This document shows positions 1-64,000 of a stretch of DNA of 64,000 nucleotides, piece by piece. The DNA lies in IMG/VR virus record IMGVR_UViG_3300028735_000003, positions 124,001-188,000 of that record; one strand, given 5' to 3'. The notes below the pieces were generated by a model. That model was not told the DNA's origin, ran no database searches, and saw only the letters and a list, made by a program, of their open reading frames with translations. How positions within the stretch are numbered: position 1 is the stretch's first letter; every line of letters starts with the position of its first letter. A program made the translations under genes and the position numbers.

Positions 1-455
1 TCCAATGGAACAGCAATAACATTGCTTGGTAACTCAAGATATTCGTGTAATACACCAACATATCTTGCTGATAATTTAGAACTAAATAATTGTGGTCGGC
101 TATATACTATCGGTCCATGATTAAAAGTAATTGTATATGCTTGCTTATTTAGATTTTTGAATACATCAATATTATTAATTACAAGATAATCATCAGCGTC
201 TATTATAAATATATAATCCGCTTTATTTTTAGCTAGTTCTAAAGATTTATTTCTATTGGTAGCAAAATCAAACCACTTATGCTTATGGAATTCACCAGGA
301 ATATCTTTAAGGCAATTCTGAACAATATATTCTGTATTATCAGTAGAGCCAGTATCACATATAATCCAGTAATCAATAAATGGTTTTACAGAGTTAAGAC
401 ATCTTTCTATGCAATGCGCCTCATTTTTTACAATCATAGATAAACATATGGTCAT
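1..455 (-). CDS. GT2-family glycosyltransferase resembling the protein/peptide-modifying (SunS/flagellin-GT-like) type; runs off the left edge of the window
   Basis: Not in the ORF track; translated by hand from ATG at 455: MTICLSMIVKNEAHCIERCLNSVKPFIDYWIICDTGSTDNT...WFDFATNRNKSLE...YIFIIDADDYL...YVGVLHE. Contains the MIVKNE, DTGSTD, DF..RN, DxD (DADD) and G.xHE motifs; AGGA upstream. Confidence 0.85.
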   Translation of the reverse strand, partial: MTICLSMIVKNEAHCIERCLNSVKPFIDYWIICDTGSTDNTEYIVQNCLKDIPGEFHKHKWFDFATNRNKSLELAKNKADYIFIIDADDYLVINNIDVFKNLNKQAYTITFNHGPIVYSRPQLFSSKLSARYVGVLHEYLELPSNVIAVPL

Positions 456-476
456 GTCCTATGATATATCGATACG

Positions 477-1463
477 TTACTCATATTTTACAAGTATATA
501 TGCATCATAGCATATTAATTCGTTTAAGGAAAATATGGATACATTATAGTGAGCTGCTATAGCATTTCTTATGCTACCATTATTGTTTCCTACTGATAAT
601 TTTTCGCTGATATAACGAATTGGTTTTGTATCTTTTACGATAATATTTCCAGTAACAATTACTTCATTATTAGTTTCATCATATAATTGTATGGTTATCT
701 TTTCGCCAATATTATTAGATTTAATATCAATTACAAAAAATAATGTACGTGTTAGTCCAGATATTATAGTAGGATAATCTGCCATATCAATACTAGTGCC
801 GCCAACAACTCCATGGGTAACAGGCGTCATAGAGCTAACTATTGGTACTCGAACTGGTAAAATAGCGCCTGGTAATCCCTGAATACCAGGTGGTCCCTGA
901 AGACCTTGGTCTCCTTTTGGTCCTTGTATTCCTTGTGGACCTGCCGGTCCAACTGGACCCGTAGGACCAGGAATACCTTGTAGACCTTGAATTCCCTGAA
1001 CTCCCTGAACTCCTTGATCACCTTTTGGTCCTTGAGGTCCTCTAATTCCTTGAATACCGGCGGGACCCGTATCGCCTTTAGGACCTTGTGGACCTGTATC
1101 ACCTTTAGGACCAGTTGGTCCAATAGGTCCCATTGGTCCCGTTGGACCAATATCACCAGTATCACCTTTCGCGCCTATTTTACCTTCTGGTCCCTGTAAT
1201 CCTTGCGGACCTGTTGGTCCTGTATCACCAGTGTCTCCCCTTTCTCCAGTCATACCCTGTGGTCCTGTTGGACCTGGACTTCCAGAAATAGTAGCCACAG
1301 AATCGCCATCATAAAACATCCAACCAGATTTAACATTGTATCGTAAAGATGCTGTTTTACCATCTGCGCATTGGAAAACAATCTCTTTATCTGAATCGGT
1401 TCCATCACCAATGTATAATGTATTTCCAGGTATTGAATTTATCGGGCTGCTTAGTTTTGGCAT
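477..1463 (-). CDS. Collagen-like (Gly-X-Y) fibre/decoration protein; paralogue of 4877..5602
   Basis: Long uninterrupted G-X-Y tract (GPTGPQG...). Start moved to MPKLSS (ATG 1463) because the longer ORF overlaps the upstream gene and this N-terminus aligns with MAKIVS of 4877..5602. Confidence 0.8.
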
Positions 1464-1477
1464 GATTATCTCTTTAC

Positions 1478-1798
1478 TTAAATTGCCCAGGTTGCTATGA
1501 CTCTTATTGTAGGTTGAACTAATGTCCCAGGACCAGAATAATGTGCTCCAGTGAAATCTGGAGAACCAGTTACTGTCCAACCAACGTTATTTGTTCCATT
1601 ATAACCCACCATATGATAATATCTGACTTGTGTTGTTCCTGATCCTGCACCAACAGAGCAATAAACTGATGCCAATTTAGCATTTGGTAATGATGACTTA
1701 ACTGGGTCTTTAAACTCATGTTTTCCATCATATCTTACATCAGGTGCTGAAGAAGATACCGCAACATATGGAAGAGCTTCACCACTTAAATCAGCCAT
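1478..1798 (-). CDS. Small putative virion protein (106 aa)
   Basis: ATG at 1798 overlaps the upstream stop (TAATG coupling). Its C-terminal half resembles the N-terminus of 5616..8402. Confidence 0.65.
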
Positions 1799-2805
1799 TA
1801 GAAACCCACCAATGGTATTGTGCCAGGAACACTTGGAGTTCCATTCCAAGGAAAAATAAAATCATCGCATTGCCAAAATTGTCTTGTTGAATCATCTGGG
1901 TATGTTGTATCCACATATGATCCTAAATTAGCTGCAGATATATCTCCAAACCACAAATCATATATTTGCCCATGACGACCCTTAGCTCCGGTAGTTTCCG
2001 ACACGAGAGATATTGGATAAATATCATATTCATTGCTTATTTGATTTATAGAGCTAAAATTCTCTAATGTGGTTGCAGAGCCAAATCCCTCAGTGGCTAG
2101 ATACAATTTTGATGTTACAGAATTCATATAAGAAGTAAGAATTGCATTGTCATTATATATATCTAATCTACATTGAGTACTTAAATTACCGATACTACTA
2201 CCGGTTCTAAAAGCGACAATAAATGGATTTGTCCATCCACTTACTGGATTTTTTGGTTTGTCAAATAACCAAAATAAACCTGGGATACGTTGAGTTAGAT
2301 ATACTATCCTAGTACATTCTCCATCAGTACTCTGCATAATTTGCAACATAATATTGTCAGCAACGTTAGGATACCAATAGTCATTATTATTATCCAATAC
2401 AATCTGTGTCGTAGCAGTAGGTCTATTTAATGTTGAGCCGCCGGTAAATCCGCTAAGTCCGATTACAAATCCAATATATCTTGTACTGTATGAATATCCA
2501 AAATCTATACAAATCTCAAAATTGGAAAATATTCCAGTTTGTTTTAGAACTATCCAAGAATGTGCAACAGAACCTGCTGTTCCCCACTGAATATCATCTA
2601 TGGTATTCCACCTATCAACACCATCCATTCCTGCAGTGGTCTTGTTTGATGAGCCAGTAACAACCCATGGATTAGATTCAAAAGTTGTTAAGGCATTTTT
2701 AAGAGCCAAAATCATTTTTTTTGTATTAGTATGTTCATCACCAGTAGATGGTATCATTATATTTGGTTTAAATTGCCACGTTTTTTCAATTGTTGGTAAT
2801 GCCAT
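1798..2805 (-). CDS. Putative virion/fibre-associated protein, paralogue 3 of a tandem triplet
   Basis: Shares MALPT..KTW.F, NPW.V.GSS, AHSWIVL.Q, DGECTR, FWLFDKPKNPVSGW.NP, GRHG..YD and PWN with the two neighbouring genes. Confidence 0.7.
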   Translation of the reverse strand: MALPTIEKTWQFKPNIMIPSTGDEHTNTKKMILALKNALTTFESNPWVVTGSSNKTTAGMDGVDRWNTIDDIQWGTAGSVAHSWIVLKQTGIFSNFEICIDFGYSYSTRYIGFVIGLSGFTGGSTLNRPTATTQIVLDNNNDYWYPNVADNIMLQIMQSTDGECTRIVYLTQRIPGLFWLFDKPKNPVSGWTNPFIVAFRTGSSIGNLSTQCRLDIYNDNAILTSYMNSVTSKLYLATEGFGSATTLENFSSINQISNEYDIYPISLVSETTGAKGRHGQIYDLWFGDISAANLGSYVDTTYPDDSTRQFWQCDDFIFPWNGTPSVPGTIPLVGF

Positions 2806-2815
2806 TATATGTTCC

Positions 2816-3850
2816 TCATACGCTTCTATAAAAATCTGTTTTGTTCCATGGTAAGACTATGTTAGAAAAACACATAAATTCTCTGGCGCCAACTGCCGGA
2901 AAAGAATCTCCAGAATATAATACGCTGGATGTAAAATACATATCATAAATTTCACCATGTCTACCGTAACACCCAGGAGTTGTAGATGCCAAACCTATAG
3001 GGGTTAATGGCCATTCACCAGTTAATTGATTAGCGTATATTTGATTCTCTCCAATTGTTGCTGAGATATAAGCTTCTGTTGTCGCATATAGATACATGGT
3101 TGATGAATTAGCTACACCAATTATGGTGGCGTTATCATTTAATTGAGAATATGTAGCAGCAGTAGAGCCATTCAGTGCGTTGTATAAAAATATACATGGA
3201 TTAGACCATCCAGATACAGGATTTTTTGGTTTATCAAAAAGCCAAAATACTTTTGGAGTTAGTGCACTAAACGCAAATACTCTAGTACATTCTCCATCTG
3301 TACTCATCATACAACTTACATTATAACTAACAGGGACGTAACCGTTAATAAACAAATAATTATTTGGGAAACAGGTAATAACATCGGTTCCTGTCGGTGT
3401 TTGTGTAGTTACTGGTGAAGACAAATCAAATCCATTCAGTGGAGATACATATCCACAATTATAATAGGGGGAGGAATTTGGTTGTTTTAAAGAAATACAC
3501 ATTTCAAATTTAGTATTTATCTTTGGTTGTCTAAGGACGATCCAAGAGTGAGCGCTTCCACTAGGAGCCCAAACCAAATCATATATTGTTTTCCAATTAT
3601 CATTTGTATTTGCTACTAATGTTCCAGTATCAGATGTGGCTCCGTTTCTGCCAGACGATCCGCTAACAGTCCAAGGATTACTATTAATAACAGAATATCC
3701 ATCTTTGTCTTTCCATCCTGTAGGGTCAGTCAACATATTTTTTACAGTTAAATGGAAATTTCGCATATCTTCTTTATTGTCGTTATTACGAGTAAAATAT
3801 ACATTATTTGTCTTAAATATCCATGTTTTATCTAATGTAGGAATAGCCAT
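2816..3850 (-). CDS. Putative virion/fibre-associated protein, paralogue 2 of a tandem triplet
   Basis: Same conserved blocks as 1798..2805 and 3860..4867; AAGG RBS. Confidence 0.7.
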   Translation of the reverse strand: MAIPTLDKTWIFKTNNVYFTRNNDNKEDMRNFHLTVKNMLTDPTGWKDKDGYSVINSNPWTVSGSSGRNGATSDTGTLVANTNDNWKTIYDLVWAPSGSAHSWIVLRQPKINTKFEMCISLKQPNSSPYYNCGYVSPLNGFDLSSPVTTQTPTGTDVITCFPNNYLFINGYVPVSYNVSCMMSTDGECTRVFAFSALTPKVFWLFDKPKNPVSGWSNPCIFLYNALNGSTAATYSQLNDNATIIGVANSSTMYLYATTEAYISATIGENQIYANQLTGEWPLTPIGLASTTPGCYGRHGEIYDMYFTSSVLYSGDSFPAVGAREFMCFSNIVLPWNKTDFYRSV

Positions 3851-3859
3851 ATTATACCT

Positions 3860-4867
3860 TTAAGTAGTAACTGGTGTTGATTGATTCCATGGTAAGATTA
3901 TATCTCCAGCCTGTACGAATTGTTTTAAAGTTCCGCTTGAAGGATATGTATCCCCATTGGCAGGAGTAGTTGAGCCGAACCAAATATCAGATAATTTACC
4001 ATGACGACCATAAAATCCAGTAGTCATAGATGCTAGCCCAATCGAAGTAAATGGCCAAGCATTCGACAACGAATTAACTGTTGTTTGTCTTTCACCAACA
4101 GTCGCTGACACATAAAAAGACGTTGTATAATAACAGTTGGCGTTGCCAGTTTTACCGAACAAATTAGTAGCTTTTATGTATCCTCTTGCCGCATCATTTA
4201 ATACATCATATGTTGGCTCTAATGTAGAACACATAGTATTTATTGCTGGATTCGTCCATCCGGTTACTGTCTCTTTTGGTCTATCAAACTGCCAAAAACA
4301 TTTGATAACATTAGCCACGTATATCCATAATCTATTACAATACCCATCATCACTTATTTCTATATTTAAAACAGAACTAAATGGTGGCGTATTATTAGTT
4401 AACCACCCAGCGGATGCCAAATGTACCACTTCATCTGTAGCAGTTGGTCTTGTTAATGTTGATGGCGATGAAACATCAAATCCTGCGCCCAAAGAAGATA
4501 TTAGGCTTAATCTGTAACCAGAGCTATCTATTATATTTAAGTCTATACAAAGTTCAATATTCATGTCATTTATTTTGCTTTGTCTCAATACAATCCATGA
4601 ATGAGCTCCGCTATTCCAAACTAAATTTGTAATATTAGACCAATTATCAGCCGAATTAGCAGTAATAGAATTACTTGACGCGACAACTATCCAAGGATTA
4701 GATAATGTAGTTATTGCTCCAGACGAATCTGTCCAACCAGTACCAGAAGTCAATGCATTTTTTATGCCTAATAGAAGAGTACGATTATCTGTTAAAGCAA
4801 CACCTGATGTAGCATATGCTTGATTTACTTTAAATCTCCATGTATGTTCCAGTGAAGGTAATGCCAT
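3860..4867 (-). CDS. Putative virion/fibre-associated protein, paralogue 1 of a tandem triplet
   Basis: Same conserved blocks; GAGGA RBS. Confidence 0.7.
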   Translation of the reverse strand: MALPSLEHTWRFKVNQAYATSGVALTDNRTLLLGIKNALTSGTGWTDSSGAITTLSNPWIVVASSNSITANSADNWSNITNLVWNSGAHSWIVLRQSKINDMNIELCIDLNIIDSSGYRLSLISSLGAGFDVSSPSTLTRPTATDEVVHLASAGWLTNNTPPFSSVLNIEISDDGYCNRLWIYVANVIKCFWQFDRPKETVTGWTNPAINTMCSTLEPTYDVLNDAARGYIKATNLFGKTGNANCYYTTSFYVSATVGERQTTVNSLSNAWPFTSIGLASMTTGFYGRHGKLSDIWFGSTTPANGDTYPSSGTLKQFVQAGDIILPWNQSTPVTT

Positions 4868-4876
4868 AGTTCCTCA

Positions 4877-5602
4877 TTAGTACGAATATTCTATTGTAGC
4901 ATGTCTACATATAGCTACATTTGGACTTACCGACCCGACCAGACTTAATTGAACCTCATAATCTTTCATAGAGTTAGGAAAACCTCTTGTTGTTCCAGGA
5001 ATTAAAATAGCAGTTACAGTAGTTGGTACATGATTATTTGTAAATAAATTAGTTCCACTTACTTCTATATCATCAGTTGTATTATATAATCTAATGTAAG
5101 CATACCCATCAGTAGCTAATATATCAGCAATAAATAACCATGAACTAGCATCTGTAACTGATGGATCTAATCTTCTAATAGATCCCAATGTAGTATAACC
5201 ATTAGACGTACTAAAAACTCCTGCCAGACATGGGTATTCCCCTCGTAATAATCCGCCAGCAGTGCCAGTAGGACCAGTAGGTCCAGTTATGCCTGTCGGT
5301 CCTTGAGGTCCAGTGGGACCAGGATCGCCTTGAATACCCTGTATTCCTTGAATGCCCTGTACACCTTGTGGACCAGTTGGTCCAGTTGGTCCAGTTGGTC
5401 CAGTTGGTCCAGTTTGTCCAGCAGCAAAACTATGATATGCATATCCATCTGAATATTGCCAGCCGCCACCAATGTCAAACTTTAATGCAGCAATGTACCC
5501 ATCTGGTCTAATTGCTTCTATACGTTTTTCGGTGCCAGTGTCGTCTCCAATACGGATAACATTTTCATCTAATACATTGATGCCACTGACTATTTTAGCC
5601 AT
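4877..5602 (-). CDS. Collagen-like fibre/decoration protein (GPT-rich), 3 DGY motifs
   Basis: Central GPTGPT/GIQ collagen tract flanked by globular domains paralogous to 477..1463. Confidence 0.8.
5373..5408. repeat. 9-bp tandem repeat (ccagttggt x4) encoding the Gly-Pro-Thr collagen repeat
   Basis: Read directly from the sequence. Confidence 0.85.
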
Positions 5603-5615
5603 AGTGTTTACTCAC

Positions 5616-8402
5616 TTATATCTCTAGAGTTACAAATAAATTCTCAACTGCACAGGTGGCACTTGTCTCACATCTTATTGTAATCCAATCTCCTTCCACA
5701 ACGCTGAATGAATCTACTAAATTCTTAGCAACGTATCCAACTATACCAGCAGGCATAGAACTATCAAGTGTCAGTGTTAATGCTGTATCTATCTTATTTT
5801 TTCTTACAGTTATAATAACAGTTTCACCAGAAGATGGGGGTGTTGAACAAGTTACAATTAATCTACTTACCGTTGCAGTAGGTGCATTGACAACATATGC
5901 AGGGAAGTTCTCACTTCCAGCACCAGTTTCAATAGCCATACTTACAATGTACCCGTCTAGAGGCGGAGAACTTGTCAATGCTCCATATGCGCCAACAGTA
6001 ATTGCTGTAGAGCCCGCGCTTATAGAGTGAGTATGTAAAGCATCTGCATTGCTTCCATTACATAATTTACTTATATTTAGACCTGTCACTTGCTCTGCTA
6101 CATGATATCCATCAATTGCGAAATTTTCTGTTATTGTAGATGACCCACCAGGTAAATCTATATAAGCACCAGTTTTAGAATTAGCTTTCAAATATGCTTG
6201 TGGTCCCATTAGATTTATGAACAAATTCATATTGGACCCATCAAGATATATGTGGTCTGTTTGTGCATTGGAATTGAATATTACATCTGAATTACCTAAT
6301 ATCGTACCAGCATCAATATGAACTTCATATCCATCTAAATTAAGAGATGTTGCTGAAGTAACGTTTACTTCATAGCCATCTAGATTAGTAACAAAATCTG
6401 TGCTACCAATTAATAACTCGTCTGATGTATTAGTTGACCATACTGGAATATCTATATTATTTAAACTATTTCTGGCTGCCGATCCCAATGTATTGTTAGG
6501 AACTCTAAGTGCTCCAGATTGAGCGGCAATATATGTACCTGTTGCCGATGGCGTGACTACTACTGTAGATGCCATCATTGGCAAGTTAGAAAGCAAGGTT
6601 AAATCATCACCATTTTGCACACTAGCAAACTTCCAATATCCATCAGATTCGCTCCAAATTATTGCAGAGTGGTCTCTATCGGTGATTCCGTCAGCGCTGC
6701 CTCTCTGAATTGATATACCAGTAATCAATGTTGGTATTGGGGCAATACCAGTGGTATAATTTAAGTGAATTACTCTGTCTGCGATATCTACAACTGTGCT
6801 ATCAATAGATGTTGTGGTACCTACAACCTCAAGATTTCCCATAATAATCGTATTATTTGTGGCGGAGCCAATGACTACACGATTATATCCATCAGATCCA
6901 ATCAAATATATGTCATCAGAATTAGTGGTGTTTCTAGCCATAATAGCTGCAACACCATTTGGAACACGTATCATACCATCTTGGGATGGATTTGTACCAA
7001 TGTTAAAATAAGGTCCATACCCATCTATTCCAATATTAGCTCTATTAATACCTCCTAATTCAAATTGAATAAATCCAGGCTGTGTTCCACTGTTGCCGTT
7101 ACCAGAGCTTAGAACCAACCCTCCACCTTGAAATGCTCCAGAAGTATCCTGTGCTCTTACTGTTAAATTTTGTGTAACACCATTAGTAGAATCTTGTAAT
7201 ATAATTGGAGATGTTAATGCATCGTCAAATCTAAATGATTTTGCATTTAACCAAATACTATCATTATCAGTTGGATAAATTGCATTATTTGAGAATATAG
7301 TTAATTTGGTTTGGTTTGCAGTCTTAAAAGATATATCTCCATTACGACTACCAGAACCAGATTGAAGAATTAATTTTCCACCATAACCAGAAACGTCTGT
7401 TGTATTTTGTGCCTGAATCGTTAATATCTGCCCATTACCAACTGTTGTTGTAGTTTGATAAATAATCGGAGTATTTGCATCTATTGAAAATCTGGCAAAC
7501 GAATCTCCCAATTCTACAAATGACACGCCATTAACAAGAAAACTATGATAATATGTTGCAGCAACACTATTAAGTATGCCTTTATTTATAGAGTCACCAA
7601 TATATATAGTATCGCCAATGCTTTTAATCAAATTAAGATTATTACCAAGTGTGTCTATAGAATAGATTGAATCGCCATTTTGCAATCTAATAGTTCCAGT
7701 AGTTGGGACATTGCTAAGTCCATGCGTTATATGGTCGCCAACCAGTAGTTCTTGTGTAACATAAACAGGATTTGTTATTGAACCAAGTTTTACCCTATTC
7801 GATCCATCTATCTGTACAATATCTACGTCTGCAGTATTAGATGCATTTCTTCCTCTAATAACAGAATCATTTGGATTATAATTAGGAATACGTATTATCC
7901 CTGATTGTGCAGGATCTGTGCCAACTGCCAAATATCCATCGATAGATAACGATCCTGTAAATACAGGAATAGATGCGCCAACAGTAGTTCCATCGCCAGA
8001 TGTATTGTAAGCAAACTTCCATCCAGATAATGTTTCATCCCAGAATAGACAAGCGTGATCTCTAGGAATTAAACTAGAAGTATATCCTCTAACAGCCGCC
8101 AAACCAGTGATTTGTGGTGGTGGTGGAACTGTATCTAAATAAGGGGCAGTTGGAGGATGAATCCAATCATAACTGTTTATATGAAAGAAGTATCCATCTG
8201 TTGAGTTAGTAGGTTTTAAGAAATTCTCTACTGCTGATTGAACTATTCTATTTACAGTTATATTTACAAAATTAGCAGAATTATAAATAGGTGGGGCATA
8301 CTTTGCTATTGAATCGGGTTGATCATTAACAATCCAATCAACATATCCAACGGCTCCTGGTGCCGCTGTATTGTAGGCTCTCATATAATATTGTATTGGC
8401 AT
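5616..8402 (-). CDS. Long tail-fibre-like virion protein with internal repeats, 9 DGY motifs
   Basis: 928 aa, rich in G/S/T/N/I and beta-type. Internal repeats such as ITG...RG...RDH...W...WKF and SG.IR.PN...RN..N..D. Lies in the fibre cluster. Confidence 0.7.
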   Translation of the reverse strand: MPIQYYMRAYNTAAPGAVGYVDWIVNDQPDSIAKYAPPIYNSANFVNITVNRIVQSAVENFLKPTNSTDGYFFHINSYDWIHPPTAPYLDTVPPPPQITGLAAVRGYTSSLIPRDHACLFWDETLSGWKFAYNTSGDGTTVGASIPVFTGSLSIDGYLAVGTDPAQSGIIRIPNYNPNDSVIRGRNASNTADVDIVQIDGSNRVKLGSITNPVYVTQELLVGDHITHGLSNVPTTGTIRLQNGDSIYSIDTLGNNLNLIKSIGDTIYIGDSINKGILNSVAATYYHSFLVNGVSFVELGDSFARFSIDANTPIIYQTTTTVGNGQILTIQAQNTTDVSGYGGKLILQSGSGSRNGDISFKTANQTKLTIFSNNAIYPTDNDSIWLNAKSFRFDDALTSPIILQDSTNGVTQNLTVRAQDTSGAFQGGGLVLSSGNGNSGTQPGFIQFELGGINRANIGIDGYGPYFNIGTNPSQDGMIRVPNGVAAIMARNTTNSDDIYLIGSDGYNRVVIGSATNNTIIMGNLEVVGTTTSIDSTVVDIADRVIHLNYTTGIAPIPTLITGISIQRGSADGITDRDHSAIIWSESDGYWKFASVQNGDDLTLLSNLPMMASTVVVTPSATGTYIAAQSGALRVPNNTLGSAARNSLNNIDIPVWSTNTSDELLIGSTDFVTNLDGYEVNVTSATSLNLDGYEVHIDAGTILGNSDVIFNSNAQTDHIYLDGSNMNLFINLMGPQAYLKANSKTGAYIDLPGGSSTITENFAIDGYHVAEQVTGLNISKLCNGSNADALHTHSISAGSTAITVGAYGALTSSPPLDGYIVSMAIETGAGSENFPAYVVNAPTATVSRLIVTCSTPPSSGETVIITVRKNKIDTALTLTLDSSMPAGIVGYVAKNLVDSFSVVEGDWITIRCETSATCAVENLFVTLEI

Positions 8403-8414
8403 CGTTTCCCCTAA

Positions 8415-10268
8415 TTATGCTCTTGATAATTCTCTCCACTCAACAGTAGCAAATGCTCTTCTGTCATCAGCGCCTATTGTAGCTGTATCAACTCGTACTA
8501 TTAGTTCATTAGTAGATGTTGTTATTGTTGTGGTCCAGCCAGTGCCATTATCTGTAGCTAGTGTAGACTTTATTTCATCCAAAACTAAAGTTCCAGATTC
8601 TTGATGAGCTAATATATCATAAATAAATCTTGCGCACGTAGGCGTTCCGCTTGTATTTACAACAAGGATTCTAACACACATTTCATAGGCTTTACCATTT
8701 TCAGTTGTTATATTTGCTGACGTACCTGGGATGGTTAAATCAAATTGACCACCGTTGATTTGATATCCATCTAATAAAATTCTAGAAAATTGCGCATCTC
8801 CAACTGATGCCCAGTAATTTAATGCATAAGTTTGTTGCCCAGAAATTCTCGATTTGGCAGCATAACCACATGCTGAAGCATATGTTGCGGATACTGTATT
8901 TCCATATCCATCAGCTATTCCGAACTCTCCATTAATAGTATTTGAATTTCCAAATACATGGGAATTATCAGCAGTGACTATATTATTCGACCCTATAACG
9001 GAAGAATTCTTAGAAGTTACGTTATTACTAGAACCTAACAAGATAACACTATCAGCCCCGCTTACTGTATTTTGTGTACCAGTTATAACAACTGAATATT
9101 CACCACTTACTATGTTTCCAGCACCAGTGATAATTGTAGAAGAACCAGATGTGGCTTGATTTAATACACCATTAATAACTGTAGAAAGACTACCCGAAGC
9201 AGTATTATTTGATCCGTTTAATATAGCAGACAAATAGCCATCGGCGGAATTGTGTATTCCATTATTAATAGATCCTAAATGTCCTGTAACAGAGTTAGAT
9301 AAACCTCCAATAATGGATGCATAATAGCCATCAGCTATATTATTCGACCCGCCAAATATAGACGAATACGGCTTAGTTATAGAATTATAGCTTCCCCCCA
9401 ATATGGAGGCAAATTCTTCAGAAATCGAGTTTTCTAATCCCCCGCCAATTATAGAATAATCAGCCGTAATTGTGTTTCTATATCCGCCAACTGATGTAGA
9501 ATAGTTTCCTGATACACCAATACTCAAATTACTACTTGCTAAATTGACAATACCAATCTTTGTATTATCAATTACCGACTGACTAACGGGTCTATTAGCA
9601 ACTATATTTTGTGATTCATAAAGAGGGTTGAAGACGATAGGTAATCTTGTTGGAACCCAAGATGATGACTGCCATATTAATGCGTAACCATCAGATGGTG
9701 TAATGGCAGATACGGGGCGTCCTTGAATACCTATTACTGTTTGATCTGTTTTTGTTCCTGAAAGATCTCTATATGCACTAAAACCAACTTGTGGCTCCCA
9801 ATATCCGTCAATGTTATTCCATGTAAGATGATATCCGTCAAGCGGCATTGTTGATACCAATGGTCTGTCTTGCAACCCTATTACAGTCTGGCTGTAATAT
9901 CCTCCAGACAAATCTCCACCAGCCGACCAAAAATCAGTTGGAATCAATTGCCAAAGATTATTTCTGCGTTGGTACAGTCCCTCATAGACATAACCGTCTC
10001 TTCTAAGGTACAGAGAACCGTTAAGCCTATTTTCTGTTGGATATCCATCACCAACACTAATAGAAACACCGCCATATCCATCTATATAAAATGGATTAGT
10101 AACATTTGGTGCAGGTGCATGTGGGTTGTTTATTCTCGCTTCTAGAATATCTAATCTAACACGAAGATCTGCATAAACTCCAAATGGAGCTATGCCCAAC
10201 ACTCTTTCTATTGTTTGCACCGCATTAATTAGATTATTAATAGCGATTGTTTTATCGTCAATAACCAT
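8415..10268 (-). CDS. Tail fibre/adhesin with beta-helix (YadA-head-like) repeats, 10 DGY motifs
   Basis: Two DLSG....QTVIG.Q.RP.....P.DGY...W repeats, followed by many ~14-aa S.I.GG..N repeats. Confidence 0.7.
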   Translation of the reverse strand: MVIDDKTIAINNLINAVQTIERVLGIAPFGVYADLRVRLDILEARINNPHAPAPNVTNPFYIDGYGGVSISVGDGYPTENRLNGSLYLRRDGYVYEGLYQRRNNLWQLIPTDFWSAGGDLSGGYYSQTVIGLQDRPLVSTMPLDGYHLTWNNIDGYWEPQVGFSAYRDLSGTKTDQTVIGIQGRPVSAITPSDGYALIWQSSSWVPTRLPIVFNPLYESQNIVANRPVSQSVIDNTKIGIVNLASSNLSIGVSGNYSTSVGGYRNTITADYSIIGGGLENSISEEFASILGGSYNSITKPYSSIFGGSNNIADGYYASIIGGLSNSVTGHLGSINNGIHNSADGYLSAILNGSNNTASGSLSTVINGVLNQATSGSSTIITGAGNIVSGEYSVVITGTQNTVSGADSVILLGSSNNVTSKNSSVIGSNNIVTADNSHVFGNSNTINGEFGIADGYGNTVSATYASACGYAAKSRISGQQTYALNYWASVGDAQFSRILLDGYQINGGQFDLTIPGTSANITTENGKAYEMCVRILVVNTSGTPTCARFIYDILAHQESGTLVLDEIKSTLATDNGTGWTTTITTSTNELIVRVDTATIGADDRRAFATVEWRELSRA

Positions 10269-10363
10269 TGATTACCGTTCCATACTGGATTTTACGCTAC
10301 ATCCCAATATATGCGTAAAGTTTAGTATACCACGGCGATTCAATTAATAATATAGACTATAAA

Positions 10364-10936
10364 TTATGAGGGGAAAATTATTAAATTCATTGATATTGGG
10401 ATTACATTAGCAACCCAATGTGTTTCTATAGAACTGCTACCACTTACCTGCACAGACAATACATTGGAAGAATATACTACTTGATAATAATATGAATTAT
10501 GCAAATATGGCGGCACGATATTAACCGATTCAATATTATATAGTAAACCTGAGATAGTTCTTAATACAATACGATCATACCAACATGATGTATGACCAAA
10601 AATATCAGTTGACATTATATGTACTAGAAGCGAACCATAAACATTATCCCCCCAAGGTATAGATATTATATTTGTATAGCCGTCATCATACGTGATGACA
10701 GAACCAAAATAACCATCAGATGGTCCAGTTGGTCCAGTAGCTCCAGTTGGTCCAGTAGCTCCAGTTGGTCCAGTAGCTCCAGTTGGTCCAGTAGCTCCAG
10801 TTGGTCCAGTAGCTCCAGTTGGTCCAGTAGCTCCAGTTGGTCCAGTAGCTCCAGTTGCACCACTAGGCACACTAGAATCAATAACGTATTTTAGTCCATC
10901 CCATTTTAGATATCCTGGATTTGGCAATGATGTCAT
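10364..10936 (-). CDS. Short collagen-like protein with (GATGPT)7, 2 DGY motifs
   Basis: G-X-T tract. Start moved to MTSLP (ATG 10936), which is preceded by a GAGGA RBS. Confidence 0.75.
10729..10854. repeat. Perfect 18-bp tandem repeat x7 (ttggtccagtagctccag) encoding the GATGPT collagen repeat
   Basis: Seven identical units counted directly. Confidence 0.95.
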
Positions 10937-11133
10937 ATCGTCCTCATAGCGGCGCCATATACGATATGATATCAAAAAAATAGTATGATCACAGGTCAGA
11001 TATCAATTTTTTAAATTCATCACTGGATAATTCTACAGCGTTAGTAATTTTTTTTAATGGGTTTTCATGATCTTTAGCTTGAATAATTATTAATACCTTA
11101 CCGCCATCTGTCTTTCTTGCTTCTATAAATGAT

Positions 11134-11955
11134 TTATCTGAAAATTGAATTTTCATAAAAAGCGCTCCTATCTGTTATCACCTCAACATGATCTTCATGG
11201 ATATAAACTGAATGTTCAGCATGAGCACAAATTCCATCTGCTTGAACCGTCCAACCATCATATAAAATTCTAGTGCCAGTAGTTCCTTGAACAAGCATAG
11301 GCTCAATTGCTATAACCAGTCCAGGTTGAATTCTTATTCCAATTTCTGGTTCAGATTTATTATCAACAAATGGAGCGGCATGGAGAGTATTCCAAGATAA
11401 ACCATGACCACCATATTTCGTTATCACAGAAAAACCATTACCTTTAGCTGATTTATATATGGCGTTACCAATAACTCCAAGATGTTTATTTACAGATATT
11501 GCGCTTATGCCTTTGTTTAGAGCCTCATATGTTGACTCAATTAATTTAGTATGCCAAGCATATTTTGGCTTTCCATAAATGCAGGTAATAGCAGTATCAG
11601 CAATAGCCCCCTCATATGTAACACCAATATCAAATGTAACCAAATCACCATCTTGCAAATGATAATCGGAAGGAATACCGTGTACTAATTGATTATTTAC
11701 AGAAGTACAAACGGCTGACGGAAATCCTTTGTATCCTTTGAATGTTGGAATGCATCCATTATCCACAACAATCTTTTCAGCAAGATTATCTAATTCTATT
11801 AGAGATAGGTTGGTTTTGTTTTTAACTTCCTGTTCTAAAATAACCAAAGCCTTAGCGGCTATCTTTCCAGCATATCTTTGTTTTTCTAGCCACTCATTAT
11901 TTTGTAATGGAAAAAAGCCGTTCTTATCGAACAGCTCTCGTGTTATAACTCTCAT
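11134..11955 (-). CDS. map: Methionine aminopeptidase type I
   Basis: GYKGFPSAVCTSVNNQLVHGIP, metal ligands in DIG...AD, GHG..LH, IAIEPM, DGWTV and AHAEHSV motifs. Confidence 0.95.
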   Translation of the reverse strand: MRVITRELFDKNGFFPLQNNEWLEKQRYAGKIAAKALVILEQEVKNKTNLSLIELDNLAEKIVVDNGCIPTFKGYKGFPSAVCTSVNNQLVHGIPSDYHLQDGDLVTFDIGVTYEGAIADTAITCIYGKPKYAWHTKLIESTYEALNKGISAISVNKHLGVIGNAIYKSAKGNGFSVITKYGGHGLSWNTLHAAPFVDNKSEPEIGIRIQPGLVIAIEPMLVQGTTGTRILYDGWTVQADGICAHAEHSVYIHEDHVEVITDRSAFYENSIFR

Positions 11956-11975
11956 ATTACTTGACCTTCGAGCAA

Positions 11976-12227
11976 TTACTTTATCAAACCGGATTTAATA
12001 TTTGTAATTTTGGCAGCTTCTTTAATAGCATCTTTGACACTTGAGTAATCTATATAATCTTTGAAAGCAGGTGTCTGTAACAATGCTACTATCTTTTTAT
12101 CTAACATTAACAGCGTATTATTCATTTCTGTAACGGTAGCTCTATCAAGAGTAGGATTGCCCATAGTATTAGATAAATATTGTCTTATCTGGATTAGATT
12201 GGTTATTTCAGTTAAATCCACTTTCAT
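11976..12227 (-). CDS. Hypothetical protein
   Basis: ORF tightly packed between its neighbours; start moved to MKVDL (12227), just after the upstream stop. Confidence 0.6.
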   Translation of the reverse strand: MKVDLTEITNLIQIRQYLSNTMGNPTLDRATVTEMNNTLLMLDKKIVALLQTPAFKDYIDYSSVKDAIKEAAKITNIKSGLIK

Positions 12228-12228
12228 C

Positions 12229-12498
12229 TCACTTTTGCTGATGCTGTTGTGCTCCGCCACGTATGATTGCACCATTTTCATCTATTGCATCGGCTTCTGT
12301 TAAACCATATTTCATATATAGTTGCAAAACTACATATTTATATGACAATTCTGCGGTCTCATTTTGAGCTAAAGCCTTTTCTGCTTGGGCTAGAGCTACT
12401 AATCTTTTAGATTTCGCCAGCTCTAACGCCATCCTATCAACATCCTGCAACTTATCAACTGATTGTGTGGCTTGTATGTCTTTCATTTCTTCAACCAT
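12229..12498 (-). CDS. Hypothetical helical/coiled-coil protein
   Basis: 89-aa ORF with an AGGAG RBS. Confidence 0.65.
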   Translation of the reverse strand: MVEEMKDIQATQSVDKLQDVDRMALELAKSKRLVALAQAEKALAQNETAELSYKYVVLQLYMKYGLTEADAIDENGAIIRGGAQQHQQK

Positions 12499-12507
12499 AG
12501 TAACTCC

Positions 12508-14892
12508 TTACAAAATTTCTGAAGCTAATGTAGCTAACTTGCTACGTTCTCCTTGTGTAAATGTAATATGTCCAGCCAGATCGGATCCTTTAAATTTTTC
12601 AATTACATAAGTTAATCCATTACTGGTCGCATCCAACATAGAATTATCAATTTGCTCTATATCGCCAGTAAGAATAATTTTTGAGTTTTCACCAGCCCTT
12701 GTAAGAACGGTTTTCACATCTTCTTTAGAAAGATTCTGACAGTTATGAGCAATTAATCCGCCCATAGTATTTCGAGATGAAGAACATACTATAAAATTAT
12801 GATTATCTTCTACCTCTAAATCATATACAATTTCTTTCTCTGATAGTATATCTATACTATCTACTATTGTTAACCCATAATTATTAAATTTATTAGACCA
12901 AATATAACTACCTATTTCTGGATTGTTAGCACTATCATATATTTTATGATGTAAATCAGTATGTACATATGGAGAAATTATCTCGCATAATTTCAAATAA
13001 CCATTTTTATTCATATAAATTGAATAATATCCTGATTTCTTGTATTTCATAGGTGAGAATTTATAATTACAATCTATACCCATTGATTGTAATTTTTGTA
13101 CCATTCTTTTTTGAGAATCTTCGTTAAAGGAACATGTAGATATAGTAGCATTAACATTGTTTTGTACGCTACCACTGTCCATAAACCAAATAGCTAATCC
13201 TCGTGCGTCTAATCTATCTAAAATCCACTGGGGGCAAGTTGTTTTATTTTTAGGAAACTCATTAGGTAGAGCGAACATTTCACTAGAGAATTTAATATAT
13301 GGTTTTTTAGAATATCCATTATTAATGATTTCGTTCGTGTTTGAATTAAACATGAACGCTTTCCATTTACAATATTCCTCTTGTTGTTTCCCGTGAACTA
13401 CTCGCAATCTATATCTGTTAAGTCCATGATTTGATATATTCCCGTCACCAAGAAATGATCCTAATATTATTTGTAATTGATCATTATTAACTGATTTTAA
13501 TAAGTGATGACCATCAGGTGATGTGGTTTTGATTAAATCACCCCTTTGTAATTTATTGGCTTCAACCCAACCATTTTCTGTTAAAAACTTATGATTTTCT
13601 GTACATTTAATTTTTCTATTACCACATGTTATTTGAAGTAAATCCCTTTCACCTCTATTCCATGCATTAATTATCTTTTTATATTCAAATTGATTGGTGT
13701 GTTCATTATATGATTTAACAAGAGGCAATTCTTTTTTATTGTTCCACATATCATAAAGAGTACCAATACGTTTTTTACCAGAGTTAGTTTCTATATTTTG
13801 TTCGTAGGGGAAACATTCATCTAATAGAATGATGGCATTAGGAATGCTTCTACCACGAATGTAAGTAATAGCCTCCATTTCAATTCTGCCCCTTTTTACA
13901 TACATTTCTAATTCTCGACGCCAGTCGCCGCCATTTTTACTAGTAAAAAGTGTTTCAAAGTTATCCATAATAGCTTGAAACCAGGGCGCAAGTTTTTCTT
14001 CCATAGTTCCTGGTAAAAATCCGATATCATTACCAACAGATTGAATTGGTCTGTATATGATAAGCCTATCGTACTCTTTTCTATTAATTACTAGTTCTAG
14101 GGCAGTAGCTAATACAACTAAGCTCTTACCAGTTCCAGCTCTGCCAATTAGTGTTACCAAATCAATATTCTTATCCATAATCATATCAATGGCACACAAT
14201 TGTTCCTTGTTTCTAGCAGAAAGATGCCAAGGATAAATCTTTTTAATTATCTCTAATTTATTCGGAGATGTTTGTCTGGCTAGAGCTATATCGTTTCCCG
14301 AAGAATCTTCGAAATAAGCGCACTCATTTGGATTAAGTTCTATACCATATAGAGCGGGGTTAATAATACCTTTCTTTTGTAAATCCAATGCTGCGTCATC
14401 ATTCTTAATTGTTTGGATTCCAGCATATAGATCACTTAAAGAACACCTAGGTACTTCGTGTGCTATAGCATTTATTCCTCTAGATTTAGCTTTTATTCTT
14501 AGATTAATATCATTGCTTACAAGTATAACTTCTTTATCTGGATTATTATTATGTATTACAAATGTTGATACAAGAATTTGAGTATCAGGATAATAAGGGT
14601 CTCCAAAACCTTTATATTTATCTTCCATTAAATCATAATATGTGGCATCTACTTTAAGTAGAATGTCGTCGTCTAATAAGACGCCCTTGCTAATATCTCC
14701 AAGTTCAGTAATTTTGTCAAGTAATCTGCAGCATACTCTTGAGTTCTTTCCGACCTCACCGACCGATACTTTCTTTTTATCTAGTTCGTTAATAACTGTG
14801 ATAGGAATAATTACATCACTATTTTTGAAATATTTATAAGCTGCAGGGTCATCAATTAAAACAGAGGTATCTAGTATGTGTATTTTTCTCAT
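12508..14892 (-). CDS. phoH: PIN-domain PhoH-family ATPase (PhoH2/YlaK-like) with an intein
   Basis: N-terminal PIN (ILDTSVLI...LVSNDINLRIKA), Walker A GRAGTGKS, GFLPG, YIRGRS, Walker B ILLDE|intein|CQN, TRAGE, GDIEQID. Confidence 0.92.
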   Translation of the reverse strand: MRKIHILDTSVLIDDPAAYKYFKNSDVIIPITVINELDKKKVSVGEVGKNSRVCCRLLDKITELGDISKGVLLDDDILLKVDATYYDLMEDKYKGFGDPYYPDTQILVSTFVIHNNNPDKEVILVSNDINLRIKAKSRGINAIAHEVPRCSLSDLYAGIQTIKNDDAALDLQKKGIINPALYGIELNPNECAYFEDSSGNDIALARQTSPNKLEIIKKIYPWHLSARNKEQLCAIDMIMDKNIDLVTLIGRAGTGKSLVVLATALELVINRKEYDRLIIYRPIQSVGNDIGFLPGTMEEKLAPWFQAIMDNFETLFTSKNGGDWRRELEMYVKRGRIEMEAITYIRGRSIPNAIILLDECFPYEQNIETNSGKKRIGTLYDMWNNKKELPLVKSYNEHTNQFEYKKIINAWNRGERDLLQITCGNRKIKCTENHKFLTENGWVEANKLQRGDLIKTTSPDGHHLLKSVNNDQLQIILGSFLGDGNISNHGLNRYRLRVVHGKQQEEYCKWKAFMFNSNTNEIINNGYSKKPYIKFSSEMFALPNEFPKNKTTCPQWILDRLDARGLAIWFMDSGSVQNNVNATISTCSFNEDSQKRMVQKLQSMGIDCNYKFSPMKYKKSGYYSIYMNKNGYLKLCEIISPYVHTDLHHKIYDSANNPEIGSYIWSNKFNNYGLTIVDSIDILSEKEIVYDLEVEDNHNFIVCSSSRNTMGGLIAHNCQNLSKEDVKTVLTRAGENSKIILTGDIEQIDNSMLDATSNGLTYVIEKFKGSDLAGHITFTQGERSKLATLASEIL
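12742..13815 (-). mobile_element. Intein (358 aa) with LAGLIDADG domain in PhoH
   Basis: Starts CFPY after Walker B DE; block B CTENHKF; ends VYDLEVEDNHNF...IAHN|C; endonuclease motifs LGSFLGDG and AIWFMDSG. Confidence 0.92.
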
Positions 14893-15275
14893 TATGTCTC
14901 TTGTTGTTCAAATATCGTCCAAAAATTAATCGTCATTTCCATATACAATTGTTTTTTGGGATCAAGTTCTCGTAGATCGCGCTTAAGCTTATATGTGCTT
15001 TTAAACCATTCTCCTACCAATTCTTTGTCTACATAAACCTGCATATGTCCATCTAAATCATCTATAACTTGAATTCCGTAAGTAGCTAATATACTACGTA
15101 ATTTAATTCTTTGATCGATAGACAGAGATGTATCCGTAGTCCAAAATTCTTCAATTGGAACGCCCATTTGTTCTAACAAGCCTCGAAGAAATCTAGTTTT
15201 TTCCTCTTCTTCAACTTGTTTTACGTTCTCATTGTAATTGAGAAGGATAGTCCCTTGCATCTGCAATAATACCAA
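14892..15275 (-). CDS. Hypothetical protein
   Basis: 127-aa ORF whose stop is coupled to the phoH start. Confidence 0.65.
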   Translation of the reverse strand: MVLLQMQGTILLNYNENVKQVEEEEKTRFLRGLLEQMGVPIEEFWTTDTSLSIDQRIKLRSILATYGIQVIDDLDGHMQVYVDKELVGEWFKSTYKLKRDLRELDPKKQLYMEMTINFWTIFEQQET

Positions 15276-15301
15276 TTAATTCATAGTGTTAGATTTTTAT
15301 G

Positions 15302-18300
15302 TTAACCGCATTTGCTAAATTTCTTGCAAGCTGAACACTTCATACAACCTTCTTCATATATAATTGAATTCTCAGCACCACATTCTGGACACTTTTTTTC
15401 TGAAGCACTACTGGTTCCATCTTTGATGTATGCCTTCAATACTCTGGCTATAACACGAGAAAACGATGTCATTTCTGAAAACTTATCTTTTGTTAATTGT
15501 TCTACAACAAATTGAATAGGTGTACCATGTCTAATTGCTAGAGATAATGTGCGCGTAAACGCGCCATAATTTTTGTTTTCAAAGATGTTTGCAATGTCTT
15601 TTACTATCATTTGATCATCACCTTCGCCTACAACCAAGTTATAGGCAGTGATTCCGTCTGCATTCTTACCATTCTTAACTATCTTGCCAGACTTATATTT
15701 ATTAGGAATATCTATGAACTTGGACAGCCCTCCAAAAACTTCATATGGAGCGCCATTGAGCAATCCTACGAATATTGTCCAAGCTTCTCCGTCAATCTTA
15801 GACTTTTTAATATGACAGGGCAGTTCTAATGGTCGTTTAGGCGCAGTATGAGGCTCTATATTTGCTGGGCGACCGTTAATATGTTTTGGTTTTTGAGCAG
15901 AATTTTCGCTTACTAATACACCTGCGCGACACCCTTCACGATATACAGTAAACCCCTTGCATCCAAGCTCCCAAGCCTTCATATATACTTCTGACACTAA
16001 CTCCTTAGTTGCATTTGCTGGAAGGTTACATGTTTTACTTATAGAATGATCCACTGATTTTTGTGCGGCAGCCTGAATAGCTACAGAAGCGACCCAATCT
16101 ATTTCTGTCGCAGTAGCACCCCAATACGGAGATTTTGTAATATCGTCATTACCAGTAACTTCCATCCATTTCTTTATACCAGGATGATAGATTGTAAATT
16201 CTTGCCACTTATCACCCAACGCATCAACGAAATCTACCCTCGCATTTTTATCCGAAGGATTTATCTTCTTGCGACGAACATAAGTCAACATGTACGCCGG
16301 CTCAATTCCAGAGGTTGTTCTGGTTAATGTAGATACAGAACCTGTAGGCGCTGTCGTAGTCAAAGCTATATTCCTTCTTCCAGTTTTCTTCCACATTGCC
16401 CTTGTTGATCTACTTACATCTTTCATTATGCTATTTAGATATGGATGGTCTTTCTCCTTGTTGTAATTAAAAACGGGGAAAGCACCGCGTTCTTTAGCCA
16501 TTATACACGAAGATGTATGTGCAGCCACAGCCAAAGCATGATAAATATCGTATGTTAGCTTAATAGATTCCTCAGAGCCATATTTAATATTCATCATCGC
16601 AATTGTATCGCCAAGCGCAGTTGGTCCTAAACCAGTTCTTCTTCCACCAATAATAGCTTTTCTAATCTTATTCCATAGATTTAGTTCAACTAATTTTACT
16701 TCCATTGGTTCAGGATCTGAATTGACCTTTGCAAGTATTCTATCAATCGCTTCAATCTCAAGATCGACAATATCATCCATTAATCTTTGAGCAATAATTG
16801 CGTGTTTATGGAACAATTCATAATCAAATGCTGCGTCCTTAGTAAATGGATTTTTAACATAAGATGACAAATTTATAACTAATAATCGACAAGCATCATA
16901 TGCGCTAAGTACGATTTCTCCACACTGTGGTATAGATATTCCAGAAAACCATTTATTGTTTTGATGTTCATTAATTTTTGTAATAACAGAAACAGTATGA
17001 TTGTCATCTACAGTAATATTATACACAGTATGTTCGCCGCTTAATTCTTCTATTCTTACAACTTTATTATAAGTATTGCTAGACCCAGATATTTCTTCGA
17101 AATTTTCAGGACTGAATTTTATTGGTTTTCTAATTTCTTTAGAATCAGAATTTTTATTTATATAAATATTTTTACAAATTGTTGAACAAACAGACGATTC
17201 TCTATGCAAATGATCTATTTCAAATTCATTATTACAAACTTCGCATGTTCGTTTAACTAAAACAATACCATCTTCAATTCTGGCATCATAATTTTGAGAT
17301 AACATATCACGATATATTTTAATAATTCTAGGATCTTCATTTACAAAATCAAGACCCAACTCAACCGCACATAATCTAGAAAGATTAATAATAGATTTTA
17401 TATTATTTTGTCCAAATATAGAAAAAGTTTGTGGTAAATTATTGTCTTTAGCATAAGTCTGCCAATCTTGATAAGAAAATCTTCTTCCCAATAATTTAGT
17501 TAATTCAATTGCTTTTTCTTTTATTCTGTCTGATATGAACCAAGAATAATTTCTATTATTATCATCATTCTTAATGGGCTCTAAATCCTTAGTAAATCCT
17601 GGCAATGAATCACCAATTTTTAGATTTTTAGCCTCTTTTTGTGTTCCATCCAATAATAGATATTTATGGTCTGGCGTTGTATCTACAAATGAACCATCAT
17701 CTAAATGAACTCTAACAAGTTTTTTGTTATAACCAGTTACTCTTGGATGGCGTCCCATTTTAATCTCAACCATTCCGGTTTTTTTATTCATAGAATAAAC
17801 CGGTACGTCTTTGTTTTCATCCGCTAATTGTTTTATAGTTACGGCGTTTCTGCCATCAGCAACAGCAATTAATGTATTCTCAGAAAAACATGGATTTGTA
17901 GAGATAGACCCGTAACCCTCTTCTTCATAAATATCGGATGGAGTATTTCTTTTAACATGATCCCAGAATAGTAATCCTGGTTCTGCATTATTCCATGCAG
18001 AATCAACTATTTGATTCCAGATATCTCTTGCTCTGACTTTTTTGGTAATTTTAGCATCTTCTACACTCAAATCAACTGGCCAACGTAGGATATATTCTTC
18101 GTCGCGAGCTATTGCGTACATAAAATCATCGTATATTCGTATTGAATTGTTAGCACCAGTTACTCTCTTTAAATCACGTTTGATATTGATAAAAGTTTCA
18201 ATCTCTGGGTGTTTTCCAGAAATCGTAAGCATTTCTGCGCCTCTTCTACCATTTTGAGCAACTTCCCTACATGTATTAGAGAAACGGTCCATAAATACAC

Positions 18301-18787
18301 CAATGCCATCTGTTGTCTTGGCTGCATTGTTAGTTATTGCATTTTTAGGTCTAATACCAGATATATCAGCACCACAGCCGCCCCGGCGTTTCATAATCTG
18401 CGCAAACTCTTGATCTGCTAACATGATTCCGCCGTATGAATCTAATTGACTTGAATACACACCCTGAATTACAAAACAATTAGACAAACTCTGCAATTGA
18501 TATTTATTACCGATTGCAGACATAGGGCTGCCTTGTGGAACAATATATTTGAACCCATCTAATAAATCGAATATTTCCTCTTCAGATAAAGGGTTAGGAT
18601 ATTTGTTTTCGATTCTTGCGAGTTCTTTTGCAATACGACGATGCATATCTTTTGGCGTTAACTCAAGATATACCCCTTCATTATTTTGTAGAGCATATTT
18701 ATCGACGAATACTTTGGCAGCAAATTCATCTCCATCAAAATATTCTAAAGTAGCATCAAACACCTGAGAGTATACATATCCTGTCAT
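15302..18787 (-). CDS. nrdJ: Class II (B12-dependent) ribonucleotide reductase with intein and C-terminal zinc ribbon
   Basis: SNCFV, RRGAEM, AEPGLLFWD, TNP|intein|CGE, RRTGLG, APTGSVS, SISKTCN, KGFTVYREG, C-terminal CPEC...CSAC. No NrdB gene in the window. Confidence 0.9.
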   Translation of the reverse strand: MTGYVYSQVFDATLEYFDGDEFAAKVFVDKYALQNNEGVYLELTPKDMHRRIAKELARIENKYPNPLSEEEIFDLLDGFKYIVPQGSPMSAIGNKYQLQSLSNCFVIQGVYSSQLDSYGGIMLADQEFAQIMKRRGGCGADISGIRPKNAITNNAAKTTDGIGVFMDRFSNTCREVAQNGRRGAEMLTISGKHPEIETFINIKRDLKRVTGANNSIRIYDDFMYAIARDEEYILRWPVDLSVEDAKITKKVRARDIWNQIVDSAWNNAEPGLLFWDHVKRNTPSDIYEEEGYGSISTNPCFSENTLIAVADGRNAVTIKQLADENKDVPVYSMNKKTGMVEIKMGRHPRVTGYNKKLVRVHLDDGSFVDTTPDHKYLLLDGTQKEAKNLKIGDSLPGFTKDLEPIKNDDNNRNYSWFISDRIKEKAIELTKLLGRRFSYQDWQTYAKDNNLPQTFSIFGQNNIKSIINLSRLCAVELGLDFVNEDPRIIKIYRDMLSQNYDARIEDGIVLVKRTCEVCNNEFEIDHLHRESSVCSTICKNIYINKNSDSKEIRKPIKFSPENFEEISGSSNTYNKVVRIEELSGEHTVYNITVDDNHTVSVITKINEHQNNKWFSGISIPQCGEIVLSAYDACRLLVINLSSYVKNPFTKDAAFDYELFHKHAIIAQRLMDDIVDLEIEAIDRILAKVNSDPEPMEVKLVELNLWNKIRKAIIGGRRTGLGPTALGDTIAMMNIKYGSEESIKLTYDIYHALAVAAHTSSCIMAKERGAFPVFNYNKEKDHPYLNSIMKDVSRSTRAMWKKTGRRNIALTTTAPTGSVSTLTRTTSGIEPAYMLTYVRRKKINPSDKNARVDFVDALGDKWQEFTIYHPGIKKWMEVTGNDDITKSPYWGATATEIDWVASVAIQAAAQKSVDHSISKTCNLPANATKELVSEVYMKAWELGCKGFTVYREGCRAGVLVSENSAQKPKHINGRPANIEPHTAPKRPLELPCHIKKSKIDGEAWTIFVGLLNGAPYEVFGGLSKFIDIPNKYKSGKIVKNGKNADGITAYNLVVGEGDDQMIVKDIANIFENKNYGAFTRTLSLAIRHGTPIQFVVEQLTKDKFSEMTSFSRVIARVLKAYIKDGTSSASEKKCPECGAENSIIYEEGCMKCSACKKFSKCG
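16925..17890 (-). mobile_element. Intein (322 aa) ending in Gln, inserted at the RNR active-site NP|CGE
   Basis: Starts CFSENT; block B TTPDHKY; block F VYNITVDDNH; ends ...SIPQ|CGEI. No LAGLIDADG; internal CxxC...CxxxC. Confidence 0.88.
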
Positions 18788-18833
18788 AATTCATCCTTGC
18801 ATAGAATTAAGATAACACAAACAACATTACCAT

Positions 18834-19463
18834 TTATATTCTAATATGCTCTTTCATTACTGATAGAGAGGTATTAATCATTTTTATACAATTGATTCTT
18901 GAGATGTTCAGCTTCTTACAGATCTTGTTTATTGACATTGGTTTCTCCCCGTCAATACCATAAGCAAGATTAATAACCTCTTGTTGTTCTTTAGTTAATA
19001 AAGAAAATACAGATTTGATAGCATTTGTTAATTGATTTTTCTCAAGTTCTTTATCAGGACAATATGTTTCCTCAATCAATGTTGGCATTAATGCCTCTTT
19101 GTGTGGCGCATTATTCTTCGCAACCTTTAGAGGAAATCTAATAGCTGTATGTAGATTGGCGCTTCTAGATATTCTAGTGTCTATGTACTTATGCGCCCAC
19201 CAAAAGAAAGATCCTTTGTTTGGATTATAATTGTTCATCGACTTAATTAGCGCTTCAAATCCTTCCTGATTAAGATCTTCATAATTACTAAAAGTCTTAT
19301 AACGTCCTGTCTTCATAGTTACTAAATACTTGAACTTTTCCATACATAAAGCTTCATGTTTCTTTAACTTAACAATTATAGAACGATCCGCAGAATCTTT
19401 GTTCTTTGCTCTGAGATCAATAAGTGTCGTCATTAGGTCTTGGGCTTCTTGTTCTGTCAACAT
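18834..19463 (-). CDS. Phage-encoded sigma70-family sigma factor
   Basis: Region 2 (EDLNQEGFEALIKSMNNYNPNKGSFFWWAHKYI) and region 4 HTH (LTKEQQEVINLAYG...MSINKICKKLNISR). Confidence 0.85.
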   Translation of the reverse strand: MLTEQEAQDLMTTLIDLRAKNKDSADRSIIVKLKKHEALCMEKFKYLVTMKTGRYKTFSNYEDLNQEGFEALIKSMNNYNPNKGSFFWWAHKYIDTRISRSANLHTAIRFPLKVAKNNAPHKEALMPTLIEETYCPDKELEKNQLTNAIKSVFSLLTKEQQEVINLAYGIDGEKPMSINKICKKLNISRINCIKMINTSLSVMKEHIRI

Positions 19464-19690
19464 TCTTGTTCTCTCTTAATTAAAGTACTGATATACTGGA
19501 ATATTGATATTGGTATAATAATACCATTTATAGGTCAATTTATATAAACGTTTAGATATTGACTATTCTACCAATTCGATAATCGGCTCAACATAAGATT
19601 TTAATATCTCTTCATTATTTTGATACAATATACATTTCAATATATTGTTGGTGATTTATGTTTTATTGGTAGTAATGGATGACATGTTAG

Positions 19691-19891
19691 TTAGCTGTAA
19701 CCATTTCTTGCCCAGCCAGATCCTCCTTCTTTGAGTATAAAAGTAGCTCCTGGTGCAATCAGTCGAACTATCGTCTTGGGTGGCGATATGCCTTCATCAC
19801 GACATTTGGGACATTCAGTTAATACCTCTTTAATAGAATGAACTTCTTCAAATTCACCATGAATTTCACATTTGTAAAGATATGTAGGCAT
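19691..19891 (-). CDS. FmdB-family zinc-ribbon protein
   Basis: MPTYLYKCEIHGEFE...CPKC...RLI...F..K..GSGW; start moved to MPTY. Confidence 0.8.
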   Translation of the reverse strand: MPTYLYKCEIHGEFEEVHSIKEVLTECPKCRDEGISPPKTIVRLIAPGATFILKEGGSGWARNGYS

Positions 19892-19917
19892 AAATTTTCT
19901 CAACTTATAGAATAGTT

Positions 19918-19945
19918 AATATAACTTCCCCATTTTAATTGTCAA
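19918..19945 (-). promoter_or_regulatory. Candidate sigma70-type promoter TTGACA-N16-TATATT
   Basis: Minus-strand ttgacaattaaaatggggaagttatatt in the intergenic gap upstream of 19691..19891. Confidence 0.5.
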
Positions 19946-19957
19946 TAGTCAAAAAAG

Positions 19958-20263
19958 TTATCTTTTTCTTTTTCTTCGATCTATTTTGGTTTGTAATTCG
20001 TGATATTTATCATATCCTAATAGATTGGCATATGTATTCTCATCTTTAGAGGCTTCTATTTGTATTTTTTTTGCGTCAGATTTGCATTTATCGATTAAAT
20101 CTTGACCTGTTAATTCGACCACTCCCTTACCACCTAGAGATATCAATCTCTTAACAGTTTTGGATTTACAGTTTGGGCATGTATCTGGTGGATCTGCTTT
20201 AATTGAATATTCGTCTTCCCATTCATACGTACATGTTTCACATAAATGTTCATAAATAGGCAT
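19958..20263 (-). CDS. FmdB-family zinc-ribbon protein
   Basis: MPIYEHLCETC...CPNCKS..VKRLIS. Confidence 0.8.
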   Translation of the reverse strand: MPIYEHLCETCTYEWEDEYSIKADPPDTCPNCKSKTVKRLISLGGKGVVELTGQDLIDKCKSDAKKIQIEASKDENTYANLLGYDKYHELQTKIDRRKRKR

Positions 20264-20266
20264 ATA

Positions 20267-20452
20267 TTACTCCTTACTGTCTGTAACTAATAAACGGTCT
20301 ATTATTCTACACTCTATATCGTTTGCCCAATTAGACTTTATAAAATTCTTTTGTTTCTCGCTCTTAATTTCAAAAACTATAAATAGTCTACCTGTTGTTT
20401 GTTCATATTCTATTCTGACAGCCTCACCAATGATTTCTTCATAATTTTTCAT
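20267..20452 (-). CDS. Hypothetical protein
   Basis: 61-aa ORF with a GAGG RBS, filling the gap between neighbours. Confidence 0.6.
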   Translation of the reverse strand: MKNYEEIIGEAVRIEYEQTTGRLFIVFEIKSEKQKNFIKSNWANDIECRIIDRLLVTDSKE

Positions 20453-20478
20453 GATGACCTCATCAGTTAGATACCATT

Positions 20479-21888
20479 TTATAGGTCTAATAGGTCGACT
20501 TTATCTGAAATGTCATCAGGGTCTTTCATAAAGAATTCAGTATCGTCTTCTTGTGTTTTGTCGTCCAATAACGTGCCATTTGCTAGATTTTTTATGATTC
20601 TTCCTTTTCCAAGCTCTCCATCTCTATTCTTGATCAAATGATAAATCATGTCTGGATAGCTTTTCTCTTTATCTCTTGTTTCAATTTGAATTGCTATGTT
20701 GGCATTTTGAAGAATTAATGCTGAACGACCAACTCTGTGTAAACCAATTTTTTCTTCAGCATCTTTGGTAGGTTTGGCTCTGTTAAGCTGTACTGCGCTC
20801 AATACTATGCAGTTATGAACTCTAGCAAATTCATGTATCTTCTCTGCAATCTTTCCGAGCTTAAGCCAATCCTCCATTTCAGCGCCTTCATACGACATTA
20901 AACCTAGATAGTCTATTACAATGATTTTTGGATCATAATGCGCTTTAACATCCTCATAAATAAGCTCAATACTTTCCATCGTAGCGCCACGAGGAATATC
21001 TATAATTTCAAACTCGTATGGATAATTCTTAATGAATTTCAATGCTTTTTTAAGTTTGGCAGCTTCTTCCGCATCTAACGTCGCATTTCTTATCTTTTTA
21101 GACGGATTTCCAGACATACGAGACAAAACACGATTCAAACATGGTTTGAAAGGCATTTCTAACGAAAAATACAAAATATTATTTCCAGGCTTCCATCCCT
21201 CTGTCATATTTATGTTGTTGTCTTGTAACCACATTTGAATAGCCATATTCATAAGGAGCATGGACTTACCAGCACCAGATTCAGCACCAATTAGCAAAAG
21301 TTCTCCAGGTCTTAGTCCATCTGTGGCAAAATCTAGATATGAATATCCTGTTTTGATGCCACGATCAAAATTAGGATCGTTTATCTTCGCATTATATTCA
21401 TCCCTAAAAATTGGAACAGCTTCCTTAAGAGTCTTTCTCTCATAAGCTTTGATTTGACTTAGACTCTTAATCGATTGAAGTGTCTTTTGCATGTCAAGGG
21501 TGGCTTTATTGATATCAATACTTCCTGTCTGCAATTTTGCAAACTTATCTCTCATAGAGATTAATTCACGTTCTGCATATCGTCTCTTGAACTTTTCTAA
21601 GTCGTGCTTAAATTCCGAATCAACTATCTTTGTTTTATCAAGTTGTTCCCAGACATCTTTAATATGTGCTATTAGCTTATCATTTTTCCCCTTCTCTAAT
21701 CGCTCTGTTATTACTCTTAATGTTGGAATATCTTTATAAGTTCGAATATATCCAACAATTAGATTAGCTGCATTCCAAGCGTCTGGAGAAAATAGTGCCG
21801 TGTCACATTCATTAACAAAATCCAATGCATGCTTCTTATTTGTTACAAGTGTTTTGAGAATTATTAAATCTAACTCTTGCAAATTCAT
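20479..21888 (-). CDS. dnaB: Replicative DNA helicase (DnaB family)
   Basis: GIKTGY..LD, Walker A GAESGAGKS, YFSLEM, IVIDYLGLM, SAVQLNR, KNRDG. Confidence 0.92.
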   Translation of the reverse strand: MNLQELDLIILKTLVTNKKHALDFVNECDTALFSPDAWNAANLIVGYIRTYKDIPTLRVITERLEKGKNDKLIAHIKDVWEQLDKTKIVDSEFKHDLEKFKRRYAERELISMRDKFAKLQTGSIDINKATLDMQKTLQSIKSLSQIKAYERKTLKEAVPIFRDEYNAKINDPNFDRGIKTGYSYLDFATDGLRPGELLLIGAESGAGKSMLLMNMAIQMWLQDNNINMTEGWKPGNNILYFSLEMPFKPCLNRVLSRMSGNPSKKIRNATLDAEEAAKLKKALKFIKNYPYEFEIIDIPRGATMESIELIYEDVKAHYDPKIIVIDYLGLMSYEGAEMEDWLKLGKIAEKIHEFARVHNCIVLSAVQLNRAKPTKDAEEKIGLHRVGRSALILQNANIAIQIETRDKEKSYPDMIYHLIKNRDGELGKGRIIKNLANGTLLDDKTQEDDTEFFMKDPDDISDKVDLLDL

Positions 21889-22589
21889 TATTTACTCTTT
21901 CTAAAGTCTTCGCCAAGAACCGGAAATATCTTAAGATAGCCTTTTATTAAGCTCTCAATACTCTGTCTAAGTGTGCCTTGAAACTTTTCTATTATATTAG
22001 GACTATTCGTACACATAATAGTTGGTTGTTTATTTTGACTTCGGGTTCTGAACACTCCTTCAAGACTTCTAGCATACAGATCAGCCGCGTTTTCTGATGG
22101 CATGAATCTAGAATCGAACTCATCAATTACCAAAAAATCTACCATTGCTAACTCTCTTCTTGCAAGATATCTATCTTCACCAACACCTTGTGTAAGGACA
22201 TTAACAATATCACTGAGCGTAGAATATAGACAAGAAAACCCCTTTTGACTGGCTTTCTTTAAAATGCAGGTAGCAGTCATAGTTTTGCCAACACCATGAC
22301 CGCCAGCAAAACAAATAGAAACACCATTAATATATGATGCCTTTAAATCTGCTATATATTCGTTATATTTTGTTAATAATCTTGGATCGCCATGAAAGTC
22401 CCTTTCCATCTTGAGTGACCAATATTCTATAGGAATGTTACTCTCGGCATATCTGTTGATGGCGATCATTTTTATTGTTTTTGTCTTTTGATCGTCATCG
22501 CTATCTTCTATAACTGATAATGCTTCAGATAATTTCTTTTGAGGAATGGTATTAAGTGCTTTGGTTCTTGTGAAATCTAAAGAATCCAT
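21888..22589 (-). CDS. DnaC/IstB-like AAA+ ATPase, probable helicase loader
   Basis: GGHGVGKT, DFLVIDE, R......TIMCTN, G.DFR; translationally coupled to dnaB. Confidence 0.85.
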   Translation of the reverse strand: MDSLDFTRTKALNTIPQKKLSEALSVIEDSDDDQKTKTIKMIAINRYAESNIPIEYWSLKMERDFHGDPRLLTKYNEYIADLKASYINGVSICFAGGHGVGKTMTATCILKKASQKGFSCLYSTLSDIVNVLTQGVGEDRYLARRELAMVDFLVIDEFDSRFMPSENAADLYARSLEGVFRTRSQNKQPTIMCTNSPNIIEKFQGTLRQSIESLIKGYLKIFPVLGEDFRKSK

Positions 22590-22591
22590 TA

Positions 22592-23044
22592 TTAACCCTT
22601 TATCTTATTTAAGATGCTAGGATAGCCGTAATTAGTTTGTTTAACTTCACTAATGTTATGACTTTTTAGCTTTTCTGAAATAGCTTTTCTTTCTTCTTCT
22701 GCCGCCGCAATACGTAATTCTGCTAATTTAGCGGCACGCAAATCCATAGCAAACCTCTGTAAAGAATCTGGGTCATCATCTTCCGTGACAACTTTAGATG
22801 TTTCTATGGTTGGTTTTACATTTTTCTTAACACCATATTCATAAGTATTTTTAGTTTTAGGTTCCGCGGTATTAAGTATTACTTTAATAGCCATTATATC
22901 CTGCTCTGGGTTTTGTATTATTAAAATACTTTTGCCGTCTCTAGATTTCAATATATATTCTTTATCCCAAACTAGAACAACACCTTCAACACTTGTTCCA
23001 TTGCGAAATAATATCTTGACTTCTTGATTTGGTTCTATTTGCAT
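22592..23044 (-). CDS. Hypothetical protein
   Basis: 150-aa ORF in the replication operon. Confidence 0.6.
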   Translation of the reverse strand: MQIEPNQEVKILFRNGTSVEGVVLVWDKEYILKSRDGKSILIIQNPEQDIMAIKVILNTAEPKTKNTYEYGVKKNVKPTIETSKVVTEDDDPDSLQRFAMDLRAAKLAELRIAAAEEERKAISEKLKSHNISEVKQTNYGYPSILNKIKG

Positions 23045-23046
23045 AA

Positions 23047-23646
23047 TTATAATACTTTTTTTAAAATTGATAGGTCAAAACCCATATTCTCTACCCTAGA
23101 AAATGCTCGTCGCACTAATTCTGGCATATCTGACATATGATACAAAAAAGACAAATCGCCATATGTGTTAATTGGATATCCGATAGAAACAAATTGCTCT
23201 TTGTATTTATCTGGTAATTGAGTAGATCTATCTATGGTATTATTAACACTATTCTGCTTTAACAAAACGTTGAATTTATACTCATTAATTACACCTTCCA
23301 CAGTCATAAAAGAAATGGAAGTTAGTCTGCGTTTTGCCCTAGTTACTTTGTTTAGATACACCCAATCAATATATTCTTTTAGAAGAACAGGATCAGATGT
23401 CAGTAATGATGCTAGCTTCTTAATCTGAAATACTTCAAAAGATTTTGAAGGAGATGGACTGTTGAATTTGAACTTATACTTCACGTTATATGTATCATGA
23501 TACTTTTTACAAAAGTAACCCAAAATATGTGGAACTTTCCATTTAGAAGTATCTAAAGAATCAATCTCTTTGAATTTCTCAAAAAGTTGTTTGTACTTCT
23601 CATTTGGAACATCATTTAAATCATAATAATCATTTGGTGAATTCAT
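23047..23646 (-). CDS. Hypothetical protein, possibly a replication initiator
   Basis: 199-aa basic/aromatic ORF heading the loader-helicase operon; function inferred from position only. Confidence 0.55.
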   Translation of the reverse strand: MNSPNDYYDLNDVPNEKYKQLFEKFKEIDSLDTSKWKVPHILGYFCKKYHDTYNVKYKFKFNSPSPSKSFEVFQIKKLASLLTSDPVLLKEYIDWVYLNKVTRAKRRLTSISFMTVEGVINEYKFNVLLKQNSVNNTIDRSTQLPDKYKEQFVSIGYPINTYGDLSFLYHMSDMPELVRRAFSRVENMGFDLSILKKVL

Positions 23647-23925
23647 GGTATATTTCTTATGTGTATAGATTTTGTTACGTTACACCATATAAAATATTTT
23701 ATTTTGAAGAGTATATACTAAAATTCAAATTATCTAGTTACTTATTTTTAACGCATATATTGAACTTTATTGTAATTATACCCATGTTTATTTAAAATAA
23801 TATACGGCACTATATACGGAATTTAGTTATAATTTGCGATAATTTTCATTTATAGTATCAGTCTGGGCGTCTACAGTCGTATCTTTTAATCTTCAGTTAA
23901 AATGTAATCACGAGAACTTACGAGG

Positions 23926-26454
23926 TCAACTTGTTTTCATTTCTTTGCATTTTATGACACGGAACCCTTTTTCCGATGAATAAATTTCCGATCTAATAAT
24001 TGAGTGTTTTTTGAGAAACTTAACCTGGTCATAAAAATCAACTATTGCCGCAAATTTTTTACCAGGGAAAAATCTAATAACTCTTCCGATTCTCTGTAAT
24101 GCGCGAATACTGCTTTTACCACCGCCACATAACACCAGTGCATTTAGCATGGGTATATCAACTCCCAAGTCAAATATTGTGCTTGCTAGAATAGCCTGTA
24201 TTTCGCCTTTTATCAGCATTTCTTTAACTTCAATGCGGCGTTTAATAGAATCATTACCATATAACATTTCACATTTAATGCCAGCTTTTATCATGCTATC
24301 AAACAAAATCTGACCATGTTTAATATGCTTGAAAAGTACAAGTGGAGTGTACTTCTTTTCTAGAAGTTCTTTGGTTTGCTGAATAATTAGCATATTTCTG
24401 ACAGCGTTATCAGTGATATACGTTTTGTAGACTGTCTGATATTGAGCCAAAGGCATGCTAATTGGAGGTACGGCTATAAACTTTATGATTGGTTGCGCCA
24501 ATATCTTTTTATCAATCAATTCAGATGCTGATACATCTACTATTTGTTTACCAAGTATACCATTTATTAATAAATCTGTATTGTCATCCCTATATGGCGT
24601 ACCACTAAATCCGTATATGTGTTCAGGGTCAATCTGTTTATGTATTGACTGTATAGTATCACACGTGACAACGTGACATTCGTCGAATATATGAACTTTA
24701 GTTTGTTTGAGTAATGTAAGTATCTTTTCTTTTTGTGATAAATCTACCTTTTCTTCGCAACTTATTTCATCATCTGTACAGATGTTCTTTTTATTTATAT
24801 TCAGAGCGCTTCCAATTGTCCAAATACTGGCAACGTTTATTCTTTCTATTTTGCAAACACCATCACCAATATAACCTATTGGCTCTTTAAACAATATAGA
24901 AAACAGATCATGTGTCTGTTTAAGTAAATCAAGACCTATTACATAAATAATTGTAGGTTTGTTTAATTTTGCAGATATTAATGCGGTACACAGAGTGTTA
25001 TGTGTTAGAATAAAATCATCTGTTGTATATAAATGATCTTTTGAATCTATTAATATACATTGTGCCTGTTTTTTACCAACAAATTCTATTTTGTCAATAT
25101 ATTTAAACGGTTTATATTTTGTTTTTTCGGCAAACAAATTTCTTTTTCTAGATAACCTAAAAGGATTTAATTCTTTTGGCAAAGATATAAAAACTGCGAA
25201 GATATTTTTGCCATCTTTATGAAGATTTTTATACGTGTGATGTGTTTGTTTGTTTTTTATAACCGCTTTACCACCCAAAGATTGTACTATAAATTGTACA
25301 TTTTTAGATAATTGAGATGAAGAACTATAAAAAATTATTGATTTTCCATTTTTAGAGAAAAATCCATTAGTATCCATTAATCCTTGCAAAATTGCTAATC
25401 TAACATCAATACTATTGTATAAATAATCATTTGGTATAAATTTGTCTGAAGATTTTATTCCAATAAGATTATATGCTTTTAATTTAAATATTAACTCATT
25501 TGGTGGAAATCCTTTTTTGATTCTATTAATTACAGAATATTTACTTTTATATTTTTTAATAATTTTTATTGTTTTAGGAATTAAATTACGACAATTATTT
25601 ATAACTTCATCACTTGAAGATAATGATAAACTGTATTCAGAAGACAAACATCCATCACCTAATAAGACTCCCAATAAATATGGATTAATAGTTACATCTC
25701 TTTTATTAAAATGGACAGGTTTTACCATTGGAATTGAATGGTTTCTGCTATTATTTTTATTGTCTTTTAAAGGCTTTATTGAAGATCTAATATCTTGTAA
25801 AGACTTAACACTTCCACTATTGTGTTTTCTTTCATCATAAGTACTTGTATACCATAAATGATCATTACAACATTCAGTTGATGTTCCATCAGAAAAAGAT
25901 ACTTTGTAAATATCTTTTTCCCCTTGTGGGAAAACACTTAAAACATTTTTTGGATTTCCGTCAGAGCCAATAACGCACATGCCTGGAATAATTTCCCCCA
26001 TAGTTATCCAACCATTAGGCGTTAATATCTTTGCATCTAATGGTTGAGCCTTACCAGAACCAGTACAGGCTCGCACAATACCATTGCGCGAATTGCAAGC
26101 GGAATCAACAATTCTTTCCTGATAATCTCTTGGAACCATATTGATATTATTTAAAACATCAGACAGATCAATAGGTTTATTAATTTGTAATGGTGGTCGT
26201 AAATCTTCAATATCCAAATTAACATGTCTTTTATTAATGAATTCTTTAATATCTTCTAGGAGTCCTAAAAAAAAATAACCTCTTTTATCAATAAGAAATG
26301 TTCTACCAGACCACCCATTCTTGTAAGCCTGCGTATATTCTACACCAACTTTTTTATAAGAAAACTCAAATAACAACAATTTAAATAATGAAGAATCTTC
26401 TAATATTATCTGCGCATACTTATTATTATGTATTATGATTTTGCCTTTTTGCAT
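23926..26454 (-). CDS. Superfamily 2 DNA helicase (UvsW/XPB-like) with an intein
   Basis: PRDYQ, TGSGK|intein|T, IFDECH, GFSGTP, GVDIP, QRIGRVIR. Confidence 0.9.
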   Translation of the reverse strand: MQKGKIIIHNNKYAQIILEDSSLFKLLLFEFSYKKVGVEYTQAYKNGWSGRTFLIDKRGYFFLGLLEDIKEFINKRHVNLDIEDLRPPLQINKPIDLSDVLNNINMVPRDYQERIVDSACNSRNGIVRACTGSGKAQPLDAKILTPNGWITMGEIIPGMCVIGSDGNPKNVLSVFPQGEKDIYKVSFSDGTSTECCNDHLWYTSTYDERKHNSGSVKSLQDIRSSIKPLKDNKNNSRNHSIPMVKPVHFNKRDVTINPYLLGVLLGDGCLSSEYSLSLSSSDEVINNCRNLIPKTIKIIKKYKSKYSVINRIKKGFPPNELIFKLKAYNLIGIKSSDKFIPNDYLYNSIDVRLAILQGLMDTNGFFSKNGKSIIFYSSSSQLSKNVQFIVQSLGGKAVIKNKQTHHTYKNLHKDGKNIFAVFISLPKELNPFRLSRKRNLFAEKTKYKPFKYIDKIEFVGKKQAQCILIDSKDHLYTTDDFILTHNTLCTALISAKLNKPTIIYVIGLDLLKQTHDLFSILFKEPIGYIGDGVCKIERINVASIWTIGSALNINKKNICTDDEISCEEKVDLSQKEKILTLLKQTKVHIFDECHVVTCDTIQSIHKQIDPEHIYGFSGTPYRDDNTDLLINGILGKQIVDVSASELIDKKILAQPIIKFIAVPPISMPLAQYQTVYKTYITDNAVRNMLIIQQTKELLEKKYTPLVLFKHIKHGQILFDSMIKAGIKCEMLYGNDSIKRRIEVKEMLIKGEIQAILASTIFDLGVDIPMLNALVLCGGGKSSIRALQRIGRVIRFFPGKKFAAIVDFYDQVKFLKKHSIIRSEIYSSEKGFRVIKCKEMKTS
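24997..26049 (-). mobile_element. Class 3 (Ala1, WCT-motif) intein, 351 aa, with LAGLIDADG domain
   Basis: Starts AQPL; block B DHLW; block F AQCI; block G ILTHN|T; endonuclease motifs LLGVLLGDG and LQGLMDTNG. Confidence 0.9.
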
Positions 26455-26622
26455 TTTATATTAGTTTTCCCAAAATAAAATCAAATTATATAGCACTTTC
26501 TATAATTTTTTCTATTAAACGTTTTGTTATACTCTTATAGATAAGTGTTCTTATTAATTTAATTAAATGTGTCTAAATCAAATATATCTTGATTTCACTG
26601 CCAAAATCATAATAAAATTCAT

Positions 26623-27875
26623 GAAAACCTCGCAAGGAGACCCACGGCTTTAGCCGTGGGAGGAATTGCGGATTAAAAAATTTAATCCGCTTATTATTTT
26701 TATTTGATTTTCTACTACTAATTATATATATATCTGTGATGCGAAGAATTTATAGTTTTTATTTATCCGCTCCTGATGGGTTTTTAGATTTCCTAAAAAC
26801 CTGTGCAGATATTTATTCGCATCATGTCGAGTGGGCTTTCGAAAATAAATCTACCAATAAAGTTAAAGCTCATCAAGATTTATATCAGAAATTACGATCT
26901 CTTTATCCTGATATTCCTGCCAATATCCTACAAGCTACAAGAGACCAGGCATTAGAGGCAGTTAGAAAGTTGAAATTCAAAATTAAACCGAAAAAGAAAC
27001 CATATTCTGCGGTTAGATATGATGTAAGAACCATTTCTCTTCGTGGTAGTCTATTAACTTTCTCTTGGTCAGGTAAGAGAATCAGAACCCTAATTAACTT
27101 ACCTAAATATTTTCAGCAATATCAAAACTGGACGATGAAGTCTGGAACTATTGGATATGATCAACAAAAAAAGAAACTTAAAGTCAGCTTAATTTTCGAA
27201 GCTCCAGATACTCTTCCTATTCAAAACTCTAATCGAATAGTAGGAGTAGATAGAGGATTATATAATATCGTCTCGTTGTCGGATGGTCAATTATATAATG
27301 CGAAACAAGTAAGAAAACAAAAACGAAAGTTTCTATATGTTAAAAGACAACTTCAAGCAAAAGGCACTCATTCTGCCAAGAGAAAATTACAGAAAAGGTC
27401 AGGACGAGAAAAGCGGTTCAGCTTGAATATTAATCATATTATTTCGAAATGGTTAGTTAATCAACCTTATGATATTTTTGTTCTTGAAGACCTTAAAGGA
27501 ATAAGGAAACAGAAAAAAGCAAGAAATTAAACGGTTGGTTATCTAATTGGACTTTCTATCAGTTAGAAAAATTTTTAGAATATAAAGCATTAGCATTAGG
27601 AAAACAAGTAGTTAAAGTTGATGCAAGATATACTTCTCAAAAATGTTTTAATTGTAGAATTATTGAAAAGTCTAATAGAAATAAGTCGAGATATATTTGT
27701 AGCAGATGTGGTTACATAGAACATGCAGACATTAATGCTGCTAAAAATATTAAGACAAATTATTTTATCTCGTTAGCTGAAAAGAATAACGAGCAGGCTG
27801 TTGTCAATCAGCCAAATGCAGCCAAAACTAATGTTTTGAGCAGCAAGCCCACGACTTTAGTCGTGGGTTATTGAC
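26623..27875 (+). mobile_element. IS200/IS605-family (IS1341-like, tnpB-only) element, copy 1
   Basis: Left hairpin cccacggctttagccgtggg; right hairpin cccacgactttagtcgtggg followed by ttattgac. Ends defined by identity with copy 2; preceded by TCAT. Confidence 0.88.
26736..27874 (+). pseudogene. tnpB: TnpB RNA-guided nuclease, frameshifted near 27520
   Basis: RuvC-I (VGVDRG) and RuvC-II (VLEDL) lie in the first frame, which stops at 27530. The rest (KLNGWLSNWTFYQL..FLEYKA...YTSQKC..C...C..C..HADINAAKNI) continues in the -1 frame to TGA at 27874. Confidence 0.88.
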
Positions 27876-27933
27876 ATAACGTATTTCTTATATTATCAAA
27901 GGCGTTAATGTGAAAATTTTTGTCGTTTATAGC

Positions 27934-28785
27934 TTATTTTATTCCGAAAATTTTCTGGAAAAATCCAAGAAAAGTTGACTCATGCGCTCGCAATGGTTCG
28001 TCGGCAGATTTATCTATCACAGCAGGCTCGGAATGTAAATCCAATTCTATTGGAATAAGTGGCACTTGGGGTATTCTTTGTTTTGGCTCGTGATGTAAAC
28101 CTTTTGCAAATGCTTCTAATTCAGCAGCGGTTCCGCGATATTGATTTCTATCAACTACGACATTAATTCCTGGAACATGTAGAACAGTATCGCCAACAGC
28201 ACATTGATCGCCAGACCTTTGCCAAATAGTCCACCCAACTTTCTTCCAAACATATGGAACATACTTATCTGGATTCTTAGTATAAGCGGCAAGCCACAAA
28301 GGATAACGTGAAAGTTTATTTACTATCTCTTCATTTGGATACCACTCACCTTTATCATTTTCTCTTCCACCATGCTCATCGAAATACGGTCCGCCAGTAT
28401 AGACTATTGGTGTAACATTAGATAATTTTTCCACAGTTTCTAGAAACGAGATATTCCAATTAATAAAGTCTTCCTTGGACAACGTATTTTTGTTATCTTC
28501 TATATCCAGAGCCAACATATCTGCCGGGTCTAATTTACCAACAGTAGCAACAAAATGTGTTGCTTCTTTTATAGGATCATTCTTAGTATGAGCAAAGTGA
28601 TAAGCTCCTCTGATTAATCCAACTGATTTGATTCCATCCCAATTAAGTTTAAATCTTTTTTGCATATACGTTTCACCATCGGTTGCTTTGCAGAAGGCAT
28701 AAGCGATTCCGCTATCTTTAACCTTTTTCCAATTAATGAAACCTTGAACATCAGAAACATCAATTCCTTCCAACATATAAGTCAT
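27934..28785 (-). CDS. GH25 muramidase (endolysin)
   Basis: GIDVSDVQG.INW, KATDG, GAYHF, LDIED, LWLAAY, WQ.S, VDRN; amphipathic C-terminal tail. Confidence 0.9.
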   Translation of the reverse strand: MTYMLEGIDVSDVQGFINWKKVKDSGIAYAFCKATDGETYMQKRFKLNWDGIKSVGLIRGAYHFAHTKNDPIKEATHFVATVGKLDPADMLALDIEDNKNTLSKEDFINWNISFLETVEKLSNVTPIVYTGGPYFDEHGGRENDKGEWYPNEEIVNKLSRYPLWLAAYTKNPDKYVPYVWKKVGWTIWQRSGDQCAVGDTVLHVPGINVVVDRNQYRGTAAELEAFAKGLHHEPKQRIPQVPLIPIELDLHSEPAVIDKSADEPLRAHESTFLGFFQKIFGIK

Positions 28786-28819
28786 ATTTATCTCCTTTTA
28801 TACCAAAAATAATGATAAT

Positions 28820-28859
28820 AAATCTGCCTGATAGAATAAATTCTCCAGCAGGCAGATTT
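28820..28859 (-). terminator. Stem-loop between tubulin and endolysin genes; candidate terminator
   Basis: 11-bp inverted repeat aaatctgcctg/caggcagattt followed on the minus strand by an A/T-rich run. Confidence 0.5.
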
Positions 28860-28931
28860 CTTCTAACAGTATATAGTTCTATATTTTGCAGCAACGAATA
28901 CAATTGACAATATTATATTGTCATATATTGA

Positions 28932-31736
28932 TTACTTTCTACGGTCTACTACACCAGTTACGAATTTACCAAACACAGATGATTTCGCCGCAATTTTATC
29001 TTTCACTTTCTGTGCGGCGGATATTGTTTCATTTCCATTATCTAAATGTAATGTTAGATTTCTGGAATCATCTTTTGATTTAACTTTAGCTTGCAATTCT
29101 TTTGTTTCATTCTTTAATTGTTCTATTCTGGATGATGGTAATCCAAGTCCAGAAAAAATAGAATATACCTTAACAACATTATCTGGCAAATCTATACTAT
29201 AAATACCTTTAAATATACCTTTTGGAGAACCGCATAAATCGTTAATCATACTTCCGGCATAATCAATGCTTGATGCTGGTATTTGTGCCCATACATTTTT
29301 ATTAGCAGCAACAATATACCCTACATATTTAGATTGTTTCAGATCAAACCCTGTCGCTAATAAATTGTTAGTTAAATTATTTATTACAGCTTCTGCTATT
29401 GCAGTGTCTTCCTGATAATTTGTAACATCAAACTCACCATATATTGTTAGCCCCTCACTGTCTAAGAAGATTTTTGAAAATTCCATAGGATCAAGACCCT
29501 TGACTGAAGAAGCCATTGAAGATAGTGTGTTAAATGTATCGATTGGTTCTACAATAGCTTTATTTGCTGTAGGGTAAAAATCTACTTGACTTATATGTTG
29601 ATAGATAGATTCTATCTTAGCGTTGTCTACAATAATTAAATTATTGACCTTTTTTGTTTGCGTGAGTTTTGCTAGCTTCGACAATGTTTCAAGGGCATTT
29701 GATTTTGTTTGGGCATCTTCTGTTTCCATTGGCAACGCAGCAATAACTACTAATGGCTTTCCACTTTGAGATAGAAGTTCAACCAATATTTCGCATGAAC
29801 CTGCACCAGAACCCCCGCCCAAGCTAAGGCACAATACATTAACTAGTGCTTTAGATAGTTTATCATTGACAAGTTGCAAAATTTCACCACTGTGCGACTC
29901 TGCTGCGGCTTTCCCTATGTCAATCTCTTTCGCCGCTCCACCCAGACCATATTCTAAAAGTAATTTGTTGGAATCTGGAATATCAATATACTTTAGATCT
30001 TGCATCGCGGTATTAATAGCAACAGCATCATATCCTAATTTATAGAACGATTCTGCTATCCTACTATTATGAGTAAACATAAGACCATTATTTCCTGCCA
30101 CATAATTCTCATATTTATCAACAGTTAAATCATAAAATTGACATTCTTGTTCGTCAATAGATTCAATACTTTTAATTTCTAAAAGCTTAGGGGATATACT
30201 TTTAATATAAGCTATTTGTTCATTCATTTCTAATGAATCCATAACTTTACCAAAAGAATTTACAGACAACTTTCTTTCGCCATTTGCCCAAAATTTTATA
30301 TTTACACCTAATCTGGCTGATAAATTATTAATATTCTTCATACCACTATTGGTCATCCAATATGATAATTCATCAAAAGATAATGGAACATGTGAATCTG
30401 TAAAATTCTCTTTGTCATTTTGTGACCAAAATATTAACTGTTCCTTTTTAATATAATGTGATAAATTATTTATAATGGTGTCAAATAATGGTCCATGATT
30501 CAATTTACCAGATAATCGTACTTTATATTCTATAGATTCACCTTCTTTTCTTCCAGAAACTATTTCTATTTCAGCTCTACCGCCTATAGAAGAGACTAAA
30601 CAACCTATCTGTTCGGCTAATTTTTTAGAAGATGTTGATACACTAGTTTCACACCAATCCTTACATACAATTCCACTAGAGTCTATTAATCCAGACAAAA
30701 ATGCAGCCCTTATATGTGAATAAGCACCTGATATACAAGAAGGTATCTCTATCGTAGAGGTTTTATACCCCAATTCTACACTAGTTTTACTAATAATAGG
30801 CTCAAATGCAGATTCAAAAAATAATCTTGCTTGTAATCCACAAACACATACTTGTTTGCGCCAAATATTTGTCTTTTGAATTATAGAAGTATGTGGTATT
30901 TGTTTGGAAACCTCAACTATTTTATTTGTAAAATGGTCATCGTCAGAATAAAATGATATTTCGTCATGATTTAACGAATCATGCCCGTTACCAGCAAAAA
31001 CACCTAATAACCAAGCAATATCTGGTGTTATTTCTATGCCTCTAACATACGTTTTTTCTGAAATTACATCCAATACTTCTAGTCTTGTATCAAATAATCT
31101 ATCATTAACGTGTAATGGGGTTAAACTACTTAATGAATTGAAAAAAGCTTTTTCGTTTGCATTTGGTCTAAATACCAAACTAGGATGTTTCTTTGAACAA
31201 GTTAAAAAACTACCATTATTCATAGTTATTTTATTTTTACTAACCGCTCTGTTTTTCCAAACAGCTAATACTTTCGCTTTCTTTAATTCTCCAGTATTCG
31301 GGTCAATTGATACAGTATAAATGTTATCATCATTTAATGATATGTAGGTCTGTTTATCGTCTTTTACATTGATATTTTCTAATTTAGAAGAATTTAATTT
31401 CTTAAAAAAGAAATCTTCGATTGAAATTAATCCATAATTAGATAAATATATGTATGTATTACCATCTATACATCCTGCCTGACCAGTTCCTATAATACCT
31501 AGGTTTAAACTTCTTTCCTTTTTTGCAACAATTTTTGCTGCCATTTGTGTCTCCTGTTTTGCTCGGCTTTTTGCCTTCAAGGCTGCTAATTTATCTGCAT
31601 TTACAGTAGCATCTTCAGATGGTGTTGCTAATTTGTCTGCATTTACAGTGTTTTCAGGTGATTTTGTTTCAACTGTAGAAACATCATCTATTAACTCTTC
31701 CGGAGCTGTTTCGTTTGTAATCGAAGTAGCTGACAT
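28932..31736 (-). CDS. Tubulin/FtsZ-family GTPase (PhuZ/TubZ-like) with an intein
   Basis: GIIGTGQAG|intein|SRIAE, AINT...D, GLGGAAK...G, tubulin signature SLGGGSGAG, IIVDN, LDPMEF. About 465 aa after splicing. Confidence 0.88.
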   Translation of the reverse strand: MSATSITNETAPEELIDDVSTVETKSPENTVNADKLATPSEDATVNADKLAALKAKSRAKQETQMAAKIVAKKERSLNLGIIGTGQAGCIDGNTYIYLSNYGLISIEDFFFKKLNSSKLENINVKDDKQTYISLNDDNIYTVSIDPNTGELKKAKVLAVWKNRAVSKNKITMNNGSFLTCSKKHPSLVFRPNANEKAFFNSLSSLTPLHVNDRLFDTRLEVLDVISEKTYVRGIEITPDIAWLLGVFAGNGHDSLNHDEISFYSDDDHFTNKIVEVSKQIPHTSIIQKTNIWRKQVCVCGLQARLFFESAFEPIISKTSVELGYKTSTIEIPSCISGAYSHIRAAFLSGLIDSSGIVCKDWCETSVSTSSKKLAEQIGCLVSSIGGRAEIEIVSGRKEGESIEYKVRLSGKLNHGPLFDTIINNLSHYIKKEQLIFWSQNDKENFTDSHVPLSFDELSYWMTNSGMKNINNLSARLGVNIKFWANGERKLSVNSFGKVMDSLEMNEQIAYIKSISPKLLEIKSIESIDEQECQFYDLTVDKYENYVAGNNGLMFTHNSRIAESFYKLGYDAVAINTAMQDLKYIDIPDSNKLLLEYGLGGAAKEIDIGKAAAESHSGEILQLVNDKLSKALVNVLCLSLGGGSGAGSCEILVELLSQSGKPLVVIAALPMETEDAQTKSNALETLSKLAKLTQTKKVNNLIIVDNAKIESIYQHISQVDFYPTANKAIVEPIDTFNTLSSMASSVKGLDPMEFSKIFLDSEGLTIYGEFDVTNYQEDTAIAEAVINNLTNNLLATGFDLKQSKYVGYIVAANKNVWAQIPASSIDYAGSMINDLCGSPKGIFKGIYSIDLPDNVVKVYSIFSGLGLPSSRIEQLKNETKELQAKVKSKDDSRNLTLHLDNGNETISAAQKVKDKIAAKSSVFGKFVTGVVDRRK
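30066..31472 (-). mobile_element. Intein (469 aa) with degenerate LAGLIDADG domain in the tubulin
   Basis: Starts CIDGNT; block B CSKKHP; ends FYDLTVDKYENYVAG..GLMFTHN|S; motifs LLGVFAGNG and FLSGLIDSSG. Confidence 0.9.
31584..31649. repeat. 24-bp direct repeat (1 mismatch) encoding TVNADKLA twice in the tubulin N-terminal extension
   Basis: 31584-31607 versus 31626-31649. Confidence 0.8.
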
Positions 31737-31996
31737 AAAATCTCCTAACTTATTTTATTAAACTTTAGTTTGTGGCTAGTAATACCAGATTTGTTGTTCT
31801 ATATCTCAATATTACGAAATCCTTTTCGATTTGCAAGAAATTAATTAGTTGATTTTCATCGAATAATGTATAAAAAGAGAATACATCAATTCAACACTTG
31901 CTTACAAATCTAAATTGGATAATTGATCTATTAAGCCTTTAACTTTCATGAACCTTTCCCTTTATTTATGGTACATTATTACATATTTGGCATGCG

Positions 31997-32968
31997 TTAT
32001 TTGAACCACCACTGGTTGTTTAGATACCATGGGACACATAAATTTGATAATCCATCAGACAGCTTAATGGTGGGTTTCCAGCCAAGTTTTTTTAGTTTAT
32101 CTGAATTGATTGAGTATCTAAAATCGTGCCCATTCTTTCTAGGATCTTCAACGAATGTTATCAAATCATGACCAGTCTTCATAACATTACATATATTTTG
32201 TATTACTTCAATATTAGAAAACTCTTGATTTGCAGATATGTTGTATATTTCGTTTGGTTTACCCTCCTTTAACACAGTCATAATTCCAGTACAATTATCG
32301 AATACATGAGTCCAGTCTCGTAGCTGCGAACCCTGTCCGTAAATAGGAATAGGAATGCCCTTTAGAATGTTTTTTATAGCTTTTGGAATCAACTTTTCGG
32401 GCGACTGCCTTGGTCCATAGTTGTTAGCAGACCTAGTAATGTTATAAACTAAACCATGCGATTGGTTGGCTGCTTTTACGATTAATTCTCCAGCAGCTTT
32501 TGTAGCAGCATATGGATTACGAGGGTTGATAGGAGAATCTTCAGTCCATGAAGGCTCATCTTCAGATGTTAATTGACCATATACTTCATCTGTTGATATG
32601 TAAATAAGTTTTTGAACACCATGTTTAATGCAAGCATTTACTATAACTTGTGTTCCTAAAACATTAGACGTTACAAACGAATTAGGATCAATAAATGAAT
32701 GGTCAACAAAAGTCTCGGCAGCACCATGTATAACTATATCTGGTTTTTCAAATTGAAAAATTACATCAATAACATGTTGATCCCTGATATCTGCTATATG
32801 AAATGTATGATTTTTGTTCCAATACATAGAATTAATGACGTTTGAATTAATTCTATCTATACTAACAAAAGAATAAGGTTGTTTCTCATAGATAGCCTTA
32901 CGAATGAAGTTTCCGAATATAAACCCACAGGATCCAGTTATTAAAACTTTTGGTCTGTTATTGTTCAT
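31997..32968 (-). CDS. rfbB: dTDP-glucose 4,6-dehydratase-like NAD-dependent SDR
   Basis: VLITGSCGFI, HGAAETFVD, STDEVYG, YAATK, NNYGPRQ.PEKLIP, RDWTHV.D, HDFRYS. Confidence 0.85.
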   Translation of the reverse strand: MNNNRPKVLITGSCGFIFGNFIRKAIYEKQPYSFVSIDRINSNVINSMYWNKNHTFHIADIRDQHVIDVIFQFEKPDIVIHGAAETFVDHSFIDPNSFVTSNVLGTQVIVNACIKHGVQKLIYISTDEVYGQLTSEDEPSWTEDSPINPRNPYAATKAAGELIVKAANQSHGLVYNITRSANNYGPRQSPEKLIPKAIKNILKGIPIPIYGQGSQLRDWTHVFDNCTGIMTVLKEGKPNEIYNISANQEFSNIEVIQNICNVMKTGHDLITFVEDPRKNGHDFRYSINSDKLKKLGWKPTIKLSDGLSNLCVPWYLNNQWWFK

Positions 32969-32971
32969 TAA

Positions 32972-33802
32972 TTACCTATCATATATGTTAAATTTTTGAT
33001 TTTTTTCGTACATATATTGATCTAGACAATATCGATGTTGCCATTTTTCTCTAAGATATATCAGGTTATGGTTCAAAAATAACCTATTTGTAGGAACCTT
33101 CTTAAGCGAGCTGCTATCTTCATGATAAATATTGGTATTACCACAATATAGAATCTTCTTTTCCATATTATAGTGAATTGCTAAACACAAATCTACATCA
33201 TCAAACCCCCAATGATATTTTTCATCCATTCCATCATTGCCAGATTTTACATTGTGATGAACTTTTCTGTAATATTCTGCTTTAGTTAATAAAACAGCAC
33301 CTGTAACGACTTGAAATAAACGATTTTTCTCAGCAGCATCATCTGTAATTTCATTAAGTCTAAAATGAACAGGCGCTTTGTTATCGTGATTAAATACTAC
33401 ACCAGCATGTTGTAGTCTATTGGTATTTGTAAATAGTAATCTAGCTCCAACAACACCAATACTAGAATCTTTGTCCATTAATCTAATCATTTTTTCAATT
33501 GATGTCTTATCATTAAATATGATGTCATTGTTTAGTAATAGAACATAGTCATTATCATTCGGAGCTGCCTCGTTAAAACACATATTTGTGCCCTGAGAAA
33601 AATTCTGAAGATTATTTGGGTGCTTTATTAGTTTTATATTACCTCTCCAAGAGGCAACTATTTCTGCAGTATTATCTGTTGAAGCATTATCTTTTATAAT
33701 CCAATTATACTCGATATTAGATAAAGCAGGCAAAAGCGAATCTTTTAGTTTAGTTAACTTATCTATTCCATTCCAAGTCAAAGTCAATATATGTAGCATC
33801 AT
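32972..33802 (-). CDS. GT2-family glycosyltransferase
   Basis: DNASTD, NFS...N, LLLNND, VVGARL, QHAGV, VTGAVLL, DDVDLCL, H..S.S. Confidence 0.88.
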   Translation of the reverse strand: MMLHILTLTWNGIDKLTKLKDSLLPALSNIEYNWIIKDNASTDNTAEIVASWRGNIKLIKHPNNLQNFSQGTNMCFNEAAPNDNDYVLLLNNDIIFNDKTSIEKMIRLMDKDSSIGVVGARLLFTNTNRLQHAGVVFNHDNKAPVHFRLNEITDDAAEKNRLFQVVTGAVLLTKAEYYRKVHHNVKSGNDGMDEKYHWGFDDVDLCLAIHYNMEKKILYCGNTNIYHEDSSSLKKVPTNRLFLNHNLIYLREKWQHRYCLDQYMYEKNQKFNIYDR

Positions 33803-34015
33803 ATTTTCTTTCTATATCTGTCAGTTCTTTTTTTTATTTGCACACATCCGGCGACATCTGCCAAACTTGATTTTATTTATAGTGGTATCACAAATAGTTT
33901 TACATTCATTACGCCTTAAAGAATATGGAGTAGCTTGCCATCTATAAAATATGATATATCTTACAAAGATATTATTGCTACTCTATTCATTTTACTAAGA
34001 TATAGTATTACTAGA

Positions 34016-35035
34016 TTAAAACCCCATACTTAAATTGCTTCCAACCATAAAATTACCAGTATAATCTACTTGTATAGATGGTCCAAGATATGTATTTCTA
34101 ATTAGCCCTGAAGAAAATAATTTAGACATATTAAAGTTAATTGGATTAATTATCATCACAAACCTTTTGCTTACCACCTCATATCCAAGACCTAATTGTA
34201 AAATACTTATATTTGGATTGGGTTTATATTGTCCATAACTCATCATACCCAAAGTAATGCCCGTATTAAATGTACCTTGAATACTAGATGTATTTAAATT
34301 AATGCCCCCACCTGATGTTAAAAATAATCTTGGATTCCAAAACTGAAAACTAGCGGAAGGATATTCTTGCTTCGTCTCTGTCTTATCAATACGCAAATCA
34401 TATGATCTGCCATCTACAATAATACTAAATTTATTATATACATACTCGCGCTGATTCTCATCAATACCGGTTATAGTAGCTACCTTATATTGCCTTGGTA
34501 AAATATTAACAAACCAAGGCTCTTTTTTCCAAGCAGAAAACCCTACAGTGCCAATTGGTACGGCAAAAGAACCGAATTGCTCAGATAATGTTAAATCACG
34601 TCTTGCCGTTAAATACCCATTAGGGTCAGCATTTGGACATGGAATTTGCTTTCCATTGCAATCCACTGTGGGAGTTTGAGGATTTGGATTTATTGGACCC
34701 GTCCCTGTACTAGGAACATTATCTTTCTTTACTCCTCCACTAGTTACAGTAATCACATTAATAGCCTTAATTTCAGCATGTAGTTTATCCATGTCATTTC
34801 TAATAACATTTATATCTACACCATTATTTTTGGCGAATACTTCAATATCTTTTTTAGTAGCATACTCATTTAAACTTCGTGTTATATTATCAGATAATTC
34901 TTTTTGTTTTACAACTTCTGTTTCTATGGCTTTTTGTCTCTCAGACATTTCAAACTGCTTGTAAATTATTAATGAGACAGCACAAACAGCAACAGTTACT
35001 ACTAAAATTATTAATATTTTATTTGATAATGACAT
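34016..35035 (-). CDS. Membrane-anchored protein with N-terminal TM helix, coiled coil and beta-rich C-terminus; possibly spanin-like
   Basis: ILIILVVTVAVCAVSLIIY TM segment, helical stalk, amphipathic strands ending GSNLSMGF. Start is ATG 35035 or TTG 35065. Confidence 0.55.
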   Translation of the reverse strand: MSLSNKILIILVVTVAVCAVSLIIYKQFEMSERQKAIETEVVKQKELSDNITRSLNEYATKKDIEVFAKNNGVDINVIRNDMDKLHAEIKAINVITVTSGGVKKDNVPSTGTGPINPNPQTPTVDCNGKQIPCPNADPNGYLTARRDLTLSEQFGSFAVPIGTVGFSAWKKEPWFVNILPRQYKVATITGIDENQREYVYNKFSIIVDGRSYDLRIDKTETKQEYPSASFQFWNPRLFLTSGGGINLNTSSIQGTFNTGITLGMMSYGQYKPNPNISILQLGLGYEVVSKRFVMIINPINFNMSKLFSSGLIRNTYLGPSIQVDYTGNFMVGSNLSMGF

Positions 35036-35094
35036 AATGACATAACCTTGTGTTAAGACATTCAATAGACTTCTATATCTTCACCTATACCAAA

Positions 35095-35799
35095 TCATTT
35101 CTTCCATTTATTAACAAAAATTTCCCTGGCAGATTTATACAGTTGATATGTATTCAATTGAGAGCTTGTTTGCCTTCCAAAATGTACAACCGGTATAGAT
35201 ACTACTTCAAGAGGTATGCCAATTTTTTTTGCTCTGAAAGATAAATCTGTATCTTCGAAATATGCGATTCCAAATTCCTCTGAGAAAATCTGTGGAACAC
35301 ATGCGTCTGTAATTATACATTCTGTTTTCCTAGGAATATCTAATTGCGACCATATGTGTTTTGACCCAGCAATACACCATCCAGATAAATATGACTTTCC
35401 AGACAGTTTTTTATTTGCTTCCATTACAAATTCTAAATTATCATTTAATAATCCCATTGTAGGACCACATAGTGAATTTGCACATTTATCTATTAATGGT
35501 TTTGTCCAATCTTCATGATTGGACCTAACCCTTATATCATTGTTTAAAAATAAAACATTTGGAGCGGTTGCCAAATAATATCCAATATTACAGGCTTTTG
35601 CAAATCCCATATTATATGAATATCGCTTGTATACAATTTCTGTAGATTCTTTTAAAGATGATTCTGTTTCATCTGTACTTCCATTATCTACAATAATAAT
35701 TTCATGATCATTAGTGAGTCTTGTTAGATCTTTTAAGCAAGATCGTGTAAAGTTGTATTTGTTGAATACTGGGACTACTATGCTTAGTATTTTATTCAC
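35095..35799 (-). CDS. GT2-family glycosyltransferase
   Basis: LSIVVPVFN, IIIVDNGSTD, GFAKACNIG, FLNND, YFEDTDLS. Confidence 0.9.
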   Translation of the reverse strand: MNKILSIVVPVFNKYNFTRSCLKDLTRLTNDHEIIIVDNGSTDETESSLKESTEIVYKRYSYNMGFAKACNIGYYLATAPNVLFLNNDIRVRSNHEDWTKPLIDKCANSLCGPTMGLLNDNLEFVMEANKKLSGKSYLSGWCIAGSKHIWSQLDIPRKTECIITDACVPQIFSEEFGIAYFEDTDLSFRAKKIGIPLEVVSIPVVHFGRQTSSQLNTYQLYKSAREIFVNKWKK

Positions 35800-35947
35800 T
35801 ATTTAATCTCTCTTTTAATATATATTTATGATTTATATTCCATAATCACATATTTAATTCCAATTTTCGTTTTGTAAGTTATTACTGCATTATAATCAAG
35901 TTTATAATATTGAATATGATCAGACCCTCACATTTATATGTATTTTA

Positions 35948-37084
35948 TCATATACACAGACTTAAAATCTTCCTGGCAGCCTTTTCCCAAGTATAGTTTA
36001 TAATAAGCTCTTGCATATTTGGAGAAAATTTCGAATGATAATCGTTGTAATTACCTACGACATCTTTTAATGCTTGCGCAGCTTTATCTACATCTGCCGC
36101 AAATACCTTAGCATAAGGAGAGGGTTCCCAATATTGCATTCTTGCATCAGCTCTTATTTCCTTTCCATCTATAAGTACAGAATTCTCATCATTCATAAAG
36201 TCTAATTGTCCTCCATAACGTGGGGCAATTACGATTTTGTTAGCGCCAAATCCTTCAAGTCCAGGCATCCAAAAACATTCCGCATATGACATAGAAAATA
36301 CAATGTCACAAGAATTATACAGTGCTTCAATATCTGGAATGAAGTGGTCAATAATCTCTACATCACCGTGTTTTCTAAAGTCTTGGCAGAAATCTCTATA
36401 TATATCGTTAAACGGAACGCTATCTGTTGTATCTTGCGGACTCTTTCTAGATACTTTTAAAACAAGACATACATCATCTTTATTAGTAAATGCTTTACCA
36501 TACGCCTTTAGTACATTAGGAATGTTTTTTCTCAAATGCGGTTGGGCAATATTGACAAGTATCTTGTATCTCTTCTTTGTCTTTAATGGATATTTGCCTA
36601 CTGTAGAAAACTTTTCCAGATTAATTCCGTGAGGAACAACTACTTGATGATTTTCTGGTATTCCATTGTCAACAAATATCTTCTTTGAAAATTCAGAAGA
36701 TGGTAATACTTTATCTACGCTTTTATACGCTTTGGCAAAAGCTTTTGGTAAAACTGTTGTCTCATAATTCCAAATACCAAACCTATTTTTATCGCCCCTT
36801 ACAAAATAATGCGCGAAATTCTTTAGTGCTGTATATGATAATTGCATATCATATGATCTATCTAAAGACGAATTAATATAATTAATTAATTCTGGTGTAA
36901 ATGGATCTCCTTCTTCTATACTTCCCTTTAGAAAAGGTTGTAAATCATCCGGGAAATGAGTTCTACCGTTAGTAGAAAATAAATCCACTGTATGACCCAT
37001 CTTGATAAATTCTCGTGAGAGATTTTGAGCTACAATGGACCAAGAAAAATTTTTGGCGAGAAAACCAAACCAGCATATTTTCAT
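35948..37084 (-). CDS. GT4 (GT-B fold) glycosyltransferase
   Basis: ETT..P, PSSEF, VVPHGI, RKN, LYNSCD, AECFWMPGLE (E-x7-E), GGQLDF, YTWE. Confidence 0.85.
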   Translation of the reverse strand: MKICWFGFLAKNFSWSIVAQNLSREFIKMGHTVDLFSTNGRTHFPDDLQPFLKGSIEEGDPFTPELINYINSSLDRSYDMQLSYTALKNFAHYFVRGDKNRFGIWNYETTVLPKAFAKAYKSVDKVLPSSEFSKKIFVDNGIPENHQVVVPHGINLEKFSTVGKYPLKTKKRYKILVNIAQPHLRKNIPNVLKAYGKAFTNKDDVCLVLKVSRKSPQDTTDSVPFNDIYRDFCQDFRKHGDVEIIDHFIPDIEALYNSCDIVFSMSYAECFWMPGLEGFGANKIVIAPRYGGQLDFMNDENSVLIDGKEIRADARMQYWEPSPYAKVFAADVDKAAQALKDVVGNYNDYHSKFSPNMQELIINYTWEKAARKILSLCI

Positions 37085-37132
37085 ACTATACCCACTAGTA
37101 ATATATCAATAAATTCAAACCAACATACTTTA

Positions 37133-37708
37133 GTCAATAACCCACGAATAAAGTCGTGGGCTTGCTGCTCAAAACATTAGTTTTGGCTGCATTTGGCTGA
37201 TTGACAACAACCTGCTCGTTATTCTTTTCAGCTAACGAGATAAAATAATTTGTCTTAATATTTTTAGCAGCATTAATATCTGCATGTTCTATGTAACTAC
37301 ATTTGCTACAAATATATTTCGACTTATTTCTATTAGACTTTTCAATAATTCTACAATTAGAACATTTTTGAGAAGTATATCTTGCATCAACTTTAACTAC
37401 TTGTTTTCCTAATGCTCTAGCAGGAATATCAGGATAAAGAGATAGTAATTTCTCATATAAATCTTGATGAGCTTTAACTTTATTGGTCGATTTATTTTGG
37501 AAAGCCCACTCGACATGATGCGAATAGATATCTGCACAGGTTTTTAGGAAGTCTAAAAACCCATCAGGAGCGGATAAATAAAAACTATAAGTTCTTCGCA
37601 TCACAGATATATCATTAGCAGTATAAAATAAAAATAATAAGCGGATTAACTTTTATAATCCGCAATTCCTCCCACGGCTAAAGCCGTGGGTCTCATTGCG
37701 AGGTTTTC
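37133..37708 (-). mobile_element. Internally deleted copy 2 of the tnpB element (non-autonomous)
   Basis: Both hairpin ends near-identical to copy 1; also preceded by TCAT and ending TTGAC; about 670 bp missing internally. Confidence 0.88.
37134..37604 (-). pseudogene. tnpB: TnpB remnant with in-frame internal deletion
   Basis: YPDIPA is fused to (R)ALGKQVV; RuvC-I and RuvC-II are lost, the zinc finger and RuvC-III are kept. Confidence 0.85.
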
Positions 37709-37937
37709 ATGATCTTTGGCAAGGATACTACCATCTTGTGGTGACGGAAAATTGTTGCTCCGTAATTATTTTTTATCTATACTACAGGCTTTATGACAAA
37801 AAATAAGAACGGAGCTTTCTCCATTACTTATTAATTATAATATTACCATGTATGTCTTTCACAATTGGGAACAAATTATATCTAAAATAAAACATTACGA
37901 TCATTTATTATAAATGCAATACACAAATCCTGTGTCC

Positions 37938-37965
37938 AATCTAAATTCTTGTTAATTTATGTCAA
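37938..37965 (-). promoter_or_regulatory. Candidate sigma70-type promoter TTGACA-N16-TAGATT
   Basis: Minus-strand match just downstream of the 37977..42020 stop, pointing toward the sugar module. Confidence 0.4.
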
Positions 37966-37976
37966 GGGCGACTAAA

Positions 37977-40900
37977 TCAAGCAGGTAGTATGTGCAAGAA
38001 AGGAACAAAATTATAGCTGTGAGCATATGTATCGCTTGGGCTACCATCACCATATGTAGACGGATTATTATAAGTAATTACCAATCTGACCATCTTACAA
38101 ATAGCTGCTTCTAATCCGCTTCCAGGAGATAGACTCAAATGTACTTCATAAACAAAATCAGAGGCTCCTTCAGATAATTCCGATGCTATATTGTTAGAAG
38201 ATAAATATGTAGCTTCTGTATTAGTGGTAGTCATACCAGTCATATAAATATAACTATGTGTAGACACATTATACAATTGTATTTGGGCAGTATTTGCAAC
38301 ATTAGTGGTCTCAAGTATAGCTTCCAGCTTAATTTCCTTTAAAGATTGACCAATGTATTTATCAAATCTAAATGGGAAAGCACCAATAACAGTTGGAGAA
38401 GCGCTATTATGAGAGAACACTCCAGCAGTACCATAAATATATACCGGATTCTTATAGTAGAAGCTTGGATCTAACTTACCATATCCATCAGTCTTAGGAA
38501 CTCTGTTAGCATCAAGTGTGCCACGAGAAAAAGATCTAACACCTTCTAGATCATAAACGAATTGATAACTTAATGCACCACCAGAACTCATTAATACTGT
38601 ACCATAAGGACCAGTATCATTAAGTCCTGTACCACCATGAATGATTGGTAACACACCAGTTACTTCTGTTTCAAGATCAATTAATGTGGATGGACCGCCA
38701 ATTGCAGGACCACTGAATACACTAATCAGTGATAATATATTCTGTACCTTAGCAGAATCAACAAATAAAGGAGTATTGTTAAATCCGCCTTTCTTAAGAT
38801 ATACGCTTATCTGAATCTTAGTACTTAGCGTTCGTAATACTAAATCTTCATATAAATTAGTGAAGTTAAGTGTCAATAAACCGTTCTCATAATCTACAGA
38901 AACCCCTATTTTACCATCAACAATGATACCTTCATATCCATCTCCAATACCATTAGTATTAGGAGAAAATGACTGTACGGCTACAGAAAATCTAACCTGA
39001 TCTTTAGTCAATGCATCAGATTGAACAAAAGAACAATCAGCGAATCTCATGGCTGGAAATCCAAGTTTGGTTAATCCAGTTGGTAATCCTGTTGTTCCAT
39101 CAAGTTCGCTAGCAATAAAGTCTTGTAATATATTTATTGTTTTTTCTGAAGAGTACAATCCATTTGGAATCTCAATAACAACAGTACCTACTTCGAAATC
39201 TACCTTATAGAAAGTGCCATCAGGTCTCTGAAGATCTCCTTCTCCAATAATAATGTTATTTGGGGCAAATATATCTATCTTACCAGGATCAAAGTCTGGT
39301 TGAGATGAAAATACATTACACAATATACCATCTAAAGAGCAAGGATGACTGCCTGCCCCAGACAATGTTGTAAATACGGTTGGAACTAATTTTGCTTTGC
39401 TGTTACATACTATTAGATTTTCGTTCCATGTTAATTGTTTTTGAACATTAAACGCGACTGGTTCTGTATAAAAGTTATGATTTGCAAAATAAGTATCTCC
39501 TTCAAATACATCTTGTGGTGGGTGTATCTCAGTAGGTCTTCCAGTAGATACTGAAGAATAATCGTCAGTTCTATCAATGAATTTTTCTACTTTAAGTCTT
39601 AATACATTAAACTTTGTGCCGATTTTTGTGTAAGGATCTGTGGTTGGAGCCGGATATGTTTGGAATGGGGACGAAACATGATGAACCCTATTTATGTAGT
39701 TTTGTACTAAATAACCATCTCCAATAGTTACGGCAAAATCTCCATTGATATCAGCGCGAAGCATCTGAGCAATAGTATCTCCAGTAAGTATAACTTTTCG
39801 GATGGTTAATACATCTGATGTTCCATCAACGCCAACAATATCAAAAGCCCCCTTGTTAGTTAGGTCTGAAGGAGAAACAATTACTAATTTATAGCTTGAA
39901 ATCCCTATAATTGAACTAAAATCTATAGTGGAAGATGTAAACAAGCCTATTCTTTCATCATTAGGATCTGCAAGTAATACTCCATCTAATGCGCTAGCAA
40001 CTACTGACCCATATCCATCAATTAATTGGAACTCTAAACCAAATGCATTATTAAATGGATTGATGTAGGCACTGTAACCGTTAGTATATGTAGTAGTGAT
40101 TCCATCAGTTGTAACAATTGAATCTTGTGGTAAACCTGTATTAAAATTGAAACCAAGATATGATACTAACAAATCAAGATCTGTTGAATCTATGATGCCA
40201 TCTCCGTTGACATCACCTACAATCATAGAGCACAATCTAGCGTCAGATACACGATAATATATATTTGGTCTATCGGCATCTGGAGTAATCTTAGCATCTA
40301 CAAAATCACCATTTAATAAATTATATTCTAAATTAATAACAGACGTATCATATCTTCCTGTATCAGTTTGATCTGTTACAATCCTTATTAAGATTTCATC
40401 TCTAGCAAAAGTTGCAGCATGTAAATTAGAAGCAAATACTGAGCCGGCAGGGTCGAAAGATTTTTTATTTTTATCTGATATGGCACCCAGTATTAATGGC
40501 TCAGATGCAGCTTCGAGATTTACAATATCGGTTGAATTAAGCAATCTTATTTCAGGCACGTATTCTTGTCTTGAATCAACTGGTTGCCCAGTTCTTTGAT
40601 CAGGAATAGGTACACTCTCCAATGTTGTTGCTGACAAAACTGCTCTATATACATCATTCCCCGTAAATTGCAAACCTTTATACGAATAGTCTACGGTTGC
40701 TTGTGTAGTAGTGTCCACCGTAGTCTTAGGTATAATAACACCGTGTCCTGTATCATATCCTTGACCATCCGAGATCTTTGCGGCAGATGTCCAAATTCTG
40801 AACCATAAATCTTCTTCTGGTATGTCAACCCACAATGTTCCAGTAAATGTGGTAATTCTGGAATTATCAAGCCTATTAGAACCATTATCAATTAGAATAT

Positions 40901-42020
40901 CACATTTATTTGCAGAACCAGAGCGTTTAAGTGTGAAAGCGTAATAATTTCCAACAGTTAAAGCTGCTCCTGCTGCAATCGGGCTATTACTAAACACAAA
41001 ATCTACTGGTTGTGGAACAGAATTACCATAGCCATCATCTAATACAACACCCATTGCTTTTAAGCTGTCATAGTTAACACTTATTTGAGCAATAGGCATA
41101 TTAGTTGGGGCAAAATCTATTGCCAAATCAGGAGCTACATCAGATGGGCACTCTATACTAGTTTGTAGAGGATACACACTTAGAACCAAATCACCAGTCC
41201 ACGCTAAATCAGTTTCGGACCCCGGCTCAAGGTTTCTAACAGATAATAATAATGTGATCTTTTGAATATTATTTGTAGTTGCGATGAACTTTTGACCTAT
41301 TTGTGTAGTAACATCACCGTGTGACAATACCTTTTGGTCTTTACTTCCGGTATATATTCCAAGAGTATCTATATTATAGTATGGCAAAGCAGCCTGTAAT
41401 GCCGTTGATAGTGATAAAGTGCCGTTGAAGAACATATCCCTAAAAAACAAGTTTGGTTCAACGTCCTGTGCTAGCATAATTGCACTACGCGATAACGTCA
41501 TAGGGTTTGCCTCTCTAATCACTATTCGTCCACCAAGATTTAATGATAAAGAGGGATCACCAATAAAATCGTTAAACAATAATACTAAAATTTTAGTAAA
41601 ATGTTTTTGACCAACTTGAATCTCATTGGTTTTGAATACAAATGTCTCAAATTGTAAGTTACTTTCAAAGTCTAACCCTATTACTGCGATTTTTACAGTT
41701 TTTCTTCCTGCCGCTAGTGAATTGGTCAGTTCAATTTCTAATTGATTTCCAAAATTACTATCTGTTGGTTGGGATATCCTATAATCAGTGTTAGATGCCG
41801 CCCTAGCATCACCATCTAGATATCCGCTAACTAGAGAAGAGTCAAATAATACATTCTGAACCAACGCCTCTGGCAATACACCAGAACCAATGTGGTTATT
41901 TATGATACCTGATTGTATTGTATCATTATAGCCTTGTTCTAATGTCAAATCTGAGTCATCGACTTGCTCGGCGTCGAACCAAATATTTTTAATGGCGGAA
42001 ACAGGATTTCTTTTTGTCAT
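37977..42020 (-). CDS. Large baseplate-associated/fibre protein with dockerin-like EF-hand repeats, 5 DGY motifs
   Basis: Follows the baseplate wedge genes. GDVNGDGIIDSTD and ADINGDFAVTIGD repeats; fibre-type GVLPIIHGGTG motif; C-terminal domain shared with the collagen proteins. Confidence 0.65.
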   Translation of the reverse strand: MTKRNPVSAIKNIWFDAEQVDDSDLTLEQGYNDTIQSGIINNHIGSGVLPEALVQNVLFDSSLVSGYLDGDARAASNTDYRISQPTDSNFGNQLEIELTNSLAAGRKTVKIAVIGLDFESNLQFETFVFKTNEIQVGQKHFTKILVLLFNDFIGDPSLSLNLGGRIVIREANPMTLSRSAIMLAQDVEPNLFFRDMFFNGTLSLSTALQAALPYYNIDTLGIYTGSKDQKVLSHGDVTTQIGQKFIATTNNIQKITLLLSVRNLEPGSETDLAWTGDLVLSVYPLQTSIECPSDVAPDLAIDFAPTNMPIAQISVNYDSLKAMGVVLDDGYGNSVPQPVDFVFSNSPIAAGAALTVGNYYAFTLKRSGSANKCDILIDNGSNRLDNSRITTFTGTLWVDIPEEDLWFRIWTSAAKISDGQGYDTGHGVIIPKTTVDTTTQATVDYSYKGLQFTGNDVYRAVLSATTLESVPIPDQRTGQPVDSRQEYVPEIRLLNSTDIVNLEAASEPLILGAISDKNKKSFDPAGSVFASNLHAATFARDEILIRIVTDQTDTGRYDTSVINLEYNLLNGDFVDAKITPDADRPNIYYRVSDARLCSMIVGDVNGDGIIDSTDLDLLVSYLGFNFNTGLPQDSIVTTDGITTTYTNGYSAYINPFNNAFGLEFQLIDGYGSVVASALDGVLLADPNDERIGLFTSSTIDFSSIIGISSYKLVIVSPSDLTNKGAFDIVGVDGTSDVLTIRKVILTGDTIAQMLRADINGDFAVTIGDGYLVQNYINRVHHVSSPFQTYPAPTTDPYTKIGTKFNVLRLKVEKFIDRTDDYSSVSTGRPTEIHPPQDVFEGDTYFANHNFYTEPVAFNVQKQLTWNENLIVCNSKAKLVPTVFTTLSGAGSHPCSLDGILCNVFSSQPDFDPGKIDIFAPNNIIIGEGDLQRPDGTFYKVDFEVGTVVIEIPNGLYSSEKTINILQDFIASELDGTTGLPTGLTKLGFPAMRFADCSFVQSDALTKDQVRFSVAVQSFSPNTNGIGDGYEGIIVDGKIGVSVDYENGLLTLNFTNLYEDLVLRTLSTKIQISVYLKKGGFNNTPLFVDSAKVQNILSLISVFSGPAIGGPSTLIDLETEVTGVLPIIHGGTGLNDTGPYGTVLMSSGGALSYQFVYDLEGVRSFSRGTLDANRVPKTDGYGKLDPSFYYKNPVYIYGTAGVFSHNSASPTVIGAFPFRFDKYIGQSLKEIKLEAILETTNVANTAQIQLYNVSTHSYIYMTGMTTTNTEATYLSSNNIASELSEGASDFVYEVHLSLSPGSGLEAAICKMVRLVITYNNPSTYGDGSPSDTYAHSYNFVPFLHILPA

Positions 42021-42065
42021 GTTGATCTCATATAATATGTATTAAGATTAGTTACATACGCCATT

Positions 42066-45000
42066 TTATCGTGTGTATTGTATGTAGACCTTGCTATTGG
42101 CAGGTTTGAGTGTCTTTATGAGCTTTTCCAGAACCTCTTGAACCTTTACACTGCTATTTACTATACCGAAAGAATCAAAAATATTAATGGAGAAGTCAAA
42201 CGCGCCAGTATTTCTATTAATAATGGTCGTAAAATCTTCATTTTTAATATTTGTTGAGTCGCTATCCAATAGATATGTTGTGTACAAGTCCTTAGTCACC
42301 GGGTACACTATATTTAAGTTGCTATTGTAATTAACATCAATTGGCTCACCATATGGGGAATAAACTGGTCTTGATATGTTGCTAATTCTGAGATTATTTA
42401 TCAACCCGAATAGCTTATTCGAACCAGTATACTGAGAACCAATATATAACGTATGTATTGGATCTTTAAATCTAATATTTCCAACGATGTTGGAGCCAAA
42501 TCCAACTCTAACAGAGCCCATAACAGTAGGAGAGTTTCCGAATACTAATCCAGACCCGAATAAAATACTTGAATCATTGCCATATTCGTAACCATCAAGG
42601 AACAAACTTATTTCATCTTGACCCTTACCACCATTTATCTTATATCCTACCCTAACACGATGCCATGTATTTCTGACCCAACGTGTTGGGGCACGGACAA
42701 CATAATCAGTTCCAGATGCTGAGATTGCAAAATTAATATATCCAAATTCATCCTTGTATATTGCCATCCTATCGCCCTGCATTCCATTAGGGATATATTT
42801 TACAAGAACTTTAGACTTTTGTGCTGGCAATTTTCTGTTTAATCTTATTATTTGTGTATTTAGAGTCACATTGTTATTTTGTAGTGTTTGATAAGTAACA
42901 GTAACCTCTGTATTTGGATCTGGAAGTGTTTTGGCTAAATAAATTGTCTTTCTATCTGGTCCAATAGAACCTCCAGCAAAGTAATCAGTTGCAGAATAAT
43001 CTCCTGGTATCTTAACGGATATTATTTGCAATATTGGTAAGTCTACTTCTACGACTGTTGCGGAAGTGCTTGTATAATTTCTCATGACAGCGCGCTGAGT
43101 ATCAATTTCAACCTTCCCGCCAGCAAAATAATCAATCTTTGGATCGCCTGATTTTAACGTGACGCTTAGAACTCTATCAACCGTATGAGGCAATTTTACA
43201 GATACCAAGTCTGTGCTGACTGCTTCTTCTATTACTGCACTGGTAGCGTCAAAATAGAATCTTGTTACAGGATCATTTGCGGTATCATATAATGGACATG
43301 TCCAAAATTCTATAGTACCCTGCTTTCTAAAATCTAATATTCCATCATTACCCAAAATCATAGGCTCTGATATGATAGCTAAGCTATCCCCGAAATTCTC
43401 ATTGACCTTGGCAGAAGAATGGAACTGTTGTTTGTCAGTGTAAGTATTGATATAGAAATCAGCCTCATTTGTGAACGGATATTTGTCAAAATTAATCAAC
43501 ATTAAAGTGTCGCTATCTTTCTTAAGAGGCTTTATAGAGTTAAAGTCTTTCGTAACAGATCTTTGATTACTACTTACTTGTTCTCCGATTCTTGTATCAG
43601 TAAGCATACTAGAATAGACTTTTGTCTGACCTATAATTGCATTTATTTGGTTTCCGCCAAACATGTCTGACCCCAAGAATACATCTCCGCGTGGCAAATC
43701 TAATTTAATTCTAGCGTATGTTTGATAGTCAACCTCATAAAATCCATGAGATAACATGTAGGCAGTACTTGGTAACAAACCAACTTCTAGAGTTATGAAT
43801 CCATTCTGTAAACCGCTTCTGTAATCACTAACATTTAGAATCTGATACACACCACCAGTAAAAGTTGGTATTGGATAAGGAGGATATGGTCCCGCTGTTG
43901 TTGCTTCTATTGTAAGTGTCTTTTTATCAGAAGAAACACCAAGTATTCTATAGAATCCAGCGGCTATTAGTGGGGATTGAATTACTAAATACCCACCAAC
44001 ACAATGATCACTGAATGTATAATATCCATCTGATACAGTATTAGAGCCTGTACTATACAGAGTAGTTCCTGTGCCAATTTGATAACTATATCTAACAACA
44101 GGCGCTAACCCACTGAATTCACTGTATGTGATTGGATATTTCTCTCTAACATCCAAAACAAGAGCATTCTTGGAAGAATTGATTGGTCTGGCAACAACAT
44201 TAATATAGTTTATAGAAATATATGGATTTGTAAAATCCAAGGTACCATAATCATCAAAATATATAGTTTCACTTACGGTATAAACCCCGGTTACTCCATT
44301 TATAGTAACTGCCACCGGTGTTGAGAAATCTACATTATTACCAGATATTGTGACACTGATTGTTCTACCAAATTGACTATTTGAAGGATGTGTACAAGGG
44401 AAATTAATTGAATGAAACTCTCCCCCAATAAGCGTAGAATTTGAAGGACCTATGGCTGAAGCATATCCGTCATTCAATATTAGTTTAGTTATATGCAATT
44501 CATCTAGAGATATTGGAGGAGGCATCCTGGTCATAAGAATATTTTCACGTTCGTCACTCCAAACATAATATTGCTTTTTAATTCTCCTATGATTCAATCC
44601 AAGTGTTCTGATTAGAATCAAATCATTAGCAAAAACAGAATTAGAAATAGTTAGTATATTGTTGAAATATCCATCTTTAGATATTGAGTATGATGGCCTT
44701 GTTGCTCTTACACCCGGTATTTCGATTTCATCATTTGAATAAATATTAAATTCTACATTACTCAACGCCACTGGCAAATCGCCAGATATTTTTAATGAAT
44801 TATTAGATACCTGCAAAATAACATAAGTAATTGGCAGCGCAGGATCATTAATTCTGATCGAATAACCAGCCAACACACCCGCTGTAGTAAAATTAATTGA
44901 TCCAGATGTTACAATATTTGTATTTATAGAACCAGATAAATCAGATCCAGAAACCATAGAACTAATTCTGGTAATTTGAATATTGGAGGCAATATCAATA

Positions 45001-48000
45001 TCTGATTTTACTATATATTTTGTTCTATTTATTGAATATCTTCCGTTTGTGATAGACGCTGGCATAGGCTGTGCCAATGTAAGTGTCTGACCGAAAACTG
45101 TTATTATTGTATAACCAGATTCGTCAAATCCAACTTCATCAATAAATATCTTATCTCCACTAAATATATTGTATGCACTAAAATCAACGCTTGATGATAC
45201 TGTATATCCATCCAGCGTTGTTACTAAATCAGTGCTGGCAATGATATCTCTATTAGAGAGCCCCAAAACCTCTTCCGGATCTACTGTTCTGAAATTTTCA
45301 TGTAAATAAGGTTGTAATTTTTGCCCATATTTAACTATATTAGGAACCTCAAAACCATCGATAAACAAATGCATTTCATCTCTGCTATCAATTGTATTTA
45401 GTTTCCATGATACCGCAACATGATGCTGGTCAAATGCCTTCCATGAAGATATGTCTGCACTGACATTGTATTGTACGCAATCTCTGTCTATAGTTCTAAA
45501 GTTTAAATAGCCTCCCGAATCTTTAAATATCGACACTCTGTTGCGTAATGCGCTCTCACCAAAATCCAATAAATAATGTGGGAAATCAGACAAAAATGTT
45601 ATAGCGCTATCTATAGGAGAACCACCTGTTATGTTTATAGTTATACTATTGGCTCCAGTAAACATACTTAAATTTGGTGGTTTAGGCAACACAACAGATT
45701 TTGCATCATAAATTGTGCCCGGGGTAGTAATCTTAATATTATAAGTAGAGCTAGTAGAATTAACATATCCATCTATTACTTCAACATACCATCTAGAAAA
45801 ATCTCCAGACACATCCTTATCGTAATATATAAAGACGCCATCTTTATTATTATTCGGATATCCGTGCGCTATAGATAGTTTATTTAATGTAAATAGACCA
45901 TTAACTATAACTGGGTGGTCTTCAGAAGCGCCAATAAATACCTCTCCTGGATCAATTGTAGAACCATTCTTCAAAATATTAAATGTCAAATCTGCATCAT
46001 TATCAAGACCATTCCACTGTGGCGTAATCCAAGTTTCAAATGTCCCCTCTTCTAATTTGATATTGGAATTTAATGGAAAAGTTATGGTTTGATTCGGTGC
46101 ATTTACCAACACACCATTATAGAACTTAGCTGGCAATAAACTGAATTCACCGGTTGTAGATATATCTCTTGGATTTAGAAGGCTATTTCCTAGTGACCAC
46201 CCACCAAATACAGACTCAATAATCTCTGGAGTAATATGAGATATTGTTTTGCCAATATTTTTCATGGCAGGAATGGTTGGTCCCTGTATGAATGAAGATA
46301 ACGCAGCCATTAAAGCTTCTCGATACCTCTCTCTATCAAAATCTATGTCAAAAGTTGTTAACTCTGGTATGTTGACTAAATTACCAAAATTCCTATACAA
46401 TGCATCTCTTAGTGCTCCAGCCTTATATGATACATAATATGTGGTGTTGGTTTGCAAACTATTTGTTGAACGAAAATCTAGTACGTTATCACCATATTCA
46501 TAACTAAGAATCAGCTCATCAGCCAAATAAGTATAATCAACGAAATAATCACCTTTATTATAGTCAACCATTACAGAAGATAAATCTTTAATTGCAAATG
46601 AATATGTTATACTGACTGTATCACCTAATACTGGAGAACCTGTTCCGGATAACACTAATTTTAATGGATTGCCTGGCACTACTGTTCCAGAATAATCCCA
46701 TAATTCTTGAGAGTCAGATATTCTAATCACGCTATATGTATATGTTATATTTGGAGAAATATAAGGTATATTTTCATTTATGTTTACATAAAAATCGGTG
46801 CCATCAAATAAAACATTATCAAATGTTTGTTTTGAAATTGTATCTACATATATATTAAAATCTGAATTAGTAGAATTAATAGCAAAGTTAATTGGTGCTT
46901 TGCTGTTCTTTAGGTCAGACATCTCATATATTGCTCTGACAAATTTTATTTGATTTGTTACACCAGCAACGAAAGCAGAATCCACAAATGAGCCAATTTG
47001 TCCTGAGTATAAGTAATATTGGGTAGTATTATTATCATTTAGGAATAATTCATCGGTATATTCCAATGTACTTGGAACTATCGAGCCATCTTCAAACGAC
47101 AAATAACTAAATGATTTACTCTTCGATACCAATGTATTAACTCTATAGTAGATATCTTCAACCGATATAATATGCGGATTGTTTGGAGAAATATTATTTG
47201 TTTTATATGTTGCTTCACCAATAATATTGTTTTGTGTAGCAGATACTGCGCAATAAATTATCCCATTAATATAATCTATTAAGTAATCTCCGATAGATTG
47301 CAAAATATCTAAATTAGTTTCGGCAGATTGCCTTCTATCAAACCAACGTTCAGAAACAAATATGTTTGGCTTAGAAAAGCTTACGCTTGAGTTAAATGCG
47401 TATCCAATTCCATCTTCAGTGGCAGATACTAACATATTATTTTTTAAAAAGATCTTAAATATTCTTAATCCGCCAGTATTGAATACTGTATCATTCACGA
47501 ATAACATCTCATTTGCTTCCGTTGCAAACGAAGCTCGTTCTCCGATCTGAGCATTAAGTCGCGGCGGATTTCTATACTTAAAATAGATCTTATTATCATT
47601 CCATCTAGTTACATTGTAGATTTCGCCAGAAGTTTCGTTGTATACTCTAAATACATTTGTTATTGGGTAATTTAGTGTTTTAACTACATTTAAAGCCAAC
47701 AATCTATTTTGGGCTCGTTCTGTTAAAGCCTCTTGATGTAATGCTGATTTGTAATCTATTCCTGGTACTAATACTTCTTCATATGAAAAAGATATTGTTC
47801 CACCGAAATTTACTAAACTTCCATTAGGCAAAGCCACAATTTCAAACGTACTTGGATCGTATGTATAATCGATTTCCGATTGATATGTAAATCTATACTT
47901 ATATGTTGCAAGAGGGGGGAAAGCTCCCGTACCGTCATTATTTAGATCAGCACCGAATACATAAACTGTTCCGGTACTATAATCAATAGAATATTGTCCA

Positions 48001-49229
48001 ACAGCATTTGGTAGGGCATTTAATCTAAATGGAATTTCGGTAATAAAAGCAGGATGTTTCGCGTTAGGAGTATTGTTGTTTGGGTCTGTAAATACTACTC
48101 CACCCAATGTAGGAATAGAATTATCAGAGTATATTATTGGAGCGTGTTTTAGTGTAAAAACATTTATTATTGGTGGTAATGTTTCACGAATTGAATCTTC
48201 TGCAGTATATACGACAACACTAGTTTCATCAATTACCCTACCCAAGTCTTTATATTCGTATGTAACAACTATTTTTAATATATTTTCAATATCAAAAAGA
48301 GAGTCTTCTAAAATTGATGGGTTTATTTTTATTTGATTATTATCTAGTTGAGAATAAGTAGATGCATAATCTTGATCATATCTTGAATCACTTATTTGAT
48401 ACCCGAGCGTAGAGATATTATATGTAAATATTGGCGTTGCTGATTTTATTGTAAATACAATACTAGTAACTCGTGTTACTGGCTTATTAGCCAAATTAAG
48501 TACAAATGTATTTATATTAAATTTACCAATCTCATCGCTTGAGCCGGCATATAAAGTTTCAACCGCATGCTGTTTTTGTAGTGTTATTGGATAAAATGGC
48601 GTTGTATCATACACAAATGACATTGTTGCATTAGTACCAGTAGGTGTTCTTGATACTCTCTCTAATTTATAGGCGCCTTCTTCATTTAACCTATCAAATG
48701 GTCCAGCTCCGCGAACTTTTATCTCATCAACTACATCAATAGACAAATAGTTTTCATTTTTTACCAAGCCGATATCATGCAATGCCCTGGATAAATTAAC
48801 CGATAACGCTTGTATGTATTTATTGATTACTGTATTAGAATCGTCAATATTATAAATATTGTCTCTTAGATAACTTATCAAATAATTCTTAAACAAATCG
48901 TCAGATGGTAGCGGTCCTATTATCATATATTTATTTGCAACGCCATCTTCTAATAGTTTTGCGTCTCCATTTAGAGAAATAAATGGGGATGTCGGTGTTG
49001 ATTGAAATTTAAGATAATAATAACCATAAGGAGTTAATGGTTGGCAGGCTATACTTAGTGTAGCGCCACTAACTTTTATTTCTAAAACGTTTGATGTCGC
49101 ACTTGTGTCTATCTCTGATACTATAGATACATTGTATGTTGATAATTGTTGAGTTAAGTAATGTGTAAATTTTACAACTATATTTGTACTATCAACAATA
49201 TCAACATTTACAATTCTAAGATTTTCCAT
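42066..49229 (-). CDS. Giant baseplate wedge-like protein with LamG/concanavalin-like domains, 6 DGY motifs
   Basis: Coupled to the baseplate-J gene. DRERYREAL...GPT and terminal KPAN resemble P2 gpI/T4 gp7-type proteins. LamG motifs GT.E.W, HHVAVSW/WHRVRV, LF.DG, LYIGS, NLRIS. Confidence 0.65.
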   Translation of the reverse strand: MENLRIVNVDIVDSTNIVVKFTHYLTQQLSTYNVSIVSEIDTSATSNVLEIKVSGATLSIACQPLTPYGYYYLKFQSTPTSPFISLNGDAKLLEDGVANKYMIIGPLPSDDLFKNYLISYLRDNIYNIDDSNTVINKYIQALSVNLSRALHDIGLVKNENYLSIDVVDEIKVRGAGPFDRLNEEGAYKLERVSRTPTGTNATMSFVYDTTPFYPITLQKQHAVETLYAGSSDEIGKFNINTFVLNLANKPVTRVTSIVFTIKSATPIFTYNISTLGYQISDSRYDQDYASTYSQLDNNQIKINPSILEDSLFDIENILKIVVTYEYKDLGRVIDETSVVVYTAEDSIRETLPPIINVFTLKHAPIIYSDNSIPTLGGVVFTDPNNNTPNAKHPAFITEIPFRLNALPNAVGQYSIDYSTGTVYVFGADLNNDGTGAFPPLATYKYRFTYQSEIDYTYDPSTFEIVALPNGSLVNFGGTISFSYEEVLVPGIDYKSALHQEALTERAQNRLLALNVVKTLNYPITNVFRVYNETSGEIYNVTRWNDNKIYFKYRNPPRLNAQIGERASFATEANEMLFVNDTVFNTGGLRIFKIFLKNNMLVSATEDGIGYAFNSSVSFSKPNIFVSERWFDRRQSAETNLDILQSIGDYLIDYINGIIYCAVSATQNNIIGEATYKTNNISPNNPHIISVEDIYYRVNTLVSKSKSFSYLSFEDGSIVPSTLEYTDELFLNDNNTTQYYLYSGQIGSFVDSAFVAGVTNQIKFVRAIYEMSDLKNSKAPINFAINSTNSDFNIYVDTISKQTFDNVLFDGTDFYVNINENIPYISPNITYTYSVIRISDSQELWDYSGTVVPGNPLKLVLSGTGSPVLGDTVSITYSFAIKDLSSVMVDYNKGDYFVDYTYLADELILSYEYGDNVLDFRSTNSLQTNTTYYVSYKAGALRDALYRNFGNLVNIPELTTFDIDFDRERYREALMAALSSFIQGPTIPAMKNIGKTISHITPEIIESVFGGWSLGNSLLNPRDISTTGEFSLLPAKFYNGVLVNAPNQTITFPLNSNIKLEEGTFETWITPQWNGLDNDADLTFNILKNGSTIDPGEVFIGASEDHPVIVNGLFTLNKLSIAHGYPNNNKDGVFIYYDKDVSGDFSRWYVEVIDGYVNSTSSTYNIKITTPGTIYDAKSVVLPKPPNLSMFTGANSITINITGGSPIDSAITFLSDFPHYLLDFGESALRNRVSIFKDSGGYLNFRTIDRDCVQYNVSADISSWKAFDQHHVAVSWKLNTIDSRDEMHLFIDGFEVPNIVKYGQKLQPYLHENFRTVDPEEVLGLSNRDIIASTDLVTTLDGYTVSSSVDFSAYNIFSGDKIFIDEVGFDESGYTIITVFGQTLTLAQPMPASITNGRYSINRTKYIVKSDIDIASNIQITRISSMVSGSDLSGSINTNIVTSGSINFTTAGVLAGYSIRINDPALPITYVILQVSNNSLKISGDLPVALSNVEFNIYSNDEIEIPGVRATRPSYSISKDGYFNNILTISNSVFANDLILIRTLGLNHRRIKKQYYVWSDERENILMTRMPPPISLDELHITKLILNDGYASAIGPSNSTLIGGEFHSINFPCTHPSNSQFGRTISVTISGNNVDFSTPVAVTINGVTGVYTVSETIYFDDYGTLDFTNPYISINYINVVARPINSSKNALVLDVREKYPITYSEFSGLAPVVRYSYQIGTGTTLYSTGSNTVSDGYYTFSDHCVGGYLVIQSPLIAAGFYRILGVSSDKKTLTIEATTAGPYPPYPIPTFTGGVYQILNVSDYRSGLQNGFITLEVGLLPSTAYMLSHGFYEVDYQTYARIKLDLPRGDVFLGSDMFGGNQINAIIGQTKVYSSMLTDTRIGEQVSSNQRSVTKDFNSIKPLKKDSDTLMLINFDKYPFTNEADFYINTYTDKQQFHSSAKVNENFGDSLAIISEPMILGNDGILDFRKQGTIEFWTCPLYDTANDPVTRFYFDATSAVIEEAVSTDLVSVKLPHTVDRVLSVTLKSGDPKIDYFAGGKVEIDTQRAVMRNYTSTSATVVEVDLPILQIISVKIPGDYSATDYFAGGSIGPDRKTIYLAKTLPDPNTEVTVTYQTLQNNNVTLNTQIIRLNRKLPAQKSKVLVKYIPNGMQGDRMAIYKDEFGYINFAISASGTDYVVRAPTRWVRNTWHRVRVGYKINGGKGQDEISLFLDGYEYGNDSSILFGSGLVFGNSPTVMGSVRVGFGSNIVGNIRFKDPIHTLYIGSQYTGSNKLFGLINNLRISNISRPVYSPYGEPIDVNYNSNLNIVYPVTKDLYTTYLLDSDSTNIKNEDFTTIINRNTGAFDFSINIFDSFGIVNSSVKVQEVLEKLIKTLKPANSKVYIQYTR

Positions 49230-52200
49230 TATCTAGTCTCGGTGTTTATTATGATTGTGCCAGGAACAAAATATTCATTCTTTTGTGCTTGTATTTTTAG
49301 TAATTGACCAGCTTTACCAGCTTTATTAAAGTGTAATATTCTGGCTCTTGCTATACCTGGAACTGCTTGTGCTACATTTATCAATGTTGCGGAATCTACT
49401 ACTGTTCCTAATGATAGCGAAGTTAAAGATGATATCAATTGACTACGTAGGTTTTGAATCACAGTGTCTTCTGAACTCTTGTAATCATTAGATATGACAA
49501 CATTCATGGTTAAGTCTACCACTACTGTGATTGCTTGCTTTACTAATACATCAGCATTTATCGGTCGTGTATTTTCTATATTAAACGTTGTATCCGCAAT
49601 TAATCTGTTATAATAATATTTAATTGTAATTCTTTCATTTTGTTTTGGAGCCAAGTAATCATAAAATACTTTATACCTAGATCCTGTTGCTGGTTGAGTA
49701 AAAGACGAAACGGTAAATTTTGTTGATTGCGACGTTCTAAATCCGCTGGAAATATAGATCTTATTGATCAATGCGAATTTTTTATTAGTATATAATGAGC
49801 CGTTTCTAGTATAAGATACATTTTCAGAATCATTTTCAGTTACATAGTAAAATGAAACTCTTAATTTATCACCAATTGCAGGCAAATTCCTGGTATCTAA
49901 ATTAAGTGTATTATTCTGTGTGTATGGCAATATAAATTCATTGTTCTGCAAAGAAGGATCTGACAACATATCTGATAAATAAAACAGATTATTTTGTATG
50001 GTTGTATTCTTAACATCATACGTTGTTAATACAGATAAAACATCATTGCTTCCAGGACTTACAGTAATAACCTTTTCAAGCTTTATTAGCTTTGCCAATC
50101 TTACATTTGTTGGCAATGTGGCAGATGAGCTTAAGCCAAGTGCTTTGCGCATAGCTTCAGATAGATTTAATCTTAATCCATTAGCAGTTGCAGTAAAGAT
50201 TAAATCACTTGCTTTTGTAATTGATGTACCAGATATAGAAATAACACCAGTATTTACTACCTGATCTATGGTTGTACAAGCAAGTCTTGTCTGAGCCTTA
50301 CGTAGATTATTGAAGTTATAGAACATAACGAAAACACTGTCGCCAGGTTGTGCAGTTACTCCGCTAGCTAACAATATTCTATTGCTAGAAGCCTGTATAG
50401 TCCCAGAATAATTCCACACTTCTTTTCCATCAGAAATTCTAACTACAGATATTTGATCTTTAGTTACATGATCAAGTACATTAGCAATTGTAATAGTATT
50501 TGTAGCTAAATTATAGGATAAAATATCATATGTTCCATTATTATTAGGATCGGCTGCTCCAAATATTCTTAATTTCTTAGCAGTTAAATCGGCTTTACTT
50601 GAAAAATTTACAGATAAACTACTAACCAAACCAGTCCCTGACCCAACAGAAAGATAACCGTCCGTAACAGAATATAGAACGATGTCTGTGTTTGGCTCGA
50701 TTATAACATATTTCAGCCCAGATGCTTGAGGCACAAATTTGTTCAATGAAACCATCAATCTGCCAGATGCTGGTTCTTCAGACAATCTATCAATTCTTTG
50801 CTTAATTATCGTATTACTGTAGCTATATGGCTGATATCTTCTAATATCATCGGCATAGTATATTACTAAACACTTATCATTCAATGTTGGTGTATTGTAT
50901 CCAGTAAATATTAGTTGATAATTTCCGGCAGTACTCGTAGTTATTGTGCCTACATTATCAGAGTTCCATAACTCCAAATTGTCAGACAATCTTATTATTG
51001 ATATTATTTGACCCGCAGACAGAGAAAACTCTGAACTATTTATTGTCAATTCTACATAAAATTGAGAACTTAAATTCTGTCGCACTGTTGCGTTTTCTCT
51101 TCTAGAAATATTAGTTATACTGAAATTATTAAATCCAGTGTTATCGTTTAATTTAAACCCATTTCCTAAACGACTTGATGGAAGAGATGTAGTAGCAGAT
51201 GAAAACAAATCTGTAACATTAGCAATATATGTTACCATCAATTTTATTGAACTTGCCAAAGTATCTATAAGAACAGCAGGTATAGTTATTTGTTTTCCGC
51301 TAACACTACCATTAGTGCTTGTAGAATAAAATACATCAGAACTATTAAAATATACCGTAACCTTGTCTCCAACTTTAGCAGTACAATCCGTTGGTAAGAT
51401 TATTCTTATATTGTAAAGAACCTGAATACCAACTACGGTGGTTTCATTTATTACAGTGCCATTATTTTCTGCAGTATTGTATATTTCTACATTACTGTTT
51501 TTGATAGTAATGGAATCAATAGAATATGCAGAAACCGCATTATTTCTAATAACAACAGACAGTCTATTTACAAACACACCAGAAGTTACAGTTTCAACAT
51601 ATGTGTCTGCGCTACTGAACATTTTAGCAGATACAACGGAGCTAATATTGTGAGAAGCTGTGCCAACGAAAAAGTTATTGCTTATATTCTTATCAAACCA
51701 TATTTCTTCATTAGTAATCATTGAAGAATATCCCCAATCAATGCTATCGGTGACTGAGCGAGCATTAGAAGTATATTCTAATCCATCATAATCAGAATAT
51801 CGGTCATATGTAATAATCCAACTATAATCAACTTGTAATACGTCGCTAGGAGAAGGCAAAGTGTTTCCAGAAATCTTTATTCTTCCAGTAGTATTATATG
51901 TTCCTGTCTCATCCAAATTCTGATTTGTTACTATATAACGTTCACCAGTATTTACATTGAATACTCTAGTAACATTCGTTGCCGGGTAATGTAGTAGTTG
52001 GATAACAGATCTATCATAAGTTACAGTACTATTTTCGTTACTAATTGGTATTAATTGTTGAACTTGTGAAATACTTGTAACATCCGTAAATGATACATTA
52101 TCTTGACCATTAAATTGTGACTTAACCCTATCTTCTTGATAAAGAGATACTCTATCAGAAATCCAATGAAAAGTATCAAATCCCCAGGGACCACCGCTAT

Positions 52201-53326
52201 ACGCGCCAGTATCTTTTAACAGCTCATAGTTACCTGATATTCTGCCATATTCGTCAACAGTTTTTTCTTTAAAGTTTGACCCGCTTACTGATCCTGTAAC
52301 TTGGAGTATACTCTCTACTGGTTGTTTTGGTAAAACGCCACTTGCAATATTATCCAATCTTTTACGATTAATAGTCTTGTTTTCATCTCCAGATATTTGA
52401 CCTAACACAATATTATTTTTTGGACTAGTTGGGTCATTATTGTTGCTTTTGTCTATATAAATTTGGCTATCCGAATTTTCTACTAGTATAGAACCAAGTA
52501 TAGAGATATCTACTTTACCGCCTGAGCCTTCCGATACTATTGTCCGTGAACCATCTGAAGCAACAGTAACAACAGTTCCATCACGAGTCATTAATGGATC
52601 TCCTGGCTCAATAACTACTGCATCAGCAACGCCCGCTGTACTCAGAGCGGTATTTAGATATCCCAATGCAGTTCCTACACTAGAACCACTAAAAGATGAT
52701 AGCACTCTATTTCTAAATGAAACGTCATCTTCCTGATCGGCTCCGCCAGTAAATGCATTAATGTTTGTAACATTGCTGACACCAGGAATTGATGTTCTTG
52801 TTAAATAGTAGCTTCCTATATTTCCTATAGATCCTGCTGATGTTGCTGCTACAGTAACTTCAACTGCAAATTCATCAGAAATTCCAAGCAAATCCAACTG
52901 TGTTCTGTATTTAGTTGCAACAGATCTGTAGAAATTTGATGCTGATGGTGTAACCGAAATACCATTAGAAACGGCAAACGAGAATCCATTGGAGGCAATT
53001 ATGATATCACCTTTCCTGATATTTACAGGCGCATTTAAGCTTGAGAAAGTAAGCAAACATATACCAGAAGATGTGGTAGCTCTTTTTCTAATTATTCCGA
53101 AATTTTTTGCTAACTGATCTAGTTCACTACCTACAACTAATCTTAGTGATTGCTTGTTAGAAATTGCCGACAATTCATCATATAATAATGATAATTGTGT
53201 CGCTGGGGCATCTATAAATAAGTCTCTTGCAACGGATCCAGGCTTGATATCCAAATCAGGCTGAGCAATTCTGTAAAAATCAATCAGGCTTAGTATAATT
53301 TCATTAACGCTACGGATCGTTACCAT
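49229..53326 (-). CDS. Baseplate J / gp6-like wedge protein with a large insertion
   Basis: PGSVARDL, LDQLAKNFGIIR..A, GSIGN, VTN..AFTGGADQEDD..FRNR; C-terminal AVPGI. Confidence 0.85.
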   Translation of the reverse strand: MVTIRSVNEIILSLIDFYRIAQPDLDIKPGSVARDLFIDAPATQLSLLYDELSAISNKQSLRLVVGSELDQLAKNFGIIRKRATTSSGICLLTFSSLNAPVNIRKGDIIIASNGFSFAVSNGISVTPSASNFYRSVATKYRTQLDLLGISDEFAVEVTVAATSAGSIGNIGSYYLTRTSIPGVSNVTNINAFTGGADQEDDVSFRNRVLSSFSGSSVGTALGYLNTALSTAGVADAVVIEPGDPLMTRDGTVVTVASDGSRTIVSEGSGGKVDISILGSILVENSDSQIYIDKSNNNDPTSPKNNIVLGQISGDENKTINRKRLDNIASGVLPKQPVESILQVTGSVSGSNFKEKTVDEYGRISGNYELLKDTGAYSGGPWGFDTFHWISDRVSLYQEDRVKSQFNGQDNVSFTDVTSISQVQQLIPISNENSTVTYDRSVIQLLHYPATNVTRVFNVNTGERYIVTNQNLDETGTYNTTGRIKISGNTLPSPSDVLQVDYSWIITYDRYSDYDGLEYTSNARSVTDSIDWGYSSMITNEEIWFDKNISNNFFVGTASHNISSVVSAKMFSSADTYVETVTSGVFVNRLSVVIRNNAVSAYSIDSITIKNSNVEIYNTAENNGTVINETTVVGIQVLYNIRIILPTDCTAKVGDKVTVYFNSSDVFYSTSTNGSVSGKQITIPAVLIDTLASSIKLMVTYIANVTDLFSSATTSLPSSRLGNGFKLNDNTGFNNFSITNISRRENATVRQNLSSQFYVELTINSSEFSLSAGQIISIIRLSDNLELWNSDNVGTITTSTAGNYQLIFTGYNTPTLNDKCLVIYYADDIRRYQPYSYSNTIIKQRIDRLSEEPASGRLMVSLNKFVPQASGLKYVIIEPNTDIVLYSVTDGYLSVGSGTGLVSSLSVNFSSKADLTAKKLRIFGAADPNNNGTYDILSYNLATNTITIANVLDHVTKDQISVVRISDGKEVWNYSGTIQASSNRILLASGVTAQPGDSVFVMFYNFNNLRKAQTRLACTTIDQVVNTGVISISGTSITKASDLIFTATANGLRLNLSEAMRKALGLSSSATLPTNVRLAKLIKLEKVITVSPGSNDVLSVLTTYDVKNTTIQNNLFYLSDMLSDPSLQNNEFILPYTQNNTLNLDTRNLPAIGDKLRVSFYYVTENDSENVSYTRNGSLYTNKKFALINKIYISSGFRTSQSTKFTVSSFTQPATGSRYKVFYDYLAPKQNERITIKYYYNRLIADTTFNIENTRPINADVLVKQAITVVVDLTMNVVISNDYKSSEDTVIQNLRSQLISSLTSLSLGTVVDSATLINVAQAVPGIARARILHFNKAGKAGQLLKIQAQKNEYFVPGTIIINTETR

Positions 53327-53339
53327 AATTGTTCCTTGA

Positions 53340-53771
53340 TTATATTGTAGAGACTCTAAAAGCAGTAGTAATTGGTTTAGACCCTTTAGTAAAAGCCTTA
53401 ATTCTTACGTCAAACAATCTTGGATCTATTTTATTTCTAATTATAGATATATCCAAAATAGCTCCTAATTGCTCGTCTGCGCTCATTCTTTGGAAAGATT
53501 TAATCTGAAGATCTTGTAATGTCTTCAAGTTCTCCAATGATTTATTAAGCTGAGATTTTGCCATTTGGACTAAAACATCATTTTGATTAGGATTACCTAC
53601 TATAGTTCTAGATAGATAAGATCCATACCACGGATGTTGAGGATTAGATCCTGCCGTAGTTAAACATATCTTAAGTATATCCTGTATTAACTTTTCAGAA
53701 TCAACTACAGTTTGTAGTTTGCCCTTGTTAATTACCAAATCACCTTTATTTATCTTCAAATCAAACGACAT
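53340..53771 (-). CDS. gp25/gpW-like baseplate wedge (sheath initiator) protein
   Basis: GDLVI...KLIQDILK...T..GS...HPWYGS; size and position immediately before the J-like gene. Confidence 0.75.
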   Translation of the reverse strand: MSFDLKINKGDLVINKGKLQTVVDSEKLIQDILKICLTTAGSNPQHPWYGSYLSRTIVGNPNQNDVLVQMAKSQLNKSLENLKTLQDLQIKSFQRMSADEQLGAILDISIIRNKIDPRLFDVRIKAFTKGSKPITTAFRVSTI

Positions 53772-53840
53772 TCAACGTTCTCCTACCTTTCCTAATGCGG
53801 AAATATTAGATAAATCTCTAGGTTAGAAGAATCGTTATAT

Positions 53841-55520
53841 CTAACTATTATTTTGACGTTTATCTAAGTACAGCTTATCCATGAGATTAAAAAAGTCTTT
53901 AACAGTTCTATTTAAAGAACTAATGGACACAGATAACTGACTTTGTGTAGCATCTGGTTTATTTAACAAGTATTTCATTCGATTGAATGCGTCTTTATCC
54001 AGAAAACCAAGTAGATCTTCAATTGGCATTATGTATAAAGATGCAATTATAGCTAATATATCGCACAATCCGAGACCACTAAATTCTCCCATAATCATTT
54101 CTATAATTTGAAGAGCTTCTCCAGCTTTTTTCATTGAAAAATTTCGAGCAGACGTTAATCTTTCTACGGTATCATTAGTAATATTACCGCAGGCAGGGTT
54201 TACATCTGGATTAAATATAGTCGCTACACTGGGAAATACGGGGCTTCTTACAACTTGTTCATATCCTGAACTAGCAGCGGTTTGTCCTATAAACTTTTCA
54301 ATAGACGCAATTATTAAATCATAATCGTCAATGGTTATGAACATAGGATTATTCATCAATTGTTTAGATATAATTATCGGTCTTATAGTACAGCCTCCTT
54401 CTGGACCATTTGTGGCAGGAATTGGCAACCAATAGTAAAATTTCTGTGTCTCTTCAATAGCATTTTGTGCTTGAACCAATTTATCGATCATTGCACGCAT
54501 GATATCTAAATATCCCAAGAATCTCTGTTGTTCATTTAATTTATAATCTTGAGAAATTTTTTGTATTAATTCTTCATCTGCAATTGATGGAACGTTGGCA
54601 ACGTAATCCTTAAGTTCCTGTAATTCTCCAGAAATATTTGGTTCTGACAATCTATTACGTATGATTGTTTCTAACATAGGAATCTCGACAGTAACTGTCG
54701 GTGATGCTATAAGATGTTTGTCGCTTAAAACAAACGGTACTGCGGGCATGTTTTCAACATTAACACTTTCTGAATATCTAGCATCAACAAGGAATGGGTA
54801 TAAGATATGTTTTCGATCAAATGCAGTTTTAGGAAGTGTTGGGGTTGTTCCGTCTGCTCCAATATATTCTGTTAGATCTGGCTTATTATTACCCACATGC
54901 CCCTCTTTACTAATAGTATATGTTTGGCTCAATGGATCTAGATCTGAACCTAATTGATCTATGGCTAGTATCTTTTCCAGTGGAGCAATAAAATCTCTCT
55001 TATTCATACTAGATAGGGCAAGAACCGAAGCATTTAAAGATTGATTATAGTTAAAAATGTTAGCAAAAGTAGAGGCAGTAGATTCTCTAGCATCAAATAG
55101 CGCTGTCAAAGCTTTTATATTTATAGATGTAGTTGCTATTCTAATTTTATCGGATTTTTTTATTTGTTTAGAATTATTGTTAGCATCTTTAAACATTGAA
55201 TCAAAACCAGGATTATAGAAGTCAGTTCCATCATATACAGGAAAGCCAATCATCCTATAAAAGGCGTGACATCTGCTTTCCTGATATGTATCCTCTGGTT
55301 TTAATAAATCCCTTAGAGAATTGTTTTTTATAGCTTTTGTAATATCATTAACAGTTTTACCACTAATACTTATTTTGCTTCTATAATCATCAATTCCTCG
55401 TTGTTTAGTTTTGCTTGGTTTATTTGGTTTGATAAAACTATAATACGCATCTTTTACATTAAAATCAAATGTTTGACGATTTTTGTAGTTATTTTGGTTC
55501 GTTTTATTAGGCTCCACCAT
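53841..55520 (-). CDS. Hypothetical protein, probably virion/baseplate
   Basis: 559-aa ORF coupled to the upstream gene in the baseplate module. Confidence 0.6.
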   Translation of the reverse strand: MVEPNKTNQNNYKNRQTFDFNVKDAYYSFIKPNKPSKTKQRGIDDYRSKISISGKTVNDITKAIKNNSLRDLLKPEDTYQESRCHAFYRMIGFPVYDGTDFYNPGFDSMFKDANNNSKQIKKSDKIRIATTSINIKALTALFDARESTASTFANIFNYNQSLNASVLALSSMNKRDFIAPLEKILAIDQLGSDLDPLSQTYTISKEGHVGNNKPDLTEYIGADGTTPTLPKTAFDRKHILYPFLVDARYSESVNVENMPAVPFVLSDKHLIASPTVTVEIPMLETIIRNRLSEPNISGELQELKDYVANVPSIADEELIQKISQDYKLNEQQRFLGYLDIMRAMIDKLVQAQNAIEETQKFYYWLPIPATNGPEGGCTIRPIIISKQLMNNPMFITIDDYDLIIASIEKFIGQTAASSGYEQVVRSPVFPSVATIFNPDVNPACGNITNDTVERLTSARNFSMKKAGEALQIIEMIMGEFSGLGLCDILAIIASLYIMPIEDLLGFLDKDAFNRMKYLLNKPDATQSQLSVSISSLNRTVKDFFNLMDKLYLDKRQNNS

Positions 55521-57748
55521 TACATACCGTCCCTGCCACCACTACCATCTATAGCCGCGTCACGTTCGTCTCTTCTTGGTTGACCAGTTACGTCACTCTC
55601 AGAAACAGCAGTCCCAGCCCCAATACCTGCAGGAGTATATACAAATTGATATTCTATTTCTTGCAATGTATGTGTTGGATCTTTATCAATATCACTTGGT
55701 AAAGTATTTGTGCAGAATATATTATCATCAAATGATATCATCATCTTGCCTTTGCCAGGGGTCTTACTAGTTATTTCTGCTGTGAAAGCCTGATATCCAT
55801 CGTAATTAAAATTGGTTACATTTCCAAATGTGGCATATGGTTTAATCTTAGCTGCAATACCAGAGGCAACATCTTGTGTAAGATTTGTCGTAATAGGAAA
55901 ACCATTTCTTTCATTAATATTTACTGTAACCTTAATTGATTTGCTAGTAAATTGTTTAGTTGGTTCAAGTGTAAAGTTGCTTTTACAAGGATCAAACCCT
56001 AAACTAACCATTTTTCCTAATGTAGTGTTTGTATCATCTTTTAATTTTTGCAAACAAACTAGACTTGTAGCTTGGAATTGCGCAACACCAAGCACAGTAA
56101 AATTACTTCTTAATGCAGAAATTGCTGTGGTTAAGCACTCTTGTGCCTTCTTTGGGTTAGGAAATCCATTTTCCTCTTTAAGCGCCTCATTCAATAACGC
56201 CAACTTAAGACCAGCATCACCGGCAATAACATTAGATACAAACTGCCTATCTATAGATAAGTCTGGCAAACATCCTAATGTAATTAAATCTTTTCCAATC
56301 AGTACCGGTCTATTTGGTTTAAATGTGTATTCAACATCTGAATATAAATAACCATCTGTTGGTTGTGGGTTTGGCTCAATAGACGTCAATACTGCAGGCA
56401 TATGGAAAAAGTTTCCTAATGTTGCCTGAATTGTCCCCTGAGTCACACCATCTTCCAAATAAGCTTTTAGTACTGTTGTTCCATCATCTTCATAGCCTGC
56501 ACCACGTACTAATTTAAATACTCCATTTGGTACAGTAATAGATTCATTCTTATAATCCAACAAATTAGTTGTAGGAGCTGTAAGGACTATACAATCTTTA
56601 AATCTGATGTAACGAGCAGGTCCATCGGACTGTTTGAAACGTCCCCAATTTTTTGGTTCATAGAATATGCGTAAATCAACAGTATATGCAGCCTGCTTTG
56701 GATCTGTTGTATCATTATACACAGCATCTGTTGGGAAAAACACCGGTTTCGGAGTATTAATAATATTCCCATTAGGATCAACTTGGGGGATATCATATCC
56801 ATCAACAATATTTATGAATGCTTGCCCAATTTCTTGATTTGGATCGTACAATTGCCAGCTTTCTGGTCTATAATCAACTGTAAAGAATGGATTAGTCCCA
56901 AAAGGTAGCGGCAATGTCGTTTGAACAGCTATTTGGTTATAATATTGTAATTTACCTGTAAATCTAGTATAATCACTCTTAACAATAGTTGGACAAACGT
57001 CAGGAGTACAACAACTATCTGCATCAGTAGAACCAGAGTCATCACAAGGAGGAATCGAAAATACTAAACTAAGAATATCCCTAAATATATCGATAATAAT
57101 ATTAATTACTGCTAACAATACAAATAGGTTCTGAAAAATACACAAAAATGATCCTAATTTCTTAGCGATTGCTAGAACAGAATTTTCATCAGCTCTAGCC
57201 ACTGCTTTATACAAAGCATTTAAGTTTCTAAGAATTCTTTTAATCATTTTGATGATTTCATTAATTATATATTCAATCAAAGCTAATAGCAATAATAGCA
57301 AAGAAATAATCATAATAATTAAAGCAAATAATGGGAATAGATTAAGAAAATCTGGAAGACAATTTCTAAATAATCTTTTCAGAGCCCTACTAAGTTTAAA
57401 TGGGTTCTTTATGGCGCATAACACTTCAATTATGCACAATAATAATTTCAAAATTGGCAAGAAAAATTTATACATCATCAAGTAAGGCATAAATTGATCT
57501 AGCAATTTCATAATTGCATCGAATATGTCTCTTCCAAAGTTTGGACTTAATGATGGTTTTAATGCGCCAGGAGGAATAAGCATTTGAAGCTTATTTAATA
57601 TATTTAGTAAGTCTTCGGGAAATCCATCTGGGAACGGATTAATATTTGGAAGTTTTAATGAGAAAGGCGTGCCAAATCCAGGAATAGCCGGACCACTAGG
57701 ACCATCAGGTATATTGAACGATACATCGTTTGGAGAACAGGGGCTCAT
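55520..57748 (-). CDS. Hypothetical protein with hydrophobic N-terminal helices, 3 DGY motifs
   Basis: 742 aa; FPLFALIIMIISLLLLLLALIEYII and two further apolar Cys-containing helices. Confidence 0.6.
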   Translation of the reverse strand: MSPCSPNDVSFNIPDGPSGPAIPGFGTPFSLKLPNINPFPDGFPEDLLNILNKLQMLIPPGALKPSLSPNFGRDIFDAIMKLLDQFMPYLMMYKFFLPILKLLLCIIEVLCAIKNPFKLSRALKRLFRNCLPDFLNLFPLFALIIMIISLLLLLLALIEYIINEIIKMIKRILRNLNALYKAVARADENSVLAIAKKLGSFLCIFQNLFVLLAVINIIIDIFRDILSLVFSIPPCDDSGSTDADSCCTPDVCPTIVKSDYTRFTGKLQYYNQIAVQTTLPLPFGTNPFFTVDYRPESWQLYDPNQEIGQAFINIVDGYDIPQVDPNGNIINTPKPVFFPTDAVYNDTTDPKQAAYTVDLRIFYEPKNWGRFKQSDGPARYIRFKDCIVLTAPTTNLLDYKNESITVPNGVFKLVRGAGYEDDGTTVLKAYLEDGVTQGTIQATLGNFFHMPAVLTSIEPNPQPTDGYLYSDVEYTFKPNRPVLIGKDLITLGCLPDLSIDRQFVSNVIAGDAGLKLALLNEALKEENGFPNPKKAQECLTTAISALRSNFTVLGVAQFQATSLVCLQKLKDDTNTTLGKMVSLGFDPCKSNFTLEPTKQFTSKSIKVTVNINERNGFPITTNLTQDVASGIAAKIKPYATFGNVTNFNYDGYQAFTAEITSKTPGKGKMMISFDDNIFCTNTLPSDIDKDPTHTLQEIEYQFVYTPAGIGAGTAVSESDVTGQPRRDERDAAIDGSGGRDGM

Positions 57749-57768
57749 ATTACTCTATATATATCAGA

Positions 57769-58125
57769 TTATTTAGATTCGCCAGGAAGCTTAGGCTCCA
57801 ATGGTCCTTTAATAGAACCATATACTCCCATCCCTTCCTCTATCGCATCAATCATTTTGGTAGCCCAATAAGTTACCGCTGCATTGACTTTAAGTGCATC
57901 AATAGAATTAATGTCATGATATATCGCTAATTTAGTTACTACCTTCCATAAATCCTTATGGATATCTTCTTGCAGTTCAGAATATGAATATTCTGTCTTT
58001 TTCAAACCAGCTTCAGTACCAATCGCATCCACGATAGCATCAGCTAATTTTACCATGCCAAGTTCTCTCGCTTCATCAGCTTGTAATAATAGTTTATTGT
58101 AAATAACAGGATCTAATTTCCTCAT
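57769..58125 (-). CDS. Hypothetical protein
   Basis: 118-aa ORF with an AGGAG RBS. Confidence 0.65.
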   Translation of the reverse strand: MRKLDPVIYNKLLLQADEARELGMVKLADAIVDAIGTEAGLKKTEYSYSELQEDIHKDLWKVVTKLAIYHDINSIDALKVNAAVTYWATKMIDAIEEGMGVYGSIKGPLEPKLPGESK

Positions 58126-58134
58126 AACTTCTCC

Positions 58135-60219
58135 TTATATTGAGCCACCAGTTTCCTTTTGTACTAACCTATTTTGAAGAATTAAGTTTTCTGCCTCTAT
58201 TGAAATATCGGCATCGCTTGTTATCTTCATGCCTTGTGATGCATGCATCCTAACAAATGATGGCGTCAAAATTTGTATACCAGTCTTATCAATCCTTATC
58301 ATAGTAGCTTGTAATCCATCTTGTAATACTCTAATATCTATAACCGCCCCCTTATATCCATTATATGGCGCATTAGGTCCTGTAAATCTGCTATCAGTTG
58401 ATACACCAACACCTCCAACTTGAATATAAACGTCTCCATCCATATTCATCGCTAAACTTCTACTCTTTAAGTCTCTTCCAATATTAGAAACAATTCCTCC
58501 TGCCATATCTAACCACAACGATTGCCTATCTATAGTATTGGCGCCAATATTAAGTTCTAAAGATCCATCTAGATTTATAGATCCGCTTCTGCCCCCTGCA
58601 TTAGCGTCATCGCCAGAGGTTTTAATTGTACTGGTAACTATATGATTTAAATCTGGACCAGTTTCAGCATTATTCTGTTCAGTAATAGCATCAACATCAA
58701 TAGTACTTAATGGCAAATCATCATTTTGATATTGCAAAAACATAACTTGAGAATGAGAGTAGCATGTATTTAAAATGTCATGATAAGCAGTTCCGTGTTT
58801 TATTGGTTGTTTAGTTATTCGATCTATAGGTGTAGCGACCGCATCTCCATCCATTATAGTAATAGACCCTCTATTTGAACTGTCTTGAGGAATTACATCA
58901 TTCGAGTTCCTATTTACATGCGGTGAAGCAAATGAATCTAAAAAGATATCTAGATTGTCATCTCTATATTCAAAAGCATCAGGATTGCTAGCTCCGAATG
59001 TAGAATAATTTTCATATCTTGTTAGCAATGGAACATTGCCCTTTTCACTAGATGCCGGTACGTTAATTTTAAATTGTCCTTCTTTATCTATATCAATAAA
59101 GAATCTACTTCTATTTCTGGCATAATCGGCGTTTGATTCAATATCTAATAATGCAACAATATCAGTATTAGCTTTTGTTGTATTCTTCCCTGATAGATCT
59201 TTTCTAGCATTTAATTCGAAATGATATGCTATGCTTTTTCTTTCGAGTTCCTTAATCTTTAAAAAAGATTGAACCTTGTCTGTACTTTTCTTGGCATTAA
59301 TCGTATTTTGCCCAGTTCCTATTGGTAATGGAACTCTGTTTAAATCCAGTATGTTTCCAAAAATATCTACAACTGTTCCCTTGACGGTTTCCATTAAATA
59401 ATTCGGAGAAGCAAGGGTAAGGCTAAGTGTATCAGTGCGCGCTGTACGTCTGTTAATAAAATTGTAAGCTTTTGGAACTGGATTTTTATCACTATAGAGA
59501 GACGACTCATACAGATCATCAGCAATATCTGCGTAATATTGAAACTCATAAATCATCTCTCGTTGTTCTACAAAAGGAGGATTTTTACTAGAACCAGAAG
59601 CGATATTTGGAGATGTCGATGGATCCATACCAATTACAAATAATTGTGATTGATATAAATCATTTTCAAGTTTCAATGATTGTGATATTTTATCGTTTAA
59701 CCTTAAATCTCTCCTAACTAATCCATTAATTTGTCTGCCAGATTGGGTAAAATGATATTCATCCTGAAAATTAACACTAAATAAACTAGATGATGTATTT
59801 AGGTGTATTCTACTTTTATCAGCACCGATAATGATATCTTCATTTTTATCTAATGTTATTTTCGTTTTACCGTAGTTGCTTGTAATTAAAATCTCCCCCC
59901 AATCTAGAGAAGGAACGTATTCTGGAATATTTTCCGCCAAAAAAGACACAAAATACCATTGGTTACCACTTCCTTGTGCAACTACAACAGGAGTTTCTGG
60001 ATCTGGAAATGTTCCGATAAATAAACCATTATTATAGAACATACTATGAGGGCATGGAACATCTATGGGCGAATTACTACTCATAGCGGGGGCTGTATGC
60101 AACTCTACCTGCATCATCCCTGTTTTTTCATTGTATCCCTTTATAGTTCCCCTCTTTAATAAACCAACTGATTCATCAAATAAATCAGTACTGTCATTGT
60201 AACGATACATTATAGGCAT
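58135..60219 (-). CDS. Putative baseplate central spike (gp5/gpV/VgrG-like)
   Basis: N-terminal OB-fold-like pattern (RGTIKGYN...MQVEL...P.PETPVVV) and C-terminal beta repeats; follows the hub gene. Start moved to MPIM. Confidence 0.55.
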   Translation of the reverse strand: MPIMYRYNDSTDLFDESVGLLKRGTIKGYNEKTGMMQVELHTAPAMSSNSPIDVPCPHSMFYNNGLFIGTFPDPETPVVVAQGSGNQWYFVSFLAENIPEYVPSLDWGEILITSNYGKTKITLDKNEDIIIGADKSRIHLNTSSSLFSVNFQDEYHFTQSGRQINGLVRRDLRLNDKISQSLKLENDLYQSQLFVIGMDPSTSPNIASGSSKNPPFVEQREMIYEFQYYADIADDLYESSLYSDKNPVPKAYNFINRRTARTDTLSLTLASPNYLMETVKGTVVDIFGNILDLNRVPLPIGTGQNTINAKKSTDKVQSFLKIKELERKSIAYHFELNARKDLSGKNTTKANTDIVALLDIESNADYARNRSRFFIDIDKEGQFKINVPASSEKGNVPLLTRYENYSTFGASNPDAFEYRDDNLDIFLDSFASPHVNRNSNDVIPQDSSNRGSITIMDGDAVATPIDRITKQPIKHGTAYHDILNTCYSHSQVMFLQYQNDDLPLSTIDVDAITEQNNAETGPDLNHIVTSTIKTSGDDANAGGRSGSINLDGSLELNIGANTIDRQSLWLDMAGGIVSNIGRDLKSRSLAMNMDGDVYIQVGGVGVSTDSRFTGPNAPYNGYKGAVIDIRVLQDGLQATMIRIDKTGIQILTPSFVRMHASQGMKITSDADISIEAENLILQNRLVQKETGGSI

Positions 60220-60220
60220 A

Positions 60221-63200
60221 TTATGTTCCAGTTTGTGGTACGTCTTCGTATACAAGCCAACAATCTACTATGGACGTAAATAGGACATTTCTTAACGCAT
60301 CAATCTTTTTCTTATTACTATTGCCATTTTTTGTTGCAGATGGCGGCAAGTGAGCCAGATACTCTTGATAATCTGATGATGCTTGGTGAGAGACCATATC
60401 TCTTGCAAAATTTAATGCTTGTTGAGACGGTGATCTTGGATCTTCTTCATCACTCATATTAATATCTTCAGATTGTAAAGCATAAGGATTTTGTATCCAA
60501 GGCGTAACCGCTTTTACATTAGTATTATATGACGACTTAGGTCCAGCATCGTTATATCCTCTTAATATTTTCATTATCTCATGTTTAAAATCTTGTAGAT
60601 CTTGATTTGGTTCGTTATTATTATCGTAATATGTTCGTAATTGCACTCTAGTGATCTTTGTGATTGCCCCAGAATCATCCTTATTCTTATTTACAAATTG
60701 CTGTGCCAAATACAAAATATTGTTTATTGTTCTCATATTCTGATCACTATATATTGTCTTTGAACTGCTATCTGTGCCTTTTCCATTAATAACTAACTTA
60801 GTAGTTGGATCAAATAAAATAACTCCAAGAGACCGTTCATTTAATGAGCTTTCTTGTCTGTTTATTATTATATTAGCCAAATCTCTGTTGTTATACAACA
60901 TTTTACCCATGATATCCAGTGTTGTTGGAATGTATTCTCCGGGCGCATGACCATATGTCAATTCCAATGTTGTTGTAAATCCTCCTCCATAATTAAAATT
61001 ATGTCTAACAGATTGAACATAAAATAGTAGCCCGCGATCTTCAATGAATACCACTTCTCCAGGTTGCATGAATTCATTTCCAGAGATGGTCACTGATCCT
61101 CTTAAAACTTCTTTTCTGGCTCTACTTAATATCATACTAGCAAATGGAGCACACTGACGATTTGGGTCTTGTAAAAATGGGACATTTATTGGAGCCTGGC
61201 TTCTAAAGCCATAATTGCGCCACATATCATAGTCAACAGCCTGTGCTGTTGTCATAGCATTTCCACCGCTCGGGAAACTAGCTAATCCTTGTGGCAAACC
61301 ACTTGGAGCATATGGGTTCAATGTGCCCTGTACTTCCACGAATGTCATTGGTGGTGGTTGCTCAAAAAATGTCATGCTGAGAATTTGAGCTCTCTTTATA
61401 ACATATCTTTTACCAGAACCAGGACCTAAATCGTCATATGATTCGTCTTCTATCATATGCTCAAATATCTCTGGAATATTAGAGTTGTTGAAATTACCAT
61501 CTGTTAATAACTTATTTGTAATTGATTGATCACTATTCAACGAAGTAGATTCTTTATAGTTCTTTAACAGAGAATAAAATAATTTTACAGCCTTTTGTCT
61601 TTCAGCAATCTTTTCAGAAATATCATTAAAGATCTTGAATACATCTACGGTATAGTTTGCCGCTTGTACTTCGCCAGAAATAACTACTGGTTTAGTAGAT
61701 ATATAATCAGTAACTTTAACTTTGATTCCAGATTTGTCTGATATTCTTTGTGCTATATTTTGTACTACAGTATTCTGTATAACTTTATCAGTTTCATTAA
61801 TACTATACCCGGCAAGAGATAATTTTTTCCCAGATAATACTTCAATTAAAGCCTGAGTTCTTCCGGCAGTATTAAGTATATTTCTTCTCAAAATTGCCTG
61901 TGAATGAATAGTTTCGTACAACTCTAATCCTTGAGAAATATCTTTAGAATCAGGATTAGCTTCTTTTATAATCTTATCTATAGCGGCAATAGCCCCGTTG
62001 TCATTAGATATAAATTCAAAAAATCCAGTATTTCCTGTTTTTGAATCAGTCGAATAACTGCTAATAAATATATAGCACCCCATATCTGTATCGTATCCTA
62101 AAATTGCGCAGTACAGCCTAATATAATCCTCTATTAATTCAATTTGTAGTTTAATCTCTTCAAGTTGATTCTTAAACAGATCAGATAGGAATTCTGGAAA
62201 TACTTGTATTCCCATTTTATCTTTCATATACATCATTCGATAAAATACAGAACTAGGAACCCTATTGTATTGTGGGGGGCGTACCCTTATATGACCTTGC
62301 GTATCACAAAATACTTCTAAATTAAGTAAAGAAGCTACTGTTTTGATATTCTCTTTTACATTGACATAACTATTATTATATAATTTTATATTTGAAAGTT
62401 CTTTATTATATGCAATAATGTCATAGTCCTTATCGTATTGATCATCCACAATGAATAAATTTTTATCATCATTTGCCCTAACATTGTATGACATTCTTCT
62501 TGTAAGATAATTCAGTTGCCTGCGCAATTTCTTTCTCAAGGTATTGCGCTGCGCAACGCCAGTTTCATCTGTCGCAAAATCTGGATCATCCATAATATCA
62601 AATTCTACATCATTGCCGGCAATATTATAGATATCCTCATTTTGAACTACTTGTTCATTTACAAGAGTGTTTATCTCCTTTTCTAACTCTTTAGCTTGAG
62701 TTTTTAGCAAGTTATACATGCCAGAATCTACATCAGCAAAAATACTGTCTTTACTATCATTTAGAATTTCAGCAACACCAAAAATCTTTAATTTATCATA
62801 AATATCTTTAAGTTTATTAAGCTTATCATTTATCTTGTCATTCTGATTTACAATATCAAATTGTCCTTTAAGTCGTTTAGCATATTCTTCTTCATTAACT
62901 GATAAACTTTTGAATGGTATAAAGTTACCCCACAACAGATTATTTCTGGATAATGTGGTTCTTAATGATTCGTAGAATGTAGATGCTGCGCTTCTATTAG
63001 CATTCGGATCATTATTATAATTTGGCGAACTAATTGCCTTCCAATATGTTGCAAAATTGTATGGTAATCCAGTTATTAGCAATGATATAACATTCATTAC
63101 ATCTTGACCAGCAAACGGGTCTTTGTAGATATTTGGAAATCCAACCTTATTCGGACCATTTAAGTCAGAAGAACTTCCATATTGAACTTGTACTCCAATA

Positions 63201-64000
63201 CCTTCTTTCCATTTATATACAAGACCATCTGGTGCATAAAATGTTCTCGTTAATAAACCAGATAATGGATCTGTACTTTTATCTTGTATTACAGATTTTT
63301 CTGTAACCGGTAAGCCAACACTTGGACCATTTTTATGTTTAACTATCGGCTGCTCACCTTTGCCACCATTAGCTGCCTCTAACAATAACCATTTATTCTC
63401 TTCCAATAATTCAGGATTCTCACTTTTAGCATTTGAATTAATAGTATCAAAATTGGTTTTAAATGGAGTTAATGGGTCAAAAACAGCTCCATTAAATACA
63501 TCAACACCAGGATTAAAATTAACCTTACCCATTTCAAAATACTTGGTATTATCAGTACAACGAACATCTATAATGTATTGCCCGTCACGCCAATTATCCT
63601 GTGAAGAATCTATTAACCCAGCAAATACATGAACTCCTTCATTCTCATTTACAAACTGAGAACGAACCATTTGCCAAAGCCATGTCGGGAATTCTCTTCC
63701 TACAAACGCTGACTTTTCTATTTGAAGATCTATACTACCACCTTGATCACTAAACATAGCATCAAAATTCTGAAATGCGTTCTTTAAATCTGATAGTTGT
63801 TGTGTGGCTTTTTGTAAAAAGCCGCCACCATTGAACATGTTTTGCAATCCACCAAGTAATTGATTATCAAACCTACTTCTAGATGTCATATATACATGTA
63901 CAACATCCATTGGCTGAATTATTAGCTTACCGAGAAAATTAAAACGTAATTTACGTCTCGCATACGTAGTGTTTTGGTTAGCAGTTTGAAATGCATTATG
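60221..64000 (-). CDS. Baseplate hub (gp27/late-control-D-like) protein; 5' end outside the window
   Basis: The frame stays open to 64000. VFAGLID, EVFCDTQGHIRVRPP, GSVTISGNEFMQPGEVV...YVQSVRHNF..GGFTTTLEL. Confidence 0.7.
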   Translation of the reverse strand, partial: HNAFQTANQNTTYARRKLRFNFLGKLIIQPMDVVHVYMTSRSRFDNQLLGGLQNMFNGGGFLQKATQQLSDLKNAFQNFDAMFSDQGGSIDLQIEKSAFVGREFPTWLWQMVRSQFVNENEGVHVFAGLIDSSQDNWRDGQYIIDVRCTDNTKYFEMGKVNFNPGVDVFNGAVFDPLTPFKTNFDTINSNAKSENPELLEENKWLLLEAANGGKGEQPIVKHKNGPSVGLPVTEKSVIQDKSTDPLSGLLTRTFYAPDGLVYKWKEGIGVQVQYGSSSDLNGPNKVGFPNIYKDPFAGQDVMNVISLLITGLPYNFATYWKAISSPNYNNDPNANRSAASTFYESLRTTLSRNNLLWGNFIPFKSLSVNEEEYAKRLKGQFDIVNQNDKINDKLNKLKDIYDKLKIFGVAEILNDSKDSIFADVDSGMYNLLKTQAKELEKEINTLVNEQVVQNEDIYNIAGNDVEFDIMDDPDFATDETGVAQRNTLRKKLRRQLNYLTRRMSYNVRANDDKNLFIVDDQYDKDYDIIAYNKELSNIKLYNNSYVNVKENIKTVASLLNLEVFCDTQGHIRVRPPQYNRVPSSVFYRMMYMKDKMGIQVFPEFLSDLFKNQLEEIKLQIELIEDYIRLYCAILGYDTDMGCYIFISSYSTDSKTGNTGFFEFISNDNGAIAAIDKIIKEANPDSKDISQGLELYETIHSQAILRRNILNTAGRTQALIEVLSGKKLSLAGYSINETDKVIQNTVVQNIAQRISDKSGIKVKVTDYISTKPVVISGEVQAANYTVDVFKIFNDISEKIAERQKAVKLFYSLLKNYKESTSLNSDQSITNKLLTDGNFNNSNIPEIFEHMIEDESYDDLGPGSGKRYVIKRAQILSMTFFEQPPPMTFVEVQGTLNPYAPSGLPQGLASFPSGGNAMTTAQAVDYDMWRNYGFRSQAPINVPFLQDPNRQCAPFASMILSRARKEVLRGSVTISGNEFMQPGEVVFIEDRGLLFYVQSVRHNFNYGGGFTTTLELTYGHAPGEYIPTTLDIMGKMLYNNRDLANIIINRQESSLNERSLGVILFDPTTKLVINGKGTDSSSKTIYSDQNMRTINNILYLAQQFVNKNKDDSGAITKITRVQLRTYYDNNNEPNQDLQDFKHEIMKILRGYNDAGPKSSYNTNVKAVTPWIQNPYALQSEDINMSDEEDPRSPSQQALNFARDMVSHQASSDYQEYLAHLPPSATKNGNSNKKKIDALRNVLFTSIVDCWLVYEDVPQTGT

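What the first reader, a model, noticed from the sequence alone, without database searches (positions are those of the whole stretch)
31997..37084. Phage sugar module (GT4, two GT2, RfbB-like dehydratase) immediately downstream of the baseplate/fibre genes
Seen: three GTs and a dehydratase with intact TDE and YxxxK catalytic motifs. Established: RfbB/RmlB makes the 4-keto-6-deoxy precursor of rhamnose-type sugars, and virion glycosylation by phage GTs has been shown in actinobacteriophages. Inference: with the GT at 1..455, these could build an oligosaccharide on virion proteins. The alternatives are DNA hypermodification or host-surface modification, but no base-hydroxymethylase gene is visible in this window.
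Basis: partly seen in the sequence, partly recalled or inferred. Interest (0 to 1): 0.6.

Follow-up and report, generated by a model that had tools for sequence, protein, structure and literature searches.

The report
Conserved sugar-building operon in a megaphage
An uncultured giant phage carries, right after its baseplate and giant tail genes, a conserved set of three sugar-transferring enzymes and one sugar-activating enzyme; it probably puts a short sugar chain on some target, most plausibly the phage's own particle proteins, but the target cannot be read from sequence.

Summary
Window 31997-37084 (minus strand) encodes an RmlB-like dTDP-glucose 4,6-dehydratase with intact TDE and YxxxK motifs, two GT2 glycosyltransferases and one GT4.

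The window lies in a 353,765-bp viral record (about 79% complete). Baseplate_J and baseplate-wedge genes and two giant unassigned ORFs lie upstream.

The gene order fibre-like ORF, GT4, GT2b, TM349, GT2a, RmlB, tubulin recurs in dozens of related 350-480 kb phage contigs at 40-80% identity. Stop and start codons often overlap, so it looks like one late operon.

- RmlB is an orphan: the held genome has no RmlA, RmlC or second SDR.
- All GTs are soluble, and there is no flippase, polymerase or other polytopic membrane protein.
- The only ThyA-fold protein is a true thymidylate synthase next to DHFR. No TET/JBP or C5-methylase was found, so DNA glycosylation is disfavoured.
- The two GT2 genes are present or absent together.
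- GT4 occurs in two divergent types.

Virion-protein glycosylation is the best reading (about 0.4). Late remodelling of a host envelope glycan is not excluded (about 0.25). This is a new member of a known kind; interest is moderate.

The parts
31997..32968 (-). RmlB-like NDP-glucose 4,6-dehydratase (323 aa), last gene of the module; an orphan in this genome
   Evidence: TIGR01181 333.9 bits, cut-off 365.1. Top solved-structure matches are all RmlB. T126-D127-E128 and Y153/K157 are present; the Rossmann motif reads TGSCGFIFG, with Phe in place of the third Gly. No PF00483, no PF00908 and no second PF01370 gene in the held 354 kb.
32972..33802 (-). GT2a, soluble family-2 glycosyltransferase (276 aa)
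   Evidence: PF00535 52.5 bits. Weak match to the rhamnosyltransferase subfamily TIGR01556, E 4e-6. No hydrophobic segment. 3-nt gap to RmlB; in relatives the gap is mostly -4 to +12 nt.
34016..35065 (-). TM349: N-terminal membrane anchor, long helix, Pro/Thr-rich linker, beta domain and a small C-terminal beta-barrel; function unknown. The likely true start is M11 at 35035.
   Evidence: No Pfam, PHROG or NCBIfam match. Hydrophobic segment at 7-40. Model pLDDT 77.5. Residues 232-339 resemble 8-stranded barrels: Z 9.2 to a designed barrel, about 5 to OmpW, NspA, PagL and OprF. The C-terminal residue is F, L or W in 26 homologues. Atlas clusters are virus-only.
35095..35799 (-). GT2b, soluble family-2 glycosyltransferase (234 aa)
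   Evidence: PF00535 59.4 bits. TIGR01556 rhamnosyltransferase subfamily E 9e-8. Profile matches to generic GT-A enzymes, including GalT1 of Fap1 glycosylation. Present or absent together with GT2a.
35948..37084 (-). GT4-type (GT-B) glycosyltransferase (378 aa), first gene of the module
   Evidence: PF13439 32.0 bits against 28.5; PF00534 24.5 against 26.4. phrog_2170 E 5e-25. E269-x7-E277 is conserved in 21 orthologues. Found after the fibre-like ORF in all but the most distant relatives.
37133..37717 (-). Miniature IS605/TnpB element (ends only, internal deletion) inserted between the fibre-like ORF and GT4; not part of the module
   Evidence: Cas12f1-like TNB domain in ORF 37134-37604. Inverted repeat with the fuller copy at 26614-27875, 94-98% identical. 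At least 10 copies genome-wide. Absent at this site in relatives.
37977..42020 (-). 1347-aa ORF directly upstream; presumed fibre or peripheral baseplate protein
   Evidence: Only a dockerin-type repeat was found. No PHROG or solved-structure match. Always precedes GT4 in relatives, with a gap of 50 nt or less in about two dozen loci.
42066..49229 (-). 2387-aa ORF, presumed tail or baseplate component
   Evidence: No family match. Syntenic between Baseplate_J and the 1347-aa ORF in relatives.
49229..53326 (-). Baseplate_J-like protein (1365 aa)
   Evidence: PF04865 79.3 bits; phrog_6 baseplate wedge E 5e-36.
53340..53771 (-). Baseplate wedge protein (143 aa)
   Evidence: phrog_2669 E 6e-12.
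3..455 (-). N-terminal GT2 domain of a 356-aa soluble glycosyltransferase (genome 123385-124455), next to a collagen-repeat gene
   Evidence: PF00535 41.2 bits on the full protein. N-terminal similarity to SunS-type peptide glycosyltransferases, E 1e-13.
477..1580 (-). Collagen-repeat protein (367 aa), a candidate fibre and possible acceptor; two more lie at 4877-5602 and 10364-10975
   Evidence: PF01391 81.5 bits; collagen-like adhesin models.

Best explanation
The four enzymes form a late-expressed, cytoplasmic glycan-building operon that is a stable part of this megaphage lineage.

Proposed steps, all inferred:
1. The orphan RmlB converts host-made dTDP-glucose into dTDP-4-keto-6-deoxyglucose. 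Either this sugar itself or a 6-deoxyhexose finished by host enzymes (such as L-rhamnose) becomes a donor.
2. The soluble GT4 puts the first sugar, or a core sugar, on an acceptor.
3. The optional GT2a/GT2b pair extends or branches the chain.

The most likely acceptors are the phage's own structural proteins made at the same time: the giant baseplate and fibre proteins just upstream, or the collagen-repeat fibres. That would give a glycosylated virion.

What is shown: the enzyme families, the catalytic motifs, the operon structure, conservation, solubility, and the absence of partner pathway genes. What is inferred: the donor sugar, the order of transfer and the acceptor.
For: - Enzyme identities and motifs.
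- Synteny: found with GT4 as probe in 40 loci (38 from the GT4 probe, 2 from the TM349 probe) and, independently, with the downstream tubulin as probe in 80 loci.
- Of 42 distinct RmlB-bearing loci with at least 6.5 kb upstream, 32 have GT4+GT2b+TM349+GT2a and 6 have GT4+TM349 only.
- Junctions are tight. TM349 to GT2a and GT2a to RmlB are mostly -4 to +12 nt. The fibre-like ORF to GT4 gap is 50 nt or less in about two dozen loci. All genes run on the strand of the baseplate block.
- All ten GT or dehydratase proteins of the genome lack hydrophobic segments, and no large polytopic membrane protein is encoded.
- In three relatives, in-frame intein-like inserts sit exactly at the AAE|T and S|TDE motifs of RmlB. 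This is expected for a gene under strong constraint.
- Another GT2 lies beside collagen-repeat fibre genes.
- Precedent for virion glycosylation by phage GTs: as summarised in PMC12619734 and PMC11256854.
Against: - No glycan, acceptor or expression data exist. No RNA runs hold this DNA.
- The conserved block also contains genes with no sugar link: TM349, Fpg in 19 relatives, tubulin, GH25 and homing endonucleases. Position is therefore weak evidence of target.
- The GTs have no close relatives among phages with proven virion glycans. There are only 23-32% partial matches to Streptomyces phage GTs, which lie beside RNR and endolysin genes.
- An envelope-type protein is embedded in the operon and often translationally coupled to GT2a. 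This could point to the cell envelope instead.
- RmlB scores below the curated equivalog cut-off and has Phe at the third Rossmann glycine.
Confidence: 0.4

Rival explanations
1. Host envelope remodelling. The soluble GTs work at the inner face of the membrane on host lipid-linked intermediates (O-antigen, capsule, or the general O-glycan of a diderm host). The host's own flippase and ligase export the altered glycan. This would mask receptors against superinfection or stop progeny sticking to debris. TM349 would be an envelope partner.
For: - Jumbo-phage clusters of NAD-dependent epimerase/dehydratases plus several GT families have been interpreted this way (PMC7824862).
- Peripheral GTs of polysaccharide pathways are also soluble.
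- TM349, with a membrane anchor and an OMP-like C-terminal barrel, is embedded and often overlaps GT2a.
- Variable GT content (GT2 pair present or absent, two GT4 types, extra GT2s in distant relatives) resembles O-antigen locus diversity.
- An orphan RmlB makes sense if the host supplies RmlA, RmlC and RmlD.
Against: - No initiating transferase, flippase, polymerase, GtrA/GtrC-type or acyltransferase-type membrane protein is present.
- The core is conserved and syntenic across the clade rather than sporadic.
- It follows late structural genes, a poor time for exclusion functions.
- TM349 is found away from any GT in distant relatives, between a UDG and IF3, so it is separable from the sugar genes.
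Confidence: 0.25
2. The acceptor is TM349 itself. Like autotransporter adhesins that are glycosylated in the cytoplasm by an adjacent transferase before export, its Pro/Thr-rich linker would be glycosylated before insertion into the envelope.
For: - GT4, TM349 and RmlB are the minimal set kept when the GT2 pair is absent.
- TM349 often overlaps GT2a.
- A Ser/Thr/Pro-rich stretch lies around residues 115-135.
- Weak fold matches to autotransporter and OMP barrels.
Against: - In distant lineages TM349 homologues lie far from any GT or RmlB gene, and the GT module there lacks TM349.
- One relative keeps the enzymes but not TM349 (L031).
- The fold matches are weak.
Confidence: 0.07
3. DNA hypermodification. 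The GTs glycosylate modified bases in phage DNA to evade restriction.
For: - Phage GTs do this in T-even and other phages (own knowledge; also noted in PMC12619734).
- A DNA glycosylase (Fpg/Nei) sits inside the module in 19 relatives.
Against: - The only ThyA-fold protein is a true thymidylate synthase (TIGR03284 305 bits against a cut-off of 108) beside DHFR.
- No TET/JBP hit was found, although that model also gave no hit in the control genomes, so the test is weak. No C5-methyltransferase was found.
- 6-deoxyhexose donors are not known for DNA glycosylation (own knowledge).
- About 21% of the genome is not held.
Confidence: 0.05
4. There is no common function. The run of genes is inherited synteny of unrelated accessory genes, and the GTs act on different, unrelated targets.
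For: - The block mixes sugar enzymes with a DNA glycosylase, an envelope protein, tubulin, lysozyme and mobile endonucleases.
- Jumbo-phage gene order is often functionally mixed (own knowledge).
Against: - Four sugar enzymes within 5 kb.
- The two GT2 genes are always present or absent together, with at least two independent events on the RmlB tree.
- Start and stop codons overlap.
- The genome holds 8 GTs in total, so three adjacent to the only sugar-nucleotide enzyme is unlikely to be chance.
Confidence: 0.1

Closest known systems
Actinobacteriophage virion glycosylation (mycobacteriophage GTs that decorate capsid and tail-tube subunits; Freeman et al. 2023, as cited in PMC12619734 and PMC11256854)
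   Same: Phage-encoded soluble GTs lie beside virion structural genes, and the number of GTs varies between related phages.
   Different: - No detectable orthology. The best matches are 23-32% over part of GT4 to Streptomyces phage GTs that lie beside RNR and endolysin genes.
- Here a sugar-nucleotide dehydratase is part of the operon.
- The host is probably diderm, inferred weakly from TM349's OMP-like barrel.
- The genome is about 450 kb.
- No glycan has been observed.
Sugar and GT clusters of jumbo phages and cyanomyoviruses, read as LPS or capsular polysaccharide modification systems (Iyer et al. 2021, PMC7824862)
   Same: One or more NAD-dependent epimerase/dehydratases plus several GT families in a jumbo phage, with GT content varying between relatives.
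   Different: - Those clusters are described as sporadic and polymorphic and often carry full sugar-production sets: kinase, nucleotidyltransferase and isomerase.
- Here the core (GT4, RmlB) is fixed at one locus after the tail genes across the clade, and the pathway is reduced to an orphan dehydratase.
Bacterial rmlABCD dTDP-L-rhamnose pathway
   Same: The phage protein aligns end to end with solved RmlB enzymes and keeps all catalytic and substrate-binding motifs.
   Different: - RmlA, RmlC and RmlD are absent from the held genome.
- A 100%-complete relative has RmlB as its only SDR and no RmlA or RmlC.
- The score is below the curated equivalog cut-off.
- The third Rossmann glycine is Phe or Met across the clade.
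Giant-virus glycosylation machinery (chlorovirus and mimivirus GTs and a sugar 4,6-dehydratase; own knowledge)
   Same: A large virus carries its own 4,6-dehydratase and several soluble GTs, together with collagen-repeat fibre genes. GT4 gives a weak match to chlorovirus B736L, and RmlB matches entry 6vlo ('putative dTDP-D-glucose 4,6-dehydratase'), which I recall from memory to be a giant-virus enzyme.
   Different: Those viruses have eukaryotic hosts and encode the follow-up epimerase/reductase. No such second enzyme is present here.
Seroconverting prophage systems (GtrABC, Oac)
   Same: Phage-encoded GT2 enzymes; phrog_841 'GtrB-like' gives a weak match to GT2b, E 2e-8.
   Different: GtrB has C-terminal membrane helices and works with the polytopic proteins GtrA and GtrC. 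None of these features is present here.

Membership tests
dTDP-glucose 4,6-dehydratase (RmlB/RfbB, extended SDR) | Catalytic Thr-Asp-Glu triad and Tyr-x3-Lys | tested here: met
   T126-D127-E128 within STDEVYG, and Y153/K157 within YAATK. Both align with the same motifs of solved RmlB enzymes.
dTDP-glucose 4,6-dehydratase (RmlB/RfbB, extended SDR) | N-terminal Rossmann motif TGxxGxxG for tightly bound NAD+ | tested here: inconclusive
   The motif reads TGSCGFIFG. The third Gly is Phe here and Phe or Met in orthologues. The effect on NAD binding is unknown.
dTDP-glucose 4,6-dehydratase (RmlB/RfbB, extended SDR) | Score above the curated equivalog cut-off (TIGR01181) | tested here: not met
   333.9 bits against a cut-off of 365.1. 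It is still by far the best model: the next family type, GalE, scores 131 bits.
dTDP-glucose 4,6-dehydratase (RmlB/RfbB, extended SDR) | Closest solved structures are RmlB enzymes over the full length | tested here: met
   The ten best chains are all dTDP-glucose 4,6-dehydratases, E 3e-69 to 1e-47, covering residues 5-323.
dTDP-glucose 4,6-dehydratase (RmlB/RfbB, extended SDR) | Activity on dTDP-glucose rather than UDP- or other NDP-glucose | not testable with these tools
   Needs an enzyme assay.
Complete dTDP-L-rhamnose pathway (RmlABCD) | RmlA, RmlC and RmlD encoded with RmlB | tested here: not met
   No PF00483, no PF00908 and only one PF01370 gene in the held 354 kb. RmlC was found in 1 of 8 large relatives and RmlA in 4 of 8, elsewhere in the genome.
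Glycosyltransferase family 2 (GT-A fold) | Pfam PF00535 above the gathering score | tested here: met
   GT2a 52.5 bits and GT2b 59.4 bits against a cut-off of 23.3.
Glycosyltransferase family 2 (GT-A fold) | Acidic DxD-type metal and nucleotide-binding motif | tested here: inconclusive
   At the expected place both proteins have NND, with invariant D93 (GT2a) and D88 (GT2b). A later invariant DVD (202-204) or DTD (183-185) is also present. Assigning these to the canonical motif is my inference.
Glycosyltransferase family 4 (GT-B fold, retaining) | Pfam GT4/GT1 domains above the gathering score | tested here: inconclusive
   PF13439 scores 32.0 against 28.5 and passes. PF00534 scores 24.5 against 26.4 and fails, or 26.9 when summed in the genome search.
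Glycosyltransferase family 4 (GT-B fold, retaining) | E-x7-E motif in the C-terminal domain | tested here: met
   E269-x7-E277. E269 is invariant and E277 is at least 90% conserved in 21 orthologues.
Phage virion glycosylation system (actinobacteriophage type) | GT genes encoded beside virion structural genes | tested here: met
   The module directly follows the Baseplate_J gene, the 2387-aa ORF and the 1347-aa ORF on the same strand, in the window and in relatives.
Phage virion glycosylation system (actinobacteriophage type) | Glycan demonstrated on capsid or tail proteins | not testable with these tools
   Needs virions or recombinant proteins, or metaproteomics.
Phage virion glycosylation system (actinobacteriophage type) | Homology of the GTs to those of phages with shown virion glycans | tested here: inconclusive
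   There are only 23-32% partial matches to Streptomyces phage GTs, and none to mycobacteriophages at E 1e-5 or better. This counts against kinship, not against the same kind of function. tblastn is not a sensitive test for remote GT homology.
Seroconversion systems (GtrABC / O-acetyltransferase type) | Membrane-embedded partners: GtrA flippase, GtrC-type GT, polytopic acyltransferase, and GtrB with C-terminal membrane helices | tested here: not met
   No hydrophobic segment in any of the ten GT or dehydratase proteins. No large polytopic membrane protein among 389 ORFs.
Jumbo-phage polysaccharide-modification clusters (Iyer et al. 2021) | Epimerase/dehydratase plus several GTs; sporadic and polymorphic among related phages | tested here: inconclusive
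   The composition fits. The core is conserved at a fixed locus in 38 of 42 informative loci, which does not fit. The GT2 pair, the GT4 type and extra GT2s vary, which does fit.
DNA glycosylation (T-even or TET-dependent type) | An enzyme that makes hydroxymethyl-pyrimidine: a dCMP/dUMP hydroxymethylase, or a C5-methylase plus TET/JBP | tested here: not met
   The single ThyA-fold gene is a true thymidylate synthase beside DHFR. No PF00145 hit. No PF12851 hit, but that model also gave no hit in the control genomes. Only 79% of the genome is held.

The most novel reading that the evidence does not exclude
A whole lineage of 350-480 kb phages from microbial mats and other environments carries a fixed, late-expressed system for glycosylating its own particle. 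An orphan phage RmlB would divert host dTDP-glucose into a 6-deoxy or 4-keto sugar. A GT4, with an optional and exchangeable GT2 pair, would place that sugar on the giant tail, baseplate or collagen-like fibre proteins. This would be the first virion glycosylation system outside actinobacteriophages. It would have a built-in donor-sugar enzyme and allelic variation of the glycan.
Probability: 0.35. Interest if true: 0.65.

Novelty: new member of a known kind. Interest (0 to 1): 0.4.

Why it matters
Sugar coats on phage particles are documented only in a few actinobacteriophages, where they affect antibody recognition. If this module decorates the virion, glycosylated particles would be a regular feature of a widespread megaphage lineage. 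That would bear on adsorption, stability and recognition.

The locus also offers a compact set to test: one dehydratase, one GT4 and a GT2 pair that comes and goes as a unit.

If the target is instead the host envelope, it is an example of a lytic giant phage rewriting surface glycans late in infection.

Either way, the orphan but strongly conserved RmlB raises a clear biochemical question. In some relatives it is invaded by intein-like inserts at its active-site motifs. What is the donor sugar when RmlC and RmlD are missing?

Tried and rejected
- Megablast of the module against GenBank phages found no match.
- tblastn of GT4, GT2a and TM349 against GenBank phages gave only weak, partial or no matches, so there is no cultured relative to lean on. 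The Streptomyces phage context was uninformative: the GTs there lie beside RNR and endolysin.
- A scan of bacterial genomes with RmlB returned only 26-33% matches from unrelated phyla, so it gave no donor or host clue.
- Solved-structure sequence searches for the 1347-aa and 2387-aa ORFs found nothing.
- Profile searches of the three GTs against solved structures gave only generic GT-A and GT-B matches that do not indicate the acceptor.
- Foldseek on the TM349 model gave only weak rows. The VIA search gave a small-barrel match for the C-terminus only.
- The promoter and terminator scan was not above shuffled expectation. The only usable result is two terminator-like hairpins inside the IS remnant region.
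- A recurrent GATATAGAA upstream of three module genes is not a general promoter motif; most of its 19 copies lie inside genes.
- No RNA run holds this DNA, so expression timing could not be checked.
- One paper search failed on term syntax, and the primary virion-glycosylation paper is not held. That work is therefore cited only through papers that summarise it.
- Complex prediction was not used. I claim no specific protein pair, and neighbouring genes alone are not reason enough.
- I considered TM349 as a spanin-like lysis protein. Its distant homologues sit between a UDG and IF3 rather than with lysis genes, so nothing supports that idea.

Full report
**What the window is.** The 64-kb window is bases 124001-188000 of a single 353,765-bp viral record, estimated 79% complete and 33% G+C. 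The standard code gives full coding density. Nearly all genes in the window run on the minus strand. The same DNA occurs in microbial-mat and hot-spring metagenome runs; no RNA run holds it. Megablast finds no GenBank phage relative.

**Checking the observation.** On the minus strand, in order of transcription, lie five genes:
- GT4, 35948-37084, 378 aa.
- GT2b, 35095-35799, 234 aa.
- An unassigned ORF here called TM349, 34016-35065, 349 aa.
- GT2a, 32972-33802, 276 aa.
- An RmlB-like protein, 31997-32968, 323 aa.

Pfam, PHROGs and NCBIfam confirm the family assignments.

The dehydratase matches the dTDP-glucose 4,6-dehydratase equivalog at E 8e-100. Its 333.9 bits are slightly under the curated cut-off of 365.1. 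The next different enzyme type, GalE, reaches only 131 bits. Its ten best solved-structure matches are all RmlB enzymes, aligned end to end. The TDE triad (126-128) and YxxxK (153-157) are intact. One deviation is that the third glycine of the Rossmann motif is Phe. It is Phe or Met in orthologues.

GT4 has the E-x7-E motif, conserved in 21 orthologues. It missed TM349 and the small IS remnant between GT4 and the upstream gene.

**Surroundings.**
- Upstream in transcription are a baseplate wedge gene (53340-53771), a Baseplate_J protein (49229-53326), and two giant ORFs of 2387 and 1347 aa. The giant ORFs have no family assignment except a dockerin-type repeat. 'Baseplate' is confirmed; 'fibre' is positional only.
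- Downstream follow a TubZ/PhuZ-type tubulin interrupted by a LAGLIDADG intein, a GH25 lysozyme, a UvsW-like helicase, DnaB, ribonucleotide reductase and PhoH.
- The module thus sits at the junction of the tail block and a replication and nucleotide block.
- Further on (477-10975) are three collagen-repeat proteins and large beta-roll proteins, with another soluble GT2 beside them.

**Is it an operon, and is it conserved?** Using GT4 as probe, 38 related viral contigs were fetched, some of 430-480 kb and rated complete; the TM349 probe added two more. In these 40 loci the order is 2387-aa ORF, 1347-aa ORF, GT4, GT2b, TM349, GT2a, RmlB, tubulin, sometimes GH25, then helicase, at 40-80% amino-acid identity.

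To avoid ascertainment through GT4, I repeated the search with an alignment of the downstream tubulin. Wherever enough upstream sequence is held, RmlB lies directly before tubulin, and in all but a few distant loci the rest of the module follows the fibre-like ORF.

Among 42 distinct RmlB-bearing loci with at least 6.5 kb upstream:
- 32 have all four partners.
- 6 have GT4 and TM349 but neither GT2.
- 1 has only a GT2a fragment.
- 1 lacks TM349.
- 2 distant ones have the GTs elsewhere.

On an RmlB tree, the joint absence of the two GT2 genes needs at least two events on well-supported branches, and up to six by parsimony. The two GT2 genes therefore behave as a unit.

GT4 occurs in two types, 65-80% and 41-48% identical to the window's, within loci whose other genes are about equally similar. 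Distant relatives add further GT2 genes.

Gene junctions are tight. TM349 to GT2a and GT2a to RmlB mostly overlap by 1-4 nt or are separated by under 12 nt. The fibre-like ORF is 50 nt or less from GT4 in about two dozen loci. In the window the gap before GT4 is wider because a miniature TnpB element has been inserted.

**Sugar metabolism in the genome.**
- The held 354 kb has no RmlA-type nucleotidyltransferase, no RmlC, and no second SDR that could be RmlD.
- Among eight large relatives, one 446-kb genome rated 100% complete likewise has RmlB as its only SDR and neither RmlA nor RmlC.
- Other relatives carry extra SDRs and an RmlA elsewhere in the genome.
- The conserved element is thus an orphan dehydratase. 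Its substrate, dTDP-glucose, and any later steps must come from the host, or the 4-keto sugar is used as such.
- In three relatives the RmlB ORF is about 340-375 aa longer, with in-frame inserts at the AAE|T(H)VD and S|TDE motifs. One insert begins with Ser and ends in His-Asn; another begins with Cys and ends in Gly-Asn. These inserts give sub-threshold intein matches.
- The genome has six GT2 and two GT4 genes in all. A second cluster at 308-313 kb alternates three GT2 with three methyltransferases.

**Which acceptor?**

DNA:
- The only ThyA-fold gene scores 305 bits on the thymidylate synthase equivalog (cut-off 108) and sits beside DHFR.
- No C5-methyltransferase was found. No TET/JBP was found either, although that test is weak because the model gave no hit in the control genomes.
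- No known route to a glycosylatable base is visible, so this alternative is disfavoured, within the limit of 79% completeness.
- The Fpg/Nei glycosylase found inside the module in 19 relatives is absent from this genome. It is best seen as an unrelated passenger.

Host surface:
- None of the ten GT or dehydratase proteins has a hydrophobic segment, and no large polytopic membrane protein is encoded.
- Gtr-type or Wzx/Wzy-type mechanisms are therefore not encoded.
- Soluble GTs could still act on host lipid-linked intermediates. This is how similar jumbo-phage clusters have been read (PMC7824862).

Virion proteins:
- A fixed position at the end of the tail operon, likely late co-transcription, solubility, conservation as a lineage trait and the neighbouring collagen-repeat fibres all fit.
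- There is precedent in actinobacteriophages, as summarised in PMC12619734 and PMC11256854.
- None of this is direct evidence.

I put virion glycosylation at about 0.4, host-envelope remodelling at about 0.25, TM349 as acceptor at about 0.07, DNA at about 0.05, and no common function at about 0.1.

**TM349.**
- It has an N-terminal membrane anchor continuing into a long helix, a Pro/Thr-rich linker, a beta domain and a C-terminal small barrel. Residues 232-339 give Z 9.2 to a designed barrel and about 5 to OmpW, NspA, PagL and OprF.
- The last residue is F, L or W in all 26 homologues. This weakly suggests a diderm host.
- Its relatives are virus-only hypothetical proteins.
- In more distant phages its homologue lies away from any sugar gene, between a uracil-DNA glycosylase and IF3. 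In that lineage the GT module lacks it.
- I therefore treat it as separable from the sugar enzymes and of unknown function, while noting that it is co-transcribed with them here.

**Verdict.** The finding is real and is a conserved feature of an uncultured megaphage clade. It belongs to a known kind, the phage-encoded sugar-nucleotide and GT clusters. Its particular traits are an orphan and strongly constrained RmlB, a GT2 pair inherited as a unit, two GT4 types, and a fixed place after the tail genes.

Noticed in passing
window 26614-27875 (+) and 37133-37717 (-); genome-wide copies, e.g. genome 284741-285996: An IS605-type TnpB element has spread in this phage genome, with at least 10 copies or fragments at 87-100% identity. 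It includes miniature derivatives that keep only the two ends. Two inverted copies flank the 9.3-kb block from GH25 to GT4. Relatives lack them at these sites.
   Followed up: partly
window 28932-31736, 12508-14892, 15302-18787, 23926-26454: Four genes in the window carry inteins or intein-like inserts with homing-endonuclease domains: the TubZ/PhuZ-type tubulin, PhoH, the ribonucleotide reductase large subunit, and the UvsW-like helicase. The helicase has a 350-aa insert that is absent from relatives.
   Followed up: partly
L009:15397-17385, L047:11851-13938, L097:7875-9974: The RmlB orthologues of three relatives are 662-699 aa long because of in-frame inserts exactly at the AAE|T(H)VD and S|TDE active-site motifs. 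One insert begins with Ser and ends in His-Asn; another begins with Cys and ends in Gly-Asn. Intein_splicing scores are 24-31 bits, below the cut-off of 35.8.
   Followed up: partly
e.g. L011:6349-7182, L015:11390-12253 (19 loci): An Fpg/Nei-family DNA glycosylase sits between GT2b and TM349 in 19 relatives but is absent from this genome. In a distant lineage the TM349 homologue directly follows a uracil-DNA glycosylase (L180). This recurring pairing of a DNA glycosylase with TM349 is unexplained.
   Followed up: partly
window 34016-35065: TM349 combines an inner-membrane-type anchor, a long helix and a C-terminal OMP-like small barrel ending in an aromatic or hydrophobic residue. It may be an envelope-spanning phage protein of a new type, and it hints at a diderm host.
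   Followed up: partly
genome 308392-312971 (L004:8392-12971): A second sugar cluster holds three soluble GT2 genes interleaved with three SAM-methyltransferases and a small RIO/ABC1-like kinase, which suggests methylated sugars. A Thg1-like gene lies beside it.
   Followed up: no
window 477-1580, 4877-5602, 10364-10975; 8415-10268: Three collagen-repeat proteins and a 617-aa protein with an antifreeze-type beta-roll lie in one block, with a soluble GT2 (genome 123385-124455) next to the first. They may be whisker or fibre proteins and glycosylation candidates.
   Followed up: no
genome 109291-111286 (L003:5291-7286): Thymidylate synthase and dihydrofolate reductase genes are separated by another TnpB C-terminal fragment. 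An IMP dehydrogenase/GMP reductase-like gene lies just upstream.
   Followed up: no
L010:15945-16679; L009:11153-12307; L010:12105-13085; L041:11199-12434: Free-standing homing-endonuclease-type genes (GIY-YIG/NUMOD3, and DUF4379 treble-clef zinc finger) are inserted at various gene junctions of the module in relatives. They account for most length differences between loci.
   Followed up: partly
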